From: a virus
Taxonomy: Duplodnaviria; Heunggongvirae; Uroviricota; Caudoviricetes
DNA: 62,110 bases
Virus record (IMG/VR): IMGVR_UViG_3300022753_000047
Strand: one strand, 5' to 3'
The position numbers and the translations under genes were made by a program. Of this stretch, positions 1 through 62,110 are shown piece by piece (position 1 is the stretch's first letter; every line of letters starts with the position of its first letter). The notes below the pieces were generated by a model, which was given only the letters and a program-made list of their open reading frames with translations, was not told where the DNA came from and did no database searches.

Positions 1-62
1 GCCCGGAGTGGGGCGGCGGTGTTCCCTTGTCGGTGGGAGCGGTGCGGGGCGGCTTGCCCTTG

Positions 63-92
63 CACCCCTAACCGCAAAGGGGGGTCACCCTT
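63..92 (-). repeat. 30-bp conserved element, copy 1 (minus strand AAGGGTGACCCCCCTTTGCGGTTAGGGGTG)
   Basis: 19/19 identity with 1331-1349 and 26/30 identity with 46268-46297 (opposite strand). Confidence 0.8.
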
Positions 93-201
93 GCCCGAAG
101 TGGGGCGGCGGTGTCGGGGTGGCAAGGTCTGCCGCTGTCCTCGCCAGAGGGCAAAGGAAAAGCGGGGGCAGATAATGCCCCCGCCGTTGTGCGGTGTGTG
201 T

Positions 202-1182
202 TCAGTTTTCGGCGGTCATTTCTGCCCACATGGCAGGGGTGAAGCCGATTTTCTCCGCCTTTGCCTGTACCTGTTTCAACACTCGCCCGACATTGTTCGG
301 GTCAATGCCCAAGTAAGTCCCGATTGCTTTCTTGCCATAGCCACGCATACGCAGGTTGACAACGGTCAACTGACGGTCGGACAGGTTGAGGGCGGCAAGG
401 GTTTTCTCGTAGGTGTCCACGGTGGCGGGGTCGGCGGTGTAGTGTCCGTCTCGGTCATAGCCGCCAAGGTCTGCCCATTTCTGCAAGCGGTGGTAAATGG
501 TGTCCAGTCCGTCGGCGGTGACATCTTCAATGTAGGTGTATCCGTTGCGGGGGTCGGTCTGCATGGCGCGGCTGTTCTGAATGGCTCTGCGTACTGCCTT
601 GTACACCTCTTGAATGGGGGTGGTTTCCTCGTCCCGATATGCGGCGCTGTCCTCGGTGCGAATGTACACCTTGCGGGCAAGGCGGCGGACGGTGTAAGGG
701 GTGTCAAGCCAAGGGGCGGCGGGGTCTGCGTGTTCTGCCGCCTGTTCAATCAGAGCGGCGGCGGCGGTGTGTACAAGGTCGAGACCGTCGGAAAGGGTCT
801 CACCGATTAACTCACCAAAGGCGGCAAGGGCGGCGGGGTCTGCCGTTTCCGTTACCATGTCCCCGTCTGCGTTGTAGCGGGTGCGGGTTGCCTTGTCTGC
901 GGCGGTGCGGGTGTTCTCCAACAAGTGCAAGTCGTGGAACAGTCCCCGCTTGAGGTTGAGCAGTGCGGGGTTGTTGCCGCTGTTGCTTACGCTGTCCTGT
1001 TCGGCGGCGTTCTTGCGCTGAGGGTCAATGCACTTGTTGAGACAGGCGGCGGCGATTGCGGTGGACAGGTCGAGCAGTGCGGCGGTGTAGTCCGTCCCGC
1101 TTGCTATGCCCTGTTCAAAGTCCCGTTTGAGGGTTTCAAAGTCCTTGCGGGTTGCGGTGGTGTTGGTGGTGTTGGTTGTCAT
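202..1182 (-). CDS. Hypothetical protein with C-terminal LuxR/sigma-region-4-like HTH
   Basis: Open frame; ATG at 1182 preceded by SD GAAAGGA; C-terminus LSDRQLTVVNLRMRGYGKKAIGTYLGIDPNNVGRVLKQVQ fits an HTH pattern; own sigmaA promoter upstream. Confidence 0.7.
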   Translation of the reverse strand: MTTNTTNTTATRKDFETLKRDFEQGIASGTDYTAALLDLSTAIAAACLNKCIDPQRKNAAEQDSVSNSGNNPALLNLKRGLFHDLHLLENTRTAADKATRTRYNADGDMVTETADPAALAAFGELIGETLSDGLDLVHTAAAALIEQAAEHADPAAPWLDTPYTVRRLARKVYIRTEDSAAYRDEETTPIQEVYKAVRRAIQNSRAMQTDPRNGYTYIEDVTADGLDTIYHRLQKWADLGGYDRDGHYTADPATVDTYEKTLAALNLSDRQLTVVNLRMRGYGKKAIGTYLGIDPNNVGRVLKQVQAKAEKIGFTPAMWAEMTAEN

Positions 1183-1270
1183 GGTGTTCCGTCCTTTCTG
1201 TTGTGTGCGGCTGTCCCGTGTGGTGTGGTGTTGGTGGGTGTGCCGCCGTGGTGGGTATCTGACATTAGAC

Positions 1271-1299
1271 ATGATAGCACACCCCCGCCACAATGTCAA
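1271..1299 (-). promoter_or_regulatory. Leftward sigmaA promoter TTGACA-17-TATCAT
   Basis: Read directly on the minus strand ~90 nt upstream of ATG 1182. Confidence 0.8.
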
Positions 1300-1330
1300 C
1301 ATAATTTTTTCGTTGATGTGCTGACCATAT

Positions 1331-1349
1331 CCGCAAAGGGGGGTCACCC
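1331..1349 (-). repeat. Conserved element, copy 2 (GGGTGACCCCCCTTTGCGG)
   Basis: Exact 19-bp direct repeat of 72-90. Confidence 0.8.
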
Positions 1350-1388
1350 GCTGTTGTGGGTCTGTTGCCGCTGTTCTGCCGTGGTGGT

Positions 1389-1419
1389 CTATGTTGCAAT
1401 TTCACACTATGCAACATAG
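1389..1419. repeat. Perfect 10-bp inverted repeat with 11-bp spacer at the compositional boundary
   Basis: CTATGTTGCA-ATTTCACACTA-TGCAACATAG, followed by a G7 run and a GGGGGTG/CACCCCC inverted repeat (1421-1447). Confidence 0.75.
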
Positions 1420-1697
1420 GGGGGGTGGTTATGGTATTTTCACCCCCTCGCAGAGTGCAGAACTGTGGTAGTCGCTCTTTCTCCCACATACTTCCCAAAA
1501 AACTTTCTTCTCGCCAAACCATTGATATTACTGAACTTTTGCTTTGTGATCCCAACGAGATTTTGTTGGTTAAGCCTTTTGCGTGAAGCTGATCCTCACC
1601 AGAAGATAGAGGAAAACAAAGAAAAAGGCTTAACAAAGCAACATTGACTTTGCCCTTAAAATCATCAGAAAAATGCAAAGAAATCTATTTAATTATG

Positions 1698-1726
1698 TTG
1701 ACAAAGCAGGTGTTTTCTGCTATAAT
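1698..1726 (+). promoter_or_regulatory. Rightward consensus sigmaA promoter TTGACA-17-TATAAT
   Basis: Perfect -35/-10 hexamers 40 nt upstream of ATG 1767. Confidence 0.85.
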
Positions 1727-1766
1727 ATGACCATAATAAAATAACTCAAAAGGAGATGAAAATAAG

Positions 1767-2594
1767 ATGGCAAAGGTGATCCAGTTCATACCTCGATCAG
1801 AGCTTCAAGAAGACAAGTCCATAGACATGATGGCGATCCGCTCTAATGTCCGTAAGCTGAAAGCTGGTCTCATTGCCCCAGCCACCGAAGACACTTCCTG
1901 CGAACTGGCCGCTGAGCATACCTCCGAGCCTATCAAGGATATGGAGGACATCAACCGAATCTCCAGATACTTAATTGGTGAGGAACGCTACAGAGACAAT
2001 ATGCTGTTCATCGTAGGCATCAACTTCGGCTTGAGAGTCAGTGATTTGCGGATGCTCCGGTTCTCCCATCTTATCAATGAAGAATGCGTGTTCAAAGATA
2101 GCTTCGCCATTCTGGAGAAGAAGACCAAGAACACCCGTAAGCATCAGCGTAACCGCTACATCACCATCAACACGGCAGTCATCGAGGCTGTCACCCTGTA
2201 CCTTGAAAACACACCTGATGTTAAGCTCAGTGACTACCTGTTCCGCTCCGAGAGCAATCGTGGTTCTGGCGAGAATACTCCGATCCACCGTAACTCCATT
2301 GACCGGATCATGAAGGGTATCGCCAAAGACTTAGGTCTTGGTAACAAGATGGCTACCCACTCACTGCGTAAGACCTTTGCTTACCATCAGATGGTAATGA
2401 GCAACAACGATCCCCGTAAGCTCCTGCTTCTCCAGAAGATGTTCGGACATTCCTCCGCAGCACAGACGCTGGATTACATCGGTATTACTGGTGAGGAGAT
2501 CGAGGAGGCTTACCGGAAGCTGAACCTGGGCAGTCAGACTTGCAACTACCTCGTAGACAGCAGACTGATGGAGCAGGAAGTCAGCGTCGGCTAA
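1767..2594 (+). CDS. Tyrosine recombinase/integrase family protein (short)
   Basis: GLRVSDL, HSLRKT, MFGHSS, TLDYI catalytic motifs; SD AAGGAG. Confidence 0.9.
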   Translation: MAKVIQFIPRSELQEDKSIDMMAIRSNVRKLKAGLIAPATEDTSCELAAEHTSEPIKDMEDINRISRYLIGEERYRDNMLFIVGINFGLRVSDLRMLRFSHLINEECVFKDSFAILEKKTKNTRKHQRNRYITINTAVIEAVTLYLENTPDVKLSDYLFRSESNRGSGENTPIHRNSIDRIMKGIAKDLGLGNKMATHSLRKTFAYHQMVMSNNDPRKLLLLQKMFGHSSAAQTLDYIGITGEEIEEAYRKLNLGSQTCNYLVDSRLMEQEVSVG

Positions 2595-2670
2595 GGTCGG
2601 TCGAAGCTCAAAAATGCACCTTGAAAATCGAATAAAGCAAACCTATAGAAAGCGATCCCAAAAGCAGTTT

Positions 2671-2842
2671 TTGTACACACGCTGTGTACAAGAAAAAAAT
2701 TTAGCCCTTGTGGCACAAGGGTTTCAGGCTTTCAACTTATTAAGTATAATAAGTCTCCTGCGGAGACCATACAAACGGACAAAGCGGATGCTTGCATCCG
2801 ATGAAACAAACGCAAACGCGTCGCCCTTCCTGTGTACAAGAA
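2671..2842. repeat. Cluster of palindromes and a 13-bp direct repeat (possible origin/regulatory hub)
   Basis: IRs at 2671-2691, 2704-2722, 2735-2754, 2786-2801; CTGTGTACAAGAA at 2682 and 2830. Confidence 0.6.
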
Positions 2843-2884
2843 TTGGCGAGGCAAATCAACATATAGAAAGGTGGTGAGATTTAC

Positions 2885-4129
2885 TTGAGACATATCACGA
2901 TTGTGGATGCTCGAATGGGTCGAGGCAAGTCCTCCGCAGCCATTCGATACATGAACCGCTATAAGGGTAAGCGGTGCTTCCTCTATGTCACTCCGTATCT
3001 GACGGAGGTAGATCGAGTATGTGAGCTGTGTAACTTCGAGGAGCCCAACTGTGACTTTATGAGTAAGTCTTCCCAGCTCAAGGCGATGATGCGGCGCCGG
3101 TGTAATATCGCATCGACCCACGCACTGTTTACCCTGATGGATGATGAAGCCTTGGAACTGGCGAGAGAGAACGGCTACAGTCTCATCGTGGACGAGAGCA
3201 TCCAGATCATCCAGAGCGTTCCGGTCTCCCCAAAGGATAAAGAAATGATGATGGCGCACCTCATGGAGGTCAACGAAGAAGACGGCATGGTGTCCTGGGC
3301 GGACGATACCTATGAAGGTAAGTTTGAAGGTTACAAGCAGATGGCCGACACCGGCACCCTCTATCACTGTGCCGGAACACTGTATGAGGTAATGAACCCG
3401 AAGCGGTTCCTTCCCTTTGAGGAAGTATTTATGCTGACCTACCTGTTTGACGGCCAGCTCCAGAAAGCCTACTTCGACTACTACGGTTTCGACTATACGG
3501 TGATCGGCGTGGAGCAGGACGAGCGGGGCTATTACTTCTCCGACCGTCCCGACAACCCGCCGCCCATCGACTACTCCGGCCTTATCCATATTACTGGCGA
3601 GGACGAGGATGCCATGAACAGAAAGATGAATGAGATTGGTAATGGCCGCACGGCGCTGTCCGCAAGCTGGTTCAAACGGCGTGGCAAAGCCCACGATGAT
3701 GTTAAAACGCTCAAGCGCAATATGCGAAACTTCTTTGACTGCAAGACGGAGAGCAGATCAGACACCCGCCTGTGGACGACCTTTAAGGATTGTGAAGAGT
3801 GGCTGCTCGGCCCGAGAAACAGATACGCATCCAACTTCCTGTCTCTGAACGCAAGAGCAACCAACGCCTATAAGGGTGCCGACTGTGTGGCCTATCTGGT
3901 CAATCGTTTCGTCGATCCCAATATTGCGAAGTTTTTCGCAACCAAGGACATCAAGATAGACTCTGACCAGTTCGCTCTGTCAGAGATGCTGCAGTTCATC
4001 TGGCGTAGTGCTATCCGAGATGATAAGGAAATCAACCTATACATACCCAGTCGCCGCATGAGAATGCTGCTGACCGACTGGATCAAAGATACAAGTAATG
4101 GAGGTAACCATAGTGAGCAAGAGATTTGA
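2885..4129 (+). CDS. SF2 helicase-like P-loop NTPase
   Basis: Walker A GRGKS, Walker B LIVDES, C-terminal FIWRSAIR; TTG start with SD GAAAGGTGG. Confidence 0.65.
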   Translation: MRHITIVDARMGRGKSSAAIRYMNRYKGKRCFLYVTPYLTEVDRVCELCNFEEPNCDFMSKSSQLKAMMRRRCNIASTHALFTLMDDEALELARENGYSLIVDESIQIIQSVPVSPKDKEMMMAHLMEVNEEDGMVSWADDTYEGKFEGYKQMADTGTLYHCAGTLYEVMNPKRFLPFEEVFMLTYLFDGQLQKAYFDYYGFDYTVIGVEQDERGYYFSDRPDNPPPIDYSGLIHITGEDEDAMNRKMNEIGNGRTALSASWFKRRGKAHDDVKTLKRNMRNFFDCKTESRSDTRLWTTFKDCEEWLLGPRNRYASNFLSLNARATNAYKGADCVAYLVNRFVDPNIAKFFATKDIKIDSDQFALSEMLQFIWRSAIRDDKEINLYIPSRRMRMLLTDWIKDTSNGGNHSEQEI

Positions 4130-4286
4130 TGAAGCAATTACGAGGGGATGCTTGGCGTCCCCCGAAGAATATACATACGACTACCCAACCATGGAAGATG
4201 ATGATGAAGCCATTGAGGCGTTCATCGAGAAAAAGCGGCAGGAATACTATCGGGAATGGTTTAGTTATGTAAAGGATTTCGAGTAA
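4113..4286 (+). CDS. Small acidic hypothetical protein
   Basis: GTG start with SD GGAGGT, overlapping the stop of the upstream gene. Confidence 0.55.
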   Translation: MSKRFDEAITRGCLASPEEYTYDYPTMEDDDEAIEAFIEKKRQEYYREWFSYVKDFE

Positions 4287-4344
4287 ATCTTTCTTTTTTA
4301 GTTCCATCAACATAATAAAATAACTCGCAAAGAGGTGAAGTAAA

Positions 4345-7077
4345 CTGGCAAAGCAATTAACCTGTCAGAAGTACATCTATAAGCTGCACAGCAGTCGCCT
4401 GCGTAAGGCCAAGTGGCAGCTTACGCTTCCCATTGCGGAAGCCCGCCGGAACGACGAACTCATCTCACTGGCGGACAGTCAGGTGCTTCGATGGCTGGAC
4501 GAGCTGAACGGCATCACTGACGCAGACGCCAAGGCCAGAGAGATCAAGGGGCAAATTCGCCGTCTGAGAAAAGAGCAGAGCAGCCTGCAGAACAGACGCC
4601 AGATCAAGAAGCTGTATGAAGAGCTCGACTCCATCCAGTTCAAGCCTGACTATCTCTGTGTGATTATGGACAGAGAGAAAGATTATATCCGAGCCTGCAA
4701 GGGTTTTACCATCAACGGCATTCGATACCATCGTCTTTTGGGAACGAACGGCGGTGTCAAGAATGAGACCATCGTGTTTATCAGCGACCGTCACGGAGAT
4801 GAAATCCGCAGACGCATCGACAATGGTCGCAACCCGAATAAGGAAATGGTGGCAGCAAAGTTGGAAGCCTATAAGGCGCTGACCTGTAGCGCATCCAATC
4901 CGGTGTCCATGCCCAATGGTGTTTTGGTGGTCAATGACTGTGAAACACAGTTCCTGTCTGACATCATCTACATCAATGATGAACTGGACGGCGAACCGGT
5001 TATGGAAGACCGCCCCAATGTAATGGTGGACTTAAACGAGTCTGATGGCTACGGCATTATGCTCCCCAGTCTGGCAGACAGATGGGCAGAAGAAATTGGC
5101 ATTGACTACCGACCCAGCGGCGTGAACACACGGTTCTCGTGGGAAAAGGGTATGGTGTTCTGCTTTGACTTCCTGGAGTTTGCCGAGAAAGTGGCGGGCA
5201 ATTATCTGGTCAAGGATGCATGGGGCAACGAACACGATATCCGAAATGTGGAGCTGATCCTGACTACCTCCATGGTGAAGCTGTGGGATTCCTATGATAG
5301 CTGTGACGATTATCTGCGCAACTGCATCGAGAATGGCTATTCCTTTGGTATTGCCAAGGTTTGTCCCAAAACACTTGAGTCAGAGCGTAATCTGAACTAC
5401 CAGTTCATCCAGAGCTATGACTTGAGCGAAGAGGATATCGACGAACTGATTGCCCCCACAATGGACGAGATCAACGACATTCTGTATGCAGACTACCATA
5501 AGACGGTGTTGTTCTTAAAGGGTATGGGAATCAATGAGGACAATGTGGAAAGCATCGAGGATGATTACATCAAGGCGCTGATGGTGGAACCGAGAATGAT
5601 CGACGACCCCTATGTGCAGAGCAAGGTCTATCAGCTCATTAAGAACCGTATCAACGAAGCCAAGGTGGGCGTTATCAAAGTACACGGCAACTACTCTATC
5701 GTGTCCGGTGACCCCTACTCTCTGTGTCAGAGCATCTTCGGCTTGGAAGTCACCGGCATCCTGAAGAGCGAGGAAATTTACAACGGCTACTGGGTAGAGA
5801 ATGGCGCAGAGCATCTGGCCTGCTTCCGAGCACCCATGACTTGCCACAACAACATCCGAGCCGTGACGGTCAATCGATCTGAGGAAGCAAGACACTGGTA
5901 TCAGTACATGACTACCTGCACTGTTTTCAACTCATGGGACACTGCAGCTCACGCACTGAACGGTATGGACAAGGATGGCGACCTCGTCATGCTGACAGAC
6001 AACCGTGTGCTTGTAGATAACCTCCGCCCGCTCCCCGCACTGATGTGTGTGCAGCGCAAGGCCAAAAAGAAGATCGTGCGGGAGGAAGATTTCGTCCGGG
6101 CTAACATCGACAGTTTTGGAGATGATATTGGCAAGACGACCAACCGTATCACTTCCATGTTCGAGGTGCAGGCCAAGTACCCAAAAGACAGCGAGGAGTA
6201 CAAGATACTTGACTACCGTATCAAGTGCGGCCAGTTGTTTCAACAGAATGCCATCGATAAGGCCAAGGGCATTATCGCCAAGCCGATGCCCAAAGAGTGG
6301 TTTGATCGCCATCATGCTTTGATGATCGAAGATGAGAGCTTGCGGCGTATCTATCTCTCTATCCTGGCTGATAAGAAGCCGTACTTCATGAGGTATATCT
6401 ACCCAGACCTGATGAAGCAATACAATACATACATAAAGAACACCAACAAGAAAGCACAGCGTGAGTTCTCTATGTCGATTGACGAAATGCTTGAGAAAGA
6501 CCACGCTGAGCTTAGTGAGAATGAGCAGGAGTTTGTCCGCTACTACCTGACCTGTATGCCTGTCGGCATCAGCGATTGCGTAACCAACCGTATCTGCCGT
6601 AAGTTCGAGGACGCATTTGACGGATATGTGGGACGGCACAATTCAGAAACTGAGTTTGACTACACCATGATGAAGAGCGGTGCTGAGTACAGTCACTCAC
6701 AGTATAATGCGATCCTGCGGTTGTTCGACGACTATAACCGCCGTATCCGTGACTACGCTGTGTTCGCAAGTCGTGAGCGTATCGACAGCGACGAAGCGAT
6801 CTCTCATATGTACATGATGAAGATCGAGTTCAGGAATGCGTGTGATGCGGCTTGCTCAAATGCGCAGAGTCTCTGTGACATCCTTTTGGATATTTGTTAT
6901 CAGAGAAGCTGCACCAAGCGGTTTGCTTGGAATATGTGTGGAAAAGAAATTATCGGCAATCTCTTACAGAAAAACGGTAATCGTATCCACTTCCCTGTGT
7001 TAGACCAGGAAGGCGCCATCGAGTTTGGCGGAAACAGATTTTCGTTTTATGAAAAAGAGATTGGAGTGATCGAGTGA
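4345..7077 (+). CDS. yonO: Single-subunit RdRP-fold DNA-dependent RNA polymerase (SPbeta YonO-like)
   Basis: Catalytic NGMDKDGD (DxDGD) and FRAPMT motifs; ~910 aa; frame is open to CTG 4345, which has SD GAGGTG (ORF track starts at GTG 4483). Confidence 0.9.
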   Translation: MAKQLTCQKYIYKLHSSRLRKAKWQLTLPIAEARRNDELISLADSQVLRWLDELNGITDADAKAREIKGQIRRLRKEQSSLQNRRQIKKLYEELDSIQFKPDYLCVIMDREKDYIRACKGFTINGIRYHRLLGTNGGVKNETIVFISDRHGDEIRRRIDNGRNPNKEMVAAKLEAYKALTCSASNPVSMPNGVLVVNDCETQFLSDIIYINDELDGEPVMEDRPNVMVDLNESDGYGIMLPSLADRWAEEIGIDYRPSGVNTRFSWEKGMVFCFDFLEFAEKVAGNYLVKDAWGNEHDIRNVELILTTSMVKLWDSYDSCDDYLRNCIENGYSFGIAKVCPKTLESERNLNYQFIQSYDLSEEDIDELIAPTMDEINDILYADYHKTVLFLKGMGINEDNVESIEDDYIKALMVEPRMIDDPYVQSKVYQLIKNRINEAKVGVIKVHGNYSIVSGDPYSLCQSIFGLEVTGILKSEEIYNGYWVENGAEHLACFRAPMTCHNNIRAVTVNRSEEARHWYQYMTTCTVFNSWDTAAHALNGMDKDGDLVMLTDNRVLVDNLRPLPALMCVQRKAKKKIVREEDFVRANIDSFGDDIGKTTNRITSMFEVQAKYPKDSEEYKILDYRIKCGQLFQQNAIDKAKGIIAKPMPKEWFDRHHALMIEDESLRRIYLSILADKKPYFMRYIYPDLMKQYNTYIKNTNKKAQREFSMSIDEMLEKDHAELSENEQEFVRYYLTCMPVGISDCVTNRICRKFEDAFDGYVGRHNSETEFDYTMMKSGAEYSHSQYNAILRLFDDYNRRIRDYAVFASRERIDSDEAISHMYMMKIEFRNACDAACSNAQSLCDILLDICYQRSCTKRFAWNMCGKEIIGNLLQKNGNRIHFPVLDQEGAIEFGGNRFSFYEKEIGVIE

Positions 7078-7835
7078 GTATAGTGTTGAACGAGCGTGAA
7101 TGGGCGGAGAATGCGATTGCAAACCGCCAGCTCGGAAAGAAACCGGTGGAAACACTGAGCCGTGTAGCACGGTATTATTGCCAGAGCGAGAAGTACAAGA
7201 AAAGAGAAGTGCGGGCAAAGCTGGAGGACTTCCTCCTCCAGTGCGACCCCGGAGTGGTTCTGGTGAAATGGGCGGACACGATTGACAGGATCGTTCGTGC
7301 CGCAGATAAGTACCCTCTGATTGAACTGGAGGGTGTTGATGTTACGGAGGCAGAACTGCAGACAGTGCGCAGCCTTGAGGGGAAGCAACTGCAGCGCCTT
7401 GCCTTTACTTTGCTGTGTGTTGCCAAGTATTGGGACGCCACACAGCCAAAAAATAACGGATGGGTGAATACAGCCGACAAAGAAATCATGAAAATGGCGA
7501 ACATCAATACATCCATCAAACGACAGAGCCTTATGCTTCACGAGATGAAGAATGCCGGACTGCTGCGTTTCAGCAAGCGAGTCGATAGCTTAAATATCCA
7601 GGTGAGGTTTATCAGGACGAACAGTCCTGTGGCGATACATATTTCCGATTTTCGTAATCTTGGCAACCAATATCTGCTGTATTGCGGTGAGCCCTACTTC
7701 CAATGCGCACTGTGTGGATTGACAATTAAGAGCAAGGGTCATGGCTTAAAGTATTGCCCTGACTGCGCTGCAGAAATGTATGTGAAGAAGTCTGTAGAGT
7801 CGGTGATGCGAAAACGCAGTAACCAACGCATTTGA
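7074..7835 (+). CDS. Hypothetical protein with C-terminal CxxC...CxxC zinc finger
   Basis: CALCG and YCPDC motifs; start overlaps the RNAP stop (GTGA coupling). Confidence 0.7.
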   Translation: MSIVLNEREWAENAIANRQLGKKPVETLSRVARYYCQSEKYKKREVRAKLEDFLLQCDPGVVLVKWADTIDRIVRAADKYPLIELEGVDVTEAELQTVRSLEGKQLQRLAFTLLCVAKYWDATQPKNNGWVNTADKEIMKMANINTSIKRQSLMLHEMKNAGLLRFSKRVDSLNIQVRFIRTNSPVAIHISDFRNLGNQYLLYCGEPYFQCALCGLTIKSKGHGLKYCPDCAAEMYVKKSVESVMRKRSNQRI

Positions 7836-7865
7836 AATGAAACTGTTTGAAATCTGGAATGCCTT

Positions 7866-7890
7866 CCAGCCCTTGTGTCCCAAGGGCTGG
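7866..7890. repeat. Perfect 10-bp hairpin CCAGCCCTTG-TGTCC-CAAGGGCTGG
   Basis: Read directly; related to the palindrome at 2703-2723. Confidence 0.7.
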
Positions 7891-7984
7891 GGGCGCACTT
7901 GATGGGTGCATTAACTTGAGGGAAAATATACATTTTTGCCTCGACAAATATACATAAAAATTTGGAACAAAGGATGATGAAAAA

Positions 7985-8170
7985 TTGATCGCAATTTCCG
8001 TTGATGAAAAGAAGATTATTCGTGAGGAGTGTCCCCAGGTTCATATTGTCAGAACGATGAAGCAGCGTTCCAAGCGCCATCGTTACTACATGGCAGAAGA
8101 GCCTGCGGCAATGCGGGTACTGCGCCGTCTGCGTGGCGAGCCTGAGCGTCCTCGGAGAAAGGGAGTGTAA
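7985..8170 (+). CDS. Small basic hypothetical protein
   Basis: 61-aa ORF with SD, filling the gap before the phosphoesterase. Confidence 0.6.
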   Translation: MIAISVDEKKIIREECPQVHIVRTMKQRSKRHRYYMAEEPAAMRVLRRLRGEPERPRRKGV

Positions 8171-8200
8171 GCCATTACCAGTACAGCAAGCTACAAAGAG

Positions 8201-9358
8201 ATGCGTGACATCGTGATTGGCAAGCTGGTTGACCGCACCATTGATGATGATTACGAGGAACTGAGTGAGCGTCTGTTTGGTGAGGGCAACTGCTTCAATT
8301 CGAGCGAAGTCCGCAAAAGAATGTATGGCATGAAGGCCATCATTGAAGCTATCGAGCGTGATGGCGAAGCTGCCATTCAGGACGAAGATAAGCTGTCCGT
8401 ATTAGACAGCAAGCGTTTCGAGCTGCAGAAAGAGCGTCAGAAGTTCTTTGACCAGCGCAACGCATTGAACAAGCTACTCCGTGAGCGTTCCCGTCAGGAG
8501 GAGCTGAATGAGATTTTGACCGAAGCGGTTAAGTCAGGCAACCTGCCGCAGCTTAGTTACCAGCGTGTTGAAATCGAACCTACCGACAACGATCTTCTTG
8601 TCAGTTTGAACGATATTCATTATGGAGCCAATGTTCAGAACTACTGGAATACATACAACTCCGATATCTGCCGTGAGATGATGTGTAGATACCTTGACCG
8701 CATCATTGCCATTGGTGAGACCCATCGAAGCGAGAATTGCATTGTTTGGGCAAACGGTGATGAAATCAGCGGCAATATTCACCAGTCAATCACTGTTACC
8801 AACAAGGAGAATGTGATTGAGCAGATCAAGGGTGTGTCTGAGTTGATTGCTGAGTTCCTTGCTGAACTGAGTAAACATTTTAGGCAGGTCGTGTTCGTCA
8901 GTGTTGCTGGTAATCACAGCCGCATTGACCCGAATAAAGATCGTGCGCTTGTAAGCGAGCGGTTGGACGACCTCGTCGAGTGGTATCTTGGCGCAAGGTT
9001 GCAAAACTTTGAAAATGTCCAAATCGGCATCGGTTCCGAGAAAGTGGACGATACGATGTACCTAATTGACATTCGTGGCAAGACCTATTGCGGTGTCCAT
9101 GGCGACTTTGATGGTAGCGCCAGTAAGGTACAGTCTTTGCAGACAATGGCAAGAAAACCTTTATACGCAGTTCTTTCCGGCCATCTCCATCACAATAAGA
9201 TGGATGAAGTGCAGGGTGTGAAGACGATCATGGCAGGAAGTTTCCTGGGCATGGACGACTACTGCGTTCAGAAGAGAATCGTAGGCAGAGCCGAACAGAT
9301 GGTTTGCGTTTGTGATGCAGACGGTGTGCGGTGTTCCTACGGCATCCCTCTCCAGTAA
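8201..9358 (+). CDS. Calcineurin-like metallophosphoesterase with N-terminal coiled coil
   Basis: DIHYG, GDEISG, GNHSR, HGD, GHLHH motifs; possible upstream ATT start at 8174. Confidence 0.85.
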   Translation: MRDIVIGKLVDRTIDDDYEELSERLFGEGNCFNSSEVRKRMYGMKAIIEAIERDGEAAIQDEDKLSVLDSKRFELQKERQKFFDQRNALNKLLRERSRQEELNEILTEAVKSGNLPQLSYQRVEIEPTDNDLLVSLNDIHYGANVQNYWNTYNSDICREMMCRYLDRIIAIGETHRSENCIVWANGDEISGNIHQSITVTNKENVIEQIKGVSELIAEFLAELSKHFRQVVFVSVAGNHSRIDPNKDRALVSERLDDLVEWYLGARLQNFENVQIGIGSEKVDDTMYLIDIRGKTYCGVHGDFDGSASKVQSLQTMARKPLYAVLSGHLHHNKMDEVQGVKTIMAGSFLGMDDYCVQKRIVGRAEQMVCVCDADGVRCSYGIPLQ

Positions 9359-9365
9359 ATTTACT

Positions 9366-9394
9366 GGGCTACCCTTTCGGGGGTAGCCCTTTTT
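9366..9394 (+). terminator. Intrinsic terminator
   Basis: GGGCTACCC(T)-TTCG-(G)GGGTAGCCC followed by T5. Confidence 0.85.
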
Positions 9395-9398
9395 ACAT

Positions 9399-9474
9399 TC
9401 CTCTTTAGCTCAGCAGGTAGAGCAACGGACTGTTAATCCGTGGGTCGCAGGTTCGAGCCCTGCAGGAGGAGCCA
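9399..9474 (+). tRNA. tRNA-Asn(GTT)
   Basis: Cloverleaf: acceptor TCCTCTT/AGGAGGA, anticodon arm ACGGA-CTGTTAA-TCCGT, GGTTCGAG T-loop, encoded CCA. Confidence 0.95.
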
Positions 9475-9477
9475 TAT

Positions 9478-9562
9478 GGGCAGGTGGTAGAGCGGCAATT
9501 ACACCAGACTGTAAATCTGGCGCTTAACGGCTTCGTTGGTTCGAGTCCAACTCTGCCCACCA
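9478..9562 (+). tRNA. tRNA-Tyr(GTA)
   Basis: Cloverleaf with long variable arm; anticodon arm CCAGA-CTGTAAA-TCTGG; encoded CCA. Confidence 0.93.
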
Positions 9563-9600
9563 GATCACACTCCGGCAACCTATGGGTTCTGGGGTTTTAT

Positions 9601-9675
9601 GGCCTGTTAGTCAAGTGGTTAAGACGCCGCCCTCTCAAGGCGGAGACATGGGTTCGACTCCCATACAGGCTACCA
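9601..9675 (+). tRNA. tRNA-Glu(CTC)
   Basis: Anticodon arm CCGCC-CTCTCAA-GGCGG, GGTTCGAC T-loop, encoded CCA. Confidence 0.93.
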
Positions 9676-9682
9676 CATATAT

Positions 9683-9757
9683 TGCGGGATAGAGCAGCGG
9701 TAGCTCACCGGCCTCATAAGCCGTTGGTCGGGGGTTCAAATCCCCCTCCCGCAACCA
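9683..9757 (+). tRNA. tRNA-Met(CAT), initiator-like but atypical
   Basis: CAT anticodon, A11:U24 D-stem pair, GGTTCAAAT T-loop, encoded CCA; has U1:A72 and GGC/GCC rather than GGG/CCC in the anticodon stem. Confidence 0.88.
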
Positions 9758-9839
9758 AGTAAGCGAGCTGGTCGAAAGACCCTGGTTCACCCAACGCCGG
9801 GGAGATTCCCCGTACAAACAAAGAAAGTGAGGTGGCTTT

Positions 9840-10874
9840 GTGCCAAGAAAAACGAAACAAAATGATATCACAAGCCCCGAGCTTTTGAGTCAGATCAATC
9901 CTGAGAACCAACGACTGAAACAGGACTTTATCTCCTATTTGCAGTCCATTCAGCGCAGTCCGAAGACGATCAATGGATACTCCAACGACATTGATATCTT
10001 CTTCGTTTGGAACTTGCTGTACAACGGCAACAAGTTCTTCCCTAAAATCTCAAAGCGTGACTATGCGGCATACCAATACTGGCTTATCAATGAGAATGGC
10101 AATTCTCCGGCCAGAGTGAGACGACTCAAGTCTACGATTTCTTCCATGAGCAATTATGTGGAGAACATCCTGGATGATGAGGAAGAGTTCAAGGGGTTCC
10201 GCTCTACCATCCGAAAAATCGAAAGCCCCGCTATGCAGCAGGTGCGAAAGAAGACCGTGTGGAGCGACGAAGCGCTTGACGAGCTTCTTGACAAGCTGTC
10301 TGCGACTGGTCAGCACAAGAAAGCCTGTATGCTGGCGCTTGCTATGTGCAGCGGCAGACGAAAAGCAGAGCTTTGTCGTTTCAGCGTTGATGACTTCAAA
10401 GACGAGAACCTTGTTTGCGGTGGCGCACTGTATAAGACCAGCGAGCCAATTCAAACCAAAGGCTTTGGCCTTGGCAAGTACATCTATTGCTATACGCTGG
10501 CAAAGAAGTTCAAACCATATCTGGATGCTTGGATGGCCGAGCGGGCGGAGCATGGTATTGAAAGCAAGTGGCTATTCCCATCCGGTGATGATCCTGCTGA
10601 GCAGATCAGCGACACTACCCTCAACAGTTGGGCAACAACCTTTAGTCGTATGACTGGTGAGGATTTCTATTGGCACTCACTGCGGCACTACTTCACAACG
10701 CATCTGGCGAAGGCCGGATTACCGGATGGAGTAATCCAAGAGATTGTTGGATGGGAGTCTGCCGACATGGTTCGTGTCTATAAAGACATGAGCGCAGAGG
10801 AGCAGATCGCACAGTATTTCGGTGAAGATGGTGAAATCAGAACTGATGTGCAGCGTTCGGTCTCCGATCTGTAA
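9840..10874 (+). CDS. Tyrosine recombinase (XerC/D-like with N-terminal SAM-like domain)
   Basis: SGRRKAEL, HSLRH, IVGWES, MVRVY motifs. Confidence 0.9.
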   Translation: MPRKTKQNDITSPELLSQINPENQRLKQDFISYLQSIQRSPKTINGYSNDIDIFFVWNLLYNGNKFFPKISKRDYAAYQYWLINENGNSPARVRRLKSTISSMSNYVENILDDEEEFKGFRSTIRKIESPAMQQVRKKTVWSDEALDELLDKLSATGQHKKACMLALAMCSGRRKAELCRFSVDDFKDENLVCGGALYKTSEPIQTKGFGLGKYIYCYTLAKKFKPYLDAWMAERAEHGIESKWLFPSGDDPAEQISDTTLNSWATTFSRMTGEDFYWHSLRHYFTTHLAKAGLPDGVIQEIVGWESADMVRVYKDMSAEEQIAQYFGEDGEIRTDVQRSVSDL

Positions 10875-10896
10875 TTGAAAGGAATGAACGAAAAGG

Positions 10897-11208
10897 ATGA
10901 ATGTATATAAGAGCGACTTTATTAAGCAGCTCATGGATAAATACGGTTACACCAAGTCCTCTGCCACAAGTTTGGTAGAGGATTTTTGGAGCGTACTCAC
11001 AGATAACCTGGAACAGGGCAACGCCGTTTTTTTCTATGGGTTTGGCTGTTTCGATATCATCGAAAGAAAAGCCAGAGCCTGCACCAATCCTCAGACAAAA
11101 GAGCGGTGCAGTATCCCGGCTCATTGGGTTCCCCGTTTTTATCCCGGCAACACCATCAAGCGTGCTGTGAAAAAGTGGGAGGATAACGAAAAAAGGGGGT
11201 TGTCTTAA
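10897..11208 (+). CDS. HU/IHF-like DNA-binding protein
   Basis: FYGFGCF, RKARACTNPQTKE and PRFYPG match the HU signature. Confidence 0.88.
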   Translation: MNVYKSDFIKQLMDKYGYTKSSATSLVEDFWSVLTDNLEQGNAVFFYGFGCFDIIERKARACTNPQTKERCSIPAHWVPRFYPGNTIKRAVKKWEDNEKRGLS

Positions 11209-12258
11209 ATGGCAGATGCCCCCAAAAGAAAGCGGCTTGAAAAAGTGCCGCAGGATACCATGCCGGTAACCAACTCGAAGTTTTTCTGCAGCAGGTGCGG
11301 CACAGCATTTAGCAGGCAGAAAGGTTACTTTCCGGTTAGCCATAGCCCCATGTATCGTGGCACCGGCTATCTGCCATTTTGCAATGACTGTTTGGATACG
11401 ATGTTTGACGAGTACAGACAGTTGCTTGGCAGTGATCGTGAGGCCATGCGTAGAATGTGCATGAAGCTCGACCTGTACTGGCATGATTCGATTTACGATA
11501 TGGTGGAGCGCACCGCCGGGGTGAACTCCAAAGTGCGCAACTATATTGGTAAGACTAACATCATTCGGTATATCGATAAGTCATTTGACGACACGATTGC
11601 AGATGAAGAGCGTAGCGGTATCAGGCAAGCTGCCGCTCAAGATGATGGTGTTCAGCAGGGATACTTGCCGGAAGAATCAGAAGAAGAGATCATTGATATC
11701 CCGGAAGATGTGATCCTGTTCTGGGGCCCCGGTTACACACCAAAGATGTACCTCGAACTGGAAGAGCGAAAGAAATACTGGATTTCCAGGTTCCCCACCG
11801 GATACAACTTTGACATCGGTGAGGAGGCTCTGATTCGCCAGATATGCAATCTGGAGATTGACATTAACCACGACCGAGCGGCAGGCAAGTCTATTGACAA
11901 AAATGTTAATACGCTGAACACACTGCTGGGCAGTGCAAACCTGAAGCCCACGCAGAAAAAGGATGATGGCGCCGATGCAGAGCTCGACAATATGCCATTT
12001 GGCGTTGGCATCCGAAAATGGGAGAACACTCGTCCAATCCCCGAACCAGACCCCGAGCTGCAGGATGTGGACGGAATTGTTCGATACATCACAGTCTGGT
12101 TCCTTGGCCATTTGTGCCACATGGTTGGCATCAAAAATACATACTGCAAGTTATATGAAGAGGAAATGGAGCGTCTGCGTGTAACAGCGCCTGAGTTTGA
12201 AGACGAAGACGATGAGACTTTGTTTGACCATATGTTCGGCGAGAGTGCTGAGGCATGA
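11209..12258 (+). CDS. Putative terminase small subunit (zinc finger)
   Basis: CSRCG and FCNDC Cys pairs; directly upstream of and overlapping terL. Confidence 0.6.
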   Translation: MADAPKRKRLEKVPQDTMPVTNSKFFCSRCGTAFSRQKGYFPVSHSPMYRGTGYLPFCNDCLDTMFDEYRQLLGSDREAMRRMCMKLDLYWHDSIYDMVERTAGVNSKVRNYIGKTNIIRYIDKSFDDTIADEERSGIRQAAAQDDGVQQGYLPEESEEEIIDIPEDVILFWGPGYTPKMYLELEERKKYWISRFPTGYNFDIGEEALIRQICNLEIDINHDRAAGKSIDKNVNTLNTLLGSANLKPTQKKDDGADAELDNMPFGVGIRKWENTRPIPEPDPELQDVDGIVRYITVWFLGHLCHMVGIKNTYCKLYEEEMERLRVTAPEFEDEDDETLFDHMFGESAEA

Positions 12259-14000
12259 GCAGACAAGAGCGTGTTCTTGAAGGAATTGCCGCATGGGCAT
12301 CCTATTATAGAGCAAACCCGCATCGCTTCGCCAAAGATTACCTTCATTTAGACTTGCATTTGTTCCAGAAGATTCTTCTGGTAATGATGAATATTTGCAC
12401 ATCGTTTGTTTTTATTGCAAGTCGTGGCTTGGGCAAAACATTCCTGAGTGCAATATTCTGTTGCATCCGATGCATTCTGTATCCGGGTACAAAGATTTGT
12501 ATCGCCTCCGGTACGAGAGGTCAGGGTATCAATGTTCTGGAAAAGATCATGACGGAGCTGAAACCCGCTTCGCCGGAATTGTGCAACGAAATCGATGATA
12601 AACAATCCAAAATGAACGGAACAAATGCGCAGATTGTGTTCAAAAACGGCAGCTTCATCAAGGTTGTTACCGCAAACGATAACGCCCGAGGCAACCGTGC
12701 AAACATTCTTCTTATCGATGAGTACCGCATGGTGCCCAAAGATATCATTGACACGATTCTGAGAAAGTTCCTTACCAACCCCCGTATGCCGGGGTATTTG
12801 AAGAAGCCGGAGTACAAGCATCTGGCTGAACGAAACAAGACATTGTATCTTTCCTCTGCTTACTTCAAGGATCATTGGTCTTACACCAAAGCGGAAGACA
12901 ATTATCGCTTTATGATCGATGATAAGCGAAACGATTTTGTCTGTGGTTTCCCATATCAGCTTGCAATCCGTGAGGGGTTGTTGTTTGAAGAAGATGTGGC
13001 CGACCAAATGGCAGAGTCTGATTTCAGTGAAGTCAAGTGGTCTATGGAGATGGACGCCCTGTTCTTTGGCGACTCAGACGGCACATTCTTCGACTTCAAC
13101 TCTGTTTCCAAAAACAGGCGCATTAAATATCCGATGCTTCCAGACAAGCTGGTGTCCAAGCTGGGCAACACACCAAAGCTGCGCATTCAGCCGAAGCAAA
13201 ACGGTGAGGTTAGAATACTGTCTGCGGATATCGCCCTGATGTCCAGCAAGAAGCACAACAACGACGCATCTGCAATTTTCATCAATCAACTTCTCCCTAC
13301 GAAGGTTGGTCGGTATTCAAGTAACATCGTGTACTGTGATGCGGCTGAAGGTTTGCACACAGAAGACCAAGCGCTTATGATCCGAAGACTATACGAGGAG
13401 TACCAGTGTGACTACATCGTACTGGACTGCGTTGGTATCGGTCTCGGTGTTTTCGATGCTCTGGTAAGAGAAATGACTGACCCAGAGACCGGAGATATTT
13501 ACCCCGCTCTGTCCTGCTGCAACAATGCAGAAATGGCAGAACGCTGTACGGCCAAGGGTGCAGAGAAGGTAATCTGGGCAATTAAGGGCAACCCGACATT
13601 GAACTCAGAGTGTGCTGTTCTGCTGCGTGAGGGTTTCAGAAGCGGAAAGATCAGACTTCTTATGACGGAGTATGATGGCGAAGCATTGCTTGGCGATATC
13701 CGGGGTTACAATTCTTTGAACCCGCCGGAGAAGCTGGCATTGCAGATGCCGTATGTTCACACAACTCTTCTCATTAACGAGTTGGTCAAGCTCCAACATG
13801 AGGAAGTTGGTGGCAAAGTTAAAATCCACGAAAAGAGTGGTATGCGAAAAGACCGTTATTCCAGTTTGAGTTACAACTTCTATGTGGCAACACAGTTGGA
13901 AAGCAAACTGAGCAAGCGGTTGAATACAGGCTACAACACGAACGATGTGTTTGTGTTCAAGCCTCCCAAAAATCATTTACGGAAAGGTGGTGGGCGTTGA
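12255..14000 (+). CDS. Terminase large subunit
   Basis: Walker A SRGLGKTF, Walker B LLIDE, RNase H-like LSADIA and KDRYSS. Confidence 0.92.
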   Translation: MSRQERVLEGIAAWASYYRANPHRFAKDYLHLDLHLFQKILLVMMNICTSFVFIASRGLGKTFLSAIFCCIRCILYPGTKICIASGTRGQGINVLEKIMTELKPASPELCNEIDDKQSKMNGTNAQIVFKNGSFIKVVTANDNARGNRANILLIDEYRMVPKDIIDTILRKFLTNPRMPGYLKKPEYKHLAERNKTLYLSSAYFKDHWSYTKAEDNYRFMIDDKRNDFVCGFPYQLAIREGLLFEEDVADQMAESDFSEVKWSMEMDALFFGDSDGTFFDFNSVSKNRRIKYPMLPDKLVSKLGNTPKLRIQPKQNGEVRILSADIALMSSKKHNNDASAIFINQLLPTKVGRYSSNIVYCDAAEGLHTEDQALMIRRLYEEYQCDYIVLDCVGIGLGVFDALVREMTDPETGDIYPALSCCNNAEMAERCTAKGAEKVIWAIKGNPTLNSECAVLLREGFRSGKIRLLMTEYDGEALLGDIRGYNSLNPPEKLALQMPYVHTTLLINELVKLQHEEVGGKVKIHEKSGMRKDRYSSLSYNFYVATQLESKLSKRLNTGYNTNDVFVFKPPKNHLRKGGGR

Positions 14001-15557
14001 TTGTCAAGTAGAAACAGACCACAGTCGCACGGTGGCAAACCGGCACGATCCGTTGGACAGGCGCAAAAGAGCGCAAGCGAAGTCAAGAATGATTCTGTGA
14101 ATAATATGAGGACAACAAGTGTGTTTCGAGTGCCGGAGCGGTTTGCTGTGTTGAACAAACTCATCACAAGAGACCTGAACGGCAACTACTCTACTCCCAC
14201 CTTCTCCTTATATACCAAGGATGATATCAATACTTATCTTCAGAACCCGTATAACTATGAGCAGCAGCTTCGTAAGGCAGTTACCTATATCTACGGTGCA
14301 AGCTCTCATTTCCGGCGTCTGATTCAGTATTTCACTTCGCTCTCCGATCTGGCTTATGTCGTATCACCAACGAGAATTGATCCTGCGACTGCTAAGCCTA
14401 AGAGCATCAATCGAAATTACCGGAAGGTATTGAATGCCTTGACGGCGATGAATGTCAAAACACAGTTCCCAAAGATACTGACTGTGTGCTTACGAGAAGA
14501 TACATTCTACGGGACGATGTGGGTCACGAATGACAATATCACGATCCAGCAACTCCCTGCGGATTATTGTGCCATTTCCTCTATCGAGGGCGGCGTGTTG
14601 AATGTTACTTTTAACTTCTCATACTTTGACAGCCGCTCCGGCTATCTGGAGTTCTATCCGCCGGAGTTCAAAACGAAGTATCAAATCTATCAGAAAGATC
14701 GAAGTGGTTCTAAGTGGCAAGAGTTAGATTCCCCAACCTCTTTTGCCATCAAGTGCAACAACGATATTCTTGATTATTCAATCCCCCCGTTTGCTGGTGT
14801 GCTGCGCGAGATTTACGATATCGAAGATTATAAGCAGCTCAAGCTGACAAAGACGACGCTGGAGAATTATGCCATGTTGGTCATGACCCTCGGCATCAAT
14901 GAAAACGGCGAATGGCAAATGGATTTGGATAAGGCCAAAGAGTTCTGGAGGAATCTGGACGCCGTGCTTCCCGAGGAGATCGGCTCAGTGTTGTCTCCCA
15001 TGCCGATCAACAAGATCAGCTTCGAGAAGTCTAACACCGGCGACACGGATACGATTGCCGATGCAGAGCAGAATATGTTCACATCTGCTGGTGTTTCGAG
15101 CTTGCTGTTCAACAATGACAAGGCTTCTGCAAACGCACTGGCTCTGTCAATCAAGTCTGACCAGGCAATCACCTTTGGCATCGTGAAGAGCATTGAGGAT
15201 ATGGTGAACCGTTATATTCAGAGCCAGGGTTACGGTAAGAACTTCAAAGTGACCTTCCTGGACTGCAGCCCATTCAACAGAAAAGAGCTTGGAGAGATGT
15301 ATCTGAAAGCGTGCCAGTTCGGTGTGCCGATGGTTTCGTATTACTGCGCATCCCAAGGTCTTGGACAGGCAGAGCTGGATTGCATGAACTTCCTTGAAAA
15401 TGATGTTCTTGAAATCAAGTCTAAGTTCGTGCCGCTGCAAAGCTCTTCAACGCAAGCAAGTGGTGGTGCTACCGATGAGGGCGGTGCTCCACAAAAGGAT
15501 GTCGGCGAGCTGACCGACTCCGGCGAACAGACCCGTGAGGACGGTGATGATTGGTGA
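14001..15557 (+). CDS. Portal protein
   Basis: 518 aa directly after terL; size and synteny typical of portals. Confidence 0.8.
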   Translation: MSSRNRPQSHGGKPARSVGQAQKSASEVKNDSVNNMRTTSVFRVPERFAVLNKLITRDLNGNYSTPTFSLYTKDDINTYLQNPYNYEQQLRKAVTYIYGASSHFRRLIQYFTSLSDLAYVVSPTRIDPATAKPKSINRNYRKVLNALTAMNVKTQFPKILTVCLREDTFYGTMWVTNDNITIQQLPADYCAISSIEGGVLNVTFNFSYFDSRSGYLEFYPPEFKTKYQIYQKDRSGSKWQELDSPTSFAIKCNNDILDYSIPPFAGVLREIYDIEDYKQLKLTKTTLENYAMLVMTLGINENGEWQMDLDKAKEFWRNLDAVLPEEIGSVLSPMPINKISFEKSNTGDTDTIADAEQNMFTSAGVSSLLFNNDKASANALALSIKSDQAITFGIVKSIEDMVNRYIQSQGYGKNFKVTFLDCSPFNRKELGEMYLKACQFGVPMVSYYCASQGLGQAELDCMNFLENDVLEIKSKFVPLQSSSTQASGGATDEGGAPQKDVGELTDSGEQTREDGDDW

Positions 15558-15733
15558 TAACCAATTTCATTTATGTGTTTGACGAGGAGGCAAGAGACAA
15601 GCTCCTGGATATGAACTATAAGTTGCTCAAGCGAGACGAAAAGAATCATATTTATGTGTTTGTCAATGAGAACTGGGAGGTTTTTGCTCTGGATGGTATC
15701 AGCCACATTCTGTCTGACACGATTACATTTTGA
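15551..15733 (+). CDS. Small hypothetical protein
   Basis: 60-aa ORF coupled to the portal stop. Confidence 0.55.
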   Translation: MVITNFIYVFDEEARDKLLDMNYKLLKRDEKNHIYVFVNENWEVFALDGISHILSDTITF

Positions 15734-15783
15734 CCCGCCCATGGAGGCGGGCTTTATTATGCCCAAAAGGTGGTGAGATTTGT

Positions 15784-17310
15784 TTGAGCGAACGAAACAT
15801 GAGTATCGTTTATTCTTCACGCTTTGACAGACTGACCGAGTGCAATTCCTCTTTTGATAGAGGTGTTTTAAGAGTCTGTTATGTAGGAAGAAACCGCAAT
15901 AACAGTTTCATCAGCAAAGAAACCTTTGAACGCTGTATGCCCAGCATCTATAACTGTCCCATTGTCTGCAGATATGACAGAGAGGCAGATGAGATTGGCG
16001 AGCATGATATGGAAGTCGTTAAGAACAGTGACGGGAAGCTCACTCTTGTGAACATTACAAATCCTGTCGGTGTTATCCCCGAGAGTGCCAATTATTGGTG
16101 GGAAGAGATTGAGGAAGACGACGGCTCCATCCATGAATACCTATGCGTTGATGCGCTTCTCTGGAAACGACAGGAGGCGTATCAGAAGATCAAAGAGGAC
16201 GGTATCACTGACGAGTCTATGGAGATTTCCATCAAGGAAGGTTCCATGAAAGATGGTGTATATGTGATCGAGCGGTTCGAGTTTACCGCATTTTGTCTTC
16301 TGGGCACAGCGGAGCCCTGCTATGAGTCAGCGGCTTTACTGATGTTCTCTCGTGAGGACTTCAAGGCACAGCTTGATGAAATGATGCGGGAATTTAAGGA
16401 AAGTTTTTCAACGGTACAACCCTCTCAAGAGGTTGTCATACACCCACAAAATAATTCGGAAGGAGGAGAAGAAGCATTGGACGAGAAGAAAGCTCTCATG
16501 GCTCAGTATGGCCTGTCTGAGGATATGCTTGATTTCAATCTCGACGATTTTTCTGTTGAGGAATTGACAGAGAAGTTTGAAGCGATGAAGGATTCCGGCG
16601 ACCCTGACAAAGATGCTGAAAAGAAGTTCGCTCTGGCCGAGCAGTTCAGAGAGGAACTGATTAACGCACTGAGCGAAGAGAAAGTGGATACTTGCTTCGG
16701 TGAAATGAGCCGTTACTGGTATATGGACTATGATAGCGAAGCGATGGAGGTCTACTGTTACGACCAGGAAGACTGGAAGCTCTATGGCTTTACATATTCC
16801 ATGAACGGCGACCATGTCGTGGTCGACTTTGAAAGCAAGAAGCGCAAGAAGTGTGCCATCGTCGATTTTGACGAGGGAGACCAGCAGGCTGCATTCGCAA
16901 CCGTCTACTCCATGATCTCTACGCAGTATGCGGAGAACGAGACCCAGTGGACGACAAAGTACCAGACTGCCTCCGACACGATTGCATCTATGGAAAATGA
17001 GCTGACCGAACTGCGTCAGTTCAAGGCCGGTATCGAGCAGGATGCCGTAAAGCAGGAGCGCGAGGAACTCTTTGCCCAGTTTGAAGACCTGGTCGGAGTT
17101 GCTGCGTTCGATGAAATCCGTGAGAACGGTGAGCAGTATTCCCTGGAGGAACTGGAAGAGAAGTGCTATGCCATCCGTGGCCGTAAGCAGACCGAAAAGT
17201 TCTCCCTGCAGGGTCAAAAGGCACCCAAACTGCCTGTCGAGAAGAATAACGATCCTACGCCTGAGCCCTATGGCGGCGTGTTTGCTGAGTTCGGGATTCG
17301 TCACGACTAA
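15784..17310 (+). CDS. Prohead protease/scaffold protein
   Basis: N-terminal protease-like region (ESMEI, FTAFCLLG...PCYE) plus acidic coiled-coil C-terminus; between portal and capsid; TTG 15784 has SD. Confidence 0.7.
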   Translation: MSERNMSIVYSSRFDRLTECNSSFDRGVLRVCYVGRNRNNSFISKETFERCMPSIYNCPIVCRYDREADEIGEHDMEVVKNSDGKLTLVNITNPVGVIPESANYWWEEIEEDDGSIHEYLCVDALLWKRQEAYQKIKEDGITDESMEISIKEGSMKDGVYVIERFEFTAFCLLGTAEPCYESAALLMFSREDFKAQLDEMMREFKESFSTVQPSQEVVIHPQNNSEGGEEALDEKKALMAQYGLSEDMLDFNLDDFSVEELTEKFEAMKDSGDPDKDAEKKFALAEQFREELINALSEEKVDTCFGEMSRYWYMDYDSEAMEVYCYDQEDWKLYGFTYSMNGDHVVVDFESKKRKKCAIVDFDEGDQQAAFATVYSMISTQYAENETQWTTKYQTASDTIASMENELTELRQFKAGIEQDAVKQEREELFAQFEDLVGVAAFDEIRENGEQYSLEELEEKCYAIRGRKQTEKFSLQGQKAPKLPVEKNNDPTPEPYGGVFAEFGIRHD

Positions 17311-17349
17311 TCAACATAATTAAATAAATCTTTGAGGAGGTAATTATCA

Positions 17350-17853
17350 ATGGCTGATAAATATTGTGTTATCCGCACTGACCTGATGAGCGGCACCAAG
17401 CAGCCTGCTGATCTGGTGTCTTTCCGTTTCTATGATGCGGAAGGTAATGCCGCTGAGGTTGAGAACGGCGTTATCGTCAAGCTGGAAGGCTACGAAGAGG
17501 GCGAGCGTGAGGTCATGAAGGCCGTTGCCGCTACTGCTGGCGCTGATCTGAATGAGTGCGCTATCGCTGCTGGCGTCGAGGTCATGTATGACGAGCGTAA
17601 GAAGAATCTGGACGAGTACATCAACGAGGCTGGCAAGATCGTTCGTGGCTACATTCCCCGCAGCCGCAACATTTTCTCTGTGACTCCCGAGGGCTTCGTC
17701 GGCGGCACTGTTCCCACTGTCGGCGCCGAGGTTGGCATTGGTGAGGGCGGCAAGATCGATGCCGCTGGTACTGGTCTGGGCACTTGTGTGCATATTGAGG
17801 TTGCCGGTCGGTACACCTACTACGCCATCAAGATTGCCAAGACCGAAGTCTAA
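17350..17853 (+). CDS. Head decoration/cement protein
   Basis: 167 aa, strong SD GAGGAGG, highly biased codons, immediately upstream of the capsid gene. Confidence 0.65.
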   Translation: MADKYCVIRTDLMSGTKQPADLVSFRFYDAEGNAAEVENGVIVKLEGYEEGEREVMKAVAATAGADLNECAIAAGVEVMYDERKKNLDEYINEAGKIVRGYIPRSRNIFSVTPEGFVGGTVPTVGAEVGIGEGGKIDAAGTGLGTCVHIEVAGRYTYYAIKIAKTEV

Positions 17854-17871
17854 TGAAGGAGGGCAATAACA

Positions 17872-18885
17872 ATGGCTGATATGAACAACATCGTGAAAGT
17901 TGCCGTCGATGCTTATCGTGGCAATGTCGAGAAATACTCCGTTGGTCAGTCCATGGAGCTTCTGCAGAAGGCTCTGGTCGAGGCTAACGGTGGCAGCACT
18001 GTGCTGAACTACAAAAACATCCGTGACGGTAAGTGCAACGGCCTGTTTACTCTGATCGAAGAGATTCTGAGCCGCACTGTCGTTGAGGGTCTGCAGGGCG
18101 ACGAGTATTTCAACGCTCTGGTCGATTTCCGCAATGTCGCTGAGGGCGACAAGAACCTGTTCTTCGTTGAGGACAGCAACCTGTTCGTCGTGGCCGATGC
18201 CGCTGACGGTACGCAGGGTATCCGTCGTCAGCGTCTGGGCGGGGTCAGCGAGACCAGCATCCCTACTTCCATGAAGTATGTGAAGATTTATGAGGAGCTG
18301 AATCGTGTCCTGTCTGGCCGTGTTGACTTCAACTACTTCATCGGCAAGGTTTCTGACTCCTTCCGTCAGAAGCTGCTGAATGACATCTATGGCCTGTGGA
18401 GTTCCGCTACTGCCGATCAGCTCGGCGGCGTGACCTACTTCCCCGCAGCCGGTGCATATGACGAGGACGAGCTGCTCGACTTGATCGCTCATGTCGAGGC
18501 TGCTGCTGGCGGTAAGCCCGCCACTATCGTTGGCACCAAGAAGGCCGTTCGTAATCTGGCTCCCTCCATCCAGGGCACCGATTCTCAGAGTGACATCTAC
18601 AACATGGGCTACTATGGCAAGTTCTATGGTACTCCCGTTGTTGTCACTCCTCAGCGCCACAAGCTGAACTCCACTGAGTTCGTTCTGGCCGACGATGTGC
18701 TGACCATCATCGCTGGTGATGACAAGCCCATCAAGTGCGTGTACGAGGGCAACCCCATTGTCCTGATGGGCAATCCCATGGACAACGGCGACCTGACCCA
18801 GGAGTACCTGTACGGCGAGAAGTATGGCATGGGCATCGTGCTGGCTGGCGGCAACGCTGGTATCGGTCGTTACGAGATCGCCTAA
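17872..18885 (+). CDS. Major capsid protein
   Basis: 337 aa, strongest codon bias in the head module, canonical position. Confidence 0.85.
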   Translation: MADMNNIVKVAVDAYRGNVEKYSVGQSMELLQKALVEANGGSTVLNYKNIRDGKCNGLFTLIEEILSRTVVEGLQGDEYFNALVDFRNVAEGDKNLFFVEDSNLFVVADAADGTQGIRRQRLGGVSETSIPTSMKYVKIYEELNRVLSGRVDFNYFIGKVSDSFRQKLLNDIYGLWSSATADQLGGVTYFPAAGAYDEDELLDLIAHVEAAAGGKPATIVGTKKAVRNLAPSIQGTDSQSDIYNMGYYGKFYGTPVVVTPQRHKLNSTEFVLADDVLTIIAGDDKPIKCVYEGNPIVLMGNPMDNGDLTQEYLYGEKYGMGIVLAGGNAGIGRYEIA

Positions 18886-18905
18886 GCCACGGTATGACAA
18901 ATCTA

Positions 18906-18931
18906 TGCGGGGCTCCATCGTGAGCCCCGCA
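18906..18931 (+). other. Perfect 10-bp hairpin after the capsid gene (no U-tract)
   Basis: TGCGGGGCTC-CATCGT-GAGCCCCGCA. Confidence 0.65.
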
Positions 18932-18953
18932 AGTATGAAAGGGTGAATAATAC

Positions 18954-19502
18954 ATGGCTAACAAAAATACAGGCGCAAAGCCTAAAGATACGACTGCGGC
19001 TTCTGTAACTGCGGAGGTCGCTCCTGTTGCGCAGGAAAAGAAAGAAGCATTTGTTCCCAAGGCATTTGATCCCAATCAGATCGTTACTGTCCGCAATGGT
19101 TTCCAGGGTAGACTGGTCTATCGCAGTAAGAAGACTGGCGAAAGATTTGTGTGGGATGAGTTCGGTGCTGAGCAGGACATGGAGCTGGCCGAGCTGAAAG
19201 CTGCAAGAAGCTCCAGCAAGAAATACTTCATCAACAACTGGTTCATGTTCGATGATCCCGAGATCGTGGATTATCTGGGCATGGCTCAGTATTACAAGTT
19301 CGCTCTGAACATCAGCGATTTTGACAAGCTCTTTAGCAAGAGTGCTTCTGAAATCGAGGCGACGATTGCAAAGCTGTCTGACGGCCAGAAGAAGTCTGTT
19401 GCCTACCGGGCAAAACAGTTGATTCAGGACGAAGTGATCGACTCCAACAAAGTGATCGCAACACTGGAGAAGTGCCTTGGCGTTGAGTTGATTGAACGAT
19501 AA
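18954..19502 (+). CDS. Virion morphogenesis hypothetical protein
   Basis: 182-aa ORF with SD in the head-neck region. Confidence 0.65.
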   Translation: MANKNTGAKPKDTTAASVTAEVAPVAQEKKEAFVPKAFDPNQIVTVRNGFQGRLVYRSKKTGERFVWDEFGAEQDMELAELKAARSSSKKYFINNWFMFDDPEIVDYLGMAQYYKFALNISDFDKLFSKSASEIEATIAKLSDGQKKSVAYRAKQLIQDEVIDSNKVIATLEKCLGVELIER

Positions 19503-19514
19503 GGAGCGTGAATT

Positions 19515-19961
19515 ATGAGCGTTTCTTACGATGTGTTTACCGGAGCATTTCTTGCAAAGGTAACCGAGTATGACTTCCCGATTGGAAGTTTTGAGCGCAA
19601 CGAAATGGTTGATGGATATATGAAAAGGGCGATTGCCGAGTTCAAGAAAATCTGTAAGTACGATTTGACATCAACAGCAGACGACATTGTCAGAGAGTTT
19701 CATGTAGAGATTGCCACGGAAGATATGGATGAACTGGCCAATATCATCTCCGAGGGTATGCTGGCGCAGTGGATGAAGCCATATGTGTACAGACAGGAAA
19801 ACCTTGAGAATGTCTTGAACACACGGGATTTCACCAGTTATTCACCTGCCGAATTGCTTCTGCGTATCAAGGATACATACAGCATGGTGCAGCGTGGGTT
19901 TACGAATATGATGAGGGAGTATTCGTACAACCATGGTGATCTTACGGATTTGCATTTATGA
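19515..19961 (+). CDS. Putative head-tail adaptor
   Basis: 148 aa, helical, neck-region synteny. Confidence 0.55.
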   Translation: MSVSYDVFTGAFLAKVTEYDFPIGSFERNEMVDGYMKRAIAEFKKICKYDLTSTADDIVREFHVEIATEDMDELANIISEGMLAQWMKPYVYRQENLENVLNTRDFTSYSPAELLLRIKDTYSMVQRGFTNMMREYSYNHGDLTDLHL

Positions 19962-20305
19962 TCCAGACCGTTAGAGGCATCCCTGTGGACGAAATGGTTC
20001 TGAGCAATTATCTTCGCAATCTTGTAAATCTTTTCTTTAAGATTCTCCCCATTCGAGAAAGTGAAGAGCCGTCACTGCGCTCATACATGATGAGCCTGCA
20101 GGCAGAGTTGCTCGGCTGTTCCGAACTGGTTGAGGCAGTACATGAAGACCCCATGTTCCTGTCTTTGGTTTCTATCTTGCAGTATTTGATCGACCATCCA
20201 GATAGCGCTGTTCATGTGTATAAGCGTGAGGTTTTCAAAGCAATTTCCATTTGCAATAAGTTGAAGGCGAGGTATGCAGTAAAGCCAATCAGCAAGGAGG
20301 GATAA
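19958..20305 (+). CDS. Hypothetical neck-region protein
   Basis: Translationally coupled (ATGA) 115-aa ORF. Confidence 0.6.
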   Translation: MIQTVRGIPVDEMVLSNYLRNLVNLFFKILPIRESEEPSLRSYMMSLQAELLGCSELVEAVHEDPMFLSLVSILQYLIDHPDSAVHVYKREVFKAISICNKLKARYAVKPISKEG

Positions 20306-20307
20306 GG

Positions 20308-21084
20308 ATGGGTGTTTGGGACTCCTATCAATCCAGATTGTCTGCGATGGGTACTACCAAAAGAGAAGCGGCATTGAACCGTGAGAAGGCGTACCTGTCA
20401 CGCAAGTTACCGTCAAGCCTATCCTACCATACCGTCAGTATGAATGGTGTGGAGCGCAATCTTGCCATCATCAACAGCGATAACCTAAACCAAAAAACGC
20501 TATGCTCATTACCTGGAGAAGAAATAATCAGCGGCTCTCTGGTTTACTGGAATGACAATTATTGGCTGGTTACAGCGGTTGATGCGAACAATGAAGTTTA
20601 CACAAAAGCGATTATGCTGCAGTGTAACCATCGGTTGCGTTGGATTGCTGCTGACGGCCACATCATCGAAAGATGGTGCATCGTTTCTGATGGAACGAAA
20701 TATCTGACCGGCGAAACAATCAGCTCGTACAACGAGAATGGTATGTCGCTCGGTGACACTCGTATCTCTGTTTCGCTGGCAAGAGATGAGTACACCGTTC
20801 AGTTAAACCGTGGGTTCCGCTTTTTGATAGACGACGAAGATTCGGATACGGTATTGGCCTATCGGCTTACGAAGCCATTCAAAATCGGAGGCGTGTACAA
20901 CGGAAACGGTGTTATGAGTTTCGTTATGACCGAAGTGAATACGGAGGACGACGACAACTTTGATCTGCGCATTGCGGATTACTATAAGCACTTCCCCCGT
21001 GAAACCGATGGTGATGTCGATAGTGAAACAATAGTGGAAGTGTTGAATGACGAGGCAACAGGTGGAAAGAAGGTGTGGCTGTGA
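20308..21084 (+). CDS. Putative head-closure/stopper protein
   Basis: 258 aa beta-rich, SD AAGGAGG, neck synteny. Confidence 0.55.
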   Translation: MGVWDSYQSRLSAMGTTKREAALNREKAYLSRKLPSSLSYHTVSMNGVERNLAIINSDNLNQKTLCSLPGEEIISGSLVYWNDNYWLVTAVDANNEVYTKAIMLQCNHRLRWIAADGHIIERWCIVSDGTKYLTGETISSYNENGMSLGDTRISVSLARDEYTVQLNRGFRFLIDDEDSDTVLAYRLTKPFKIGGVYNGNGVMSFVMTEVNTEDDDNFDLRIADYYKHFPRETDGDVDSETIVEVLNDEATGGKKVWL

Positions 21085-21599
21085 GTTGCGAAGCACTGGT
21101 TGGTCTGGACGAATTGTTCGACTATAAGAACCAACTGATGGACGACATGCTTACCAATGAGCAGATCATACGGCTGTTGTCCGATGACGGAAAGACTTTG
21201 ACTGCGCCGGAGAAATTGGTGTACACACAGGTCTATCCGTATGAGTATGTGCCGGATGTTGTCGAGCATGGACAAACATTTATCTGCTGCGAGGTGGATA
21301 TCAAGGATGTGATCGACAAGACATTCCTCGTTCCGGTGTTGTACATTTGGGTCTTCACCCATAAGAGTAAGGTTCGCTTGCCTGGTGGTGGCGTGCGAAC
21401 GGACAAGTTATCTTCTGAAATCACGAAAATCATCAACGGGAGCCGTATGTATGGGCTTGGCGAGCTCAACTTGCAGTCAGCAAAAAGATTTTCTCCTATC
21501 AGTGACTATCAGGGCAGAATCTTGACTTTCTATGCAAAAGATTTTAATCGTCTGTCTCCTTCAAATAAGAAGGTTCCGGCGAATAGAAAGCATGGATAA
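21075..21599 (+). CDS. Putative tail terminator/completion protein
   Basis: 174 aa, upstream of the tail tube gene. Confidence 0.5.
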   Translation: MAVSCEALVGLDELFDYKNQLMDDMLTNEQIIRLLSDDGKTLTAPEKLVYTQVYPYEYVPDVVEHGQTFICCEVDIKDVIDKTFLVPVLYIWVFTHKSKVRLPGGGVRTDKLSSEITKIINGSRMYGLGELNLQSAKRFSPISDYQGRILTFYAKDFNRLSPSNKKVPANRKHG

Positions 21600-22316
21600 A
21601 TGGCAGTAAGAAATCTCCTTTATAAAAAGGAGTTGCCGGTCAATGAAGATATCCAGATAGTGATCCCGACGGTTGGAGAAATCCTTGAGCAAGAGGACGC
21701 CTACTATTCCATGGTGTCTATGATTACAGCAACCCCATACGACATGATGGTTCAGTTAGATGATATGAAGATTGATTTTACTGAAATCGATGACTATCAG
21801 TTGTTCATTATTGTGTTTAATGCGCTAAAGACACAGGACACTTCATTGATTTTCGGTAGCCTTGACTTGAGTGGTTTTTCTGTAATGGTGAACCCGCAGA
21901 ACAACACAGTCGTTCTGAGAAATCCAGAGACGGGTGCTGTGATCGACCGGAGTATTCACCATCAGATTTGTCAAGCGGTCAGAACGATACACCACCTCAA
22001 ACGCAATAATCGCAAGCCTGCAAACGGTGAAGCGAAGAAATATATGCTCCAGCGAGCGAGAGCGAAAATGAAACGGCGAAAGAACCGAATTGAAGACTCA
22101 CAGCTTGAGGAGCTGATCGTTGCCTTGGTGAACACCGAGCAGTTCCGCTATGACTTTGACAGCGTCAGAAATCTGACCATCTATCAGTTTAACGAGAGCG
22201 TTCGGCAAGTCATCAAGAAGATCGATTTCGACAATAAAATGCACGGCATTTATGCCGGAACAATTAGCGCAAAAGACATGAGCCAAGACGATTTGAATTG
22301 GCTGACTCACAAATAA
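21600..22316 (+). CDS. Tail-region hypothetical protein
   Basis: 238-aa ORF abutting the previous stop. Confidence 0.65.
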   Translation: MAVRNLLYKKELPVNEDIQIVIPTVGEILEQEDAYYSMVSMITATPYDMMVQLDDMKIDFTEIDDYQLFIIVFNALKTQDTSLIFGSLDLSGFSVMVNPQNNTVVLRNPETGAVIDRSIHHQICQAVRTIHHLKRNNRKPANGEAKKYMLQRARAKMKRRKNRIEDSQLEELIVALVNTEQFRYDFDSVRNLTIYQFNESVRQVIKKIDFDNKMHGIYAGTISAKDMSQDDLNWLTHK

Positions 22317-22331
22317 GAGGAGGAAGGTTCT

Positions 22332-23132
22332 ATGAATATCAACATCAATGATATCACCATCACCAGCATCGAGACCATCACTGCTTTCGATATCGTGACT
22401 GGCGATTTCAAGTTCACCCTGGACGAGCTGCAGAATGCAACCATTGCCCAGAGCCAGGAGAAGACCGATATCACCGGTAAGCAGGGTCGTAAGCTGAGCT
22501 CTCTGAAGCGCAACAAGGCTGTTACGATCAGCGGCACCAACGGTCTGGTTTCTGCCGGTCTTCTGGAGCTGCAGACTGGTAGCAAGTTCGAGGAGAAGGT
22601 CACCACTGTTATGTGGACTGACTACCTGACTGTCTCCGGCAATCAGGCTACCACCAACTATGTTGCTGTTGGCACTGTCGGCAACGAGATCGAATCTGTG
22701 TACATCAAGAACCCCAACGGTACTCTGGGCACTGAGCTGACTCAGGCCGCTACCGCTGAGGCTGGCAAGTTCGCATATGATCCCGCTTCCAAGGTTATCA
22801 CCTTCAACGATGGTGAGATCGAGGATGGCAAGGAGATCGTTGTGTTCTACTTCCGCCAGATCAACGCCAATGTTCTGGAGAACATGAGCGACACCTATTC
22901 CGAGAAATGCACCCTGTATATCGATGCTTTCGGCGAAGACACCTGCGCCAATGTGTATCGTATCCAGTTCTATGTGCCCAAGGCTGACTTCGACGGCAAC
23001 TTTGAGCTGGCTATGGGTGACAGCCAGACTGTCCACTCCTTCGAGGCCGAGGCTCTGGCCGGTTCCTGCGGCGGCAGCGGCGCCTACTGGACTTACACCA
23101 TCTTCGGCGCTGACGAAGCTGATGTTGCCTAA
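22332..23132 (+). CDS. Major tail (tube) protein
   Basis: 266 aa, Thr/Gly-rich beta protein, strong SD and high-expression codon bias. Confidence 0.8.
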   Translation: MNININDITITSIETITAFDIVTGDFKFTLDELQNATIAQSQEKTDITGKQGRKLSSLKRNKAVTISGTNGLVSAGLLELQTGSKFEEKVTTVMWTDYLTVSGNQATTNYVAVGTVGNEIESVYIKNPNGTLGTELTQAATAEAGKFAYDPASKVITFNDGEIEDGKEIVVFYFRQINANVLENMSDTYSEKCTLYIDAFGEDTCANVYRIQFYVPKADFDGNFELAMGDSQTVHSFEAEALAGSCGGSGAYWTYTIFGADEADVA

Positions 23133-23139
23133 GAGGTGA

Positions 23140-23415
23140 ATGACTATGCCTATTGCCAAGAAGACATGCCGTGTCTGTGGTAAGCCCTATGAGGCTTGCC
23201 GCAGCACAAAGCGTGAGGTTGGAGCATTCCATTGGCAAGAGGTTGCGTGTTCCCCCGAGTGCGGCACAGAGTATCTGCGCATGGTAACCGAAGCACGCAA
23301 TCCTGCGCCCAAGGCCAAGCGCTATGCAAAGCCCGTGAAGCCTGTTGTTGAGGAAACTCCCATCCCGGCAATCGCTGAGGTGGAGACTCCCAATGACGAG
23401 GTCGTAACTGAATAA
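23140..23415 (+). CDS. Small zinc-binding hypothetical protein
   Basis: CRVCG and CSPEC motifs, Pro/Lys then acidic tail; SD GAGGTG. Confidence 0.65.
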   Translation: MTMPIAKKTCRVCGKPYEACRSTKREVGAFHWQEVACSPECGTEYLRMVTEARNPAPKAKRYAKPVKPVVEETPIPAIAEVETPNDEVVTE

Positions 23416-23428
23416 CGGAGATTGAATT

Positions 23429-23458
23429 GGCGGACAGATTAGTTTCTGTCCGCCTTTT
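23429..23458 (+). terminator. Intrinsic terminator
   Basis: GGCGGACAGA-TTAGTT-TCTGTCCGCC-TTTT. Confidence 0.8.
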
Positions 23459-23472
23459 CAGATATATGAGAT

Positions 23473-24018
23473 ATGAACATTTTAGCAATCGATCAGGCCA
23501 GAAATGGAGCCTGGTGTGTGTACGACTATGAGCAGAAAAAGCCCGTAGCCTATGGAGCGTTTGCTTTTCCAGTTGATGACTTTACCTATGCACAGGCAAT
23601 GGTTGGGATTTGTGATTTGACCACAGAGCTGATGGAGAAGTATGACATCTCTGCTGTGTTTATCGAGGACATCCAATTACGGAAAAATGCAGACTCATTC
23701 AAAAAACTGGCTCAGCTACAAGGGGCCCTCGTTTCTATGTTTGAACGGAACGAATACTTGTATGACTTTGTCCCCCCGTCAAAGTGGCAGAGCTACTGTA
23801 ACGCCAGAGGGCGTACAACCAAGGAGATCAAGGCCAAAATGACCGAACTGTCTCCTGAGAAAAAACAGTCGAAAGTGTTGTCCATCCAGTTTGTAAAAGA
23901 ACAGTTTGGAATAGAGACCGTGGATGACAACCTTGCGGATGCTATTTGCATTGGATATTTCGTGACCTCAACGGTTGCGATACAGACGGTAGAAGAAAAG
24001 GAGAATAACAATGGCTAA
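23473..24018 (+). CDS. RuvC-like Holliday junction resolvase
   Basis: ILAIDQA, VFIED and DNLADAICIG acidic catalytic motifs. Confidence 0.85.
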   Translation: MNILAIDQARNGAWCVYDYEQKKPVAYGAFAFPVDDFTYAQAMVGICDLTTELMEKYDISAVFIEDIQLRKNADSFKKLAQLQGALVSMFERNEYLYDFVPPSKWQSYCNARGRTTKEIKAKMTELSPEKKQSKVLSIQFVKEQFGIETVDDNLADAICIGYFVTSTVAIQTVEEKENNNG

Positions 24019-24619
24019 GAAAGAAAAGCGAATTTCAATCAATGCTCTGGAGAAAATCGCAAAGGAACAGTTCCCCGAGAGTGTGACCGAACAGTGGTTT
24101 GATATCGAGGTGACCATCAAGCGTTCTCTCCCTCTGAAAGAGATGATGCAGTTTGTACAGGAGGTCGTTGATGCTTGCTTCACCACAGATGGCACCTTTG
24201 TTCCTGAGATCATGGATTTTGCAACGAAGAGCGGTATCCTTACCCACTATGCCAACTTCACTCTGCCCGACAATCTGGAGAAGCAGTATTGGCTGATCTA
24301 CAGCACCGGTGCTGTGGATATGGTGTGTCAGCACATCAACATGGTGCAGTTGCAGGAGATGATCGGCGGTATCAACCGCAAGATTGACCATATGTGCGAC
24401 ACCGACATTGTTGCCACCAAGGCAAAGTTGAATGACCTGTACGAGGCATTCGTGAAGATGGGCACTGAAGTATCTGAGCTGTTCAGTGGAGTCAATGCCG
24501 ATGAACTGCAGAAGATGGTCGGCAATCTGGGCAGTACCGAGTTGAGCGAAGAAAAGATTGTTTCTGCATACATCGAACACATGAAAAAGAGCGCAGGCGG
24601 CGAAAGCAATGATAAGTGA
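24011..24619 (+). CDS. Hypothetical protein (possible tail assembly chaperone)
   Basis: 202 aa, helical, upstream of the TMP. Confidence 0.6.
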   Translation: MAKKEKRISINALEKIAKEQFPESVTEQWFDIEVTIKRSLPLKEMMQFVQEVVDACFTTDGTFVPEIMDFATKSGILTHYANFTLPDNLEKQYWLIYSTGAVDMVCQHINMVQLQEMIGGINRKIDHMCDTDIVATKAKLNDLYEAFVKMGTEVSELFSGVNADELQKMVGNLGSTELSEEKIVSAYIEHMKKSAGGESNDK

Positions 24620-25202
24620 GTCTGCGATCATGGGCAAACTCCAGGCATACGCAAATACTTCTGCTGGGAAAAAGCGTATGAAGGATTGCCTCCAATCAGC
24701 GAGAGACAGCGGTAAACCTCTTGCAAGCGGCGAAAAGGTCGTTGGTAAAAAGCAGATGTTGGAAATGGCAAATGCTTTGGCTGAGATGATCCGCAAGAGA
24801 CTGCCTGCGTCTATTTCCGATGTTGGGGAAACACTGGCCGTTGGTACGCCAGTGCGGCACCCAGATGGAAGTTATGAAGTGGTGCTGAGTTTTGATGCAA
24901 GCGCCCTCCACAGAGATTCTCTTGAGAATGACCTTGGGTACAACGGTATTGATAATATCGTCGCCCTCTTCAACAATGGCTATCACGCCCAAAATTATGT
25001 GTATGGTTGGTGGAACGGACACCGTCCAAGCGGTGAGTCTGTGTACCGAAGTGGTACAACCAGCGAATATGCGTGGGTACGAAGCGAAAAAGAGCGTGAA
25101 GCACTGCAATTTATGCAGGATGCTGAGGCTGAATTTAACACAGTGTACGCAAGCAAATATGGTGTTGTCGTACAACTTGGTAGCGATTATACCAAGGAAT
25201 AA
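24609..25202 (+). CDS. Hypothetical protein
   Basis: 197-aa ORF overlapping the previous stop. Confidence 0.6.
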   Translation: MISESAIMGKLQAYANTSAGKKRMKDCLQSARDSGKPLASGEKVVGKKQMLEMANALAEMIRKRLPASISDVGETLAVGTPVRHPDGSYEVVLSFDASALHRDSLENDLGYNGIDNIVALFNNGYHAQNYVYGWWNGHRPSGESVYRSGTTSEYAWVRSEKEREALQFMQDAEAEFNTVYASKYGVVVQLGSDYTKE

Positions 25203-25210
25203 TAAATCTT

Positions 25211-25238
25211 AAGGCATGGCTTCGGCCATGCCTTTTTT
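25211..25238 (+). terminator. Intrinsic terminator immediately before the TMP gene
   Basis: AAGGCATGGC-TTCG-GCCATGCCTT-TTTT, cUUCGg loop. Confidence 0.85.
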
Positions 25239-25256
25239 GTAAAGGATGGTGAGAAA

Positions 25257-28200
25257 ATGGCTGTAAGTGGACAGGATATTGGTCTGCTTTTTGGCGTACT
25301 TGGCGGTGGCAGAATCAGCGGCGAAAGTGGTGCTTTAATCAAATCACAGCTCGACAGTATTGTTGCTTCGCTGAACAATGCAACCAATTCTAAGCAGCGT
25401 CGTATCAAGCTCAACCTGGATATTGCCGGGACGAAGAGCAGCTTTTCGACTGGCTTAAAACAAATCACCAATGGCTTGAGTGGACAAAAGCAGTTCAAGA
25501 TCAAGGTCTCTGAAATTGATGCCACCTCTGCCATCAACAAGCTGAAATCACAGCTTGATGCCATGTTGAAAACGCTGAGCGTTAAGAATGGCATGACTAT
25601 CACAATGCCTTTGGCCGATGGCGGCTCTATCGTTGGAGATGCTGGTGCTCAGGCATTGGAAGAGGCAAAAGTAAAGGCGGCTGAGTATGCTGCACAACTT
25701 GCTTCGATTAAGACAATCGGCCAATCTGTTTCAAGCGCTGTTAAAGGCGCAATGACTGGTAATGGAGCTATTGCGGAAAGTGAGGCGCTGAAAGGCGTTA
25801 TTTCTGATTATAACAAGTGGCTCCAAAAGGTCGAGGAACTGAAAGCCTCCAAGCAGGCGCTCCATGGGAAAGCGCTGGACGACTTGCAGGCAGAGGGCGT
25901 TGCGATTGTCAGAAACATTGAACGCATTCGTGAGGAACAAAGAGCTCGTGAAGAAGCGAGTCGTGCCTCTGAGACCAGTGATGATGCATACGCAAGAAGA
26001 ATCAGTAGATTAAATGCATTGCAAAAATCTGCCGCAACTGCGTTGGGATATACTGCTGCCAAACATACAGAGCAGTATAGAAATATTGAGATTGCCAATG
26101 CAGAGTTGCAAGAAATGGCAACCAATTACACTCGGTTGACTGATGCTGATCTCGACAGATTGAGCGCACAAATCAACAGTAATACTGCGCAGATTCGTTC
26201 CATGAATCTTGCTTCCAAATCTTTTGGTGACACCCTGCTGGCAAATGCCAAGAAGTTTACAAGCTGGCTTGGTGTTTCCAGAATCATCATGATGATCTAT
26301 AACTCTCTGAGAAAGATGGTCGTCGCAGTTAAAGATGTGGATACAGCAATGACCGAACTGCGCAAGGTAACAAACGAAACAGAGGCAAGCTATATCAGTT
26401 TTCTGGACAAGGCCACTTCTCGTGCTCGTGAGTTAGGCGCAACGATCTCTGATACAGTCAGTGCGTCAGCAGACTTTGCAAGACTTGGATACAGTCTTGA
26501 CGATGCTGCCATGCTGGCAGATGCAGCGCTGGTATATAAAAATGTTGGTGACGGCATTGAAGATGTTGGCACTGCATCAGAGAGTATCATTTCCACAATG
26601 CGTGCATTCGGCATAGAGGCCGAAGGTGCAATGTTTATCGTGGACAAGTTTAATGAGGTTGGCAACAACTTTGCAATCTCTTCCAAGGGTGTTGGCGATG
26701 CCTTGCTTCGTTCTGCTTCTGCATTGGCTGCAGGCAACAACACGCTGGATGAAAGTATCGCCCTGGTCACTGCCGCAAACAGTGTTGTGCAGGATGCTGA
26801 CAAGGTCGGTACAACAATGAAAACCATTTCCATGTTCCTTCGTGCCGCAAAAACAGAAGCGGAGGAGGCCGGAGAGAGCACTGAGGGAATGGCAAACAGT
26901 GTATCTGAATTAAGAGGAGAAATCTTGGCGCTGACAGGCGGCAAGGTTGACATTCAGATTGATGAAGATACCTTCAAAAGTACATATCAGATCATCAAGG
27001 AACTCTCTGAGGTATGGGATGAACTGACCGATATTTCGCAGGCCAATATTCTGGAAATGATCGGTGGCAAGCGAAACAGCAATGTGGTCGCTGCTCTACT
27101 CACAAACTTCCAGACGGCAGAAGAGGTCATTAAGACTGCCGCCAATGCAAGCGGTTCTGCTCTGGCCGAGAACGAAAAATACCTTGACTCCATCAACGGT
27201 AAGGTGGCGCAGTTCAAAGCTGCGTTTGAGGAGCTTTCCTTAAACATCTTTGATTCAGAAATGGTCAAGGGTGTCGTTGACTTTGGAACCGGGCTTCTGG
27301 ACATCCTGAATGCTCTGGCAAAGATCAATGCGCTTCTCCCAGTTACCGTTGCTCTTGTAACTACAATTATTACATTGCGCCGTGTCAATCAAGCGAGTGC
27401 TATGGCGTCAAGCATTGTATACGCTGTTACACGCGGGCTATCCGCAGAAAGCGAAGAAGTAAAAGCATTAACGCTGTCCTATGCGGCATTGACTGCAGCA
27501 AGGCAAAAGGATGTTATTGCGGTTGTAAGTGCAAGACTTGCACAACAGGGTCTCACAAAAGAAGAGATTGCTGCTAAGTTGGCAACTTTGGGATTGACTG
27601 CGGCAACCGGAGGCCAAACTGCGGCAAACTACGGTTTGGCAGCGAGCTTCAAGGCGGTTCTGCTGTCTAATCCGTTTGGTTGGATTGCGCTCGCACTGAG
27701 TTTACTCCCTGGTGTGATTAGCTGGATCAAGAGCCTCAACAAGTCTGTTGACGAGTTGGAGGAAGAATATAGCGAACTTGCCACGACGATCAATGATGCG
27801 GCAAGTTCTTTTAGAAGTCTGAAAAAGGAAGCTGACCAAACAATCCCGAGATTCGTTGAACTCGCTAAGGGCGTAGACAAGTTTGGTAAGAATGTAAGCC
27901 TGACAGACGAAGAATATGCAGAGTTCCTGGAACTGAACAATAGAATTGCTGAGATGTTCCCGGAAATCAATATGGGTATGGACAGCAACGGCAATGCCAT
28001 GCTGGCGTTGTCCTATAGCGCAGATACCTTAACCGATTCTCTGATGGCATTGGTTGAAGCGGAGCGTGCTGCTGCAAATGAGGAAATTGCTAAGACCATG
28101 CCCGATGTTCTTACGAACATCAAAGAAACCAACGATGCATATCTTGACGAAATTGATGATCTTCGAGACATCCAAGATGAATACGAGGATGTTTATGATG

Positions 28201-31200
28201 ACTTCGTCAACAGAAGATTACCGACCAATATTGGTAGATATTCCACCATGGAGGCTGGTGAAGCTGCCGCAAGAGAGTTTATCAAAAAGGCGGAGGAGCT
28301 TGGTATTCATGGGTCTGTGATGGTTGATAATCAACAGACCACCAATAACGGATATGTATTTTCTGTTGAGTGGGATTACACGCCACTGGAAGATGCGGGT
28401 CAGGCATTTCTGATGCCATACATTGATGAGCAATATGAAATCGCCATCGAAAAGTACGACAAGCTCATTGATGATTATCAGGCTCGGATGAAAGCAAAGT
28501 GGGAACAGCTCAACCCAGTTGTTGGTAGCTGGATGCAGACCGACTTCATGTTCCAGGATTTGAATGGTCAAATGCAAGAAATTGCAGAGGTAATGATTTC
28601 TGGTCTTGATTTCAGCGAATTGGGTCTCACAACGCAAGAAGAGGTTCAGCAGTATGTGGATGACAATATTGTTGAGCCGCTGTTTCTTGCCGCACCCGAT
28701 GTAAAGGAAGCCTTTGCGCAAATCACAGATTGGAGAGAGCAACTGGCAAACGGCGAGCTTTCTGAGGATGATTTTGCTTCAAAGGTCACTGAGGCGTTTG
28801 ATGGCATTTTTGCTTCTACGCTTCCTGAGAATGCTGAGGCATTCAAGCAAATCTTTGTAGCCGCTTTCAATGAAATGGGTATTGCCGGAAGCGACTTTGG
28901 CTCTGTTCTTGCAGGGCTGATCGACGAGTGGACGGGCAATACAGAGGCCGCTGCTACCTATTCTGCAGAACTGTCTGTTCTAACGGATACAATTTCTGCA
29001 CTGCAGGAGTCTTATGACCTTCTGGCAAAAGCACAGGAGGAAATGTCCGGCGGCGGTGGGCTGTCAGTCGACACCATTGAGGCTTTGGCAAAGGCCGAGG
29101 AAAACTATCTCGATTACCTGTATGAAGAGAATGGTGTCATCAAGCTCAACACAGAGGCGTGGAAAGAGAATGCAAACGCCAAAATGTCTGGCGATATTGC
29201 AGAAATCCAAAAGGAAATTGCAGCGCTTCAAGAGGAGCGGGCAGCCCTTCAGGCCGACCTTGCCGAATACGAGGCAAACAGACAGCTTGGTAATGATGGC
29301 GGTATTTGGAGTTCACTGATTGCTGAAACAACGACGAAGCTGGAAGAGAACTCTGCTGCAATCCTTGAGAACCAGGGTCTGCTTGCGCTCTACAGCAGTA
29401 TCTATGGTGATATTACCGGAGACCTGGATGCGTATTCTGCTGCGCTGAACAATTTCTCAAACATTGCAAACACGATTGATACCGTATCTGATTCCTTTGC
29501 AACACTGGCCAACCTTCAGGCAGAGGTTGCAGACGGTTTTACTATCTCGCTTGAAAAAGCGTTAGAGTTTGCGTCTGTCTACCCCGAAATTCTGAACAGT
29601 GCAACCGCCACATCGGACGGTCAAATCGCACTGAACGAAGGTGTTGTAAATTCCTTTATCACTGGCAAGAAGGCAGAACTTGATGCACAGGTGGATGCCG
29701 AGATTGCCAAGCTGGAAGCAGACAAAGCGGTGTTGACTGCGAAGATGCAGTCTGCACAGGCGCAACTGGAACTTGCCAAAAATGTTGGTGAGGGCGAAGG
29801 TCAGATCGCAAAAGAAGTTGCTGAGTATAGAATCAATACCGGCAATGCATTGACTGCTGCTCTTATCGAGATGGGTGTTGAAGAGTCCAAGGCGCACGCC
29901 CTTGCTGCAGCCGCAATGGCTGAAAATGAAGAAGAGTTTGCACGAGTTGCCAAAGAGTGTTTTGAAAACATGGACGAAAATGCGGCCAAGGCTGCATACA
30001 ACATGGCTCATTCCATCTTTGTCAATGCAAGTAATTCTTGTGACAGCATCGCAGATATTGCCCAACAAGCACATGATACAGCCAAAGCAATCGCCGCCAT
30101 GGGCAATGGTGAGGTTGCTGGTAGTGGTGTATCGCAGTTTGATGGGGCAGACGGGACGACTACCGGTGGTTTAAGCCTTGACCTGTACAAGGGTGACTTT
30201 AAGGGTAGTGACTATGACTACGAAGCAAATACAATCGACCTGGACGAGTATGTTGCACAAATCGAGCTGGATATTTCCGCTTACGAAAATGCGATTGCTC
30301 AAATTGACGGTCAGATTGCTACTTTGCAGGCTCTCAAGAATCTTCCGCTCAAAAGTTTCGTTAGCGATACTACGAGTGGCTCGAAAGACTCTGACAGCAA
30401 AGAGGTCGAAGAATATGTGGCAGATATTGAAAAGTATCGTGAAGCCCTTGAACGCCTAAATGATGTCCGTATCAAAAAGGCAGACCTTGAGCTGGAACTT
30501 GAGAACGCCGAGGATTTGGATGAACAGATCAGAATTGAGAAAGAGCTGCTTGGTGTGTATCGTGCTGAGCAGGAGTGCCTTGAGGAAATCAACGGCCTTC
30601 GTGACGAAACGATTGCCAACGGTGTAAAGGCTCTTGAGCAGCTTGGATTCCAAATCGACTATGATCCCGACAACAACAAATTCTTCGTTAAGAATCTGGA
30701 ACACCTGAACGATCTGACCGCAGATAGCGTGGGCAAATACGGCTCCCTGCAAGAGGCAACAAACGCACTGCGAAAGGATACCGAGGAACTGATCGATACC
30801 CTGGAAGAGTTGAACGCCGAGAACCAGGAGGATCAGGATACCTGGCAAGAGCTGTACCATACGATTCGTGAAGCGAAGATAAATATCGTAAACAACCTGA
30901 AGGAAATCGTATCTCAGGCATCTGAGGCTGTTGATGAAATCCAGAATGTTTACGATACGCTGAAAGATGCGGCGGACGAGTATGCTGCTAACGGCGGCTT
31001 TATCTCCGTGGACGCATTCCAAGCAATCGTTGAACTCGGCCCGGAGTATATGCAGTATCTCAGAGATGAGAACGGGCTTCTTGTCATCAACGAAGAGGCA
31101 ATCAATCGTGTGATTGCCGCAAAGACAGAACAGCTTGCACTGGAAAGTGCAATGAGTTATATCGAGCGTCTGCGGCTTGCTCTGCAGACTGAGTCCATTG

Positions 31201-32675
31201 AAGATTTGAATACACTCCTGTATGCAACTGTGGAAAACACGAACGCAACATGGGGGCTTGTGTATGCAAATCTGGCGCTCCTTGATCTGAACAGCGACCA
31301 GTATCAGGCGGCTTTACACAATATCAACGCTATTCGTGCATTGGCAGATAACGCCATCCAAGGTATTGGCCGGACTGCAGGAACGGTTGAGGAAAACCTT
31401 ACCGAAATGAAGCAAGGTCTGGACGATATTCTCAAGTATGTTATGGATATGCTGCGTCATCGCATTGAACAGCAGATCGATGCCCTTGAGGAAATGAAGG
31501 ATGCTTATGGTGAGCTGATTGAACTCAAGAAAGAGTCTATGGAGGCCACCAAGGAGGAAACCGACTATCAGGATGAAGTTGCAGAAAAGATCAAGCAGAT
31601 CGCTAAACTGCAGGAGCGTATCAACGCCCTGTCTCTGGATGATAGTCGTGACGCTCAGGCACAAAAGGCTCAACTCCAGGAGGAAATGGCCGAGCTCCAG
31701 AAAGAACTTGCTGATACACAGGCAGACTATGCCTATGATACACAGCAGGATTCTCTGGATAAAATGCAGGAGGCTTACGAAGCTGAAAAGGACAAAGAGA
31801 TTGAAATCCTCGAAGAGTCCATTAGCAGTGAGCAGAAGCTGTACGAGATGGCTATCTCCTACATTCAGAGCAACTGGGATACGCTGTATCAGGAGTTGAT
31901 TTCATGGAACACGGAGTACGGTTCTGTGCTGAACTCCGAGATCACCACTGCATGGGACAACTGCCTTGCGGCAGCCCAGCGGTATGGTAGCTATGTCAGT
32001 GCGCTCAACAACATCGATGCAGATATTGAAAGCGCCGGAGGTGGTGGAAACAACATCACAGTTGGCAACACAAACTATGACAGTTCTTCTTCAAAAGAGG
32101 AGAACATTGAGGCAATCATCAACGAGATGTGGAGAAACAGCCGTGCGCATCACTCCGCAAGTACGGAGCAGAAAGCATATCTGAACAAGCGCAACCTGAC
32201 TTTGGGTGCTATGCTGGCTCAGTATGGTATCACTGCTGTTCGTGGTGATGATGGCGTATGGTACATCGACCGTGTCGGTGGTCAGCAACTGTACGACAAG
32301 TACAAGAAGTATTGTTACCATCAGGGTGGTATCGTAGGTGACGAGGGAACTCTCAAGGAAAATGAGGTTCTGGCCAAGCTGGAGCGTGGAGAGGTTATGA
32401 TCTCTAACCGCAACAAGGGCACGCTCTTCTCGCTGATCGAGTTTGTGGATATGCTTTCCAAGAAGCTGGATGTTGCAAGCATGGGTATGATGGAGCGTCC
32501 GTTCATCAAGGATGCAAAGCCCGACCTCAGCAATATCACAAACAACCAGAGTGAGACCATTCATTTTGGTGATGTGTATATCTACGGTGCTGACGAACAG
32601 ACCGTGGAGAAGCACCGTGAGGTAAACAGACAGTTTACCAACGAGGTGCTGAAACAACTGAATATTAAACGATAA
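25257..32675 (+). CDS. Tail tape measure protein
   Basis: 2472 aa, Ala/Glu-rich helical; TP901-type core (DVDTAMTELRKV, SADFARLGYS) and C-terminal YHQGGIVG...ERGE. Confidence 0.95.
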   Translation: MAVSGQDIGLLFGVLGGGRISGESGALIKSQLDSIVASLNNATNSKQRRIKLNLDIAGTKSSFSTGLKQITNGLSGQKQFKIKVSEIDATSAINKLKSQLDAMLKTLSVKNGMTITMPLADGGSIVGDAGAQALEEAKVKAAEYAAQLASIKTIGQSVSSAVKGAMTGNGAIAESEALKGVISDYNKWLQKVEELKASKQALHGKALDDLQAEGVAIVRNIERIREEQRAREEASRASETSDDAYARRISRLNALQKSAATALGYTAAKHTEQYRNIEIANAELQEMATNYTRLTDADLDRLSAQINSNTAQIRSMNLASKSFGDTLLANAKKFTSWLGVSRIIMMIYNSLRKMVVAVKDVDTAMTELRKVTNETEASYISFLDKATSRARELGATISDTVSASADFARLGYSLDDAAMLADAALVYKNVGDGIEDVGTASESIISTMRAFGIEAEGAMFIVDKFNEVGNNFAISSKGVGDALLRSASALAAGNNTLDESIALVTAANSVVQDADKVGTTMKTISMFLRAAKTEAEEAGESTEGMANSVSELRGEILALTGGKVDIQIDEDTFKSTYQIIKELSEVWDELTDISQANILEMIGGKRNSNVVAALLTNFQTAEEVIKTAANASGSALAENEKYLDSINGKVAQFKAAFEELSLNIFDSEMVKGVVDFGTGLLDILNALAKINALLPVTVALVTTIITLRRVNQASAMASSIVYAVTRGLSAESEEVKALTLSYAALTAARQKDVIAVVSARLAQQGLTKEEIAAKLATLGLTAATGGQTAANYGLAASFKAVLLSNPFGWIALALSLLPGVISWIKSLNKSVDELEEEYSELATTINDAASSFRSLKKEADQTIPRFVELAKGVDKFGKNVSLTDEEYAEFLELNNRIAEMFPEINMGMDSNGNAMLALSYSADTLTDSLMALVEAERAAANEEIAKTMPDVLTNIKETNDAYLDEIDDLRDIQDEYEDVYDDFVNRRLPTNIGRYSTMEAGEAAAREFIKKAEELGIHGSVMVDNQQTTNNGYVFSVEWDYTPLEDAGQAFLMPYIDEQYEIAIEKYDKLIDDYQARMKAKWEQLNPVVGSWMQTDFMFQDLNGQMQEIAEVMISGLDFSELGLTTQEEVQQYVDDNIVEPLFLAAPDVKEAFAQITDWREQLANGELSEDDFASKVTEAFDGIFASTLPENAEAFKQIFVAAFNEMGIAGSDFGSVLAGLIDEWTGNTEAAATYSAELSVLTDTISALQESYDLLAKAQEEMSGGGGLSVDTIEALAKAEENYLDYLYEENGVIKLNTEAWKENANAKMSGDIAEIQKEIAALQEERAALQADLAEYEANRQLGNDGGIWSSLIAETTTKLEENSAAILENQGLLALYSSIYGDITGDLDAYSAALNNFSNIANTIDTVSDSFATLANLQAEVADGFTISLEKALEFASVYPEILNSATATSDGQIALNEGVVNSFITGKKAELDAQVDAEIAKLEADKAVLTAKMQSAQAQLELAKNVGEGEGQIAKEVAEYRINTGNALTAALIEMGVEESKAHALAAAAMAENEEEFARVAKECFENMDENAAKAAYNMAHSIFVNASNSCDSIADIAQQAHDTAKAIAAMGNGEVAGSGVSQFDGADGTTTGGLSLDLYKGDFKGSDYDYEANTIDLDEYVAQIELDISAYENAIAQIDGQIATLQALKNLPLKSFVSDTTSGSKDSDSKEVEEYVADIEKYREALERLNDVRIKKADLELELENAEDLDEQIRIEKELLGVYRAEQECLEEINGLRDETIANGVKALEQLGFQIDYDPDNNKFFVKNLEHLNDLTADSVGKYGSLQEATNALRKDTEELIDTLEELNAENQEDQDTWQELYHTIREAKINIVNNLKEIVSQASEAVDEIQNVYDTLKDAADEYAANGGFISVDAFQAIVELGPEYMQYLRDENGLLVINEEAINRVIAAKTEQLALESAMSYIERLRLALQTESIEDLNTLLYATVENTNATWGLVYANLALLDLNSDQYQAALHNINAIRALADNAIQGIGRTAGTVEENLTEMKQGLDDILKYVMDMLRHRIEQQIDALEEMKDAYGELIELKKESMEATKEETDYQDEVAEKIKQIAKLQERINALSLDDSRDAQAQKAQLQEEMAELQKELADTQADYAYDTQQDSLDKMQEAYEAEKDKEIEILEESISSEQKLYEMAISYIQSNWDTLYQELISWNTEYGSVLNSEITTAWDNCLAAAQRYGSYVSALNNIDADIESAGGGGNNITVGNTNYDSSSSKEENIEAIINEMWRNSRAHHSASTEQKAYLNKRNLTLGAMLAQYGITAVRGDDGVWYIDRVGGQQLYDKYKKYCYHQGGIVGDEGTLKENEVLAKLERGEVMISNRNKGTLFSLIEFVDMLSKKLDVASMGMMERPFIKDAKPDLSNITNNQSETIHFGDVYIYGADEQTVEKHREVNRQFTNEVLKQLNIKR

Positions 32676-32744
32676 GCGGTTGGAGGGAGATTTTTGTAGT
32701 CTCCCTCCTCTGCAATATAAAAGCAATGGGAGGTGAGATGCAAG

Positions 32745-33533
32745 GTGTTCAATACCTATGAATTTTCTTTTGCCGGAGAGTCCTCATTGATGTATGGACT
32801 GATGGTGTATGACATTGGCGGCACAAGCCAGAGCAATGTGAGTTTTGGTAATACCGCTTCTATCGTGGAGACACGACTGAACAACAGAATTCAGCCCATT
32901 CACTTTGGTGTGAATTATCACTCCAAGCCTTTGGAGTTCAAATTAGTATTTGGTTCTGACAGAGCGCTTGACCGATACGAACTGGAAAACATCAGCTTTT
33001 GGCTGACCGGGCATCAGGACTATCAATGGTTGTCCATTGACCAACCGGATTTGGAGCGTGTGCAGTTCCGGTGTTTGATTACATCTCTGACCCCGCTCGC
33101 TCATGGGTGGCTCCCCGTTGCATTTGAGGCTACGGTGCGGTGTGACTGCCCGTATGCCTACGGTTTCCCGTTTGAGAAGAGCTATCAGATCAAAGGAACG
33201 ACCAGAGTCCTGTTCCGAAACGAAAGCTCCATGCGGGAATATTTGAAGCCTGTGCTTACATTCAAGCCTGCCAGTGGCGTGACCGAGGTTAAGGTTGTCA
33301 ACAAGAATGATAATGACCGTGAGTTTTCTCTAAGCGGAATGCCTGCGGCAGAACTCAACATCCGGGTGGACAACGCAAATGGCATCATTCAGGAACTCAA
33401 CAATGGGTACAACCTGTACGATGGTTTTAATCTGAACTTTTTCCGCCTTGTACACGGCGACAATGTTTTGGAAGTGACCGGAGATGGCGTGCTCACGATT
33501 TCCGGTAGGTTCCTTTACAATGTTGCAGGATAA
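32745..33533 (+). CDS. Distal tail protein (Dit)
   Basis: Follows the TMP; FEATVRCDCPYAYG and FFRLVHGDNVLEV motifs; GTG start with SD GGAGGTG. Confidence 0.8.
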   Translation: MFNTYEFSFAGESSLMYGLMVYDIGGTSQSNVSFGNTASIVETRLNNRIQPIHFGVNYHSKPLEFKLVFGSDRALDRYELENISFWLTGHQDYQWLSIDQPDLERVQFRCLITSLTPLAHGWLPVAFEATVRCDCPYAYGFPFEKSYQIKGTTRVLFRNESSMREYLKPVLTFKPASGVTEVKVVNKNDNDREFSLSGMPAAELNIRVDNANGIIQELNNGYNLYDGFNLNFFRLVHGDNVLEVTGDGVLTISGRFLYNVAG

Positions 33534-33545
33534 GGGGGGTACAGA

Positions 33546-36500
33546 ATGTTTCTTGATTATTCCAAAATCGAGTTTGAAACAAGCGGCAGACCGGAGGTGC
33601 CTGAGCTTCAGTTACAGACACTGAGCGGCGACATCATCGGCATTTTGAGTGGCGTATCAGACCTGCGCTTCAACATTAAGTTTTCTGAACCCAGCGAAAT
33701 TTCCTTTACTATCCCCAAGGTGCTGGATGATGATGCTAACCCCCTGTACGGTGCGGTGACAGGTCATAGGGTCATTTACACCAAGCATTATGGTATTTAT
33801 ACCATTATGAACCCGGAAACTGAAGCCGATGGCATTTCTGATGTAAAGCAGGTTCGTGGCTATTCTCTGGAGAAAACACTTGATTCCAAGCGGTTCTTCC
33901 TTGAGGAGGGTACATTCAATTTCTGGAACCCTGCTTCCCCGACAGACACGGTTCTTGGCCGCATTCTGGAGCTGGCGCCGGATTGGTCGGTTGGATATGT
34001 TTCTCCATCTCTGATCGGACGCTACCGCACCTTTGACTCTTTTGATGACTATCTGCTGTCTTTTGTCTATAACACCGTGCCGGACAAGTATCGTTGCGTC
34101 TTCGTGTTCGATCCGTACAAGATGACCATCAGCGTGTATGATGCCGACGAGACCAGACCGACACTCCCTATCTATCTGGATTTTGACAATCTTGTTCAGC
34201 AGATCACTGTTGAGGAAATCAGCGACGAGTTGGTGACTGCGCTGCGACCCTATGGCGCCGATGAACTGGATATCCGTAATGTCAACCCTATCGGAAGCAA
34301 CTGGATTTATGACCTGTCTTACTTCATCGAGAACGGCGACATTAGTGGCTCTCTTGCTGAGAAGTGGCAGGAGTGGCAGCGAAGCGTCCTGAACCATCAG
34401 GCTTTGTACAAAGGTCTGGTTGCATTGAGAGCGTCTTCCACTGCAAGACTGCTGACAGAACAGGCAGCTTTAATTGACCTTCAAGGTGAGTTGGAAGACC
34501 TCACAAATCAGCAGAGCATTACTATCCAGACTCTTGCTACCGAAACAACGAGTGCTGGCAAGCAGAGTCAGCAGCAACTGTTGAATGAAATCAACGCAAA
34601 GATCAAAGCGAAGAAAGCAGAGATTGCTGCAAAGGAAAGTGTCATCGAAAGCATCGAAGCAGATTTGGATACAGACGATCCAGCTTCATACGGTGGTCGT
34701 ATCAAGGCCATTACAGATGAATTGGCGTTCTCGTCCTATTTCACGAAGGAAGAGCAATCTGTTCTGTCTCAGTATCTGATTGAGCAGGACATCACAGAGT
34801 CTACCTTTGTTGCAACGGATGTGGATACCAGTGTATCCGGCAGCACCTATTCGTTCAATAGTGGCGCTGTCAGTATTTCCGGTGCAGATATTCTTGAGGT
34901 GGATTTCTCCACCGATTTCAAAAAGAGAATGTTCACTATTTCCGGCGGCACATTCACTATCTCTGGCGATATGAATATTTCCGGAGATGTGATTCGTGGC
35001 ACGCTGGAAGTTCCAAACAGCGGGCAGGCTGTTATGAGCCTGTACGCCGGTTCCATTGCCGTTAATGACAAAACGGCGGCAAGCGGTATGATTACTGTGA
35101 CAGGTACGGCAAGCGGTCTGAGTACCGATGTTCGCAAGGTGACCGTGGACGGTATCACCACTTACGAAGGAAGCAAACTGCAATTCAATGTGGCATCCTC
35201 CTCGCTGTATCTGACGGCAAATGTGAGTGAATACCAGAAATACTCCGTGCAGATGGAGTTGTTTGATTATGCGGCGGGCGTACTCAGCGATCTTGCAACG
35301 CCTACCTATGAGTTCTCTGTGGACTCTGCAAACTTCATATTCGCACAGGAGTTTGCCCCATTCCGCAACAGCCTTGAACTTGGTAAGGCGGTCTATCTCC
35401 TGATGGACAATCAGAAGATTATCACCCCTATCATTATCGAGTTTGAGCTGAGCTTCGAGGATCGTGAGAATTTCTCCATTGTGTTCTCCAACCGCTTCAA
35501 GCGGCATGACAGCGTCAATACGCTGAAAGACATGATTGAGACAAGCTACTCTACGAGCAGAAGTTTTGATGCGAACAAATATATTTATAACCAGGCAACC
35601 AGTCAGGCATCCTCTGTATCAAAGTTTATGCAGAGTTCTCTGGATGCGGCAGTCAACAGCATTGTTGCTGCGGCCAATCAGAGTGTGCTTATCAATGGTG
35701 CGGGTATTCATGTTGGCGGTAACTCCAACTATCAGCTCCGTATCATCGACAGCATGATTGCCATGACCGATGACAACTGGTCAACTGCCAAGCTGGCAAT
35801 CGGTCTGTTTGCAACCGAAGATACTGGCACCTACTTTGGTGTCAATGCCGAAGTGATCGGCGGCAAGCTGATCGTCGGCAACAACCTCATCATTGAGAAC
35901 GAGAATGACTATGGCGTGATGCAGTTCAAGGTGGATGCTACAGGAGCGTGGCTGAACAATGCCACCTTTATTCTGCAGAGCGACAGTGTTGCCAGAAGTG
36001 CTGGCGGTAAAATCATTCTCGACCCCAGATACGGTATTGTCGCAGGTAATGGTGATCTGTTCGATACAGAGGGTACAACGGTCACTCCGTCCTTTATCGG
36101 AAGTGATGGTGACATTGAACTGGACGATGATGGTATTCCTACCAATGCAAATTTCTATCTCGACATTCGGGATGGCAGTGCATACTTCCGTGGCACTGTG
36201 AATGCTACGAGTGGCGAGGTTGGTGGATGGACTTTGGCTGAAGATTACCTGCATAGCGGCAGTGGTTCTACCTATGTGGCGCTGAATGCATCCGGCACGA
36301 ATAATGCTGCTTATGCAATTTGGGCAGGTGCATCTAACCCCGCAAACGCTCCGTTCTATGTGAAGCGTGACGGCAGTTTGTATGCGAAGACGGGCACATT
36401 CAAAGGCACTTTGGATGCAGCAAAGCTGAGCGGTAATCTGACTGCGGATTCAAAGACAGGCGGCTGGCTCATTGGTTGCGGTATCAATGTGAATAGCGGC

Positions 36501-37496
36501 GCTTTCTATGTCGACCAATCTGGTAATGTGACTATGAAAGGCGGCATCAATTTGGCTGGCAACATCACATGGTCTACCTCAAACAGCCCTTGCCAAGCCC
36601 TTTACTCAACAGTGTATTTAGCTGCTCCGAGTGGATCATACGCTTCACATCCAACCACTGGTAGTTCATCATGGCATCGCACATTATCCAATTCGGACAA
36701 GTATGCATCCTATACCTATGATGGTGGTTCTACCTGGACTGCGGCAATTCAAATCAGAGGCGAAGACGGCGAAGATGGTCGTGACGGCGTTGACGGCAGT
36801 GATGCAACGGTCAACGAACGAAATGTGTTCAATGTCCTGACAAACGGTGGAACAAAGTTCGGTATCTTTAACGACTCCACTTCCAACAAGTTATATATTA
36901 ACGCAAGTTATATTCGTTCTGGCATTATTGACGCTGACCTTATTACGCTTGGCAGTGATTGGGGTGGTTTCTGTTGCGCAATCGGTAACGATGGTACAAG
37001 CGACACTTATGGGTCAATGATGTATGGTAGTGATCCTGACTTTTATTTCATTGCTACAAACAAAGGCGTTCGGATGCAGTCTGAAGATCATGGACTGACT
37101 GTTACAAACAGTGGCATTTTTGCTGATGAGGAAATCACAGTAAGTTCTGATAGACGCCTCAAAACTGGAATTGCTTATCAGATGAATAAATATGAAGATT
37201 TCTTCATGCGCCTGAAACCAACACAATTTCAGTATAAAGCTGGTGCGTCTGGTCGGTTTCATACAGGTTTTATTGCACAGGATGTCGAAGCGGCGTTGAT
37301 TGAAAGCGGACTGTCTACCGATGAATTTGCTGGATTGGTTATCACACCAGTCATTGAAGTAAACAAAAAGGATGGCATTGAAGATTGCTATCATCGCCTG
37401 AGATATGGCGAGTTTATTTCTTTGAATACATACATGATTCAGAAGCTGTATCGCAGAATCGAAGAGCTTGAGGAAAAGCTACACAACATAACCTGA
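33546..37496 (+). CDS. Tal/central tail spike with C-terminal peptidase S74 intramolecular chaperone
   Basis: 1316 aa after Dit; coiled-coil middle; C-terminal SSDRRLK...FIAQDVE...LRYGEF. Confidence 0.85.
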   Translation: MFLDYSKIEFETSGRPEVPELQLQTLSGDIIGILSGVSDLRFNIKFSEPSEISFTIPKVLDDDANPLYGAVTGHRVIYTKHYGIYTIMNPETEADGISDVKQVRGYSLEKTLDSKRFFLEEGTFNFWNPASPTDTVLGRILELAPDWSVGYVSPSLIGRYRTFDSFDDYLLSFVYNTVPDKYRCVFVFDPYKMTISVYDADETRPTLPIYLDFDNLVQQITVEEISDELVTALRPYGADELDIRNVNPIGSNWIYDLSYFIENGDISGSLAEKWQEWQRSVLNHQALYKGLVALRASSTARLLTEQAALIDLQGELEDLTNQQSITIQTLATETTSAGKQSQQQLLNEINAKIKAKKAEIAAKESVIESIEADLDTDDPASYGGRIKAITDELAFSSYFTKEEQSVLSQYLIEQDITESTFVATDVDTSVSGSTYSFNSGAVSISGADILEVDFSTDFKKRMFTISGGTFTISGDMNISGDVIRGTLEVPNSGQAVMSLYAGSIAVNDKTAASGMITVTGTASGLSTDVRKVTVDGITTYEGSKLQFNVASSSLYLTANVSEYQKYSVQMELFDYAAGVLSDLATPTYEFSVDSANFIFAQEFAPFRNSLELGKAVYLLMDNQKIITPIIIEFELSFEDRENFSIVFSNRFKRHDSVNTLKDMIETSYSTSRSFDANKYIYNQATSQASSVSKFMQSSLDAAVNSIVAAANQSVLINGAGIHVGGNSNYQLRIIDSMIAMTDDNWSTAKLAIGLFATEDTGTYFGVNAEVIGGKLIVGNNLIIENENDYGVMQFKVDATGAWLNNATFILQSDSVARSAGGKIILDPRYGIVAGNGDLFDTEGTTVTPSFIGSDGDIELDDDGIPTNANFYLDIRDGSAYFRGTVNATSGEVGGWTLAEDYLHSGSGSTYVALNASGTNNAAYAIWAGASNPANAPFYVKRDGSLYAKTGTFKGTLDAAKLSGNLTADSKTGGWLIGCGINVNSGAFYVDQSGNVTMKGGINLAGNITWSTSNSPCQALYSTVYLAAPSGSYASHPTTGSSSWHRTLSNSDKYASYTYDGGSTWTAAIQIRGEDGEDGRDGVDGSDATVNERNVFNVLTNGGTKFGIFNDSTSNKLYINASYIRSGIIDADLITLGSDWGGFCCAIGNDGTSDTYGSMMYGSDPDFYFIATNKGVRMQSEDHGLTVTNSGIFADEEITVSSDRRLKTGIAYQMNKYEDFFMRLKPTQFQYKAGASGRFHTGFIAQDVEAALIESGLSTDEFAGLVITPVIEVNKKDGIEDCYHRLRYGEFISLNTYMIQKLYRRIEELEEKLHNIT

Positions 37497-37513
37497 ACAA
37501 AAAGGAGAACGAC

Positions 37514-37690
37514 ATGAAAAATGAAATCATGCAGCGGTTGGCTGTTGTGCTGAATGCACTGAATAACATCGATGTCAGAGGTAAGGCAAATCTTGCCAAT
37601 CTGAGTGGCAGTATCGCTATGATCGAAGAGGTCAGCGCAATGCTGAATGGTGTTGAATTTGCGGAAGAGCAGACCGAAGCCGCAGAATAA
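37514..37690 (+). CDS. Small hypothetical protein (58 aa; not in ORF track)
   Basis: SD AAGGAG + ATG; MKNEIMQRLAVVLNALNNIDVRGKANL... Confidence 0.7.
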   Translation: MKNEIMQRLAVVLNALNNIDVRGKANLANLSGSIAMIEEVSAMLNGVEFAEEQTEAAE

Positions 37691-37714
37691 ACCACATAGA
37701 GAGGCGGTGTATGC

Positions 37715-38098
37715 GTGAACTGTTTCTTTGAACCATATACATTGCCGACGATTGACTTTGTTGGTGGTGAGACCCAAGACCTTGCGTTTAATGTGTACTT
37801 CTACAAGGACAAAAAGGAGTTCAGTCTCACCGGTTGTACCTGCAATTTTTCCATTGTGAGCTTCACAAACAAGATGGGTGTTCCCATTCTGAGTAAGCCG
37901 ATGGAGGCTATTTACAATGATGCAGGCACGGCAAACAATGTTTTGACCGTAAAGCTCTTGCCGACTGAAACGGTCGAGTTGTTTGGCAAGTATATCTATC
38001 AGATCATCATCCGAGATATTGATGGTGATGTAGAGGTTCCTAAGCAAGGCATCCTCTATGTAACAAACAATATCAACAAAGACTTCATCCGGCAGTAA
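37715..38098 (+). CDS. Baseplate upper protein N-terminal-like (BppU-like)
   Basis: beta-sandwich pattern GETQDL.F...GKYIYQIII. Confidence 0.55.
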   Translation: MNCFFEPYTLPTIDFVGGETQDLAFNVYFYKDKKEFSLTGCTCNFSIVSFTNKMGVPILSKPMEAIYNDAGTANNVLTVKLLPTETVELFGKYIYQIIIRDIDGDVEVPKQGILYVTNNINKDFIRQ

Positions 38099-38161
38099 AC
38101 CGAGGGCAAACGCTCTCGGCTTTTATTATGCCTATTTTCAACTATAAGGAGGACGGATTCT

Positions 38162-38569
38162 ATGAATACGAACTATTTTCTGAACTGCGTGGCGGGCAAT
38201 CTGTTCCAGACCAAAACCTCTCCCGCAATGCCCACCAAGTATTACATCGGTCTGAGCACAACTGCCCCTGCCGTTGATGGTACTGGCGTAAACGAGCCCT
38301 CTGTGGACGCCGGTTATTCCCGTGTGGAACTGACTTCCCTCAGCACTCCTGTTGATGGCGTTGTGACCAACACGCTGGCAATCAACTTTGAAGAGAGCAC
38401 TGCAACCTGGAATACGATTACTCACTTCGTAATCTACGATACTGCTGATGTTGACAGCGGCAATTTGCTGATGTACGGCGAGCTGTCCACTCCCAGAGCG
38501 GTTGAAGCCGCTACGATCATGACCATCAAAGAGGGTTATCTGAAGCTGTCTGCACAGAACCCCGCCTAA
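38162..38569 (+). CDS. Tail/baseplate protein
   Basis: YIGLSTTAP...EPS...YSRV motif common in phage tail proteins; strong SD. Confidence 0.65.
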   Translation: MNTNYFLNCVAGNLFQTKTSPAMPTKYYIGLSTTAPAVDGTGVNEPSVDAGYSRVELTSLSTPVDGVVTNTLAINFEESTATWNTITHFVIYDTADVDSGNLLMYGELSTPRAVEAATIMTIKEGYLKLSAQNPA

Positions 38570-38586
38570 GTGAATGAGGTGGTCGC

Positions 38587-39519
38587 ATGGCAAAAGAGTT
38601 TGATATTTACCTCAATAATCGACTGACGCAATGCGACATTATCGTCTATTCAATTCCGTATCGAGATGGTCTGACGGTTATGAACCGCATCATTCTCGAA
38701 AGCTGTCTGGATAACTATCTTCTCCAGAAGTTTGTGGCGGCGCAGACGAGTTCTGAGCTGATCGCTCACATCGACGAGATGATTAAAATCTGCCGTGAAA
38801 AGCTGAGTGTAGGAATGGCTATTGGCGCTGATGCGGAGATGTCTGTTCATTACGCCCTGTCCCCAGAGGATGCTTCTATTATTCTGGGACAAAACGATGT
38901 GGCGTTGACAGCATCTTCCTTCATCGCCGCCGAAAGCACTGTTGAACTGGATGTAGAGCCGCTTCTGGCTCTCGTCGGCAAATCTCTCGGCGGTGGTGAG
39001 AGTTCCATCCTTTTTGACCAGTCGGTCTACAAGGAGATCAAGAACAGCATTGAGCGGTATGAAGACGGCGTTGGAGTTTCTGCACAGGTAACAGGCACCG
39101 CTAAGCGTGGAAGTATTTCGGTTGAGAGTGCTGTCGTTCCAATGGCAGATGTGACAGACCTTTGTTATCGTCTGCACTGTGCTGGAGAGACCGCTTTCTC
39201 TCTTGCTGCCTCTGTTCTTGGGACTGAAATTCACTTCTCTCTCGGTTCGGGCACATCCGACATCGTTCTTGGTGCAGAAGTGGATGGCGACAGAACAACC
39301 AAGTTCGAGACTGCGCAAAACACGCTTATGCTTTTGGCAGAGCTGACTGACCAGCTTACACAGTTCATGGAGCCGGAGTCTACGGTAGTTGAGCTGTTTG
39401 CAGATATGCAGCCCATCGTTAAGCGGCACAGGCTGCTGGGAGAGATGGACGAAAATACGCTTGTGTCTTTTGACGAGATGACGCTCGCAGAATTAGACTA
39501 CATCATTTTAGAACCATAA
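38587..39519 (+). CDS. Tail-region hypothetical protein
   Basis: 310-aa ORF with SD GAGGTGG. Confidence 0.65.
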   Translation: MAKEFDIYLNNRLTQCDIIVYSIPYRDGLTVMNRIILESCLDNYLLQKFVAAQTSSELIAHIDEMIKICREKLSVGMAIGADAEMSVHYALSPEDASIILGQNDVALTASSFIAAESTVELDVEPLLALVGKSLGGGESSILFDQSVYKEIKNSIERYEDGVGVSAQVTGTAKRGSISVESAVVPMADVTDLCYRLHCAGETAFSLAASVLGTEIHFSLGSGTSDIVLGAEVDGDRTTKFETAQNTLMLLAELTDQLTQFMEPESTVVELFADMQPIVKRHRLLGEMDENTLVSFDEMTLAELDYIILEP

Positions 39520-39535
39520 ATAGGGGGTGAAACTT

Positions 39536-40129
39536 ATGTTTTATATCAAGCTGGATGACAGCATGAACCTGGTCATTACGGCTCGTGAGCCACTGTTCCG
39601 TGGCGACAATCTGAACCGCAAAATCGTATATCTGATGCCTCTGACGGTCGGCGATATCGATATGCTGACCGCCTATGTATATCTGAACTACATCCGTGCT
39701 GATGGCGTGGCAGATGTGGTTGTGCTGGAGCGCATGGAGGAAATGTACAACGAGGACTACTACCAGTACACATTTCCCGTCACTTGCAAGCTGACGAAGT
39801 ATCCGGGCGAGGTCTGCACATGGATGCAAATCTACACTGGCACCCCCTCCAACCCGAGCATTCAGAAAACTGGCGAATGTATGCTCCAAATTCAGGAGTC
39901 CAAGAACATCGACAACTATCTCTGCGATCATCAGGTTACCGCAATCTATCAGCTTCAGAAGCAACTTGAGGGTGGCAGCACTGGTGGCGATAGTTCAGAT
40001 GATACTGGTGATACTCCCGATTGGGAGGATATGGATGGTGCTACCGAAGAGGATGCCACTATGCCAGACTGGGAGGACATGGACACTCCCAACACGGACT
40101 CAGGTGGTGAAACCTGGGACGATATGTAA
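39536..40129 (+). CDS. Baseplate/fibre adaptor with triple Trp-acidic C-terminal motif
   Basis: BppU-like N-terminus; C-terminal PDWEDM, PDWEDM, TWDDM in an acidic low-complexity tail. Confidence 0.7.
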   Translation: MFYIKLDDSMNLVITAREPLFRGDNLNRKIVYLMPLTVGDIDMLTAYVYLNYIRADGVADVVVLERMEEMYNEDYYQYTFPVTCKLTKYPGEVCTWMQIYTGTPSNPSIQKTGECMLQIQESKNIDNYLCDHQVTAIYQLQKQLEGGSTGGDSSDDTGDTPDWEDMDGATEEDATMPDWEDMDTPNTDSGGETWDDM

Positions 40130-40189
40130 ACAAGCAACGCCGATGCAGAGTGTCGGCGATGTTATATCAAACTAAGTAAGGAGGTAAAA

Positions 40190-41479
40190 ATGGCTAAAGT
40201 AAGATATGTGCAAGGCAAAAAGTCGTCTTACCTTGCTCTTGGCAGCTATGATCCTTTGGCTCTGTATTTCTGCACAGATACCAATGAGCTTTTCAAGGGC
40301 GACCAGCTCTACAGCGACGGTGTTCGCATCGTTCTGAACTATGCGAGCCTGCCTGCATTCAATGTGGCTGCTGACGGCATCCTGTACTTCTGCAAGGACA
40401 ATGGTTGTGGCTATGTCCTGAATGAAGAGCGCAATGGTTGGCTGGCTGTGATCCACGGCATTGACAATGAAACCATCGGCTTGAATGACAACGGCCTCAT
40501 GGCTGTTGTGGCAGTGCCTATCGCAAAGGTCACTGGTCTGGCAGAGGAACTGCAGCGCATTGAGGCAGTTGCTATTGCTGGCGGCTCTATTGCCACGGCT
40601 GAGTCCGCAGGCATTGTGAAGCCCGGTAGTGAGTTTGCAGTTGCTGCCGATGGCACCATGTCTCTGGTTGCTATCGAGATCACCAAGGTAACTGGTCTTG
40701 AGGAGAGATTGTCTGCTGTTGAGCAGGCCGTTGTTGGCGGCGTGCATTATCGTGGCGGCGTTGACACCTTTGAAGACCTGCCTACTGATGCCGCAGAGGG
40801 CGACCTGTATGAAGTGTACTCTGATAACAGCGAGTGGTGCTTCAACGGCGAGAAATGGTTCGAGTACGGCAAGACGACCGATATTGACCTGTCTGGCTAT
40901 GCCGAAAAGGACGAAGTTCGTGCCATCGCAAAGATGGTAGACTATGAGATCGCCCATAAGCCCGAGGGTACACTGGTGAATTACTCTGACGAGGAAATTC
41001 GTGTGATGTGTCCTTCCGGCACTGAGTGGGAACTGCAGCAGTCCGGTGCCGGTGCTGATCCTAACGCCTATTACATCGGGTTTAAGGCTTATGCTCCCAG
41101 TGACGATGTTGTGAGCTTCAAGGAAGACCTGGCGGAGATCATCAGCGATACCACCATGTACTACTTCGAGGGCAACGATTTTGCTGGCACTGACGAGCAT
41201 GGCCGCAAGTACAGCATCGTCTGGCTCCCCGTAGCCAAGTATGACGAAGCATCTGCTTCCTGGACTTACTACGGTGGTATGTCTTCTGACGAGAAGTACA
41301 TCGGCTGGTACTACTCTGTTGAGTGGTATAACGCTGATGGGCTGAAAGTTGCCGCTGACACCATCAGAATCAACCTCTCTAACGAGGATTGCCATGCAAA
41401 GGCTGAGCCTTTCTACATGGCACAGGTTAAGGCTTCCATCGCAGCTCTCGAAGAGAGTCTGTCTTGGGAGGAAATCTAA
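40190..41479 (+). CDS. Tail fibre subunit
   Basis: N-terminal LYFCTDTNELF module, KPGSEFAVAADGT repeat-type motif, ends SWEEI. Confidence 0.7.
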   Translation: MAKVRYVQGKKSSYLALGSYDPLALYFCTDTNELFKGDQLYSDGVRIVLNYASLPAFNVAADGILYFCKDNGCGYVLNEERNGWLAVIHGIDNETIGLNDNGLMAVVAVPIAKVTGLAEELQRIEAVAIAGGSIATAESAGIVKPGSEFAVAADGTMSLVAIEITKVTGLEERLSAVEQAVVGGVHYRGGVDTFEDLPTDAAEGDLYEVYSDNSEWCFNGEKWFEYGKTTDIDLSGYAEKDEVRAIAKMVDYEIAHKPEGTLVNYSDEEIRVMCPSGTEWELQQSGAGADPNAYYIGFKAYAPSDDVVSFKEDLAEIISDTTMYYFEGNDFAGTDEHGRKYSIVWLPVAKYDEASASWTYYGGMSSDEKYIGWYYSVEWYNADGLKVAADTIRINLSNEDCHAKAEPFYMAQVKASIAALEESLSWEEI

Positions 41480-41509
41480 TCAAACAATATTAAATAGGAG
41501 GAAATAACT

Positions 41510-43183
41510 ATGGCTAATGTTATGTTCAAGAAGGGCTTACTGGCCAACCTGCCTGCCAGCTATGCCGAGGGCACTTTCTATGTGACCACCGACGAGCGTG
41601 CCATCTATCTGGATGTTGACAACTCTACTCGCATCCGCATTGGCGACTTCCAGGAGTTCGCTACCCTGGAGGCTCTGCAGGCCAACAGCAATCCCAGCAC
41701 TTCTGCTCTGTACTACATCTCCGGCCTGAATGTTCTGGCCAAGTGGAATGGCACTGACTATGTCCAGATCAACCTGGATACCGGCGCTACCTCTTTCGAG
41801 GTTGTCGGCGAGGGCAATGCCATCACCTCTGTTTCCTACAATGCTACTACTCGTAAGCTGACCCTGACCAAGGGCGAGACTTTTGCCACCAAGGCTGAGT
41901 TGAACGCTCTGGATGCCCGTGTTGGTGCTATCCCCGAGGGTTACACCGAGGAGACTATCGTTGCCTACATCAACAAGAAGGCCGAGGAGACCCTGAATGC
42001 TGCTTCCGGCGGTTCTTCCGAGTCTGCCGCTTCTGTTCTGGCTGCGCTGAATACCTACAAGTCTGAGAACGATCCCAAGGTTACCGACCTGCAGACTCGC
42101 ATGGCTGCTGCCGAGGGCGAGATTGATGCCCTGCAGGCTATTGACCACGAGGCTTACATTGCCGCTGACGAGCAGGTTCTGGCCGATGCCAAGGATTACG
42201 CTGAGGAGCAGGCTGGTGCAGTTGATACCAAGCTGACCGAGGAAGTCAATCGTGCCAAGGCCGCAGAGGAGGCCAATGCCGCCGCTGCCAAGGCCGCTGA
42301 CGATAAGGCTGTTGCCGCTCAGGAGGATGTGGATGCTCTGGCTGAGAAGGTTGGCGAGGTTCCTGCTGATAAGACTGTCGTTCAGATGATCTCTGACGCT
42401 CAGACTGCAGCTACCTACGATGACACTCAGGTTAAGGCTGACATCGCTGCCAATGCTGAAGCCATTCGTGTTGAGAAGGAGCGTATGGATGCCTTCATGA
42501 CTCTGGAGGATGGCGAGACCCTGAACGCCGCTCTGGACAGCCTGAAGGAGATTCAGGACTTCATCACCAATGAGGCTGCTGACGCTGATGTCTTGCTGGG
42601 CAAGGTTTCTGCTCTGGAAGCTATCGTTGCTGGCATCGGCGGCGAGGGTGAGCCCGCAACTGTGGTCGCTTATGTGACTGCTGCTATCGAGGCTCTGAAG
42701 ATCGGCGACTACGCAAAGGCTGCTGATCTGACCGCTCTGGCTGATCGTGTTGCTGCTATGGAGGCCAAGGTTTCCAACTGGGATGCCGCTGAGCAGAATG
42801 CCAAGGATTATGCCGATGGTTTGAACACTGCTATGGACACCCGCGTTAAGGCTCTGGAAGAGATCGACCACGACGCCTATGTCGCTGCTGACGAGCAGGT
42901 TCTGTCTGAGGCTAAGGCTTATGCCGACCAGGCTGAAGCTGATGCCCTGGCTGCCGCCAAGGAGCACGCAAACGGTCTGGACGCTGCTATGGATGCTCGT
43001 GTCGATGCCCTGGAGGCTATTGACCACAACGCCTATGTTGCTGCCGACGCCACCAATCTGCAGGCAGCTAAGGACTATGCTGATGGTCTGGCTGGCAACT
43101 ACGATGCTTCTGGCTCTGCCGCTGCCGCTGAGGCTGCCGCAAAGGCTTACACCGACAACGCCATGGCCTGGGGTTCTTTCTAA
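41510..43183 (+). CDS. Coiled-coil tail fibre subunit
   Basis: N-terminal FYVTTDERAIY module; Ala/Asp/Glu-rich internal repeats (IDHxAYxAAD x3); ends AWGSF. Confidence 0.75.
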   Translation: MANVMFKKGLLANLPASYAEGTFYVTTDERAIYLDVDNSTRIRIGDFQEFATLEALQANSNPSTSALYYISGLNVLAKWNGTDYVQINLDTGATSFEVVGEGNAITSVSYNATTRKLTLTKGETFATKAELNALDARVGAIPEGYTEETIVAYINKKAEETLNAASGGSSESAASVLAALNTYKSENDPKVTDLQTRMAAAEGEIDALQAIDHEAYIAADEQVLADAKDYAEEQAGAVDTKLTEEVNRAKAAEEANAAAAKAADDKAVAAQEDVDALAEKVGEVPADKTVVQMISDAQTAATYDDTQVKADIAANAEAIRVEKERMDAFMTLEDGETLNAALDSLKEIQDFITNEAADADVLLGKVSALEAIVAGIGGEGEPATVVAYVTAAIEALKIGDYAKAADLTALADRVAAMEAKVSNWDAAEQNAKDYADGLNTAMDTRVKALEEIDHDAYVAADEQVLSEAKAYADQAEADALAAAKEHANGLDAAMDARVDALEAIDHNAYVAADATNLQAAKDYADGLAGNYDASGSAAAAEAAAKAYTDNAMAWGSF

Positions 43184-43237
43184 TTAAAGAGCCCGGAAAA
43201 TGAAAAAGCCGCTGTGAAGCGGCTTATATAGGTTGCT

Positions 43238-43276
43238 GAGAGTGGGGCGAGCAATAGCTCGCTCCCTCTCTTTTTA
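43238..43276 (+). terminator. Intrinsic terminator
   Basis: GAGAG..GGGGCGAGC-AATA-GCTCGCTCC.CTCTC-TTTTT; preceded by an AAGCCGCT-GTGA-AGCGGCTT hairpin (43206-43225). Confidence 0.75.
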
Positions 43277-43306
43277 TATTCGGAATGAAAGAATGGAGGC
43301 TATAGA

Positions 43307-43729
43307 ATGGCACTCTTTAAGATTCTCAAGGGCGACAGCTCACGCATTGACATGAGTATCACCCCTTTTCATGACGGATACGCATATTTCACCCCCGATG
43401 ACGGTGGTTTCTACATCGACTCTGAGGATAACGGTGAACAGAAGCGTATTCGTATTAACCCCCAGAACAGCGGCAGCAGCACTGCGAAAACATCCACACT
43501 GCTGGCATCTGGCTGGTCTGGTGGACAGCAGACATTGACCATTGAGGGTGTGACTGCTGACTCCAATGGCGTGATTGGTGTAACACAGGATATCTCTGAT
43601 GCACAGATGGAGGCCGCAAAGAATGCAGAGCTGTATGTGTGTGGTCAGGGCAATGCAACGCTCACAGTCGCTGTGTTCGGTGAGACTCCGACCTGTGATA
43701 TCCCCGTTGTGGTCATCCTGATTGGTTAA
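43307..43729 (+). CDS. Fibre adaptor protein A
   Basis: N-terminal YFTPDDGGFY module; C-terminal domain paralogous to the next gene. Confidence 0.7.
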   Translation: MALFKILKGDSSRIDMSITPFHDGYAYFTPDDGGFYIDSEDNGEQKRIRINPQNSGSSTAKTSTLLASGWSGGQQTLTIEGVTADSNGVIGVTQDISDAQMEAAKNAELYVCGQGNATLTVAVFGETPTCDIPVVVILIG

Positions 43730-43749
43730 GGCGGGAAGGTGGTATTCAT

Positions 43750-44154
43750 ATGAGTGAAACTACTAACTACGGTCTGTACTTAACCAACGATAGTTCGGAA
43801 AGATTCCTGGACTGGCGTGAAAAAATGAACGGAACAGAGGATTCTAACATGATGAAAATCGATGCCGCTCTCGGCGCAAAGGCAAACAGCAGCGTACCCG
43901 TTTACGCCACTTTGCTTGCGTCTGCATGGGTTGGTGTTGATGCGCCCTACACACAGGAACTTTCCGTTGAAGGTCTTCTGAAAGACACCAACGGCATTAT
44001 CGATGTAGCGCACGATGCTACAGCCGACCAGAGAGAAATCGCTCGTGAAGCACTGCTCTCTGTTATTGGGCAGGAGGATGGAAAGCTCATCATCGTTGCA
44101 GACGGTGAAATGCCCGAGTTCGATATCCCTGTGTACATCATTCTATTAGGTTAA
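43750..44154 (+). CDS. Fibre adaptor protein B
   Basis: C-terminal TLLASAW...DIPVYIILLG domain shared with 43307-43729. Confidence 0.7.
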   Translation: MSETTNYGLYLTNDSSERFLDWREKMNGTEDSNMMKIDAALGAKANSSVPVYATLLASAWVGVDAPYTQELSVEGLLKDTNGIIDVAHDATADQREIAREALLSVIGQEDGKLIIVADGEMPEFDIPVYIILLG

Positions 44155-44168
44155 AAGGAGGGCGCAAA

Positions 44169-46124
44169 ATGCCTATTTTATCAAACTTCCCCGGTGGTAG
44201 CGGTTCAGGCAGCGGCGGTCTGGCTCTTGCTGCTGTTTCCGGCATTACCACGCTGGTTTCTTCCGGCAAAGTCTATGTGAAGTGGACTGACCCCGATGAT
44301 CTGGTCGTTGCTGATTCCACACTGGCCGCTTGGGGCGGCACTCTGCTGGTTCGTAAGGCAGGTTCTATGCCCTCAAGCCGTCGTGATGGCACCATTGTGC
44401 TGGACAGCACGACCCGTAACGCATACACCAATTCCTATTTCTGTGATAGTGGTCTGACTGATGGTGTGACCTACTATTACAAGTTCTTCCCATACACCAC
44501 GACTGGTACATATACCGACAGCACCGATGACGAGTTCAGCGCAACCCCTACGGCTCAGGTCGCAGGTATCTCAAGCTGGGTCGTTACCAGTATGTCCGCC
44601 TCTTCTGAAGCTGGCGACGGTAAGATGACCATCAAGTGGACTGATCCCGCAGCTACAATCACCTCTGACGGTGTTACTCTGGCAACCTGGGCAAGCACTA
44701 CTGTTGTTGTCAAGGCTGGCAGCTACGCCACCAGCAAGGATGATTCCAGTGCTGCTTACACGCTAAAAGTAACTACTCGCAATCAGTATTCCAGCACTGC
44801 TCTGACAGTGAGCGGCCTGACCAATGGTACGAAGTATTACATCAGCTTCTTCCCCGAGACTACGGATGGCGGTATCAACACCGCTACCTCCCAGAGAACG
44901 ACTGGTACGGCCAACCGTATCTCCATCAGCACTACGCCCTCTCAGAGCGGTACGCTGACCTACAACGGTAATTCCCAGTCTCCCTCCTGGAGTAACTACA
45001 GCACTACTCAGTTGACTCTGGGTGGCACCACTTCTGGCACAAACGCTGGCAGCTACAATGCCACCTTTACTCCGAAGACAGACTATCGTTGGAGCGATGG
45101 CACTACGACTGCAAAGACGGTTGCCTGGTCTATTGGTAAGGCTGCAGGTTCTCTGACTCTGAGCACCTCAAGTGTTACGCTGAACGCCAGCACCACGAGC
45201 ACCACAGTCACTGTGACTCGTGCTGGTGATGGTACGATCACTGCAACTTCCGACGCTACAAGCATTGCGACTGTCTCTGTCAGTGGTAACACCTTGACCA
45301 TTAAGAGCGTGAATGATACCACTGGTACTGCCACGATCACGGTCAAGGTTGCGGCAGGCACGAACCACAACGCTCCGTCCAACAAGACGATTGCTGTTAC
45401 TGCACAGTTCCTGCCCGACAAGAAGACCTTGGAGAATACCACATGGGAAGAGCTGAGCCAGATTGCTAAGGCTGGCAAGGTTGCCGATTACATGACCAGT
45501 AGCGGCGGTTCATGGGCTATTGGCGATACTAAGAGCATGAGCTTCAACGGTACGACCTACTATGTACAGCTTATTGGGACTGAGCATGACACACCTTCCG
45601 ATACTTCTGCCTATGGTCAGAGCAAGGCTGGCTTGACATTCCAGTTCGGTGTTGCCAACGATAGCAGCAAGAATGGTATGTACGCAACAACCTATCCCAT
45701 GAACAGTTCTAACACCAACTCTGGTGGTTGGACAAGCTGTGTGATGCGCTCTACAACCATGGGCACCATGAAGGGCTATCTGCCCACGGAGCTGCAGAAT
45801 GTGTTGGTAGCTGTCAATAAGCTGACTTCTGCTGGCTCTCAGAGCTCCACCATCAACACGACAAGCGATGAGCTGTTCCTCCTGAGTGAGATCGAAATCT
45901 TCGGTTCCACAACCTATTCTTTTGCTGGCGAGGGTACGCAGTATGCGTTCTATTCTGCCGGTAATAGCAAGGTGCGTTACAGAAGCGGCTCCTCCTACGG
46001 CTGGTGGGAGCGTTCTCCTTATTCGAGCAACAGCGCTAATTTCTGTATTGTCAACACCGGCGGCGGCGCCGGCAGCTACATCGCCGGCAACAGTGGTGGC
46101 GTGTCTTTCGGCTTCTGTATTTAA
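44169..46124 (+). CDS. DGR target: receptor-binding tail fibre (2x FN3-like, Ig-like, C-terminal variable domain)
   Basis: Two KWTDP...SGLTxGxxYY repeats, Ig-like segment, C-terminal WWERSP...GVSFGFCI containing the VR. Confidence 0.92.
   Translation: MPILSNFPGGSGSGSGGLALAAVSGITTLVSSGKVYVKWTDPDDLVVADSTLAAWGGTLLVRKAGSMPSSRRDGTIVLDSTTRNAYTNSYFCDSGLTDGVTYYYKFFPYTTTGTYTDSTDDEFSATPTAQVAGISSWVVTSMSASSEAGDGKMTIKWTDPAATITSDGVTLATWASTTVVVKAGSYATSKDDSSAAYTLKVTTRNQYSSTALTVSGLTNGTKYYISFFPETTDGGINTATSQRTTGTANRISISTTPSQSGTLTYNGNSQSPSWSNYSTTQLTLGGTTSGTNAGSYNATFTPKTDYRWSDGTTTAKTVAWSIGKAAGSLTLSTSSVTLNASTTSTTVTVTRAGDGTITATSDATSIATVSVSGNTLTIKSVNDTTGTATITVKVAAGTNHNAPSNKTIAVTAQFLPDKKTLENTTWEELSQIAKAGKVADYMTSSGGSWAIGDTKSMSFNGTTYYVQLIGTEHDTPSDTSAYGQSKAGLTFQFGVANDSSKNGMYATTYPMNSSNTNSGGWTSCVMRSTTMGTMKGYLPTELQNVLVAVNKLTSAGSQSSTINTTSDELFLLSEIEIFGSTTYSFAGEGTQYAFYSAGNSKVRYRSGSSYGWWERSPYSSNSANFCIVNTGGGAGSYIAGNSGGVSFGFCI
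45986..46117 (+). repeat. DGR variable repeat (VR), 132 bp
   Basis: Ungapped alignment to 46877-47008; 20 mismatches, all opposite TR adenines (13 A>G, 6 A>T, 1 A>C). Confidence 0.98.
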
Positions 46125-46145
46125 CCCTATAACCCAATGGTTGCG

Positions 46146-46222
46146 GGCTGTCTCACTCCGTACAGGAGTGAACAGGCCGTTCTTTTATTGTCTCAGGCTA
46201 CACTCTCCCCGTTTAGGGGAGA
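46146..46222 (+). other. Hairpins downstream of VR (putative DGR target-recognition cruciform)
   Basis: TCACTCC-GTACA-GGAGTGA (46153-46171) and TCTCCCC-GTTTA-GGGGAGA (46204-46222). Confidence 0.65.
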
Positions 46223-46267
46223 TGTGTATGCCTGCGATGATACAAGGTTGTAGGGTGGTTTGCGATT

Positions 46268-46297
46268 AAAGGTGACCCTCCTTTGCGGTAATGGGTG
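46268..46297 (+). repeat. Conserved element, copy 3, upstream of avd
   Basis: AAAGGTGACCCTCCTTTGCGGTAATGGGTG, 26/30 identical to the reverse complement of 63-92. Confidence 0.75.
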
Positions 46298-46331
46298 GCC
46301 TATAAACAATTTTGAATGAAAGGGTGAAATC

Positions 46332-46805
46332 ATGTCGGTTTACAAATCCAGGCGAGGAACCAGTGCCGTGCAGTATGTGGAAACAGCCAGACAGTTGCAG
46401 ATTTTTACCATCAGCAACTGTGTTAAGTTTCCCAAGCGGTATACCTACCTCGTCGTCAACAAACTTGCGTCCCTTGCGGAAGATATTGATACCCATGTGC
46501 GTATTGCGGAAGCGATTATGCCAACCAATCTGCATGAAGCGCAGATGCGTCGAGATGAGTTTAATCTTGCTTTCGGCTTACTCAACAGTTTAGACGATAA
46601 GCTGCAGCTCATGTATGACATCGTGAAGAAAAATCCGAACTGGAAGACGGAATTCAAATGGCTTCCTAACGCAATGCTTGAGTGGGGCAATTTGATCCAA
46701 AAGGAGAAAAATTTAATTGTCGGAGTTAAGAAAACAGACCGCAAACGGTTCAGTAAGTTCACGACCGACGAAGATGTGGAAGCATCTATTTCAACTGAGG
46801 AATAA
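46332..46805 (+). CDS. avd: DGR accessory variability determinant (four-helix bundle)
   Basis: MSVYKSRR N-terminus, KFPKRYTY motif, 157 aa, located between VR and TR. Confidence 0.88.
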   Translation: MSVYKSRRGTSAVQYVETARQLQIFTISNCVKFPKRYTYLVVNKLASLAEDIDTHVRIAEAIMPTNLHEAQMRRDEFNLAFGLLNSLDDKLQLMYDIVKKNPNWKTEFKWLPNAMLEWGNLIQKEKNLIVGVKKTDRKRFSKFTTDEDVEASISTEE

Positions 46806-46876
46806 GCAGTAATGCTTTTCTTAGGTCAAGCCTCGTCCTTGTTCTCGTTGCGTGTTTTTTGCAGCCGTGGGTTTCT

Positions 46877-47008
46877 CGGCTCCACCAACAACTGGTGGGA
46901 GCGTTCTCCTAATTCGAGCAACAGCACTAATTTCTGTAATGTCAACACCAACGGCAACGCCAACAACAACAACGCCAGCAACAGTAATGGCGTGTCTTTC
47001 GGATTCTG
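46877..47008 (+). ncRNA. DGR template repeat (TR), part of the DGR RNA
   Basis: 39 adenines, 15 AAY codons in the VR frame; identical to VR at every non-A position. Confidence 0.97.
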
Positions 47009-47258
47009 CGGTACATAGTCAATCAAAGTAACCTAACCAAGGCGAAATTTGTACTTCCGCTGAAGGGAGGCTTGTTCCTGTGGCTTGTGCATACAAGCCC
47101 AAAACAGTGTGTCGATAGTCTACACCGGACGCTTCTTGCATGGTCGGCAAAGGCGTGGTAGCCGATTTCATGGTGGGAGACTTACGCAGTTAGAATACAC
47201 GCTCCATAACAATACTGTACGGCGCACCCAAATCTATATAAGGAAAGAAGGGTTAGAT

Positions 47259-48410
47259 ACGACCAGCGAAGAGCGTAAAGAGGCGCGATATCAGCGCAGG
47301 AAAGCCGCTCGCCAAGCAAAGCGTGACGCATTAAGTGAAGCCTGCGGCAATTTTGAAGAGGTGTTTACCTTTGAGCATTTGTACGATTCCGCTAAGAATT
47401 GTTCAAAGGGCGTCATGTGGAAAAACAGCGTTCAAAACTATATGAGCCGAATCACAACGAATGTAGCAGATACGCATGAGAAGCTGATGAATGGAAAGTT
47501 CAGGAGCCGTGGATTCCACGAATTTGATTTGATAGAGCGAGGTAAGCTCAGACACATCAAGAGCGTGCATATCTCAGAGCGTGTGGTTCAACGCTGTTTG
47601 TGCGACTACATACTGGTCAAGGTATTCTCAAACTCTTTTATCCACGATAATGCGGCCAGCCTGAAAGGCAAAGGGATTGACTTTGCCATGGATCGTGTAA
47701 ACACGCATCTGCACAGGTTTTACAGGCAGCATGGTGTTAGCGGCCTGATGAATGGCGCCGTTCTAATGGGCGATTTCTCTGATTTTTTCAATAGTTCACC
47801 GCACGACATTATTTATGTAGAGGGTGAACGGAGAATCAAAGATGAGCGCATACGAAAATTGGCGAATGGGTTCATGGAGGACTTTGGCGACAGAGGTTTT
47901 GGCCTTGGCAGTCAGGTTTCCCAAATCGATTCTCTGATGGTGGCAAGTCCGCTTGACCACTTCATCAAGGAAAAGCTCCGCATCAAACACTATGGCCGCT
48001 ATATGGATGACTTCTATCTCATCCACGAAGACCCGGAATATCTCGCCTATTGCATGGAGGAGATAAAGAAAAAGTGCGATGAACTCGGCCTTAATCTGAA
48101 CAAGAAAAAGACAAGAATCATCCCACTTAGAAACGGATTTAGGTTTTTGAAAACGAAATTCGTTCTGACTGAAACTGGCGCAGTTATACGCAAGATGAAC
48201 CGTTCCTCTCCCACAAGAATGAGGCGCAAGCTAAAGACATTCAAGCGTTGGATGGAGGAGGGTAAGTTTACCATTGACGATGTGAATACAGCCTACCAAA
48301 GCTGGCGTGGTCACATGAGGCGTGGCAATAGCACAAAGATACTGCGCAGAATGGACAAGTTCTTCAATGAACTATTTTTGGAAACCGAGGAGGTAAGAAA
48401 AAGTGCTTAA
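47259..48410 (+). CDS. DGR reverse transcriptase
   Basis: RT motifs GKLRHIKS...ERVVQ, GDFSDFF, GLGSQVSQ, YGRYMDDF, LNKKKT, FLK; frame open from TTG 47085 but the best SD precedes ACG 47259. Confidence 0.95.
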   Translation, partial: TTSEERKEARYQRRKAARQAKRDALSEACGNFEEVFTFEHLYDSAKNCSKGVMWKNSVQNYMSRITTNVADTHEKLMNGKFRSRGFHEFDLIERGKLRHIKSVHISERVVQRCLCDYILVKVFSNSFIHDNAASLKGKGIDFAMDRVNTHLHRFYRQHGVSGLMNGAVLMGDFSDFFNSSPHDIIYVEGERRIKDERIRKLANGFMEDFGDRGFGLGSQVSQIDSLMVASPLDHFIKEKLRIKHYGRYMDDFYLIHEDPEYLAYCMEEIKKKCDELGLNLNKKKTRIIPLRNGFRFLKTKFVLTETGAVIRKMNRSSPTRMRRKLKTFKRWMEEGKFTIDDVNTAYQSWRGHMRRGNSTKILRRMDKFFNELFLETEEVRKSA

Positions 48411-49065
48411 GATTTGTAAAGACGGCAATGTCATCGCCCTGTGCGAAGCTCCCCGCTGGATTCGTATGCAGGAGAATGGTTATTTCGGTGCCTGCTCTGA
48501 GGTTGAGGCCGAAGGTATCGTAATCAACGACATGATCTACAACATTCCCGGCCATGACATCGGCGCCGCTGAAACGGTGTCCTATGTTGAGGTGGACAGC
48601 GGCGAGTATATTTTCAGCCAGCAGGAAGCTGCTGCTGTCAATGATGCGGCTGTGTCCTTTGTGAAGATCATGATGCCCACTGTCGAACTGGATGACGACC
48701 AGATGATTACAGTGTCTGCTCTGTATGATGACTGGGCTGCGGGTGCTTATGTTGTTGGTGATGTGCGCAATGCAGAGGGTCAGACCTGGGAGTGTCATCA
48801 GGCACATGATAACGCAGTGTACCCCGACATCGTTCCCGGCTCTTCTTCATGGGCTACTTTCTGGAGACCCCTGCATGGTAAGACCCCTGAGACTGCCCGT
48901 CCCTGGTGCAAGCCTGTGGCAGGTACGACTGACATGTACCATGTTGGCGAGTACATGATCTACACCGACAGCGCTCTGTATCTGTGCATTGTTGATACCG
49001 TGTATTCTCCCGAAGAGTATGCACAGGCATGGGAAAAGCAGGGCGAAGATGAAGTCACAGAATAA
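48403..49065 (+). CDS. Tail-associated protein with C-terminal CBM5/12-like aromatic repeats
   Basis: WAAGAYVVGDV...WECHQAH...PG....W and YHVGEY...YLC...SP...AW motifs. Confidence 0.65.
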   Translation: MLKICKDGNVIALCEAPRWIRMQENGYFGACSEVEAEGIVINDMIYNIPGHDIGAAETVSYVEVDSGEYIFSQQEAAAVNDAAVSFVKIMMPTVELDDDQMITVSALYDDWAAGAYVVGDVRNAEGQTWECHQAHDNAVYPDIVPGSSSWATFWRPLHGKTPETARPWCKPVAGTTDMYHVGEYMIYTDSALYLCIVDTVYSPEEYAQAWEKQGEDEVTE

Positions 49066-49108
49066 GTATAAAACTGGACTTTCATCAGTGTAAATGGGAG
49101 GTGTTGTG

Positions 49109-50428
49109 ATGTCGATTGAGAAAACGATATGGGATTTCTTCCATGGAAAAGGCTTGAACGACTATGGTGTGGCGGGTCTGATGGGTAACCTGTACGCAGA
49201 GTCTGGCCTGATACCCAACAATCTCCAAAACACCGGCAACAAGAAACTCGGTATGACAGACGCCGAATATGTAACTGCCGTTGATAATGGCTCATACAAA
49301 AAGTTTGTCAAGGATTCTCAAGGCTTCGGTCTGGCACAGTGGACTTTTTGGTCTCGCAAGCAGGCTTTGCTGGACTTCGCAAACAGCCTTGGAGTATCTA
49401 TCGGAGATTTGAATATGCAGCTCAATTTCCTCTGGAAGGAATTGACTGAGAGTTACAGTGGCGTTCTGAGTGTGCTCAGGAACGCTTCTTCTATTTTGGA
49501 GGCATCTAACGCCGTACTGTTCAATTTTGAGCGACCTGCCAATCAGGACGAGAGCGTCCAGAGAAAGCGTGCCAGCTTTGGACAGGTCTATTACGACAAG
49601 TATGTTTCCACACCTCAAACGGAAGGAGTGGTTAATTTGACTGCTGTTGAAAGAGTTATCGCCACGGCTAAGAGCCAGGTCGGTTATCTCGAAAAAGCAA
49701 GCAATAGCCAACTCGACAGTAATACTGCAAACGCAGGCAGAAACAACTGGACGAAATATGCCAGAGACCTGGATCAGCTCGGCGTGTACAACTTCCCAAA
49801 GAATGGTTATGCCTGGTGCGATATGTTCGTGGACTGGTGCTTCGTGACTACCTTCGGTGTTGAACTGGCATGGAAGATGACCAATCAGCCTATGAAGGGT
49901 TGCGGCGCAGGCTGCACATATTCTGCCCAGTATTACAGAAACATGGGGCGCTTCCATAAAACCAACCCCCAGCCCGGAGATCAGATTTTCTTCTCTGAGG
50001 ATGGCGGTGCAACCTCTTACCATACCGGCCTGGTTGTTGCTGTGGACAGCAAGCGGGTCTACACAATCGAGGGTAATACATCAAGCGACCCCGGTGTTGT
50101 TGAGAACGGCGGATCAGTAAATGAGAAGAGCTATTCTCTCTCATACGCAAAAATCGGCGGCTACGGCACGCCCGATTATTCTCTTGTGGAGGAGGAAGAT
50201 GACATGGATGTGAAGCGGTTTGAGGAACTGTGGCTGGAGTACAGAAAGAGTCTGCAGGACAACGACGCAAGTCAGTACAGCGAGCAGGCTCGGCAGTGGG
50301 CTGTGGACAACGGTCTGATTGCTGGTAACAACGCCACAGAGTTTAACGGGATGTGGCAGGATATGCTGACCCGTGAGCAGTTCGTGACTGTTCTGTTCCG
50401 CTTTGCTCAGTTGATGGGCAAGGCATAA
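49109..50428 (+). CDS. Multidomain endolysin: phage-tail-lysozyme + CHAP + SLH-like cell-binding domain
   Basis: GLMGNLYAESGL and GLAQWT (lysozyme); WCDMFVDW...HTGLV...IEGNT (CHAP); QWAVDNGLI...TREQFVTVLFRF (SLH-like). Confidence 0.88.
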   Translation: MSIEKTIWDFFHGKGLNDYGVAGLMGNLYAESGLIPNNLQNTGNKKLGMTDAEYVTAVDNGSYKKFVKDSQGFGLAQWTFWSRKQALLDFANSLGVSIGDLNMQLNFLWKELTESYSGVLSVLRNASSILEASNAVLFNFERPANQDESVQRKRASFGQVYYDKYVSTPQTEGVVNLTAVERVIATAKSQVGYLEKASNSQLDSNTANAGRNNWTKYARDLDQLGVYNFPKNGYAWCDMFVDWCFVTTFGVELAWKMTNQPMKGCGAGCTYSAQYYRNMGRFHKTNPQPGDQIFFSEDGGATSYHTGLVVAVDSKRVYTIEGNTSSDPGVVENGGSVNEKSYSLSYAKIGGYGTPDYSLVEEEDDMDVKRFEELWLEYRKSLQDNDASQYSEQARQWAVDNGLIAGNNATEFNGMWQDMLTREQFVTVLFRFAQLMGKA

Positions 50429-50471
50429 GAAGACATTGAAAATATGTCAGTTATAAAGGAGGGAGGTTGGA

Positions 50472-50840
50472 TTGAGCATCGTGTCCGCAAAAGGTAAACG
50501 AGTAGCGCCGAAACAAAAATCTGGCCTATTTAGACATCTTGGGAAGCTGGGCTTCTCCAATCGTCTGGCTCTGTACATCATCCTCTTTTTGGCTGTCGGT
50601 CTGGCGGGTGGCTTTGTTCTCGCATGGAGAAGTATCACCTATGGCTATACTGGCGCCTTGGCGTGCTGGTCGGTGTGTTTCACACCGATTGGTACGGCAG
50701 CGAGTGTGGTGCTGAGCAAGATCGTACATAAGAGCGAAGCGGAAAATACTGGCGCTGACGGCGAAGGTATCAAGTATGCCGCTGCAAAAGCGAGCGGGTT
50801 CGCTCCGGGCGACGATAACATCGAAAGCCCATCAATATAA
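50472..50840 (+). CDS. Membrane protein (2 TM), holin-associated
   Basis: Two hydrophobic segments; SD GGAGG + TTG. Confidence 0.65.
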   Translation: MSIVSAKGKRVAPKQKSGLFRHLGKLGFSNRLALYIILFLAVGLAGGFVLAWRSITYGYTGALACWSVCFTPIGTAASVVLSKIVHKSEAENTGADGEGIKYAAAKASGFAPGDDNIESPSI

Positions 50841-50858
50841 ACATAGGAGGTACGCAGT

Positions 50859-51185
50859 ATGGAATGGGTAGAGTTAGCTTTATCTGTTGTGGCTGGCTTA
50901 GCCGCTACGATCCCCCTGGTCATCAAACTGATTGAGTATGTCCAGAAAGCCATCAAAGAAAAGAACTGGCCTGGTATGCTTGAGATGGTCATGGGTTACA
51001 TGGAGGTTGCCGAAGGCAAGTTCAAGACTGGCGCAGAGAAGAAAGAGTGGGTTCTTGCCATGGTTAAGGCTTCCGCCGATACTATCAACTATGATATTGA
51101 CCTGAATGTTGTTAGCAATATGATCGACGATCTCTGCGACATGAGCAATATCATCAACCCGCCTGCAGAAAAGGCGGGTGAATAA
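50859..51185 (+). CDS. Holin-like protein
   Basis: N-terminal TM then GAEKKEWV; located in the lysis cassette. Confidence 0.7.
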   Translation: MEWVELALSVVAGLAATIPLVIKLIEYVQKAIKEKNWPGMLEMVMGYMEVAEGKFKTGAEKKEWVLAMVKASADTINYDIDLNVVSNMIDDLCDMSNIINPPAEKAGE

Positions 51186-51190
51186 GGCAC

Positions 51191-51811
51191 ATGATTAGCT
51201 TTATTGAATATCTGAGTGTGCCTGAGAAAGTCGGTCTGGCTATTGTCGCCTGCCTTCTGGTGATGAACCTGGTTGGCGAGTTCCTTGAGTTCAAAGGAAA
51301 GGTTGTCCCTGAATGGGTGAAGCTCCGCAAGTTCTTTTCCCGGAGAAAGGCTGAAAAGGAAGATGCGACCAAAACCTTAAAAGAGGTCAAGCAGCTTCTG
51401 AGCGATGTGAATGCACATTATTCAGAGGACAATATTACTAAGCGCAATAGCTGGATGCAGTGGGTCAATGACCGGGCTGAAGTGTATGACGATTCTATTG
51501 TCGGCATCACCAAAAGCCTTGGCGATGTGACTACGGCCTTGAACGCCAACACGAAACTCACCGAAGAGATGTTCGTTCAGAGCAGCCGTGACCGCATCAT
51601 CGACTTTTCTCATAGAGCCGCAGACCACAGTATTCCTGTCTCAAGAGAGGAGTTCAACAGAATCTTCAAGGTGTACGACAAGTACGAGAAGTTCCTGGGA
51701 GACCACGATATGACCAATGGTGAAATCGATATTGTCTACGGCATCATCAAGAAGTCCTACGAGCATCGTATGGAGAACCATACATTTATCGAGGACAACC
51801 ATGGCCTGTAA
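51191..51811 (+). CDS. Lysis-region protein with N-terminal TM
   Basis: 206 aa; hydrophobic N-terminus, RIIDF...NGEID C-terminus. Confidence 0.65.
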   Translation: MISFIEYLSVPEKVGLAIVACLLVMNLVGEFLEFKGKVVPEWVKLRKFFSRRKAEKEDATKTLKEVKQLLSDVNAHYSEDNITKRNSWMQWVNDRAEVYDDSIVGITKSLGDVTTALNANTKLTEEMFVQSSRDRIIDFSHRAADHSIPVSREEFNRIFKVYDKYEKFLGDHDMTNGEIDIVYGIIKKSYEHRMENHTFIEDNHGL

Positions 51812-51881
51812 CAGGCCGCAAAAATCTAAACTATTCTGATATTTTGTGGGTGTAAAATATCAAATGGATATGAACATTTTT

Positions 51882-51927
51882 AGGAGAGTTCTCCCTGTAA
51901 TTTGCAGGGCGGGCTCTCCTTTTTTTT
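51882..51927 (+). terminator. Intrinsic terminator ending the late operon
   Basis: AGGAGAG..CCCTG-loop-CAGGG..CTCTCCT followed by T7. Confidence 0.85.
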
Positions 51928-52086
51928 GCGTCCGCTCTGTCACAAAAATTGTATAGTTTTCATGACAAATATCATTTCGGCAGCGGGAGTAGTTTATTGC
52001 CGAAATGGTACTGGAAATTTGGGGCGAAAAAATAAAGGGCAGGAATGGAAATGTATCCACACCCGCCCTTGTTCTTTTATTCATTT

Positions 52087-52144
52087 AAGATGTTCGCTTA
52101 TAACATCATTGTACTTTTACAGTGCTCTTATAAATTAACATCTT
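52087..52144. other. Putative attP for the serine integrase
   Basis: 58-bp imperfect palindrome, 21/28 arm identity around a central TT (52115-52116), ~100 bp beyond the integrase stop. Confidence 0.75.
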
Positions 52145-52242
52145 GATATATGTATTTCGTCCCAAATGATTAGTTTGAGACGAATGAAAAAATCGTTGTA
52201 CTCTGATGGAATCGCTAAGGCTAATCAATCAGCATACCATGA

Positions 52243-53754
52243 TTAAATCTTCCATTTAATTTGCACATTCCCATGCCCGACATGAATAGTTTCAATGAGA
52301 GCGTCCACGACGGTAATCTTATCTTGGATATCAATGTCGGCCCATTTGTCCATATAGTTCTTGATAACATCAATGTCCTGCTTTCCGTAAAGTTCTGCGG
52401 AGAGCTGGGCAATTTTTTCTTTTAGATCACGCTTTTCGGCGTCCAGAGCTTCAATGCGCTCATTGACATATTCGGCGGTTGTGCTGCTTGATGCGATCAG
52501 TTTGTCGATTAGGATATTGATTTCCTTTTCAATCTGATCCATGCGCACTTTATATTTGGCGATTTGCAAACTGTCGCCTTTCTTTTCCTTGTGAGCAAGC
52601 TGGTCAAATTCAGCGAGCTTACGAGTCATTTCATCGAAAACGATATCTTCAATTTCAATGGCGGGAATTGAACCAACGCCATCACAGGAGGCTGATACAT
52701 ATTTGCTATTGCACATATAATATCTGGCCGCTTCTTTTCTTTTGCGAGGATAACTTTTGAGTGCGAGTGCATATCCGCAATCGATACATTTGATTTTGCC
52801 TGCAAGCCATGTGTTCTTTGCCTTGACAGGTTTTGCAATTTGGCGCACATTGAGGCATTTACGGCGGCAGAGCAACCATTGTTCAGATTCGATGAAGCCC
52901 TCATGTGGCGCAAGAACCAGAACATGACCGTTGATGGAAATCGCCTTTCTCTTTTCAGCGTTGTCGCCAGTATATAAGTAGGCACCGTTCGTACCAATGA
53001 ACTGGGAAATGTCATTGACGATTTCTGCTCCCTGTGACTGGAAGAACTCGAAGATTGCACTGTCTGCTTTGACATAGATGGGGTTGATGATAAGGTCACG
53101 AAGACGCATTCGGCTGAAGTTCTTGCCGTCGGGTGTCTTGATGCCTTGCTCTTTGAGATACTTGATAACATCCATAAAGGATACCTGTGGGTCTGAATAC
53201 ATCTCGTAGATCAGCTTGACCACTTTAATTTCCTCTGGCTTTGCCACATACATACTGGTTTTGATTCCCTCGATGATGGTGTCTTTCAGAGAGAAACCGT
53301 AAGGAATTCTGCCACCCATATAGAAACCTTTTCTGCTTCTGGAACGGTATGCGTCCATGACACGCTGTTGGATGGTCTCACGCTCAAGCTGGGCGAAAAT
53401 CATGACGATCATCAGCATGGCCTTGCCGATGGGGGTTGAGGTGTCGAAGCGCTCCGTGACGGAGACGAACTCAACACCGTACTTTTGGAACTCGTTGATT
53501 AGGCTGGCGAAGTCCAGAACGGAACGGCTGATTCTGTCCAGACGATAAACGATAACACGGCGCACACCGCCTTCTCGTATCTGTGCCATCATCTCTTGGA
53601 AATCCGGTCGGTCTGTGTTCTTGCCGCTGTAGCCCTTGTCTCTGAATACTTTGTGTTCGCTCGATGTGACCTCTCTCATGCAGAGCTCAATTTGACTTTC
53701 GATGGAGATACTATCTTCACGATCCACAGATTGTCTTGTGTAAATAAAATCCAT
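52243..53754 (-). CDS. Large serine recombinase (phage integrase)
   Basis: YTRQS catalytic Ser, DKGYSGKNTDRP, YRLDRISR, recombinase domain, CIDCG zinc ribbon and coiled coil. Confidence 0.95.
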   Translation of the reverse strand: MDFIYTRQSVDREDSISIESQIELCMREVTSSEHKVFRDKGYSGKNTDRPDFQEMMAQIREGGVRRVIVYRLDRISRSVLDFASLINEFQKYGVEFVSVTERFDTSTPIGKAMLMIVMIFAQLERETIQQRVMDAYRSRSRKGFYMGGRIPYGFSLKDTIIEGIKTSMYVAKPEEIKVVKLIYEMYSDPQVSFMDVIKYLKEQGIKTPDGKNFSRMRLRDLIINPIYVKADSAIFEFFQSQGAEIVNDISQFIGTNGAYLYTGDNAEKRKAISINGHVLVLAPHEGFIESEQWLLCRRKCLNVRQIAKPVKAKNTWLAGKIKCIDCGYALALKSYPRKRKEAARYYMCNSKYVSASCDGVGSIPAIEIEDIVFDEMTRKLAEFDQLAHKEKKGDSLQIAKYKVRMDQIEKEINILIDKLIASSSTTAEYVNERIEALDAEKRDLKEKIAQLSAELYGKQDIDVIKNYMDKWADIDIQDKITVVDALIETIHVGHGNVQIKWKI

Positions 53755-53810
53755 GTTTTACTCCCTTCGATGTGCAGGACTGCCCTGCATGAGGCGGCCT
53801 GCAGAATTAG

Positions 53811-53984
53811 TTATCGCTTGTTCTTGGGGTTGAAGTATTTGCTAAAGACGGCATATAAGGATTTCTCAATCTGTCGTTTCTTTTCCGGTCTGTCGTCTTT
53901 ATGTATGGGAGTAAGATTTGTGATGGTGAATACATCGCCGTCATATACGGCGTTGACTTTTTCGGTCGTGTATTTCTCAGCTAT
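53811..53984 (-). CDS. Small basic protein, candidate recombination directionality factor
   Basis: 57-aa ORF directly upstream of the integrase; SD GGAGGTG followed 6 nt later by in-frame ATA. Confidence 0.6.
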   Translation of the reverse strand: MAEKYTTEKVNAVYDGDVFTITNLTPIHKDDRPEKKRQIEKSLYAVFSKYFNPKNKR

Positions 53985-54013
53985 AGGAATCACCTCCGCA
54001 TATGATTGAGTGC

Positions 54014-54041
54014 AAGAAAGAGGACGGGAGTGACCCCGTCC
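54014..54041 (-). terminator. Intrinsic terminator after dut
   Basis: Minus strand GGACGGG-GTCACT-CCCGTCC-TCTTTCTT. Confidence 0.7.
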
Positions 54042-54062
54042 CCACACTTGCAGATTATTTAA

Positions 54063-54596
54063 TTATGATGACACGGCAGAATTGGCATCTGTGGAGCCCA
54101 TACCGCCGTTCCTGACGCCGTTTGCGTCGTCGGAGTATGTAATCCCATACGGGATGAAGATGGCCTGTACGAAGCCGCTACCGGCCTCTACGGCGACCGT
54201 TTTTCCCTCGTTGCTGTCGTTGGTCACCTTCGCAAAAATGTGACCCTCATTGTCAGAACCGTAGTAATCGCTGTCAATCACGCCCATCGTATTGTTGAGC
54301 TGGAGGCGATACTTGAAGCCCAGACCGCTACGAGGCAGACAACCAAGCCACCAACCCTCGTCGATTTTGACACGAATGCCGGTGGGGATTTTGATGGTCT
54401 GGCCGGGATGCAGTTCAAAGCTAAAAGGCGCCTTGAAGTCATAACCCGCAGAACCACTCGTTGCACGCTTAGGAATTTCCAGAGCGTTGTATGCTAACTG
54501 GATGAACTCATCCTTATACTCGGTATCGATAAGCTCACTCATAGCAGCGTAGAACTGCTCGTAGCTTACCTTTTCAAACTCACCAACTTTATTCAT
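54063..54596 (-). CDS. dut: Trimeric dUTPase
   Basis: GSAGYDF, PRSGLG, GVIDSDYY, QAIF and RNGGMGST (motifs I-V). Confidence 0.95.
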   Translation of the reverse strand: MNKVGEFEKVSYEQFYAAMSELIDTEYKDEFIQLAYNALEIPKRATSGSAGYDFKAPFSFELHPGQTIKIPTGIRVKIDEGWWLGCLPRSGLGFKYRLQLNNTMGVIDSDYYGSDNEGHIFAKVTNDSNEGKTVAVEAGSGFVQAIFIPYGITYSDDANGVRNGGMGSTDANSAVSS

Positions 54597-55134
54597 TGGC
54601 ACTCACTCCCTTTAATTCATGTAAGATGTCCTCAACAAGGGTGTCATACCCATCAGTTGAGCCGTTGTAATGCCTACAGGTAACGCCGTGGTCGGCCAGG
54701 AACCGGAACATATCACTGGCGAGTTCATCGCTTTCCGTTTCTGTCTGGAACCTGCCGATGGGGTTGTATGGCTTCACACGGTTGATGAACACATTGTAGC
54801 TGTTGTATGTATTGAACACCTTGGTCACCAGTGCATCCAATTCCTTTCCGAGAACTTCATCCCGGTTGTAGAAACTGGACAGAAGAATTGGTGAGTCGGT
54901 GATAACTACATCGACCTTGTTCTGCAGACGGCTGATGCGGAAATATTGCTTGCCAAAGATGTATGCCTGGTTTTCAAAGACAGCCTGACTACCTTCCCAA
55001 ACCTTATCCTTGGCAAACTCGGTCACCAACTCGGCATTGATACCAGCCATTTTGAGCTTTGAGAAGATATAGGCTGCTCCAGTTGATTTACCGGCTCCAG
55101 GTGCGCCGAACAGATTTACGACAAGCATTGGCAT
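54589..55134 (-). CDS. P-loop kinase-like protein (AAA_28/NadR-type)
   Basis: GAPGAGKST, TEFAKD, ITDSPI. Confidence 0.8.
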   Translation of the reverse strand: MPMLVVNLFGAPGAGKSTGAAYIFSKLKMAGINAELVTEFAKDKVWEGSQAVFENQAYIFGKQYFRISRLQNKVDVVITDSPILLSSFYNRDEVLGKELDALVTKVFNTYNSYNVFINRVKPYNPIGRFQTETESDELASDMFRFLADHGVTCRHYNGSTDGYDTLVEDILHELKGVSANE

Positions 55135-55140
55135 CTCTCC

Positions 55141-55323
55141 TTACTTTTCTTTAATGTACAAGCCACAGTGGCACATACCACTTTCCATTCCACGGAACTC
55201 CTTGCACATACACTTGGTGTCATCGCTTTTGATGAGATTGCAGGGGCAGTAGCCGCCGTTGGCCTTCAGCTTACGCTTGATCTCGTCGGCATACTCCTTA
55301 TCGGGGTTTACTGTGATTCGCAC
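55141..55323 (-). CDS. Ferredoxin:thioredoxin reductase catalytic-subunit-like protein
   Basis: GYCPC, KCMC and CHCGLY Cys pattern; GTG start with SD AAGGAG. Confidence 0.82.
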   Translation of the reverse strand: MRITVNPDKEYADEIKRKLKANGGYCPCNLIKSDDTKCMCKEFRGMESGMCHCGLYIKEK

Positions 55324-55336
55324 GATTCTTTCTCCT

Positions 55337-55825
55337 TTAACAGATTTGGACGGCATATTGATTTTCGGATGCAAGTTCCACACCGAGAATCTCGTCGAAA
55401 CGATGTTGGCTATTCGGTACGAATCTCCCGAACTTTACGATGATGTTGTTATAGTGCCCAGACAAGACATTAAGTTCAAAGCTGAGCTCTTCTGGGTTGT
55501 ATCCGGTGTAGATCACCACATCATCGTCACAGCCAAACACACGCCGCAGTGTAAAAATGAACCGCTCAAGTTCTTTGAACTGCTCAAACGGCTCAAGACC
55601 ACCAAAGACGATTGCCTTGGTGAGCGGATTATTCAGATATCTCTGACAAAGTTCCCTGTTTGAGAGAACGATGGGGGCACCGGAGCGCCACCCATCATTT
55701 TGACAAACGGAGAGAGGGATACCAGCTTCGATGCAGCACTTACCGTTACAGGAAATTGTGCCAATGAACATGGACGGTTTCTTGTAATTGGTGAAGTCTT
55801 CATCGACGACCGTTTTTACTCTCAT
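55337..55825 (-). CDS. nrdG: Anaerobic RNR activase (radical SAM)
   Basis: CNGKC...CQN cluster motif, GGLEPF, IYTGY, KFGRF; adjacent to nrdD. Confidence 0.88.
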   Translation of the reverse strand: MRVKTVVDEDFTNYKKPSMFIGTISCNGKCCIEAGIPLSVCQNDGWRSGAPIVLSNRELCQRYLNNPLTKAIVFGGLEPFEQFKELERFIFTLRRVFGCDDDVVIYTGYNPEELSFELNVLSGHYNNIIVKFGRFVPNSQHRFDEILGVELASENQYAVQIC

Positions 55826-57738
55826 TCAGACATCGCCTCCGCATAGGTGTACCACTGGCGGGTAGTGAACTCCTTGAAGCGGTCTTTGGAGTAGGCTCTG
55901 GAAGGAACCAGATAGCCAACGATGCGCTGGTATGTATCAAAAACCGGCTCGCCACACACAGGACAATGGTCAGTACCAACGAAACCATGGTGGTTTTTGC
56001 ACTCATTGATGCGGGTGTTAAAGGCGAAATAGATAACGCCGGACTGAGCGATCTTGTTCAGCATATCCCACGCCATATCGGTATTTGGGAAATTAGACTC
56101 CAAGTTGATATGGGCGATACTGCCGCCGGAACACTTCTCGTCCAGAATGGAGCAGAGACGGAGCTTCTCCTGAATCGTGCATTTGGCTGACAGAGGAATC
56201 CACTGGTTGGAGTAGATGAACTTGTCGTTCAGGTCATAAATCACATTGTCTTTCTGGCACAGGATAACGGCGGCACGCTCGGCGGGAACGCTTTCAATGT
56301 TGAAGGAATATTCTTCGGTGAAGCTGTCCTTGACTTCGTTCAGCACCTCGAAGATTTTGCTTGCGAAAGCAACACCGTCGTCAGTGTAACTGATGTAGCC
56401 AAATTCGTCGGTCACAGTGTAGCCAAAGGCTTCAATGACTTCGTACAGGCCGAGGATACCCATGGTGCAATACTGCTTATCCATCTCAACAGCGCCGTCC
56501 TGATAGTTGGGCAACAGCCCCTTCTCCACATTACGCTTGATGATGTGGCGGACAGTGTCCAGCGTCTTGCAGCAAAGGGTTGCACGCTTCTTGAGCAGAG
56601 CCAGATACTTCTTTTCGTCACACTCGGTTTCCAAGGCAATGCGCATCAGATTGATGGTGTTGACCTTAACGGAGCCGATTGACAGAGCGGTGCCGCCGAT
56701 AGAGTTGATGAAAGCATTCAGTTTGGAGGTGTCAGACAGCAGACGGCAGCAGTTGGAGAGCGTATTGACATCCCCACTAACGAAGAAGTTGCTGTCATTC
56801 CATGTGGTATTGTGGTCGGAGCACCAACGGGCGAAGTTTTCATCCACAAACTTGCCGTCACGATACAGCAGGCTGTAGGTCAGTACAGGGAATGTGAACA
56901 TATTCTCGCTTCTGATCTGAGAGACAACCTCCATGAACATCTTCTGGTGCTCAATGAGGTTCTCAACCTCGTCAATAACGAATGTTCCATCGGGATACTG
57001 AACGCCGCCGAACAGTGCTTCGATGTAATTGCGGTCGAAAATGCTGACATTGACAAAAGCGGTCTGGTCAATGCGCATGAAAGGCTGGTTCAGACGGTAA
57101 ATGAACTTCTGGAAACACTGGCGGATGTAGTAATCGGGGTCTTTGATGATGTAACCGTTCTCACAATCCTTTTTCCAGAAGTAATATGTCCAGATCAGCA
57201 CATTGGGGATGCCGACGGCACCGGAACTGCGGTTGGACATATAGCTGATGTACTCAATGACATCATCCATGAAGGTCGTAAGGTGCTTCGGAGCCTGATT
57301 GTTGTAGTTTTTGAGGAAAAACAGACCCTCAGTTGCCAGTCTGGTGAGATCGTAGGCATAACAATAGGGCAAATAGGTGGTTGTGGATGCGTCATGCAGG
57401 TAAAAACCACCGTTGTACTCGGTTTCCAGCCATTCTTTGGCTGTGCGCAGGTTGTAACGCTTCTTCATCTCGTAAAAAATCTTGTTGAAAGCGAAAAGTT
57501 TGTCGTGAGACTTGCCTTTTTCGTTCAAAAGACTGCGAATATCCTTGTTAGAAGCGTTTGCGTTGGCATCAATGGTCACATCGGCCACATTTTTGTCGAT
57601 GAAACCATCAATGAAGTCGGAGAAGTTGAGCTGTGTCTCGTGAAAACCGTTCAGAAACTCGAAATCTTCTCCGTATTTCTCGTTCAGAACATACATGGCT
57701 TTCTCGAAGTCCTTGTTCATCTTAAGGGGAATGTTCAT
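55822..57738 (-). CDS. nrdD: Class III (anaerobic) ribonucleotide reductase, no ATP cone
   Basis: TFPVLT, SNCCRL active loop, YCTMGILG, CPVCG zinc site, YQRIVGYL glycyl-radical motif. Confidence 0.95.
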   Translation of the reverse strand: MNIPLKMNKDFEKAMYVLNEKYGEDFEFLNGFHETQLNFSDFIDGFIDKNVADVTIDANANASNKDIRSLLNEKGKSHDKLFAFNKIFYEMKKRYNLRTAKEWLETEYNGGFYLHDASTTTYLPYCYAYDLTRLATEGLFFLKNYNNQAPKHLTTFMDDVIEYISYMSNRSSGAVGIPNVLIWTYYFWKKDCENGYIIKDPDYYIRQCFQKFIYRLNQPFMRIDQTAFVNVSIFDRNYIEALFGGVQYPDGTFVIDEVENLIEHQKMFMEVVSQIRSENMFTFPVLTYSLLYRDGKFVDENFARWCSDHNTTWNDSNFFVSGDVNTLSNCCRLLSDTSKLNAFINSIGGTALSIGSVKVNTINLMRIALETECDEKKYLALLKKRATLCCKTLDTVRHIIKRNVEKGLLPNYQDGAVEMDKQYCTMGILGLYEVIEAFGYTVTDEFGYISYTDDGVAFASKIFEVLNEVKDSFTEEYSFNIESVPAERAAVILCQKDNVIYDLNDKFIYSNQWIPLSAKCTIQEKLRLCSILDEKCSGGSIAHINLESNFPNTDMAWDMLNKIAQSGVIYFAFNTRINECKNHHGFVGTDHCPVCGEPVFDTYQRIVGYLVPSRAYSKDRFKEFTTRQWYTYAEAMSE

Positions 57739-57747
57739 TTGGTCACC

Positions 57748-57954
57748 TCACTGTTGATTGATCCAGTTGTTTGCCTCAGAAAACTCAAGGAGTTTATCCT
57801 CGACCTTCAAAATGGGCACCTGCGTAATACCAAGGCTCAACATTTCCATTACAGAGTTGTTTTCCTCGTACTTAATGCCTTTGGCATCCAACTTTTTCTT
57901 GAGAACCCCACACTTGGGGCAGCCTGTGGTGTAAAAAACAACCACAACTATCAC
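57748..57954 (-). CDS. nrdH: NrdH-like glutaredoxin
   Basis: GCPKC active site, QVPIL; directly upstream of nrdD. Confidence 0.85.
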   Translation of the reverse strand: MIVVVVFYTTGCPKCGVLKKKLDAKGIKYEENNSVMEMLSLGITQVPILKVEDKLLEFSEANNWINQQ

Positions 57955-57960
57955 CTACTT

Positions 57961-58515
57961 TCACATAGCTAAACTGCAAACTGCTTTGTATGCCTCTTCC
58001 CAGGTTTTAACACGCACCATGCTGGATTGGTTTTCGTCAAACCACTGGTTGTGTGAGGCGTCCATCAGAATACTGAAATAACTTCCGCCGACATGGTTGT
58101 GAATGCCGTCGTCAATCAACACATCTCCACTAACCATCTGCTTGTTGCTTGTGATAATCACATGATCCCATGTGATGTACGGAAAGTATGTAAACAACAC
58201 CAATTCCATCTTGGGAACGATGGTTCTGTAATGAGAAGATGTGACGATGAACACGGAATGCCCATCGTCCATAATCTTCTTTACATACTCAACAGCACCG
58301 GGCTTCGGCTTGACCATACGCCAGAGTGCTTCATCTTCAAGAACTCCATACAACTCGTTTGCAGGAATGTCGGGGAAGAAATTTTGCATATTCCAATCGT
58401 TGATGTCTTCGGGGCGAACTGTCGTCCCGAATTTTTCATTGATATAGCGAACCCATGCAGACACGAGTTCCTCAATGGTGTCGTCCATATCGATCAGAAC
58501 AATCAATCTCTTCAT
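57961..58515 (-). CDS. 5'(3')-deoxyribonucleotidase (HAD, NT5C-like)
   Basis: IDMDDT and VLIDD motifs. Confidence 0.88.
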   Translation of the reverse strand: MKRLIVLIDMDDTIEELVSAWVRYINEKFGTTVRPEDINDWNMQNFFPDIPANELYGVLEDEALWRMVKPKPGAVEYVKKIMDDGHSVFIVTSSHYRTIVPKMELVLFTYFPYITWDHVIITSNKQMVSGDVLIDDGIHNHVGGSYFSILMDASHNQWFDENQSSMVRVKTWEEAYKAVCSLAM

Positions 58516-58527
58516 ATGGTCTCCCTT

Positions 58528-59358
58528 TTAATCCAGTAAGTCTGCCATTGCGGCTGTCTCGCTTCTCTCGGTTTTGAGGAGTTTTACAAATCCAAACCGA
58601 GGATGGCCTTTCAATTTATCAACAGCGATCATCAGGCCGTTATTTTCACGGAACACCTCTCCATCAACCTGCTTATAGTCACCGTTGATCCAGAGGGACG
58701 AACCCTCGCCAACACGGCCAAGCAGGAGTTGGATATGTTCCTTTGTCATGTTTTCCGCTTCGGAGCACATGATGATCGAGTTCTTGATGTCTCTGCCACG
58801 GATAAAACCAAGATGAACGATCTCGATTTTTCCATGACTCATCATGAGTTCAAGGCTGTCAACGCCTCCGAGATGGTCTGCAAGCGGCATAGCGAAAGGC
58901 AGGAGTTTGTCTTTATAATCTCCGGGCAGATGCCCGATGGGCTTAGAGTTCTTGACCTCGATGTTGTTGCGCACCCAAACGATATGCTCATACTTGCCAC
59001 GCTCCAACAAGTCAATGGCGGCAGAGGTCATGAGGTAGTCTTTACCCGTTCCGAACTTTCCTGCAAGAACCTTGACAGTAATGTCGTGGTTGTAGAGCAT
59101 ATCAAGGGCGAGCTGTTGCTGCGGGTTTCTTGGCTTGACCTTTCCAACATACCTACTGTTGATAGTCTTAAAGGGCACACGGGTAAAACCTTTGCCGTCC
59201 CACCTGAACTGGTCGACCACTTCGTCGCTCTCATTCTTCGCAAGCAGGTATTCGTTGATGTGCCAATCTTCGTTGGCGATAGTGCTGGTGCCTTCATACA
59301 TGGTGGCGAGCATATCGTCAGACATGACCATTTCACGAAATCCGAAGTATTCACCCAT
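58528..59358 (-). CDS. phoH: PhoH-family ATPase
   Basis: GKFGTGK, IGHLPG, FIRGRDI, LLGRVGEGS, RSETA. Confidence 0.92.
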   Translation of the reverse strand: MGEYFGFREMVMSDDMLATMYEGTSTIANEDWHINEYLLAKNESDEVVDQFRWDGKGFTRVPFKTINSRYVGKVKPRNPQQQLALDMLYNHDITVKVLAGKFGTGKDYLMTSAAIDLLERGKYEHIVWVRNNIEVKNSKPIGHLPGDYKDKLLPFAMPLADHLGGVDSLELMMSHGKIEIVHLGFIRGRDIKNSIIMCSEAENMTKEHIQLLLGRVGEGSSLWINGDYKQVDGEVFRENNGLMIAVDKLKGHPRFGFVKLLKTERSETAAMADLLD

Positions 59359-59367
59359 GGCGGCACC

Positions 59368-60015
59368 TCAAACGATTTCGTCAATATCGCAGTCTTTGCC
59401 GATGATGTAGTCAACAAACCCTTTCTCTTTTGCCTCGTCGCTGAACATATACCACTCCACACGGAGCTTGCTGTCGTACTCCTCAGAAGTCAGCTTGCTT
59501 CTGGAGAGGATATACTGTTTCACACGCTCCTCGACCTTTCGATTAAACTCCATCTGGTCTTGTGCTTTAGCGCCAGAATTGTAGATGAAGTTTGAGCCGT
59601 CATGCAGCAGGAACTTGGAGTGGTTCATGGCATATCTGCAATGACCGGCAAGGCCGATCAGAAATCCCATGGAATACTGGTAGCCCAGATTGATGGTGTA
59701 GACCGGCGTCTTGCTGTTCATGATGACATCGATCAGTTCAAAACCGGCGTCAACTTCACCGCCATTGGAAGCGATGTACAGCAGGATGGGCTTTCTGTCT
59801 TCCGGTGCGAGAGCATAATCCTCACGGTTGTACTGGAGAATATTCTTGACAATATCTCCGACGCTGTACTGGGAGACATCCTCGCTCAGAAACAGCTTGC
59901 GCTGCTTGAGGTCTTTGAGGTAAAACGCCTCACTTACAAGGCCGCCCTCAATGAGAGCCTTTTCGATATCGACCTCAATATCGTAGTATCCGCCAACTTT
60001 GTTCTTCATGTGCAT
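59368..60015 (-). CDS. clpP: ClpP-like protease subunit
   Basis: YIASNGGEV, YSMG (Ser), LLHD (His), EAKEKGFVD. Confidence 0.85.
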   Translation of the reverse strand: MHMKNKVGGYYDIEVDIEKALIEGGLVSEAFYLKDLKQRKLFLSEDVSQYSVGDIVKNILQYNREDYALAPEDRKPILLYIASNGGEVDAGFELIDVIMNSKTPVYTINLGYQYSMGFLIGLAGHCRYAMNHSKFLLHDGSNFIYNSGAKAQDQMEFNRKVEERVKQYILSRSKLTSEEYDSKLRVEWYMFSDEAKEKGFVDYIIGKDCDIDEIV

Positions 60016-60025
60016 CCTCCTCGTC

Positions 60026-60583
60026 TTATTGTTCGTAAATAGAGGTCTGGTGTACTCCGTTTACTTCAAACACCCAATCCTCTAAAGCGTTGCGCAAATC
60101 AGACAGAGTGCCATTGTTGGTTATGTAATGATCGGCCTGGACATTATCCAGAGCAGTTTCGGATGGGTGTCGCTGCTGTTCCTCTGTCAGAGGGCTGACG
60201 AAGTTTTCTCTGCGAACACGGATGTGGGTAACATCAAAGCCCTTGTCTTTCAGATAATCGACCTCATTGGGAAACCTGCTGTCGGGGATCAAAACATAAT
60301 CCCATTCTCCGTTGAAGAACATCAGAATATCAGCAATGAAGCTGACCCAGTAGTCAGGGCGCTGATTGCGAATGATGTCTGTGCCTACACGCTGGAGAAG
60401 ACTTCTGCCGTACTCGTCCTTTTCACCATTCCAGTTAAAGAACGACTTGCAGATATATTTGACAAGGTCGCCGTAATGGGCAATCAGAACAGAATACCCA
60501 TCTGCTTCAAGGGCTTCTTTCAAAAACCCGGCAGATGTATCCTTGCCGTGCTGAGCCTTACCAGAGATACAGATTACCTTCAT
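60026..60583 (-). CDS. Deoxynucleoside monophosphate kinase
   Basis: ISGKAQHGKDT P-loop, IPDSRFPNE, HPSE; ATG 60583 with SD GGAGGTG. Confidence 0.85.
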   Translation of the reverse strand: MKVICISGKAQHGKDTSAGFLKEALEADGYSVLIAHYGDLVKYICKSFFNWNGEKDEYGRSLLQRVGTDIIRNQRPDYWVSFIADILMFFNGEWDYVLIPDSRFPNEVDYLKDKGFDVTHIRVRRENFVSPLTEEQQRHPSETALDNVQADHYITNNGTLSDLRNALEDWVFEVNGVHQTSIYEQ

Positions 60584-61263
60584 ACGGCCACCTCCCGACG
60601 GGGCATCATGCCACAGGTGTACTTTTCTTTGCAGAAGCCGTACAGCTTGCACTTCGGCATGAAATAGTGGTCGACCAGATATGCCCATTCCTCGGAATAT
60701 TCACGCAGAGCATTGCACACATCGCCAAATGCTTTACGGTACTCGTGGTATGCTCGCTTACACATTCTCTGGTGAGACATATCGATCAGATTGCGGGAAT
60801 TGTGTTTGCAGACTACCTTGGTTTCCATACCCAAAGGCAGACCCAAGGCAGAGTCTTCACGGGGAATGTTCAGTGCTTCGAGCTTTTGCAGAGAACTGGT
60901 AATGTGCTGCATCAGTTCATCGTACACATCTTTTGCTTCCGCATTTTTCTGGATACTGGGGGGCGTGACATACGCGAAGCCCTTCTGGTAATTGATATAC
61001 CGTGTGCTTGCTTGCAGTCGGGTGGGAGCACCGCCGATGTGGGTGTACCACTCACGCATCACTCGTGCGGAATAGCCGTCCAAAACCATATAAACATCGG
61101 GGAACTCAATGGTTCTGCCGTGGTCATTTTCGAGACACTCGATACCACGCTTATAATTCTTTGCCTGGTCGGTGACATCTGCACCCCAGCAATAACCGGC
61201 TTCTGCGCCGATCATCGTAATGGGGTGTTTCGTGGTGTATTCTTGGATAATTACTTTGCCCAT
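60580..61263 (-). CDS. thyX: Flavin-dependent thymidylate synthase
   Basis: HGRTIEF, RLQASTRY, MSHQRMCKRA; ATG 61263 with SD GAGG. Confidence 0.88.
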   Translation of the reverse strand: MGKVIIQEYTTKHPITMIGAEAGYCWGADVTDQAKNYKRGIECLENDHGRTIEFPDVYMVLDGYSARVMREWYTHIGGAPTRLQASTRYINYQKGFAYVTPPSIQKNAEAKDVYDELMQHITSSLQKLEALNIPREDSALGLPLGMETKVVCKHNSRNLIDMSHQRMCKRAYHEYRKAFGDVCNALREYSEEWAYLVDHYFMPKCKLYGFCKEKYTCGMMPRREVAV

Positions 61264-61271
61264 TCGTAACC

Positions 61272-61934
61272 TCAACTTTCGTATGGACTTTCGAGACTGT
61301 AGTCCCAAATTTGATAATCACCGTCGTATGCGTTTCGGAAGTGGTTGTGTTTACCGTCGCCGCCAAACCAACGGTAATCCGGCGGCAGCACTCTTCCTAC
61401 TGATGTATCTCCGTTCTGTTCTGCATTCCAACGGGACAACACATCTTCCGCAAGCCAATACAGGTTGTCCCAAACAGGGACAGAACTGCTGTAGGCGAAC
61501 TGGTTGGGGCTTGTAACCGCTTCTGCAATCGTAATATCGCCATGGTCTACTCGATTAAGGACAGTCCACACAACACAGGCTTGCTCCGTAACGCTGTCCA
61601 CACCACGGCACTCGTTATACAGCAGCTTTGCAAGCATGACGATGTCGTCTTCGGTGTAGTGCGTTATGTATGTCTCTTCTTCCTTGCTTTCTTCTTCGAT
61701 GCCATCATAGGCTTCGTCGTTTTCTTCAATCTCCGGCGGATCAGAAACAACAATCGGCTCGGCTTCCAGGGGGGGCGCACTGTAGCACACCAATGTAAGC
61801 TGTTCCGTAATAAGTTCCTGCTCGACCTCGTTGTCTGCTTTATATTCGGCATCATTTGCATTAGATGGGGTGACAAATGAGGAAAGCAGTAAAATCACAA
61901 CAAGGGCGACGCCTAAAATTAAAGAGCGTTTCAT
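61272..61934 (-). CDS. Secreted SleB/Hydrolase_2-family cell-wall hydrolase
   Basis: N-terminal signal peptide, acidic linker, LAKLLYNECRG...VLNRV...NQF catalytic pattern. Confidence 0.85.
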   Translation of the reverse strand: MKRSLILGVALVVILLLSSFVTPSNANDAEYKADNEVEQELITEQLTLVCYSAPPLEAEPIVVSDPPEIEENDEAYDGIEEESKEEETYITHYTEDDIVMLAKLLYNECRGVDSVTEQACVVWTVLNRVDHGDITIAEAVTSPNQFAYSSSVPVWDNLYWLAEDVLSRWNAEQNGDTSVGRVLPPDYRWFGGDGKHNHFRNAYDGDYQIWDYSLESPYES

Positions 61935-61959
61935 TTGAGTACCTCCTACTTTTGGCGAT

Positions 61960-61985
61960 AAAAAAGCACGGTACTGCCGTACCGC
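61960..61985 (-). terminator. Probable intrinsic terminator (minus strand)
   Basis: CGGTAC/GTACCG stem with an A6 run on the plus-strand left side. Confidence 0.5.
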
Positions 61986-62038
61986 CTTTTGAACCACCTA
62001 CTCGGAAACACCGTAGCGTATTTCCGGCGATAAATTGT

Positions 62039-62110
62039 TTAGCTGCTTCTTCGGAACTGTTCGATGAACTCGTCAAGTTCCGGCGTGGGTTGAAGCTCAG
62101 GCTCAGGTTT
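62039..62110 (-). CDS. 3' end of a truncated upstream gene
   Basis: KPEPELQPTPELDEFIEQFRRSS-stop runs off the window edge. Confidence 0.5.
   Translation of the reverse strand, partial: KPEPELQPTPELDEFIEQFRRSS

Follow-up and report, generated by a model that had tools for sequence, protein, structure and literature searches.

A BPP-1-type DGR that very probably diversifies a stalked DUF6273 adhesin in a YonO-encoding siphophage

Introduction

Does the region 44169-48410 of the viral record IMGVR_UViG_3300022753_000047 hold a complete DGR, what does it rewrite, and has it been at work? The window, by which we mean the whole stretch of 62,110 nucleotides that was analysed, belongs to a tailed phage, and the original prediction saw in it a complete DGR acting on the receptor-binding fibre of a YonO-type phage. 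What we observe directly are the parts in their order, the VR alleles found in nature and a VR/TR pattern specific to adenines. We consider it very probable that together they form a complete BPP-1-type DGR of a large temperate YonO siphophage, rewriting the DUF6273 domain of a stalked adhesin.

Results

A single-chain RNA polymerase of 864 aa is encoded at 4483..7077 (+) and was identified as YonO-type by tblastn and by its MDKDGD motif. Its tblastn matches to yonO of the SPbeta group are 25-27% identical (E 1e-26 to 1e-29, residues 73-560), those to phage c-st and to Enterocloster phages 40-42%. This homology to SPbeta YonO and the Asp-triad motif MDKDGD, which would belong to a beta'-like barrel, confirm that the phage is of the YonO type. 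Dit, Tal and tape measure genes lie upstream of the cassette and an endolysin gene downstream. The phage is a large temperate siphophage, of about 100 kb or more, with the cassette in its late (tail-to-lysis) block, and its host is probably a member of the Oscillospiraceae. The YonO RNAP goes together with this DGR in relatives, among them prophages of Oscillospiraceae in culture. A search for DGR RTs in five deposited YonO phages (PMBT24, CB473P2, c-st, TR-TP1 and MT835469; SPbeta was left out) gave no match, and in its positive control a DGR RT was found in 5/5 relatives. The DGR characterises the Oscillospiraceae-associated lineage.

The target gene (44169..46124, +) encodes 651 aa and carries VR in frame at its 3' end (residues ~607-650). 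The protein, assigned to phrog_37900, starts with a conserved Gly-rich N-terminal peptide, followed by four tandem FN3/Ig-like beta-sandwich domains (~24-412) and by a C-terminal DUF6273 domain containing VR (Pfam, E 3e-13, residues 509-637); an Atlas search of the C-terminal domain returned DUF6273 again. The AF2 model has a pLDDT >90 over residues 20-420 and the best Foldseek matches are four-FN3 arrays, so that the predicted FN3/Ig stalk preceding the variable domain is well founded. The C-terminal domain is modelled with low confidence; its C-type-lectin-like (C-lec) fold consequently rests on the literature, where DUF6273 is read in this way (PMC10743442, PMC11792537).

Most likely the target protein is a virion-surface adhesin. 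As for the "receptor-binding fibre" that had been announced, this role, which is inferred, was overstated. Upstream of the target, the window also encodes a Gp80 fibre-domain protein and a Tal-like protein of 1316 aa that ends in a Peptidase_S74 chaperone, so that the target may serve as an auxiliary adhesin. It is possible, though not the reading we favour, that it is a monomeric decoration or auxiliary protein in a Hoc-like or tentaclin-like role and not the host-receptor fibre: its ligands would then be variable glycans of mucus, of other cells or of secondary structures of the host, with primary adsorption left to the Tal fibre. Besides the two upstream proteins, the FN3/Ig array with no recognisable trimerisation module in the target, a weak PHROG match to Hoc-like head decoration, and a literature in which no function is settled for DUF6273 targets (PMC10743442, PMC11792537) go in this direction. 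On the other hand, the gene closes the tail module and is not part of the head module, and the best viral structure matches (BFVD) are labelled 'tail collar fiber protein'. Moreover, most of the DGR targets that have been studied in phages are receptor-binding proteins of the tail, as is established for BPP-1 Mtd.

VR (45986..46117, +) and TR (46877..47008, +) are exactly the pair that had been predicted: 132 bp each, ungapped, at an offset of 891 nt and with 20 mismatches, at all of which (20/20) the TR base is A (13 A>G, 6 A>T, 1 A>C). By the hypergeometric distribution, a placement of all 20 on the 39 A columns of TR has a probability of 3e-13. The mutable part of VR extends from 45993 to ~46096 and gives way to an invariant GC-rich IMH-like end (~46097 to 46117). 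In the window and in 22/22 relatives, this invariant block is followed by GGCTT in VR and GGATT in TR, after which homology ends; the 3' ends are unlike (GGCTTCTGTATT in VR vs GGATTCTGCGGT in TR), as was claimed. The A>C mismatch, a fixed C at 46112, is a constant VR/TR difference in the 22/22 relatives examined: it is a lineage-wide IMH/IMH* discriminator and not a product of mutagenesis. The earlier figure of 20 changed A's out of 39 is therefore right as a count, but one of them is the IMH* marker of TR (47003), which leaves 19 of the 38 mutable adenines changed in the VR of the window. Codon reading of TR in the target frame confirms 15 AAY codons and 8 single-A non-synonymous codons, to which one synonymous GGA is added, five double changes AAY>GGY in VR, and no stop codon reachable through changes of A. 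No second TR-like target was found within the window.

Between target and TR, a gene at 46332..46805 (+) encodes a 157-aa protein that has the four-helix bundle of the Avd fold (accessory variability determinant) and ends in a basic C-terminal tail. Single-sequence and profile searches against Pfam and PDB gave no match, Foldseek alone gave nothing at E 0.001 or better, and the match to bAvd surfaced only through a second-look structure aligner.

Directly 3' of TR lies a structured spacer RNA, RT-2 (Rfam RF03077; 47014..47247, +), which reaches 143.3 bits, the gathering score being 40, and covers model positions 1-222 of 222. It ends 11 nt before the position of the RT start codon, and its place is kept in 10/10 relatives as well as in phages Taranis and Shimadzu; it is likely the counterpart of the Sp region of BPP-1 (Rfam RT-10). 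The original prediction did not include this RNA. The RT frame is open upstream to a TTG at 47085, the RT start of the ORF list, which falls inside RT-2; in most relatives the frame is closed by stops within the RT-2 region.

The reverse transcriptase (47259..48410, +; 383 aa from an ACG at 47259) belongs to Pfam RVT_1 and phrog_1423 (2e-85). Its best PDB match is the DGR RT of BPP-1 (8UB7_A, E 1.6e-19), group II intron RTs following at 1e-6, and it carries the GLGSQVSQ ([LIV]GxxxSQ, motif 4) and YMDD signatures of the DGR clade. With BPP-1 as nearest solved relative of the RT and an accessory protein of the Avd fold, the predicted complete BPP-1-type DGR, in the order target-avd-TR-RT, is borne out. 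The ACG start is peculiar to this lineage: it is common to the window, to L001 (a 95%-identical contig) and to the contigs of all four runs, where 28/28 relatives have ATG; the Shine-Dalgarno 6 nt upstream is intact and the next canonical in-frame start is a GTG at 47361. RT supply is hence probably low in this lineage.

A GC-rich hairpin followed by a T-run (46144..46179, +) stands 20 nt after the target stop (DNA fold -17.5 kcal/mol, z -5.4), and nearly all relatives have at the equivalent position a hairpin with a 4-5 nt loop and a different sequence. It could equally be a DGR target-recognition hairpin or cruciform, an intrinsic terminator, or both. The target-avd spacer contains a second long hairpin (46195..46233, +; fold z -5.1), with a counterpart in the closest relatives L003, L006, L052 and L069; a mir-975 match at 46186-46244 reflects this hairpin and is due to chance (20 bits vs a gathering score of 90).

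Further down the spacer, 44 nt upstream of avd, the conserved motif GGTGACCCYCCTTTGCGG (46271..46288, +) occurs again as an exact 18-mer at 72-89 (-) and 1331-1348 (-), i.e. three exact matches vs 0 expected (100 shuffles), and a related motif precedes avd in many divergent relatives. The shared upstream element that had been noticed is therefore real, and it may act on the avd-TR-RT unit as a promoter or an operator. A sigma-70 scan upstream of avd and of the target detected no promoter-like site, and the left-end ORFs near the two other copies matched no Pfam or PHROG family. The reading of the shared 18-mer as a hairpin was dropped, the 3' halves lacking covariation among relatives.

Natural alleles were compared on assembled contigs, so that the differences are those between samples. 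A contig from a separate 2024 study (X9, independent run) differs from window positions 44608-48410 at 22 positions, all in VR and all (22/22) at TR-A sites (p 8e-15), with zero changes outside VR over 3.8 kb. L001 has an identical TR and 16 differences in VR, 15/16 at TR-adenine sites; its cassette shows 6 differences from the window in 2.7 kb. Across the lineage (75 loci), 1322/1340 VR/TR mismatches are at A, and within 13 groups of relatives sharing the same TR, adenine columns make up 291/296 of the variable VR columns. Joints and loose ends around TR in X3, X8 and X9 were left out: they have short sides and derive from other TR-like sequences of the metagenomes. These sequences reach a high depth (in X3, 371 in the TR bin vs 57 in the flanks), which indicates that related DGR phages co-occur in the same samples. 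At the level of allele sequences, the near-identical copies from other samples show, if indirectly, that the DGR has been active in nature.

We nevertheless have to consider that the DGR was recently disabled or strongly throttled, the change ATG>ACG halting RT synthesis or bringing it close to nil. The VR alleles would then be older than this change, or the work in trans of an RT-Avd from co-resident related phages. The loss of an ATG found in all 28 relatives, behind an intact Shine-Dalgarno, would suit this scenario, as would the co-occurrence of related DGR phages. However, the window, L001 and X9 all have the ACG and yet three VR alleles which, but for the one position of L001, differ only at A sites; since X9 is unchanged outside VR, these alleles arose on the ACG background. 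In addition, the RT frame is otherwise intact with its catalytic motifs present, and a foreign RT-Avd would have to recognise the TR/RT-2 RNA of the window. We thus regard this scenario as unlikely; the ACG start counts against taking present-day activity in exactly this genome as proven. Finally, an ordinary diverged duplication with a chance adenine bias has nothing for it beyond the existence of the repeat, and the probability of the mismatch pattern, the constancy of TR between strains whose VR differs and the repetition of the pattern in 75 loci make its likelihood negligible.

Discussion

In the reading that we favour, a BPP-1-type DGR acting on the adhesin, the RT-Avd complex would bind the avd-TR-RT-2 transcript, in which the RT-2 structure would play the role of the BPP-1 spacer RNA as scaffold and primer. 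TR would be copied to cDNA with random misincorporation opposite adenines, and homing of the cDNA would replace VR, guided by the invariant GC-rich IMH end (GGCTT vs GGATT) and the downstream hairpin; guided in this way, homing would never overwrite TR itself. About 23 codons would be rewritten in the last 45 residues of the DUF6273 domain, at the end of a stalk of four FN3/Ig domains.

More speculatively, and in our opinion improbably, the DGR might be regulated twice: the motif of ~20 nt upstream of avd would gate the stage of expression and the ACG would throttle the translation of RT. The motif, present also at the two left-end leader sites, might act as a phage-specific promoter or operator for the TR-RNA, Avd and RT, possibly via the transcription machinery of the phage; the ACG start would set a low, tolerated rate of retrohoming rather than kill the element. 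If true, such a two-level regulation would make the frequency of DGR mutagenesis a tunable, evolvable trait.

The combination with YonO, the stalked adhesin and the control element was first presented as the notable part, but the cassette type was already described in Taranis and relatives. The DUF6273 target, the Avd family, the RT-2 RNA and the RT being known from Taranis, the novelty is modest: the cassette is a further case of a known type, its mechanism is not new, and the known DGR mechanism is unchanged by our findings. They add a naturally active DGR to the large YonO-encoding gut phages of Oscillospiraceae, a lineage for which our literature search found no DGR description; literature joining YonO and DGR was limited to an unrelated co-mention. 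They also give RT-2, an orphan motif in Rfam, a place in DGRs, as it occupies the spacer between TR and RT in 13/13 cassettes examined. In 2017, Weinberg et al. had reportedly gone no further than the speculation that more of the RT motifs are part of DGRs. Cultured lysogens (Dysosmobacter segnis BX15, Flintibacter muris DSM 110149 and strain CCNA10) offer experimental systems, and the ACG start is a natural test of the effect of RT dosage on retrohoming.

The window compares with Bordetella phage BPP-1 (mtd-avd-TR-brt; structures 8UB7, 4DWL, 1YU0), but differs from it by the family of the spacer RNA (RT-2 vs RT-10), by the target (an FN3 stalk with DUF6273 vs the trimeric beta-prism of Mtd), by an Avd without detectable sequence similarity and by an extra basic N-terminal segment of ~35 aa in the RT. 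Tentaclins, gut-phage DGR targets with DUF6273-like C-lec domains and Ig-like ones, were proposed to be flexible adhesins (PMC10743442). Their order is an N-terminal C-lec with VR, Ig domains and a C-terminal anchor Ig; the target of the window is reversed, its FN3/Ig domains (24-412) preceding a C-terminal DUF6273 with VR, and we discarded it as a tentaclin.

SPbeta YonO, Enterocloster phage PMBT24 and Clostridium phage c-st share with the window a homologous single-chain two-barrel RNAP (25-42% identity) and are large temperate phages of Firmicutes; in SPbeta, YonO transcribes the late structural and lysis operon (PMC5467207). Roseburia phage Shimadzu has a 45% identical RT, preceded by an annotated Avd and RT-2 RNA (145 bits); unlike in the window, the target there carries the annotation of a tail fibre of P2 type, and its Avd is a marginal match by BLAST (E 0.065).

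The cassette type is known from Faecalibacterium phage FP_Taranis, and also from Roos and Pioen (Cornuault et al. 2018; PMC11792537). Like the window, Taranis has a target with VR and a C-terminal DUF6273, an accessory protein of the same Avd-like family (gp70, hhalign probability 100%), TR with RT-2 RNA (175 bits), then RT; the targets of the three phages are 40% identical to that of the window over residues 207-651, and the RT 33%. By contrast, phage Taranis has 54 kb and baseplate genes of P2 type, gives no YonO match and carries an Arc-like gene that separates target from accessory gene, whereas the phage of the window is about twice as large, siphovirus-like (Dit/Tal), and carries both YonO and the ACG start of RT.

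The repeat pair and the 3' end of VR

The variable repeat (VR, 45986-46117) and the template repeat (TR, 46877-47008) form a direct repeat with an offset of 891 nt. A base-by-base count finds 20 mismatches across their 132 bp—13 A>G, 6 A>T and 1 A>C from TR to VR—and TR carries an A at 20/20 of them; as TR contains 39 A, the probability that 20 random mismatches all land on A columns is 3e-13. VR occupies the extreme end of the target ORF (44169-46124), in frame. Translated in the frame of VR, TR holds 15 AAY codons, 8 single-A non-synonymous codons and one synonymous GGA; five AAY codons underwent the double change to GGY in VR, and no stop codon can be reached from TR through changes of A. 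The figures given for this pair in the original prediction all held on recount. No second TR-like site was found on either strand of the window.

At the 3' end of VR, an invariant GC-rich block is followed by GGCTT, whose counterpart in TR is GGATT, both in the window and in 22/22 relatives examined; the homology between the repeats is lost about five bases further on. Because this difference is fixed in the window and the 22 relatives, the A>C at 46112 is read as the discriminator between IMH and IMH*—the 3' ends of VR and TR—and not as a product of mutagenesis. With the discriminator set aside, 19/38 mutable adenines are changed in the VR of the window.

A strong hairpin with a T-run (46144-46179, z -5.4) stands 20 nt past the stop codon of the target, with a second hairpin at 46195-46233 on its 3' side. 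Nearly all relatives possess at the position of the first one a GC-rich hairpin with a loop of 4-5 nt; the sequences differ and the T-run is often absent. A hairpin reportedly flanks VR in BPP-1, a Bordetella phage with a DGR, and by analogy 46144-46179 would fit as its counterpart; alternatively, it may be a terminator.

The spacer RNA, the RT and its start codon

The original prediction, right as to the order and the parts of the cassette that it listed, had missed one component: an RT-2 RNA (Rfam RF03077) at 47014-47247, which begins 6 nt 3' of TR and matches the whole model with 143 bits for a threshold of 40. This RNA is found between TR and RT in the window, in 10/10 relatives and in the phages Taranis (Faecalibacterium) and Shimadzu (Roseburia), which carry related DGRs. 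Only RT-10 was assigned to the spacer of the BPP-1 DGR by Weinberg et al. 2017, who speculated that other RT motifs serve other DGRs; the assignment of RT-2 to a DGR spacer is added here.

The ORF ending at 48410 is the DGR reverse transcriptase (Pfam RVT_1, phrog_1423), with the DGR-typical motif GLGSQVSQ and YMDD. Its closest solved structure is the RT of the BPP-1 DGR (8UB7_A, E 1.6e-19), RTs of group II introns coming far behind. Between RT and the endolysin gene lies a 220-aa ORF (48403-49065) that has an overlap of 8 nt with the RT stop and only a marginal PHROG match.

The mechanical start of the RT ORF, TTG 47085, falls within the RT-2 RNA. In 28 relatives RT starts at a conserved ATG directly 3' of this RNA, and in most of them the upstream frame is closed by stops. 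In the window, an ACG (47259-47261) aligns exactly, at the DNA level, with the ATG of the relatives; the Shine-Dalgarno GAAGGG is intact 6 nt 5' of it, and the frame remains open through the RT-2 RNA up to TTG 47085. The ACG is common to L001, an IMG/VR relative of the window, and contigs from four public faecal runs show no difference there. Weak initiation at ACG, TTG 47085 read through RT-2, and GTG 47361 are the candidates for RT initiation.

Natural VR alleles

Eighty relatives of the target were collected from IMG/VR. L001, 95% identical to the window across 14 kb, has only six differences in 46165-48900 and an identical TR; its VR differs at 16 positions, 15/16 at TR adenines. The check for A-specific VR variation in metagenomes was run on assembled contigs of the four faecal runs, aligned to the window. 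In run X9, which comes from a separate 2024 study, a 4.35-kb contig spanning 44608-48410 carries 22 differences, all within 45993-46086 and 22/22 at TR-adenine sites (p 8e-15); in the remaining three runs, possibly from the campaign that yielded the window, VR is that of the window. Over 75 loci, 1322/1340 VR/TR mismatches fall at TR adenines, and in 13 groups of loci with identical TRs the VRs are nearly always distinct, adenine columns making up 291/296 of the variable columns. Such a pattern is what mutagenic retrohoming leaves behind in natural populations. The cassette has all its parts, and its activity in the lineage is demonstrable. The core interpretation of a complete DGR was right, with VR/TR, RT, spacer RNA and natural VR alleles all in its favor.

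The sublineage of the window holds three VR alleles, every one on the ACG background, so that retrohoming most simply went on after the change from ATG to ACG. Alternatively, RT may have been supplied in trans by co-resident related phages, since in run X3 the depth of the TR bin reaches 371, compared with 57 in the flanks.

Four relatives, L070, L071, L072 (3022-3141/3929-4048) and L076 (1972-2091/2879-2998), contain, about 5 kb upstream of their main pair, another VR/TR pair with an adenine bias; this points to two DGR cassettes, or to an additional target that has a TR of its own. Besides, the isolate genome of Dysosmobacter segnis BX15 (contigs C2, C18 and C20) has at least three full-length, DGR-type matches to the RT of the window (E 1e-112 to 4e-52), hence several DGRs in one host.

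The target and the tail module

The target gene closes the tail module, downstream of the tape measure (25257-32675), Dit (32733-33533) and a Tal-like protein of 1316 aa ending in a Peptidase_S74 intramolecular chaperone (33546-37496), and upstream of the endolysin (49094-50428). This position agrees with the "receptor-binding fibre" first proposed. However, the Tal-like protein and a small protein with a Gp80 (podophage GP4 fibre I) fibre domain (38162-38569) are alternative receptor-binding candidates, so that the target is not necessarily the primary receptor-binding fibre and is more safely described as a virion adhesin. Just upstream of the target operon, a 557-aa protein without family match (41510-43183), with diverged repeats of 82-94 nt and an Ala/Asp-rich, coiled-coil-like composition, is plausibly a fibre shaft.

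An 18-nt element shared with the left end

GGTGACCCYCCTTTGCGG has exactly three exact copies in the window, none being expected by chance: one on the plus strand at 46271-46288, 44 nt 5' of avd (the accessory gene, 46332-46805), and two on the minus strand (72-89 and 1331-1348) in the left-end region, among ORFs without Pfam or PHROG family. A related motif precedes avd in many relatives, sometimes as two copies about 63 nt apart, within an unconserved spacer. Judged by this conservation, it is a real element; the control role originally attached to it is a guess, whether it acts on avd-TR-RT as a promoter or as an operator. A promoter scan found no sigma-70-like promoter at the motif upstream of avd. 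A hairpin was rejected, as there is no covariation among relatives.

The YonO-type RNA polymerase and the hosts

The claim of a YonO phage proved sound: the 864-aa product of 4483-7077 has the MDKDGD motif and is homologous to YonO, the single-chain RNA polymerase of SPbeta (25-27% identity, E 1e-26 to 1e-29), and its identity with proteins of Enterocloster phages and of phage c-st is 40-42%. Of the full contigs of ten relatives, 7/10 encode a homologue, and these include each of the three (100-141 kb) whose completeness is rated 90% or more; the twin contig of the window is rated 52% complete. Prophage homologues were found in Oscillospiraceae isolates. As in the window, a single contig carries both the target homologue and, about 40 kb away, a YonO-type ORF in Dysosmobacter segnis BX15, Flintibacter muris DSM 110149 and strain CCNA10. 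By contrast, five deposited YonO phages gave no match to the DGR RT, which was detected in 5/5 relatives as positive control; the combination is therefore a trait of this lineage. Our literature search found no paper joining YonO and DGR.

YonO serves in SPbeta as the polymerase of the late structural and lysis operon, where the promoter that it uses is undefined; by analogy only, we infer that the phage polymerase might transcribe the DGR target here. In the provirus L013 (G002:C1:41861-43846) an in-frame TAG interrupts the YonO homologue, and the match begins only at query residue 200, which may reflect a broken gene, or else a problem of assembly or recoding.

The left part of the window also contains two tyrosine-recombinase (integrase-family) genes (1767-2594 and 9840-10874), which fits a temperate lifestyle, relatives being classed as proviruses. 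Four tRNA genes (9399-9754) are directly followed by a DUF3800-XI RNA motif (9764-9811, 60 bits vs 37.8), just upstream of the second recombinase.

Placement among known DGRs

By its components—a DUF6273 target, the same Avd family, the RT-2 RNA and the RT—the cassette is assignable to the Taranis type. The type of cassette is alike in both phages, whereas the genomic setting is new in the window. Further additions are the fixed state of the IMH marker, the ACG at the RT start, the link to YonO across the lineage and candidate culturable hosts.
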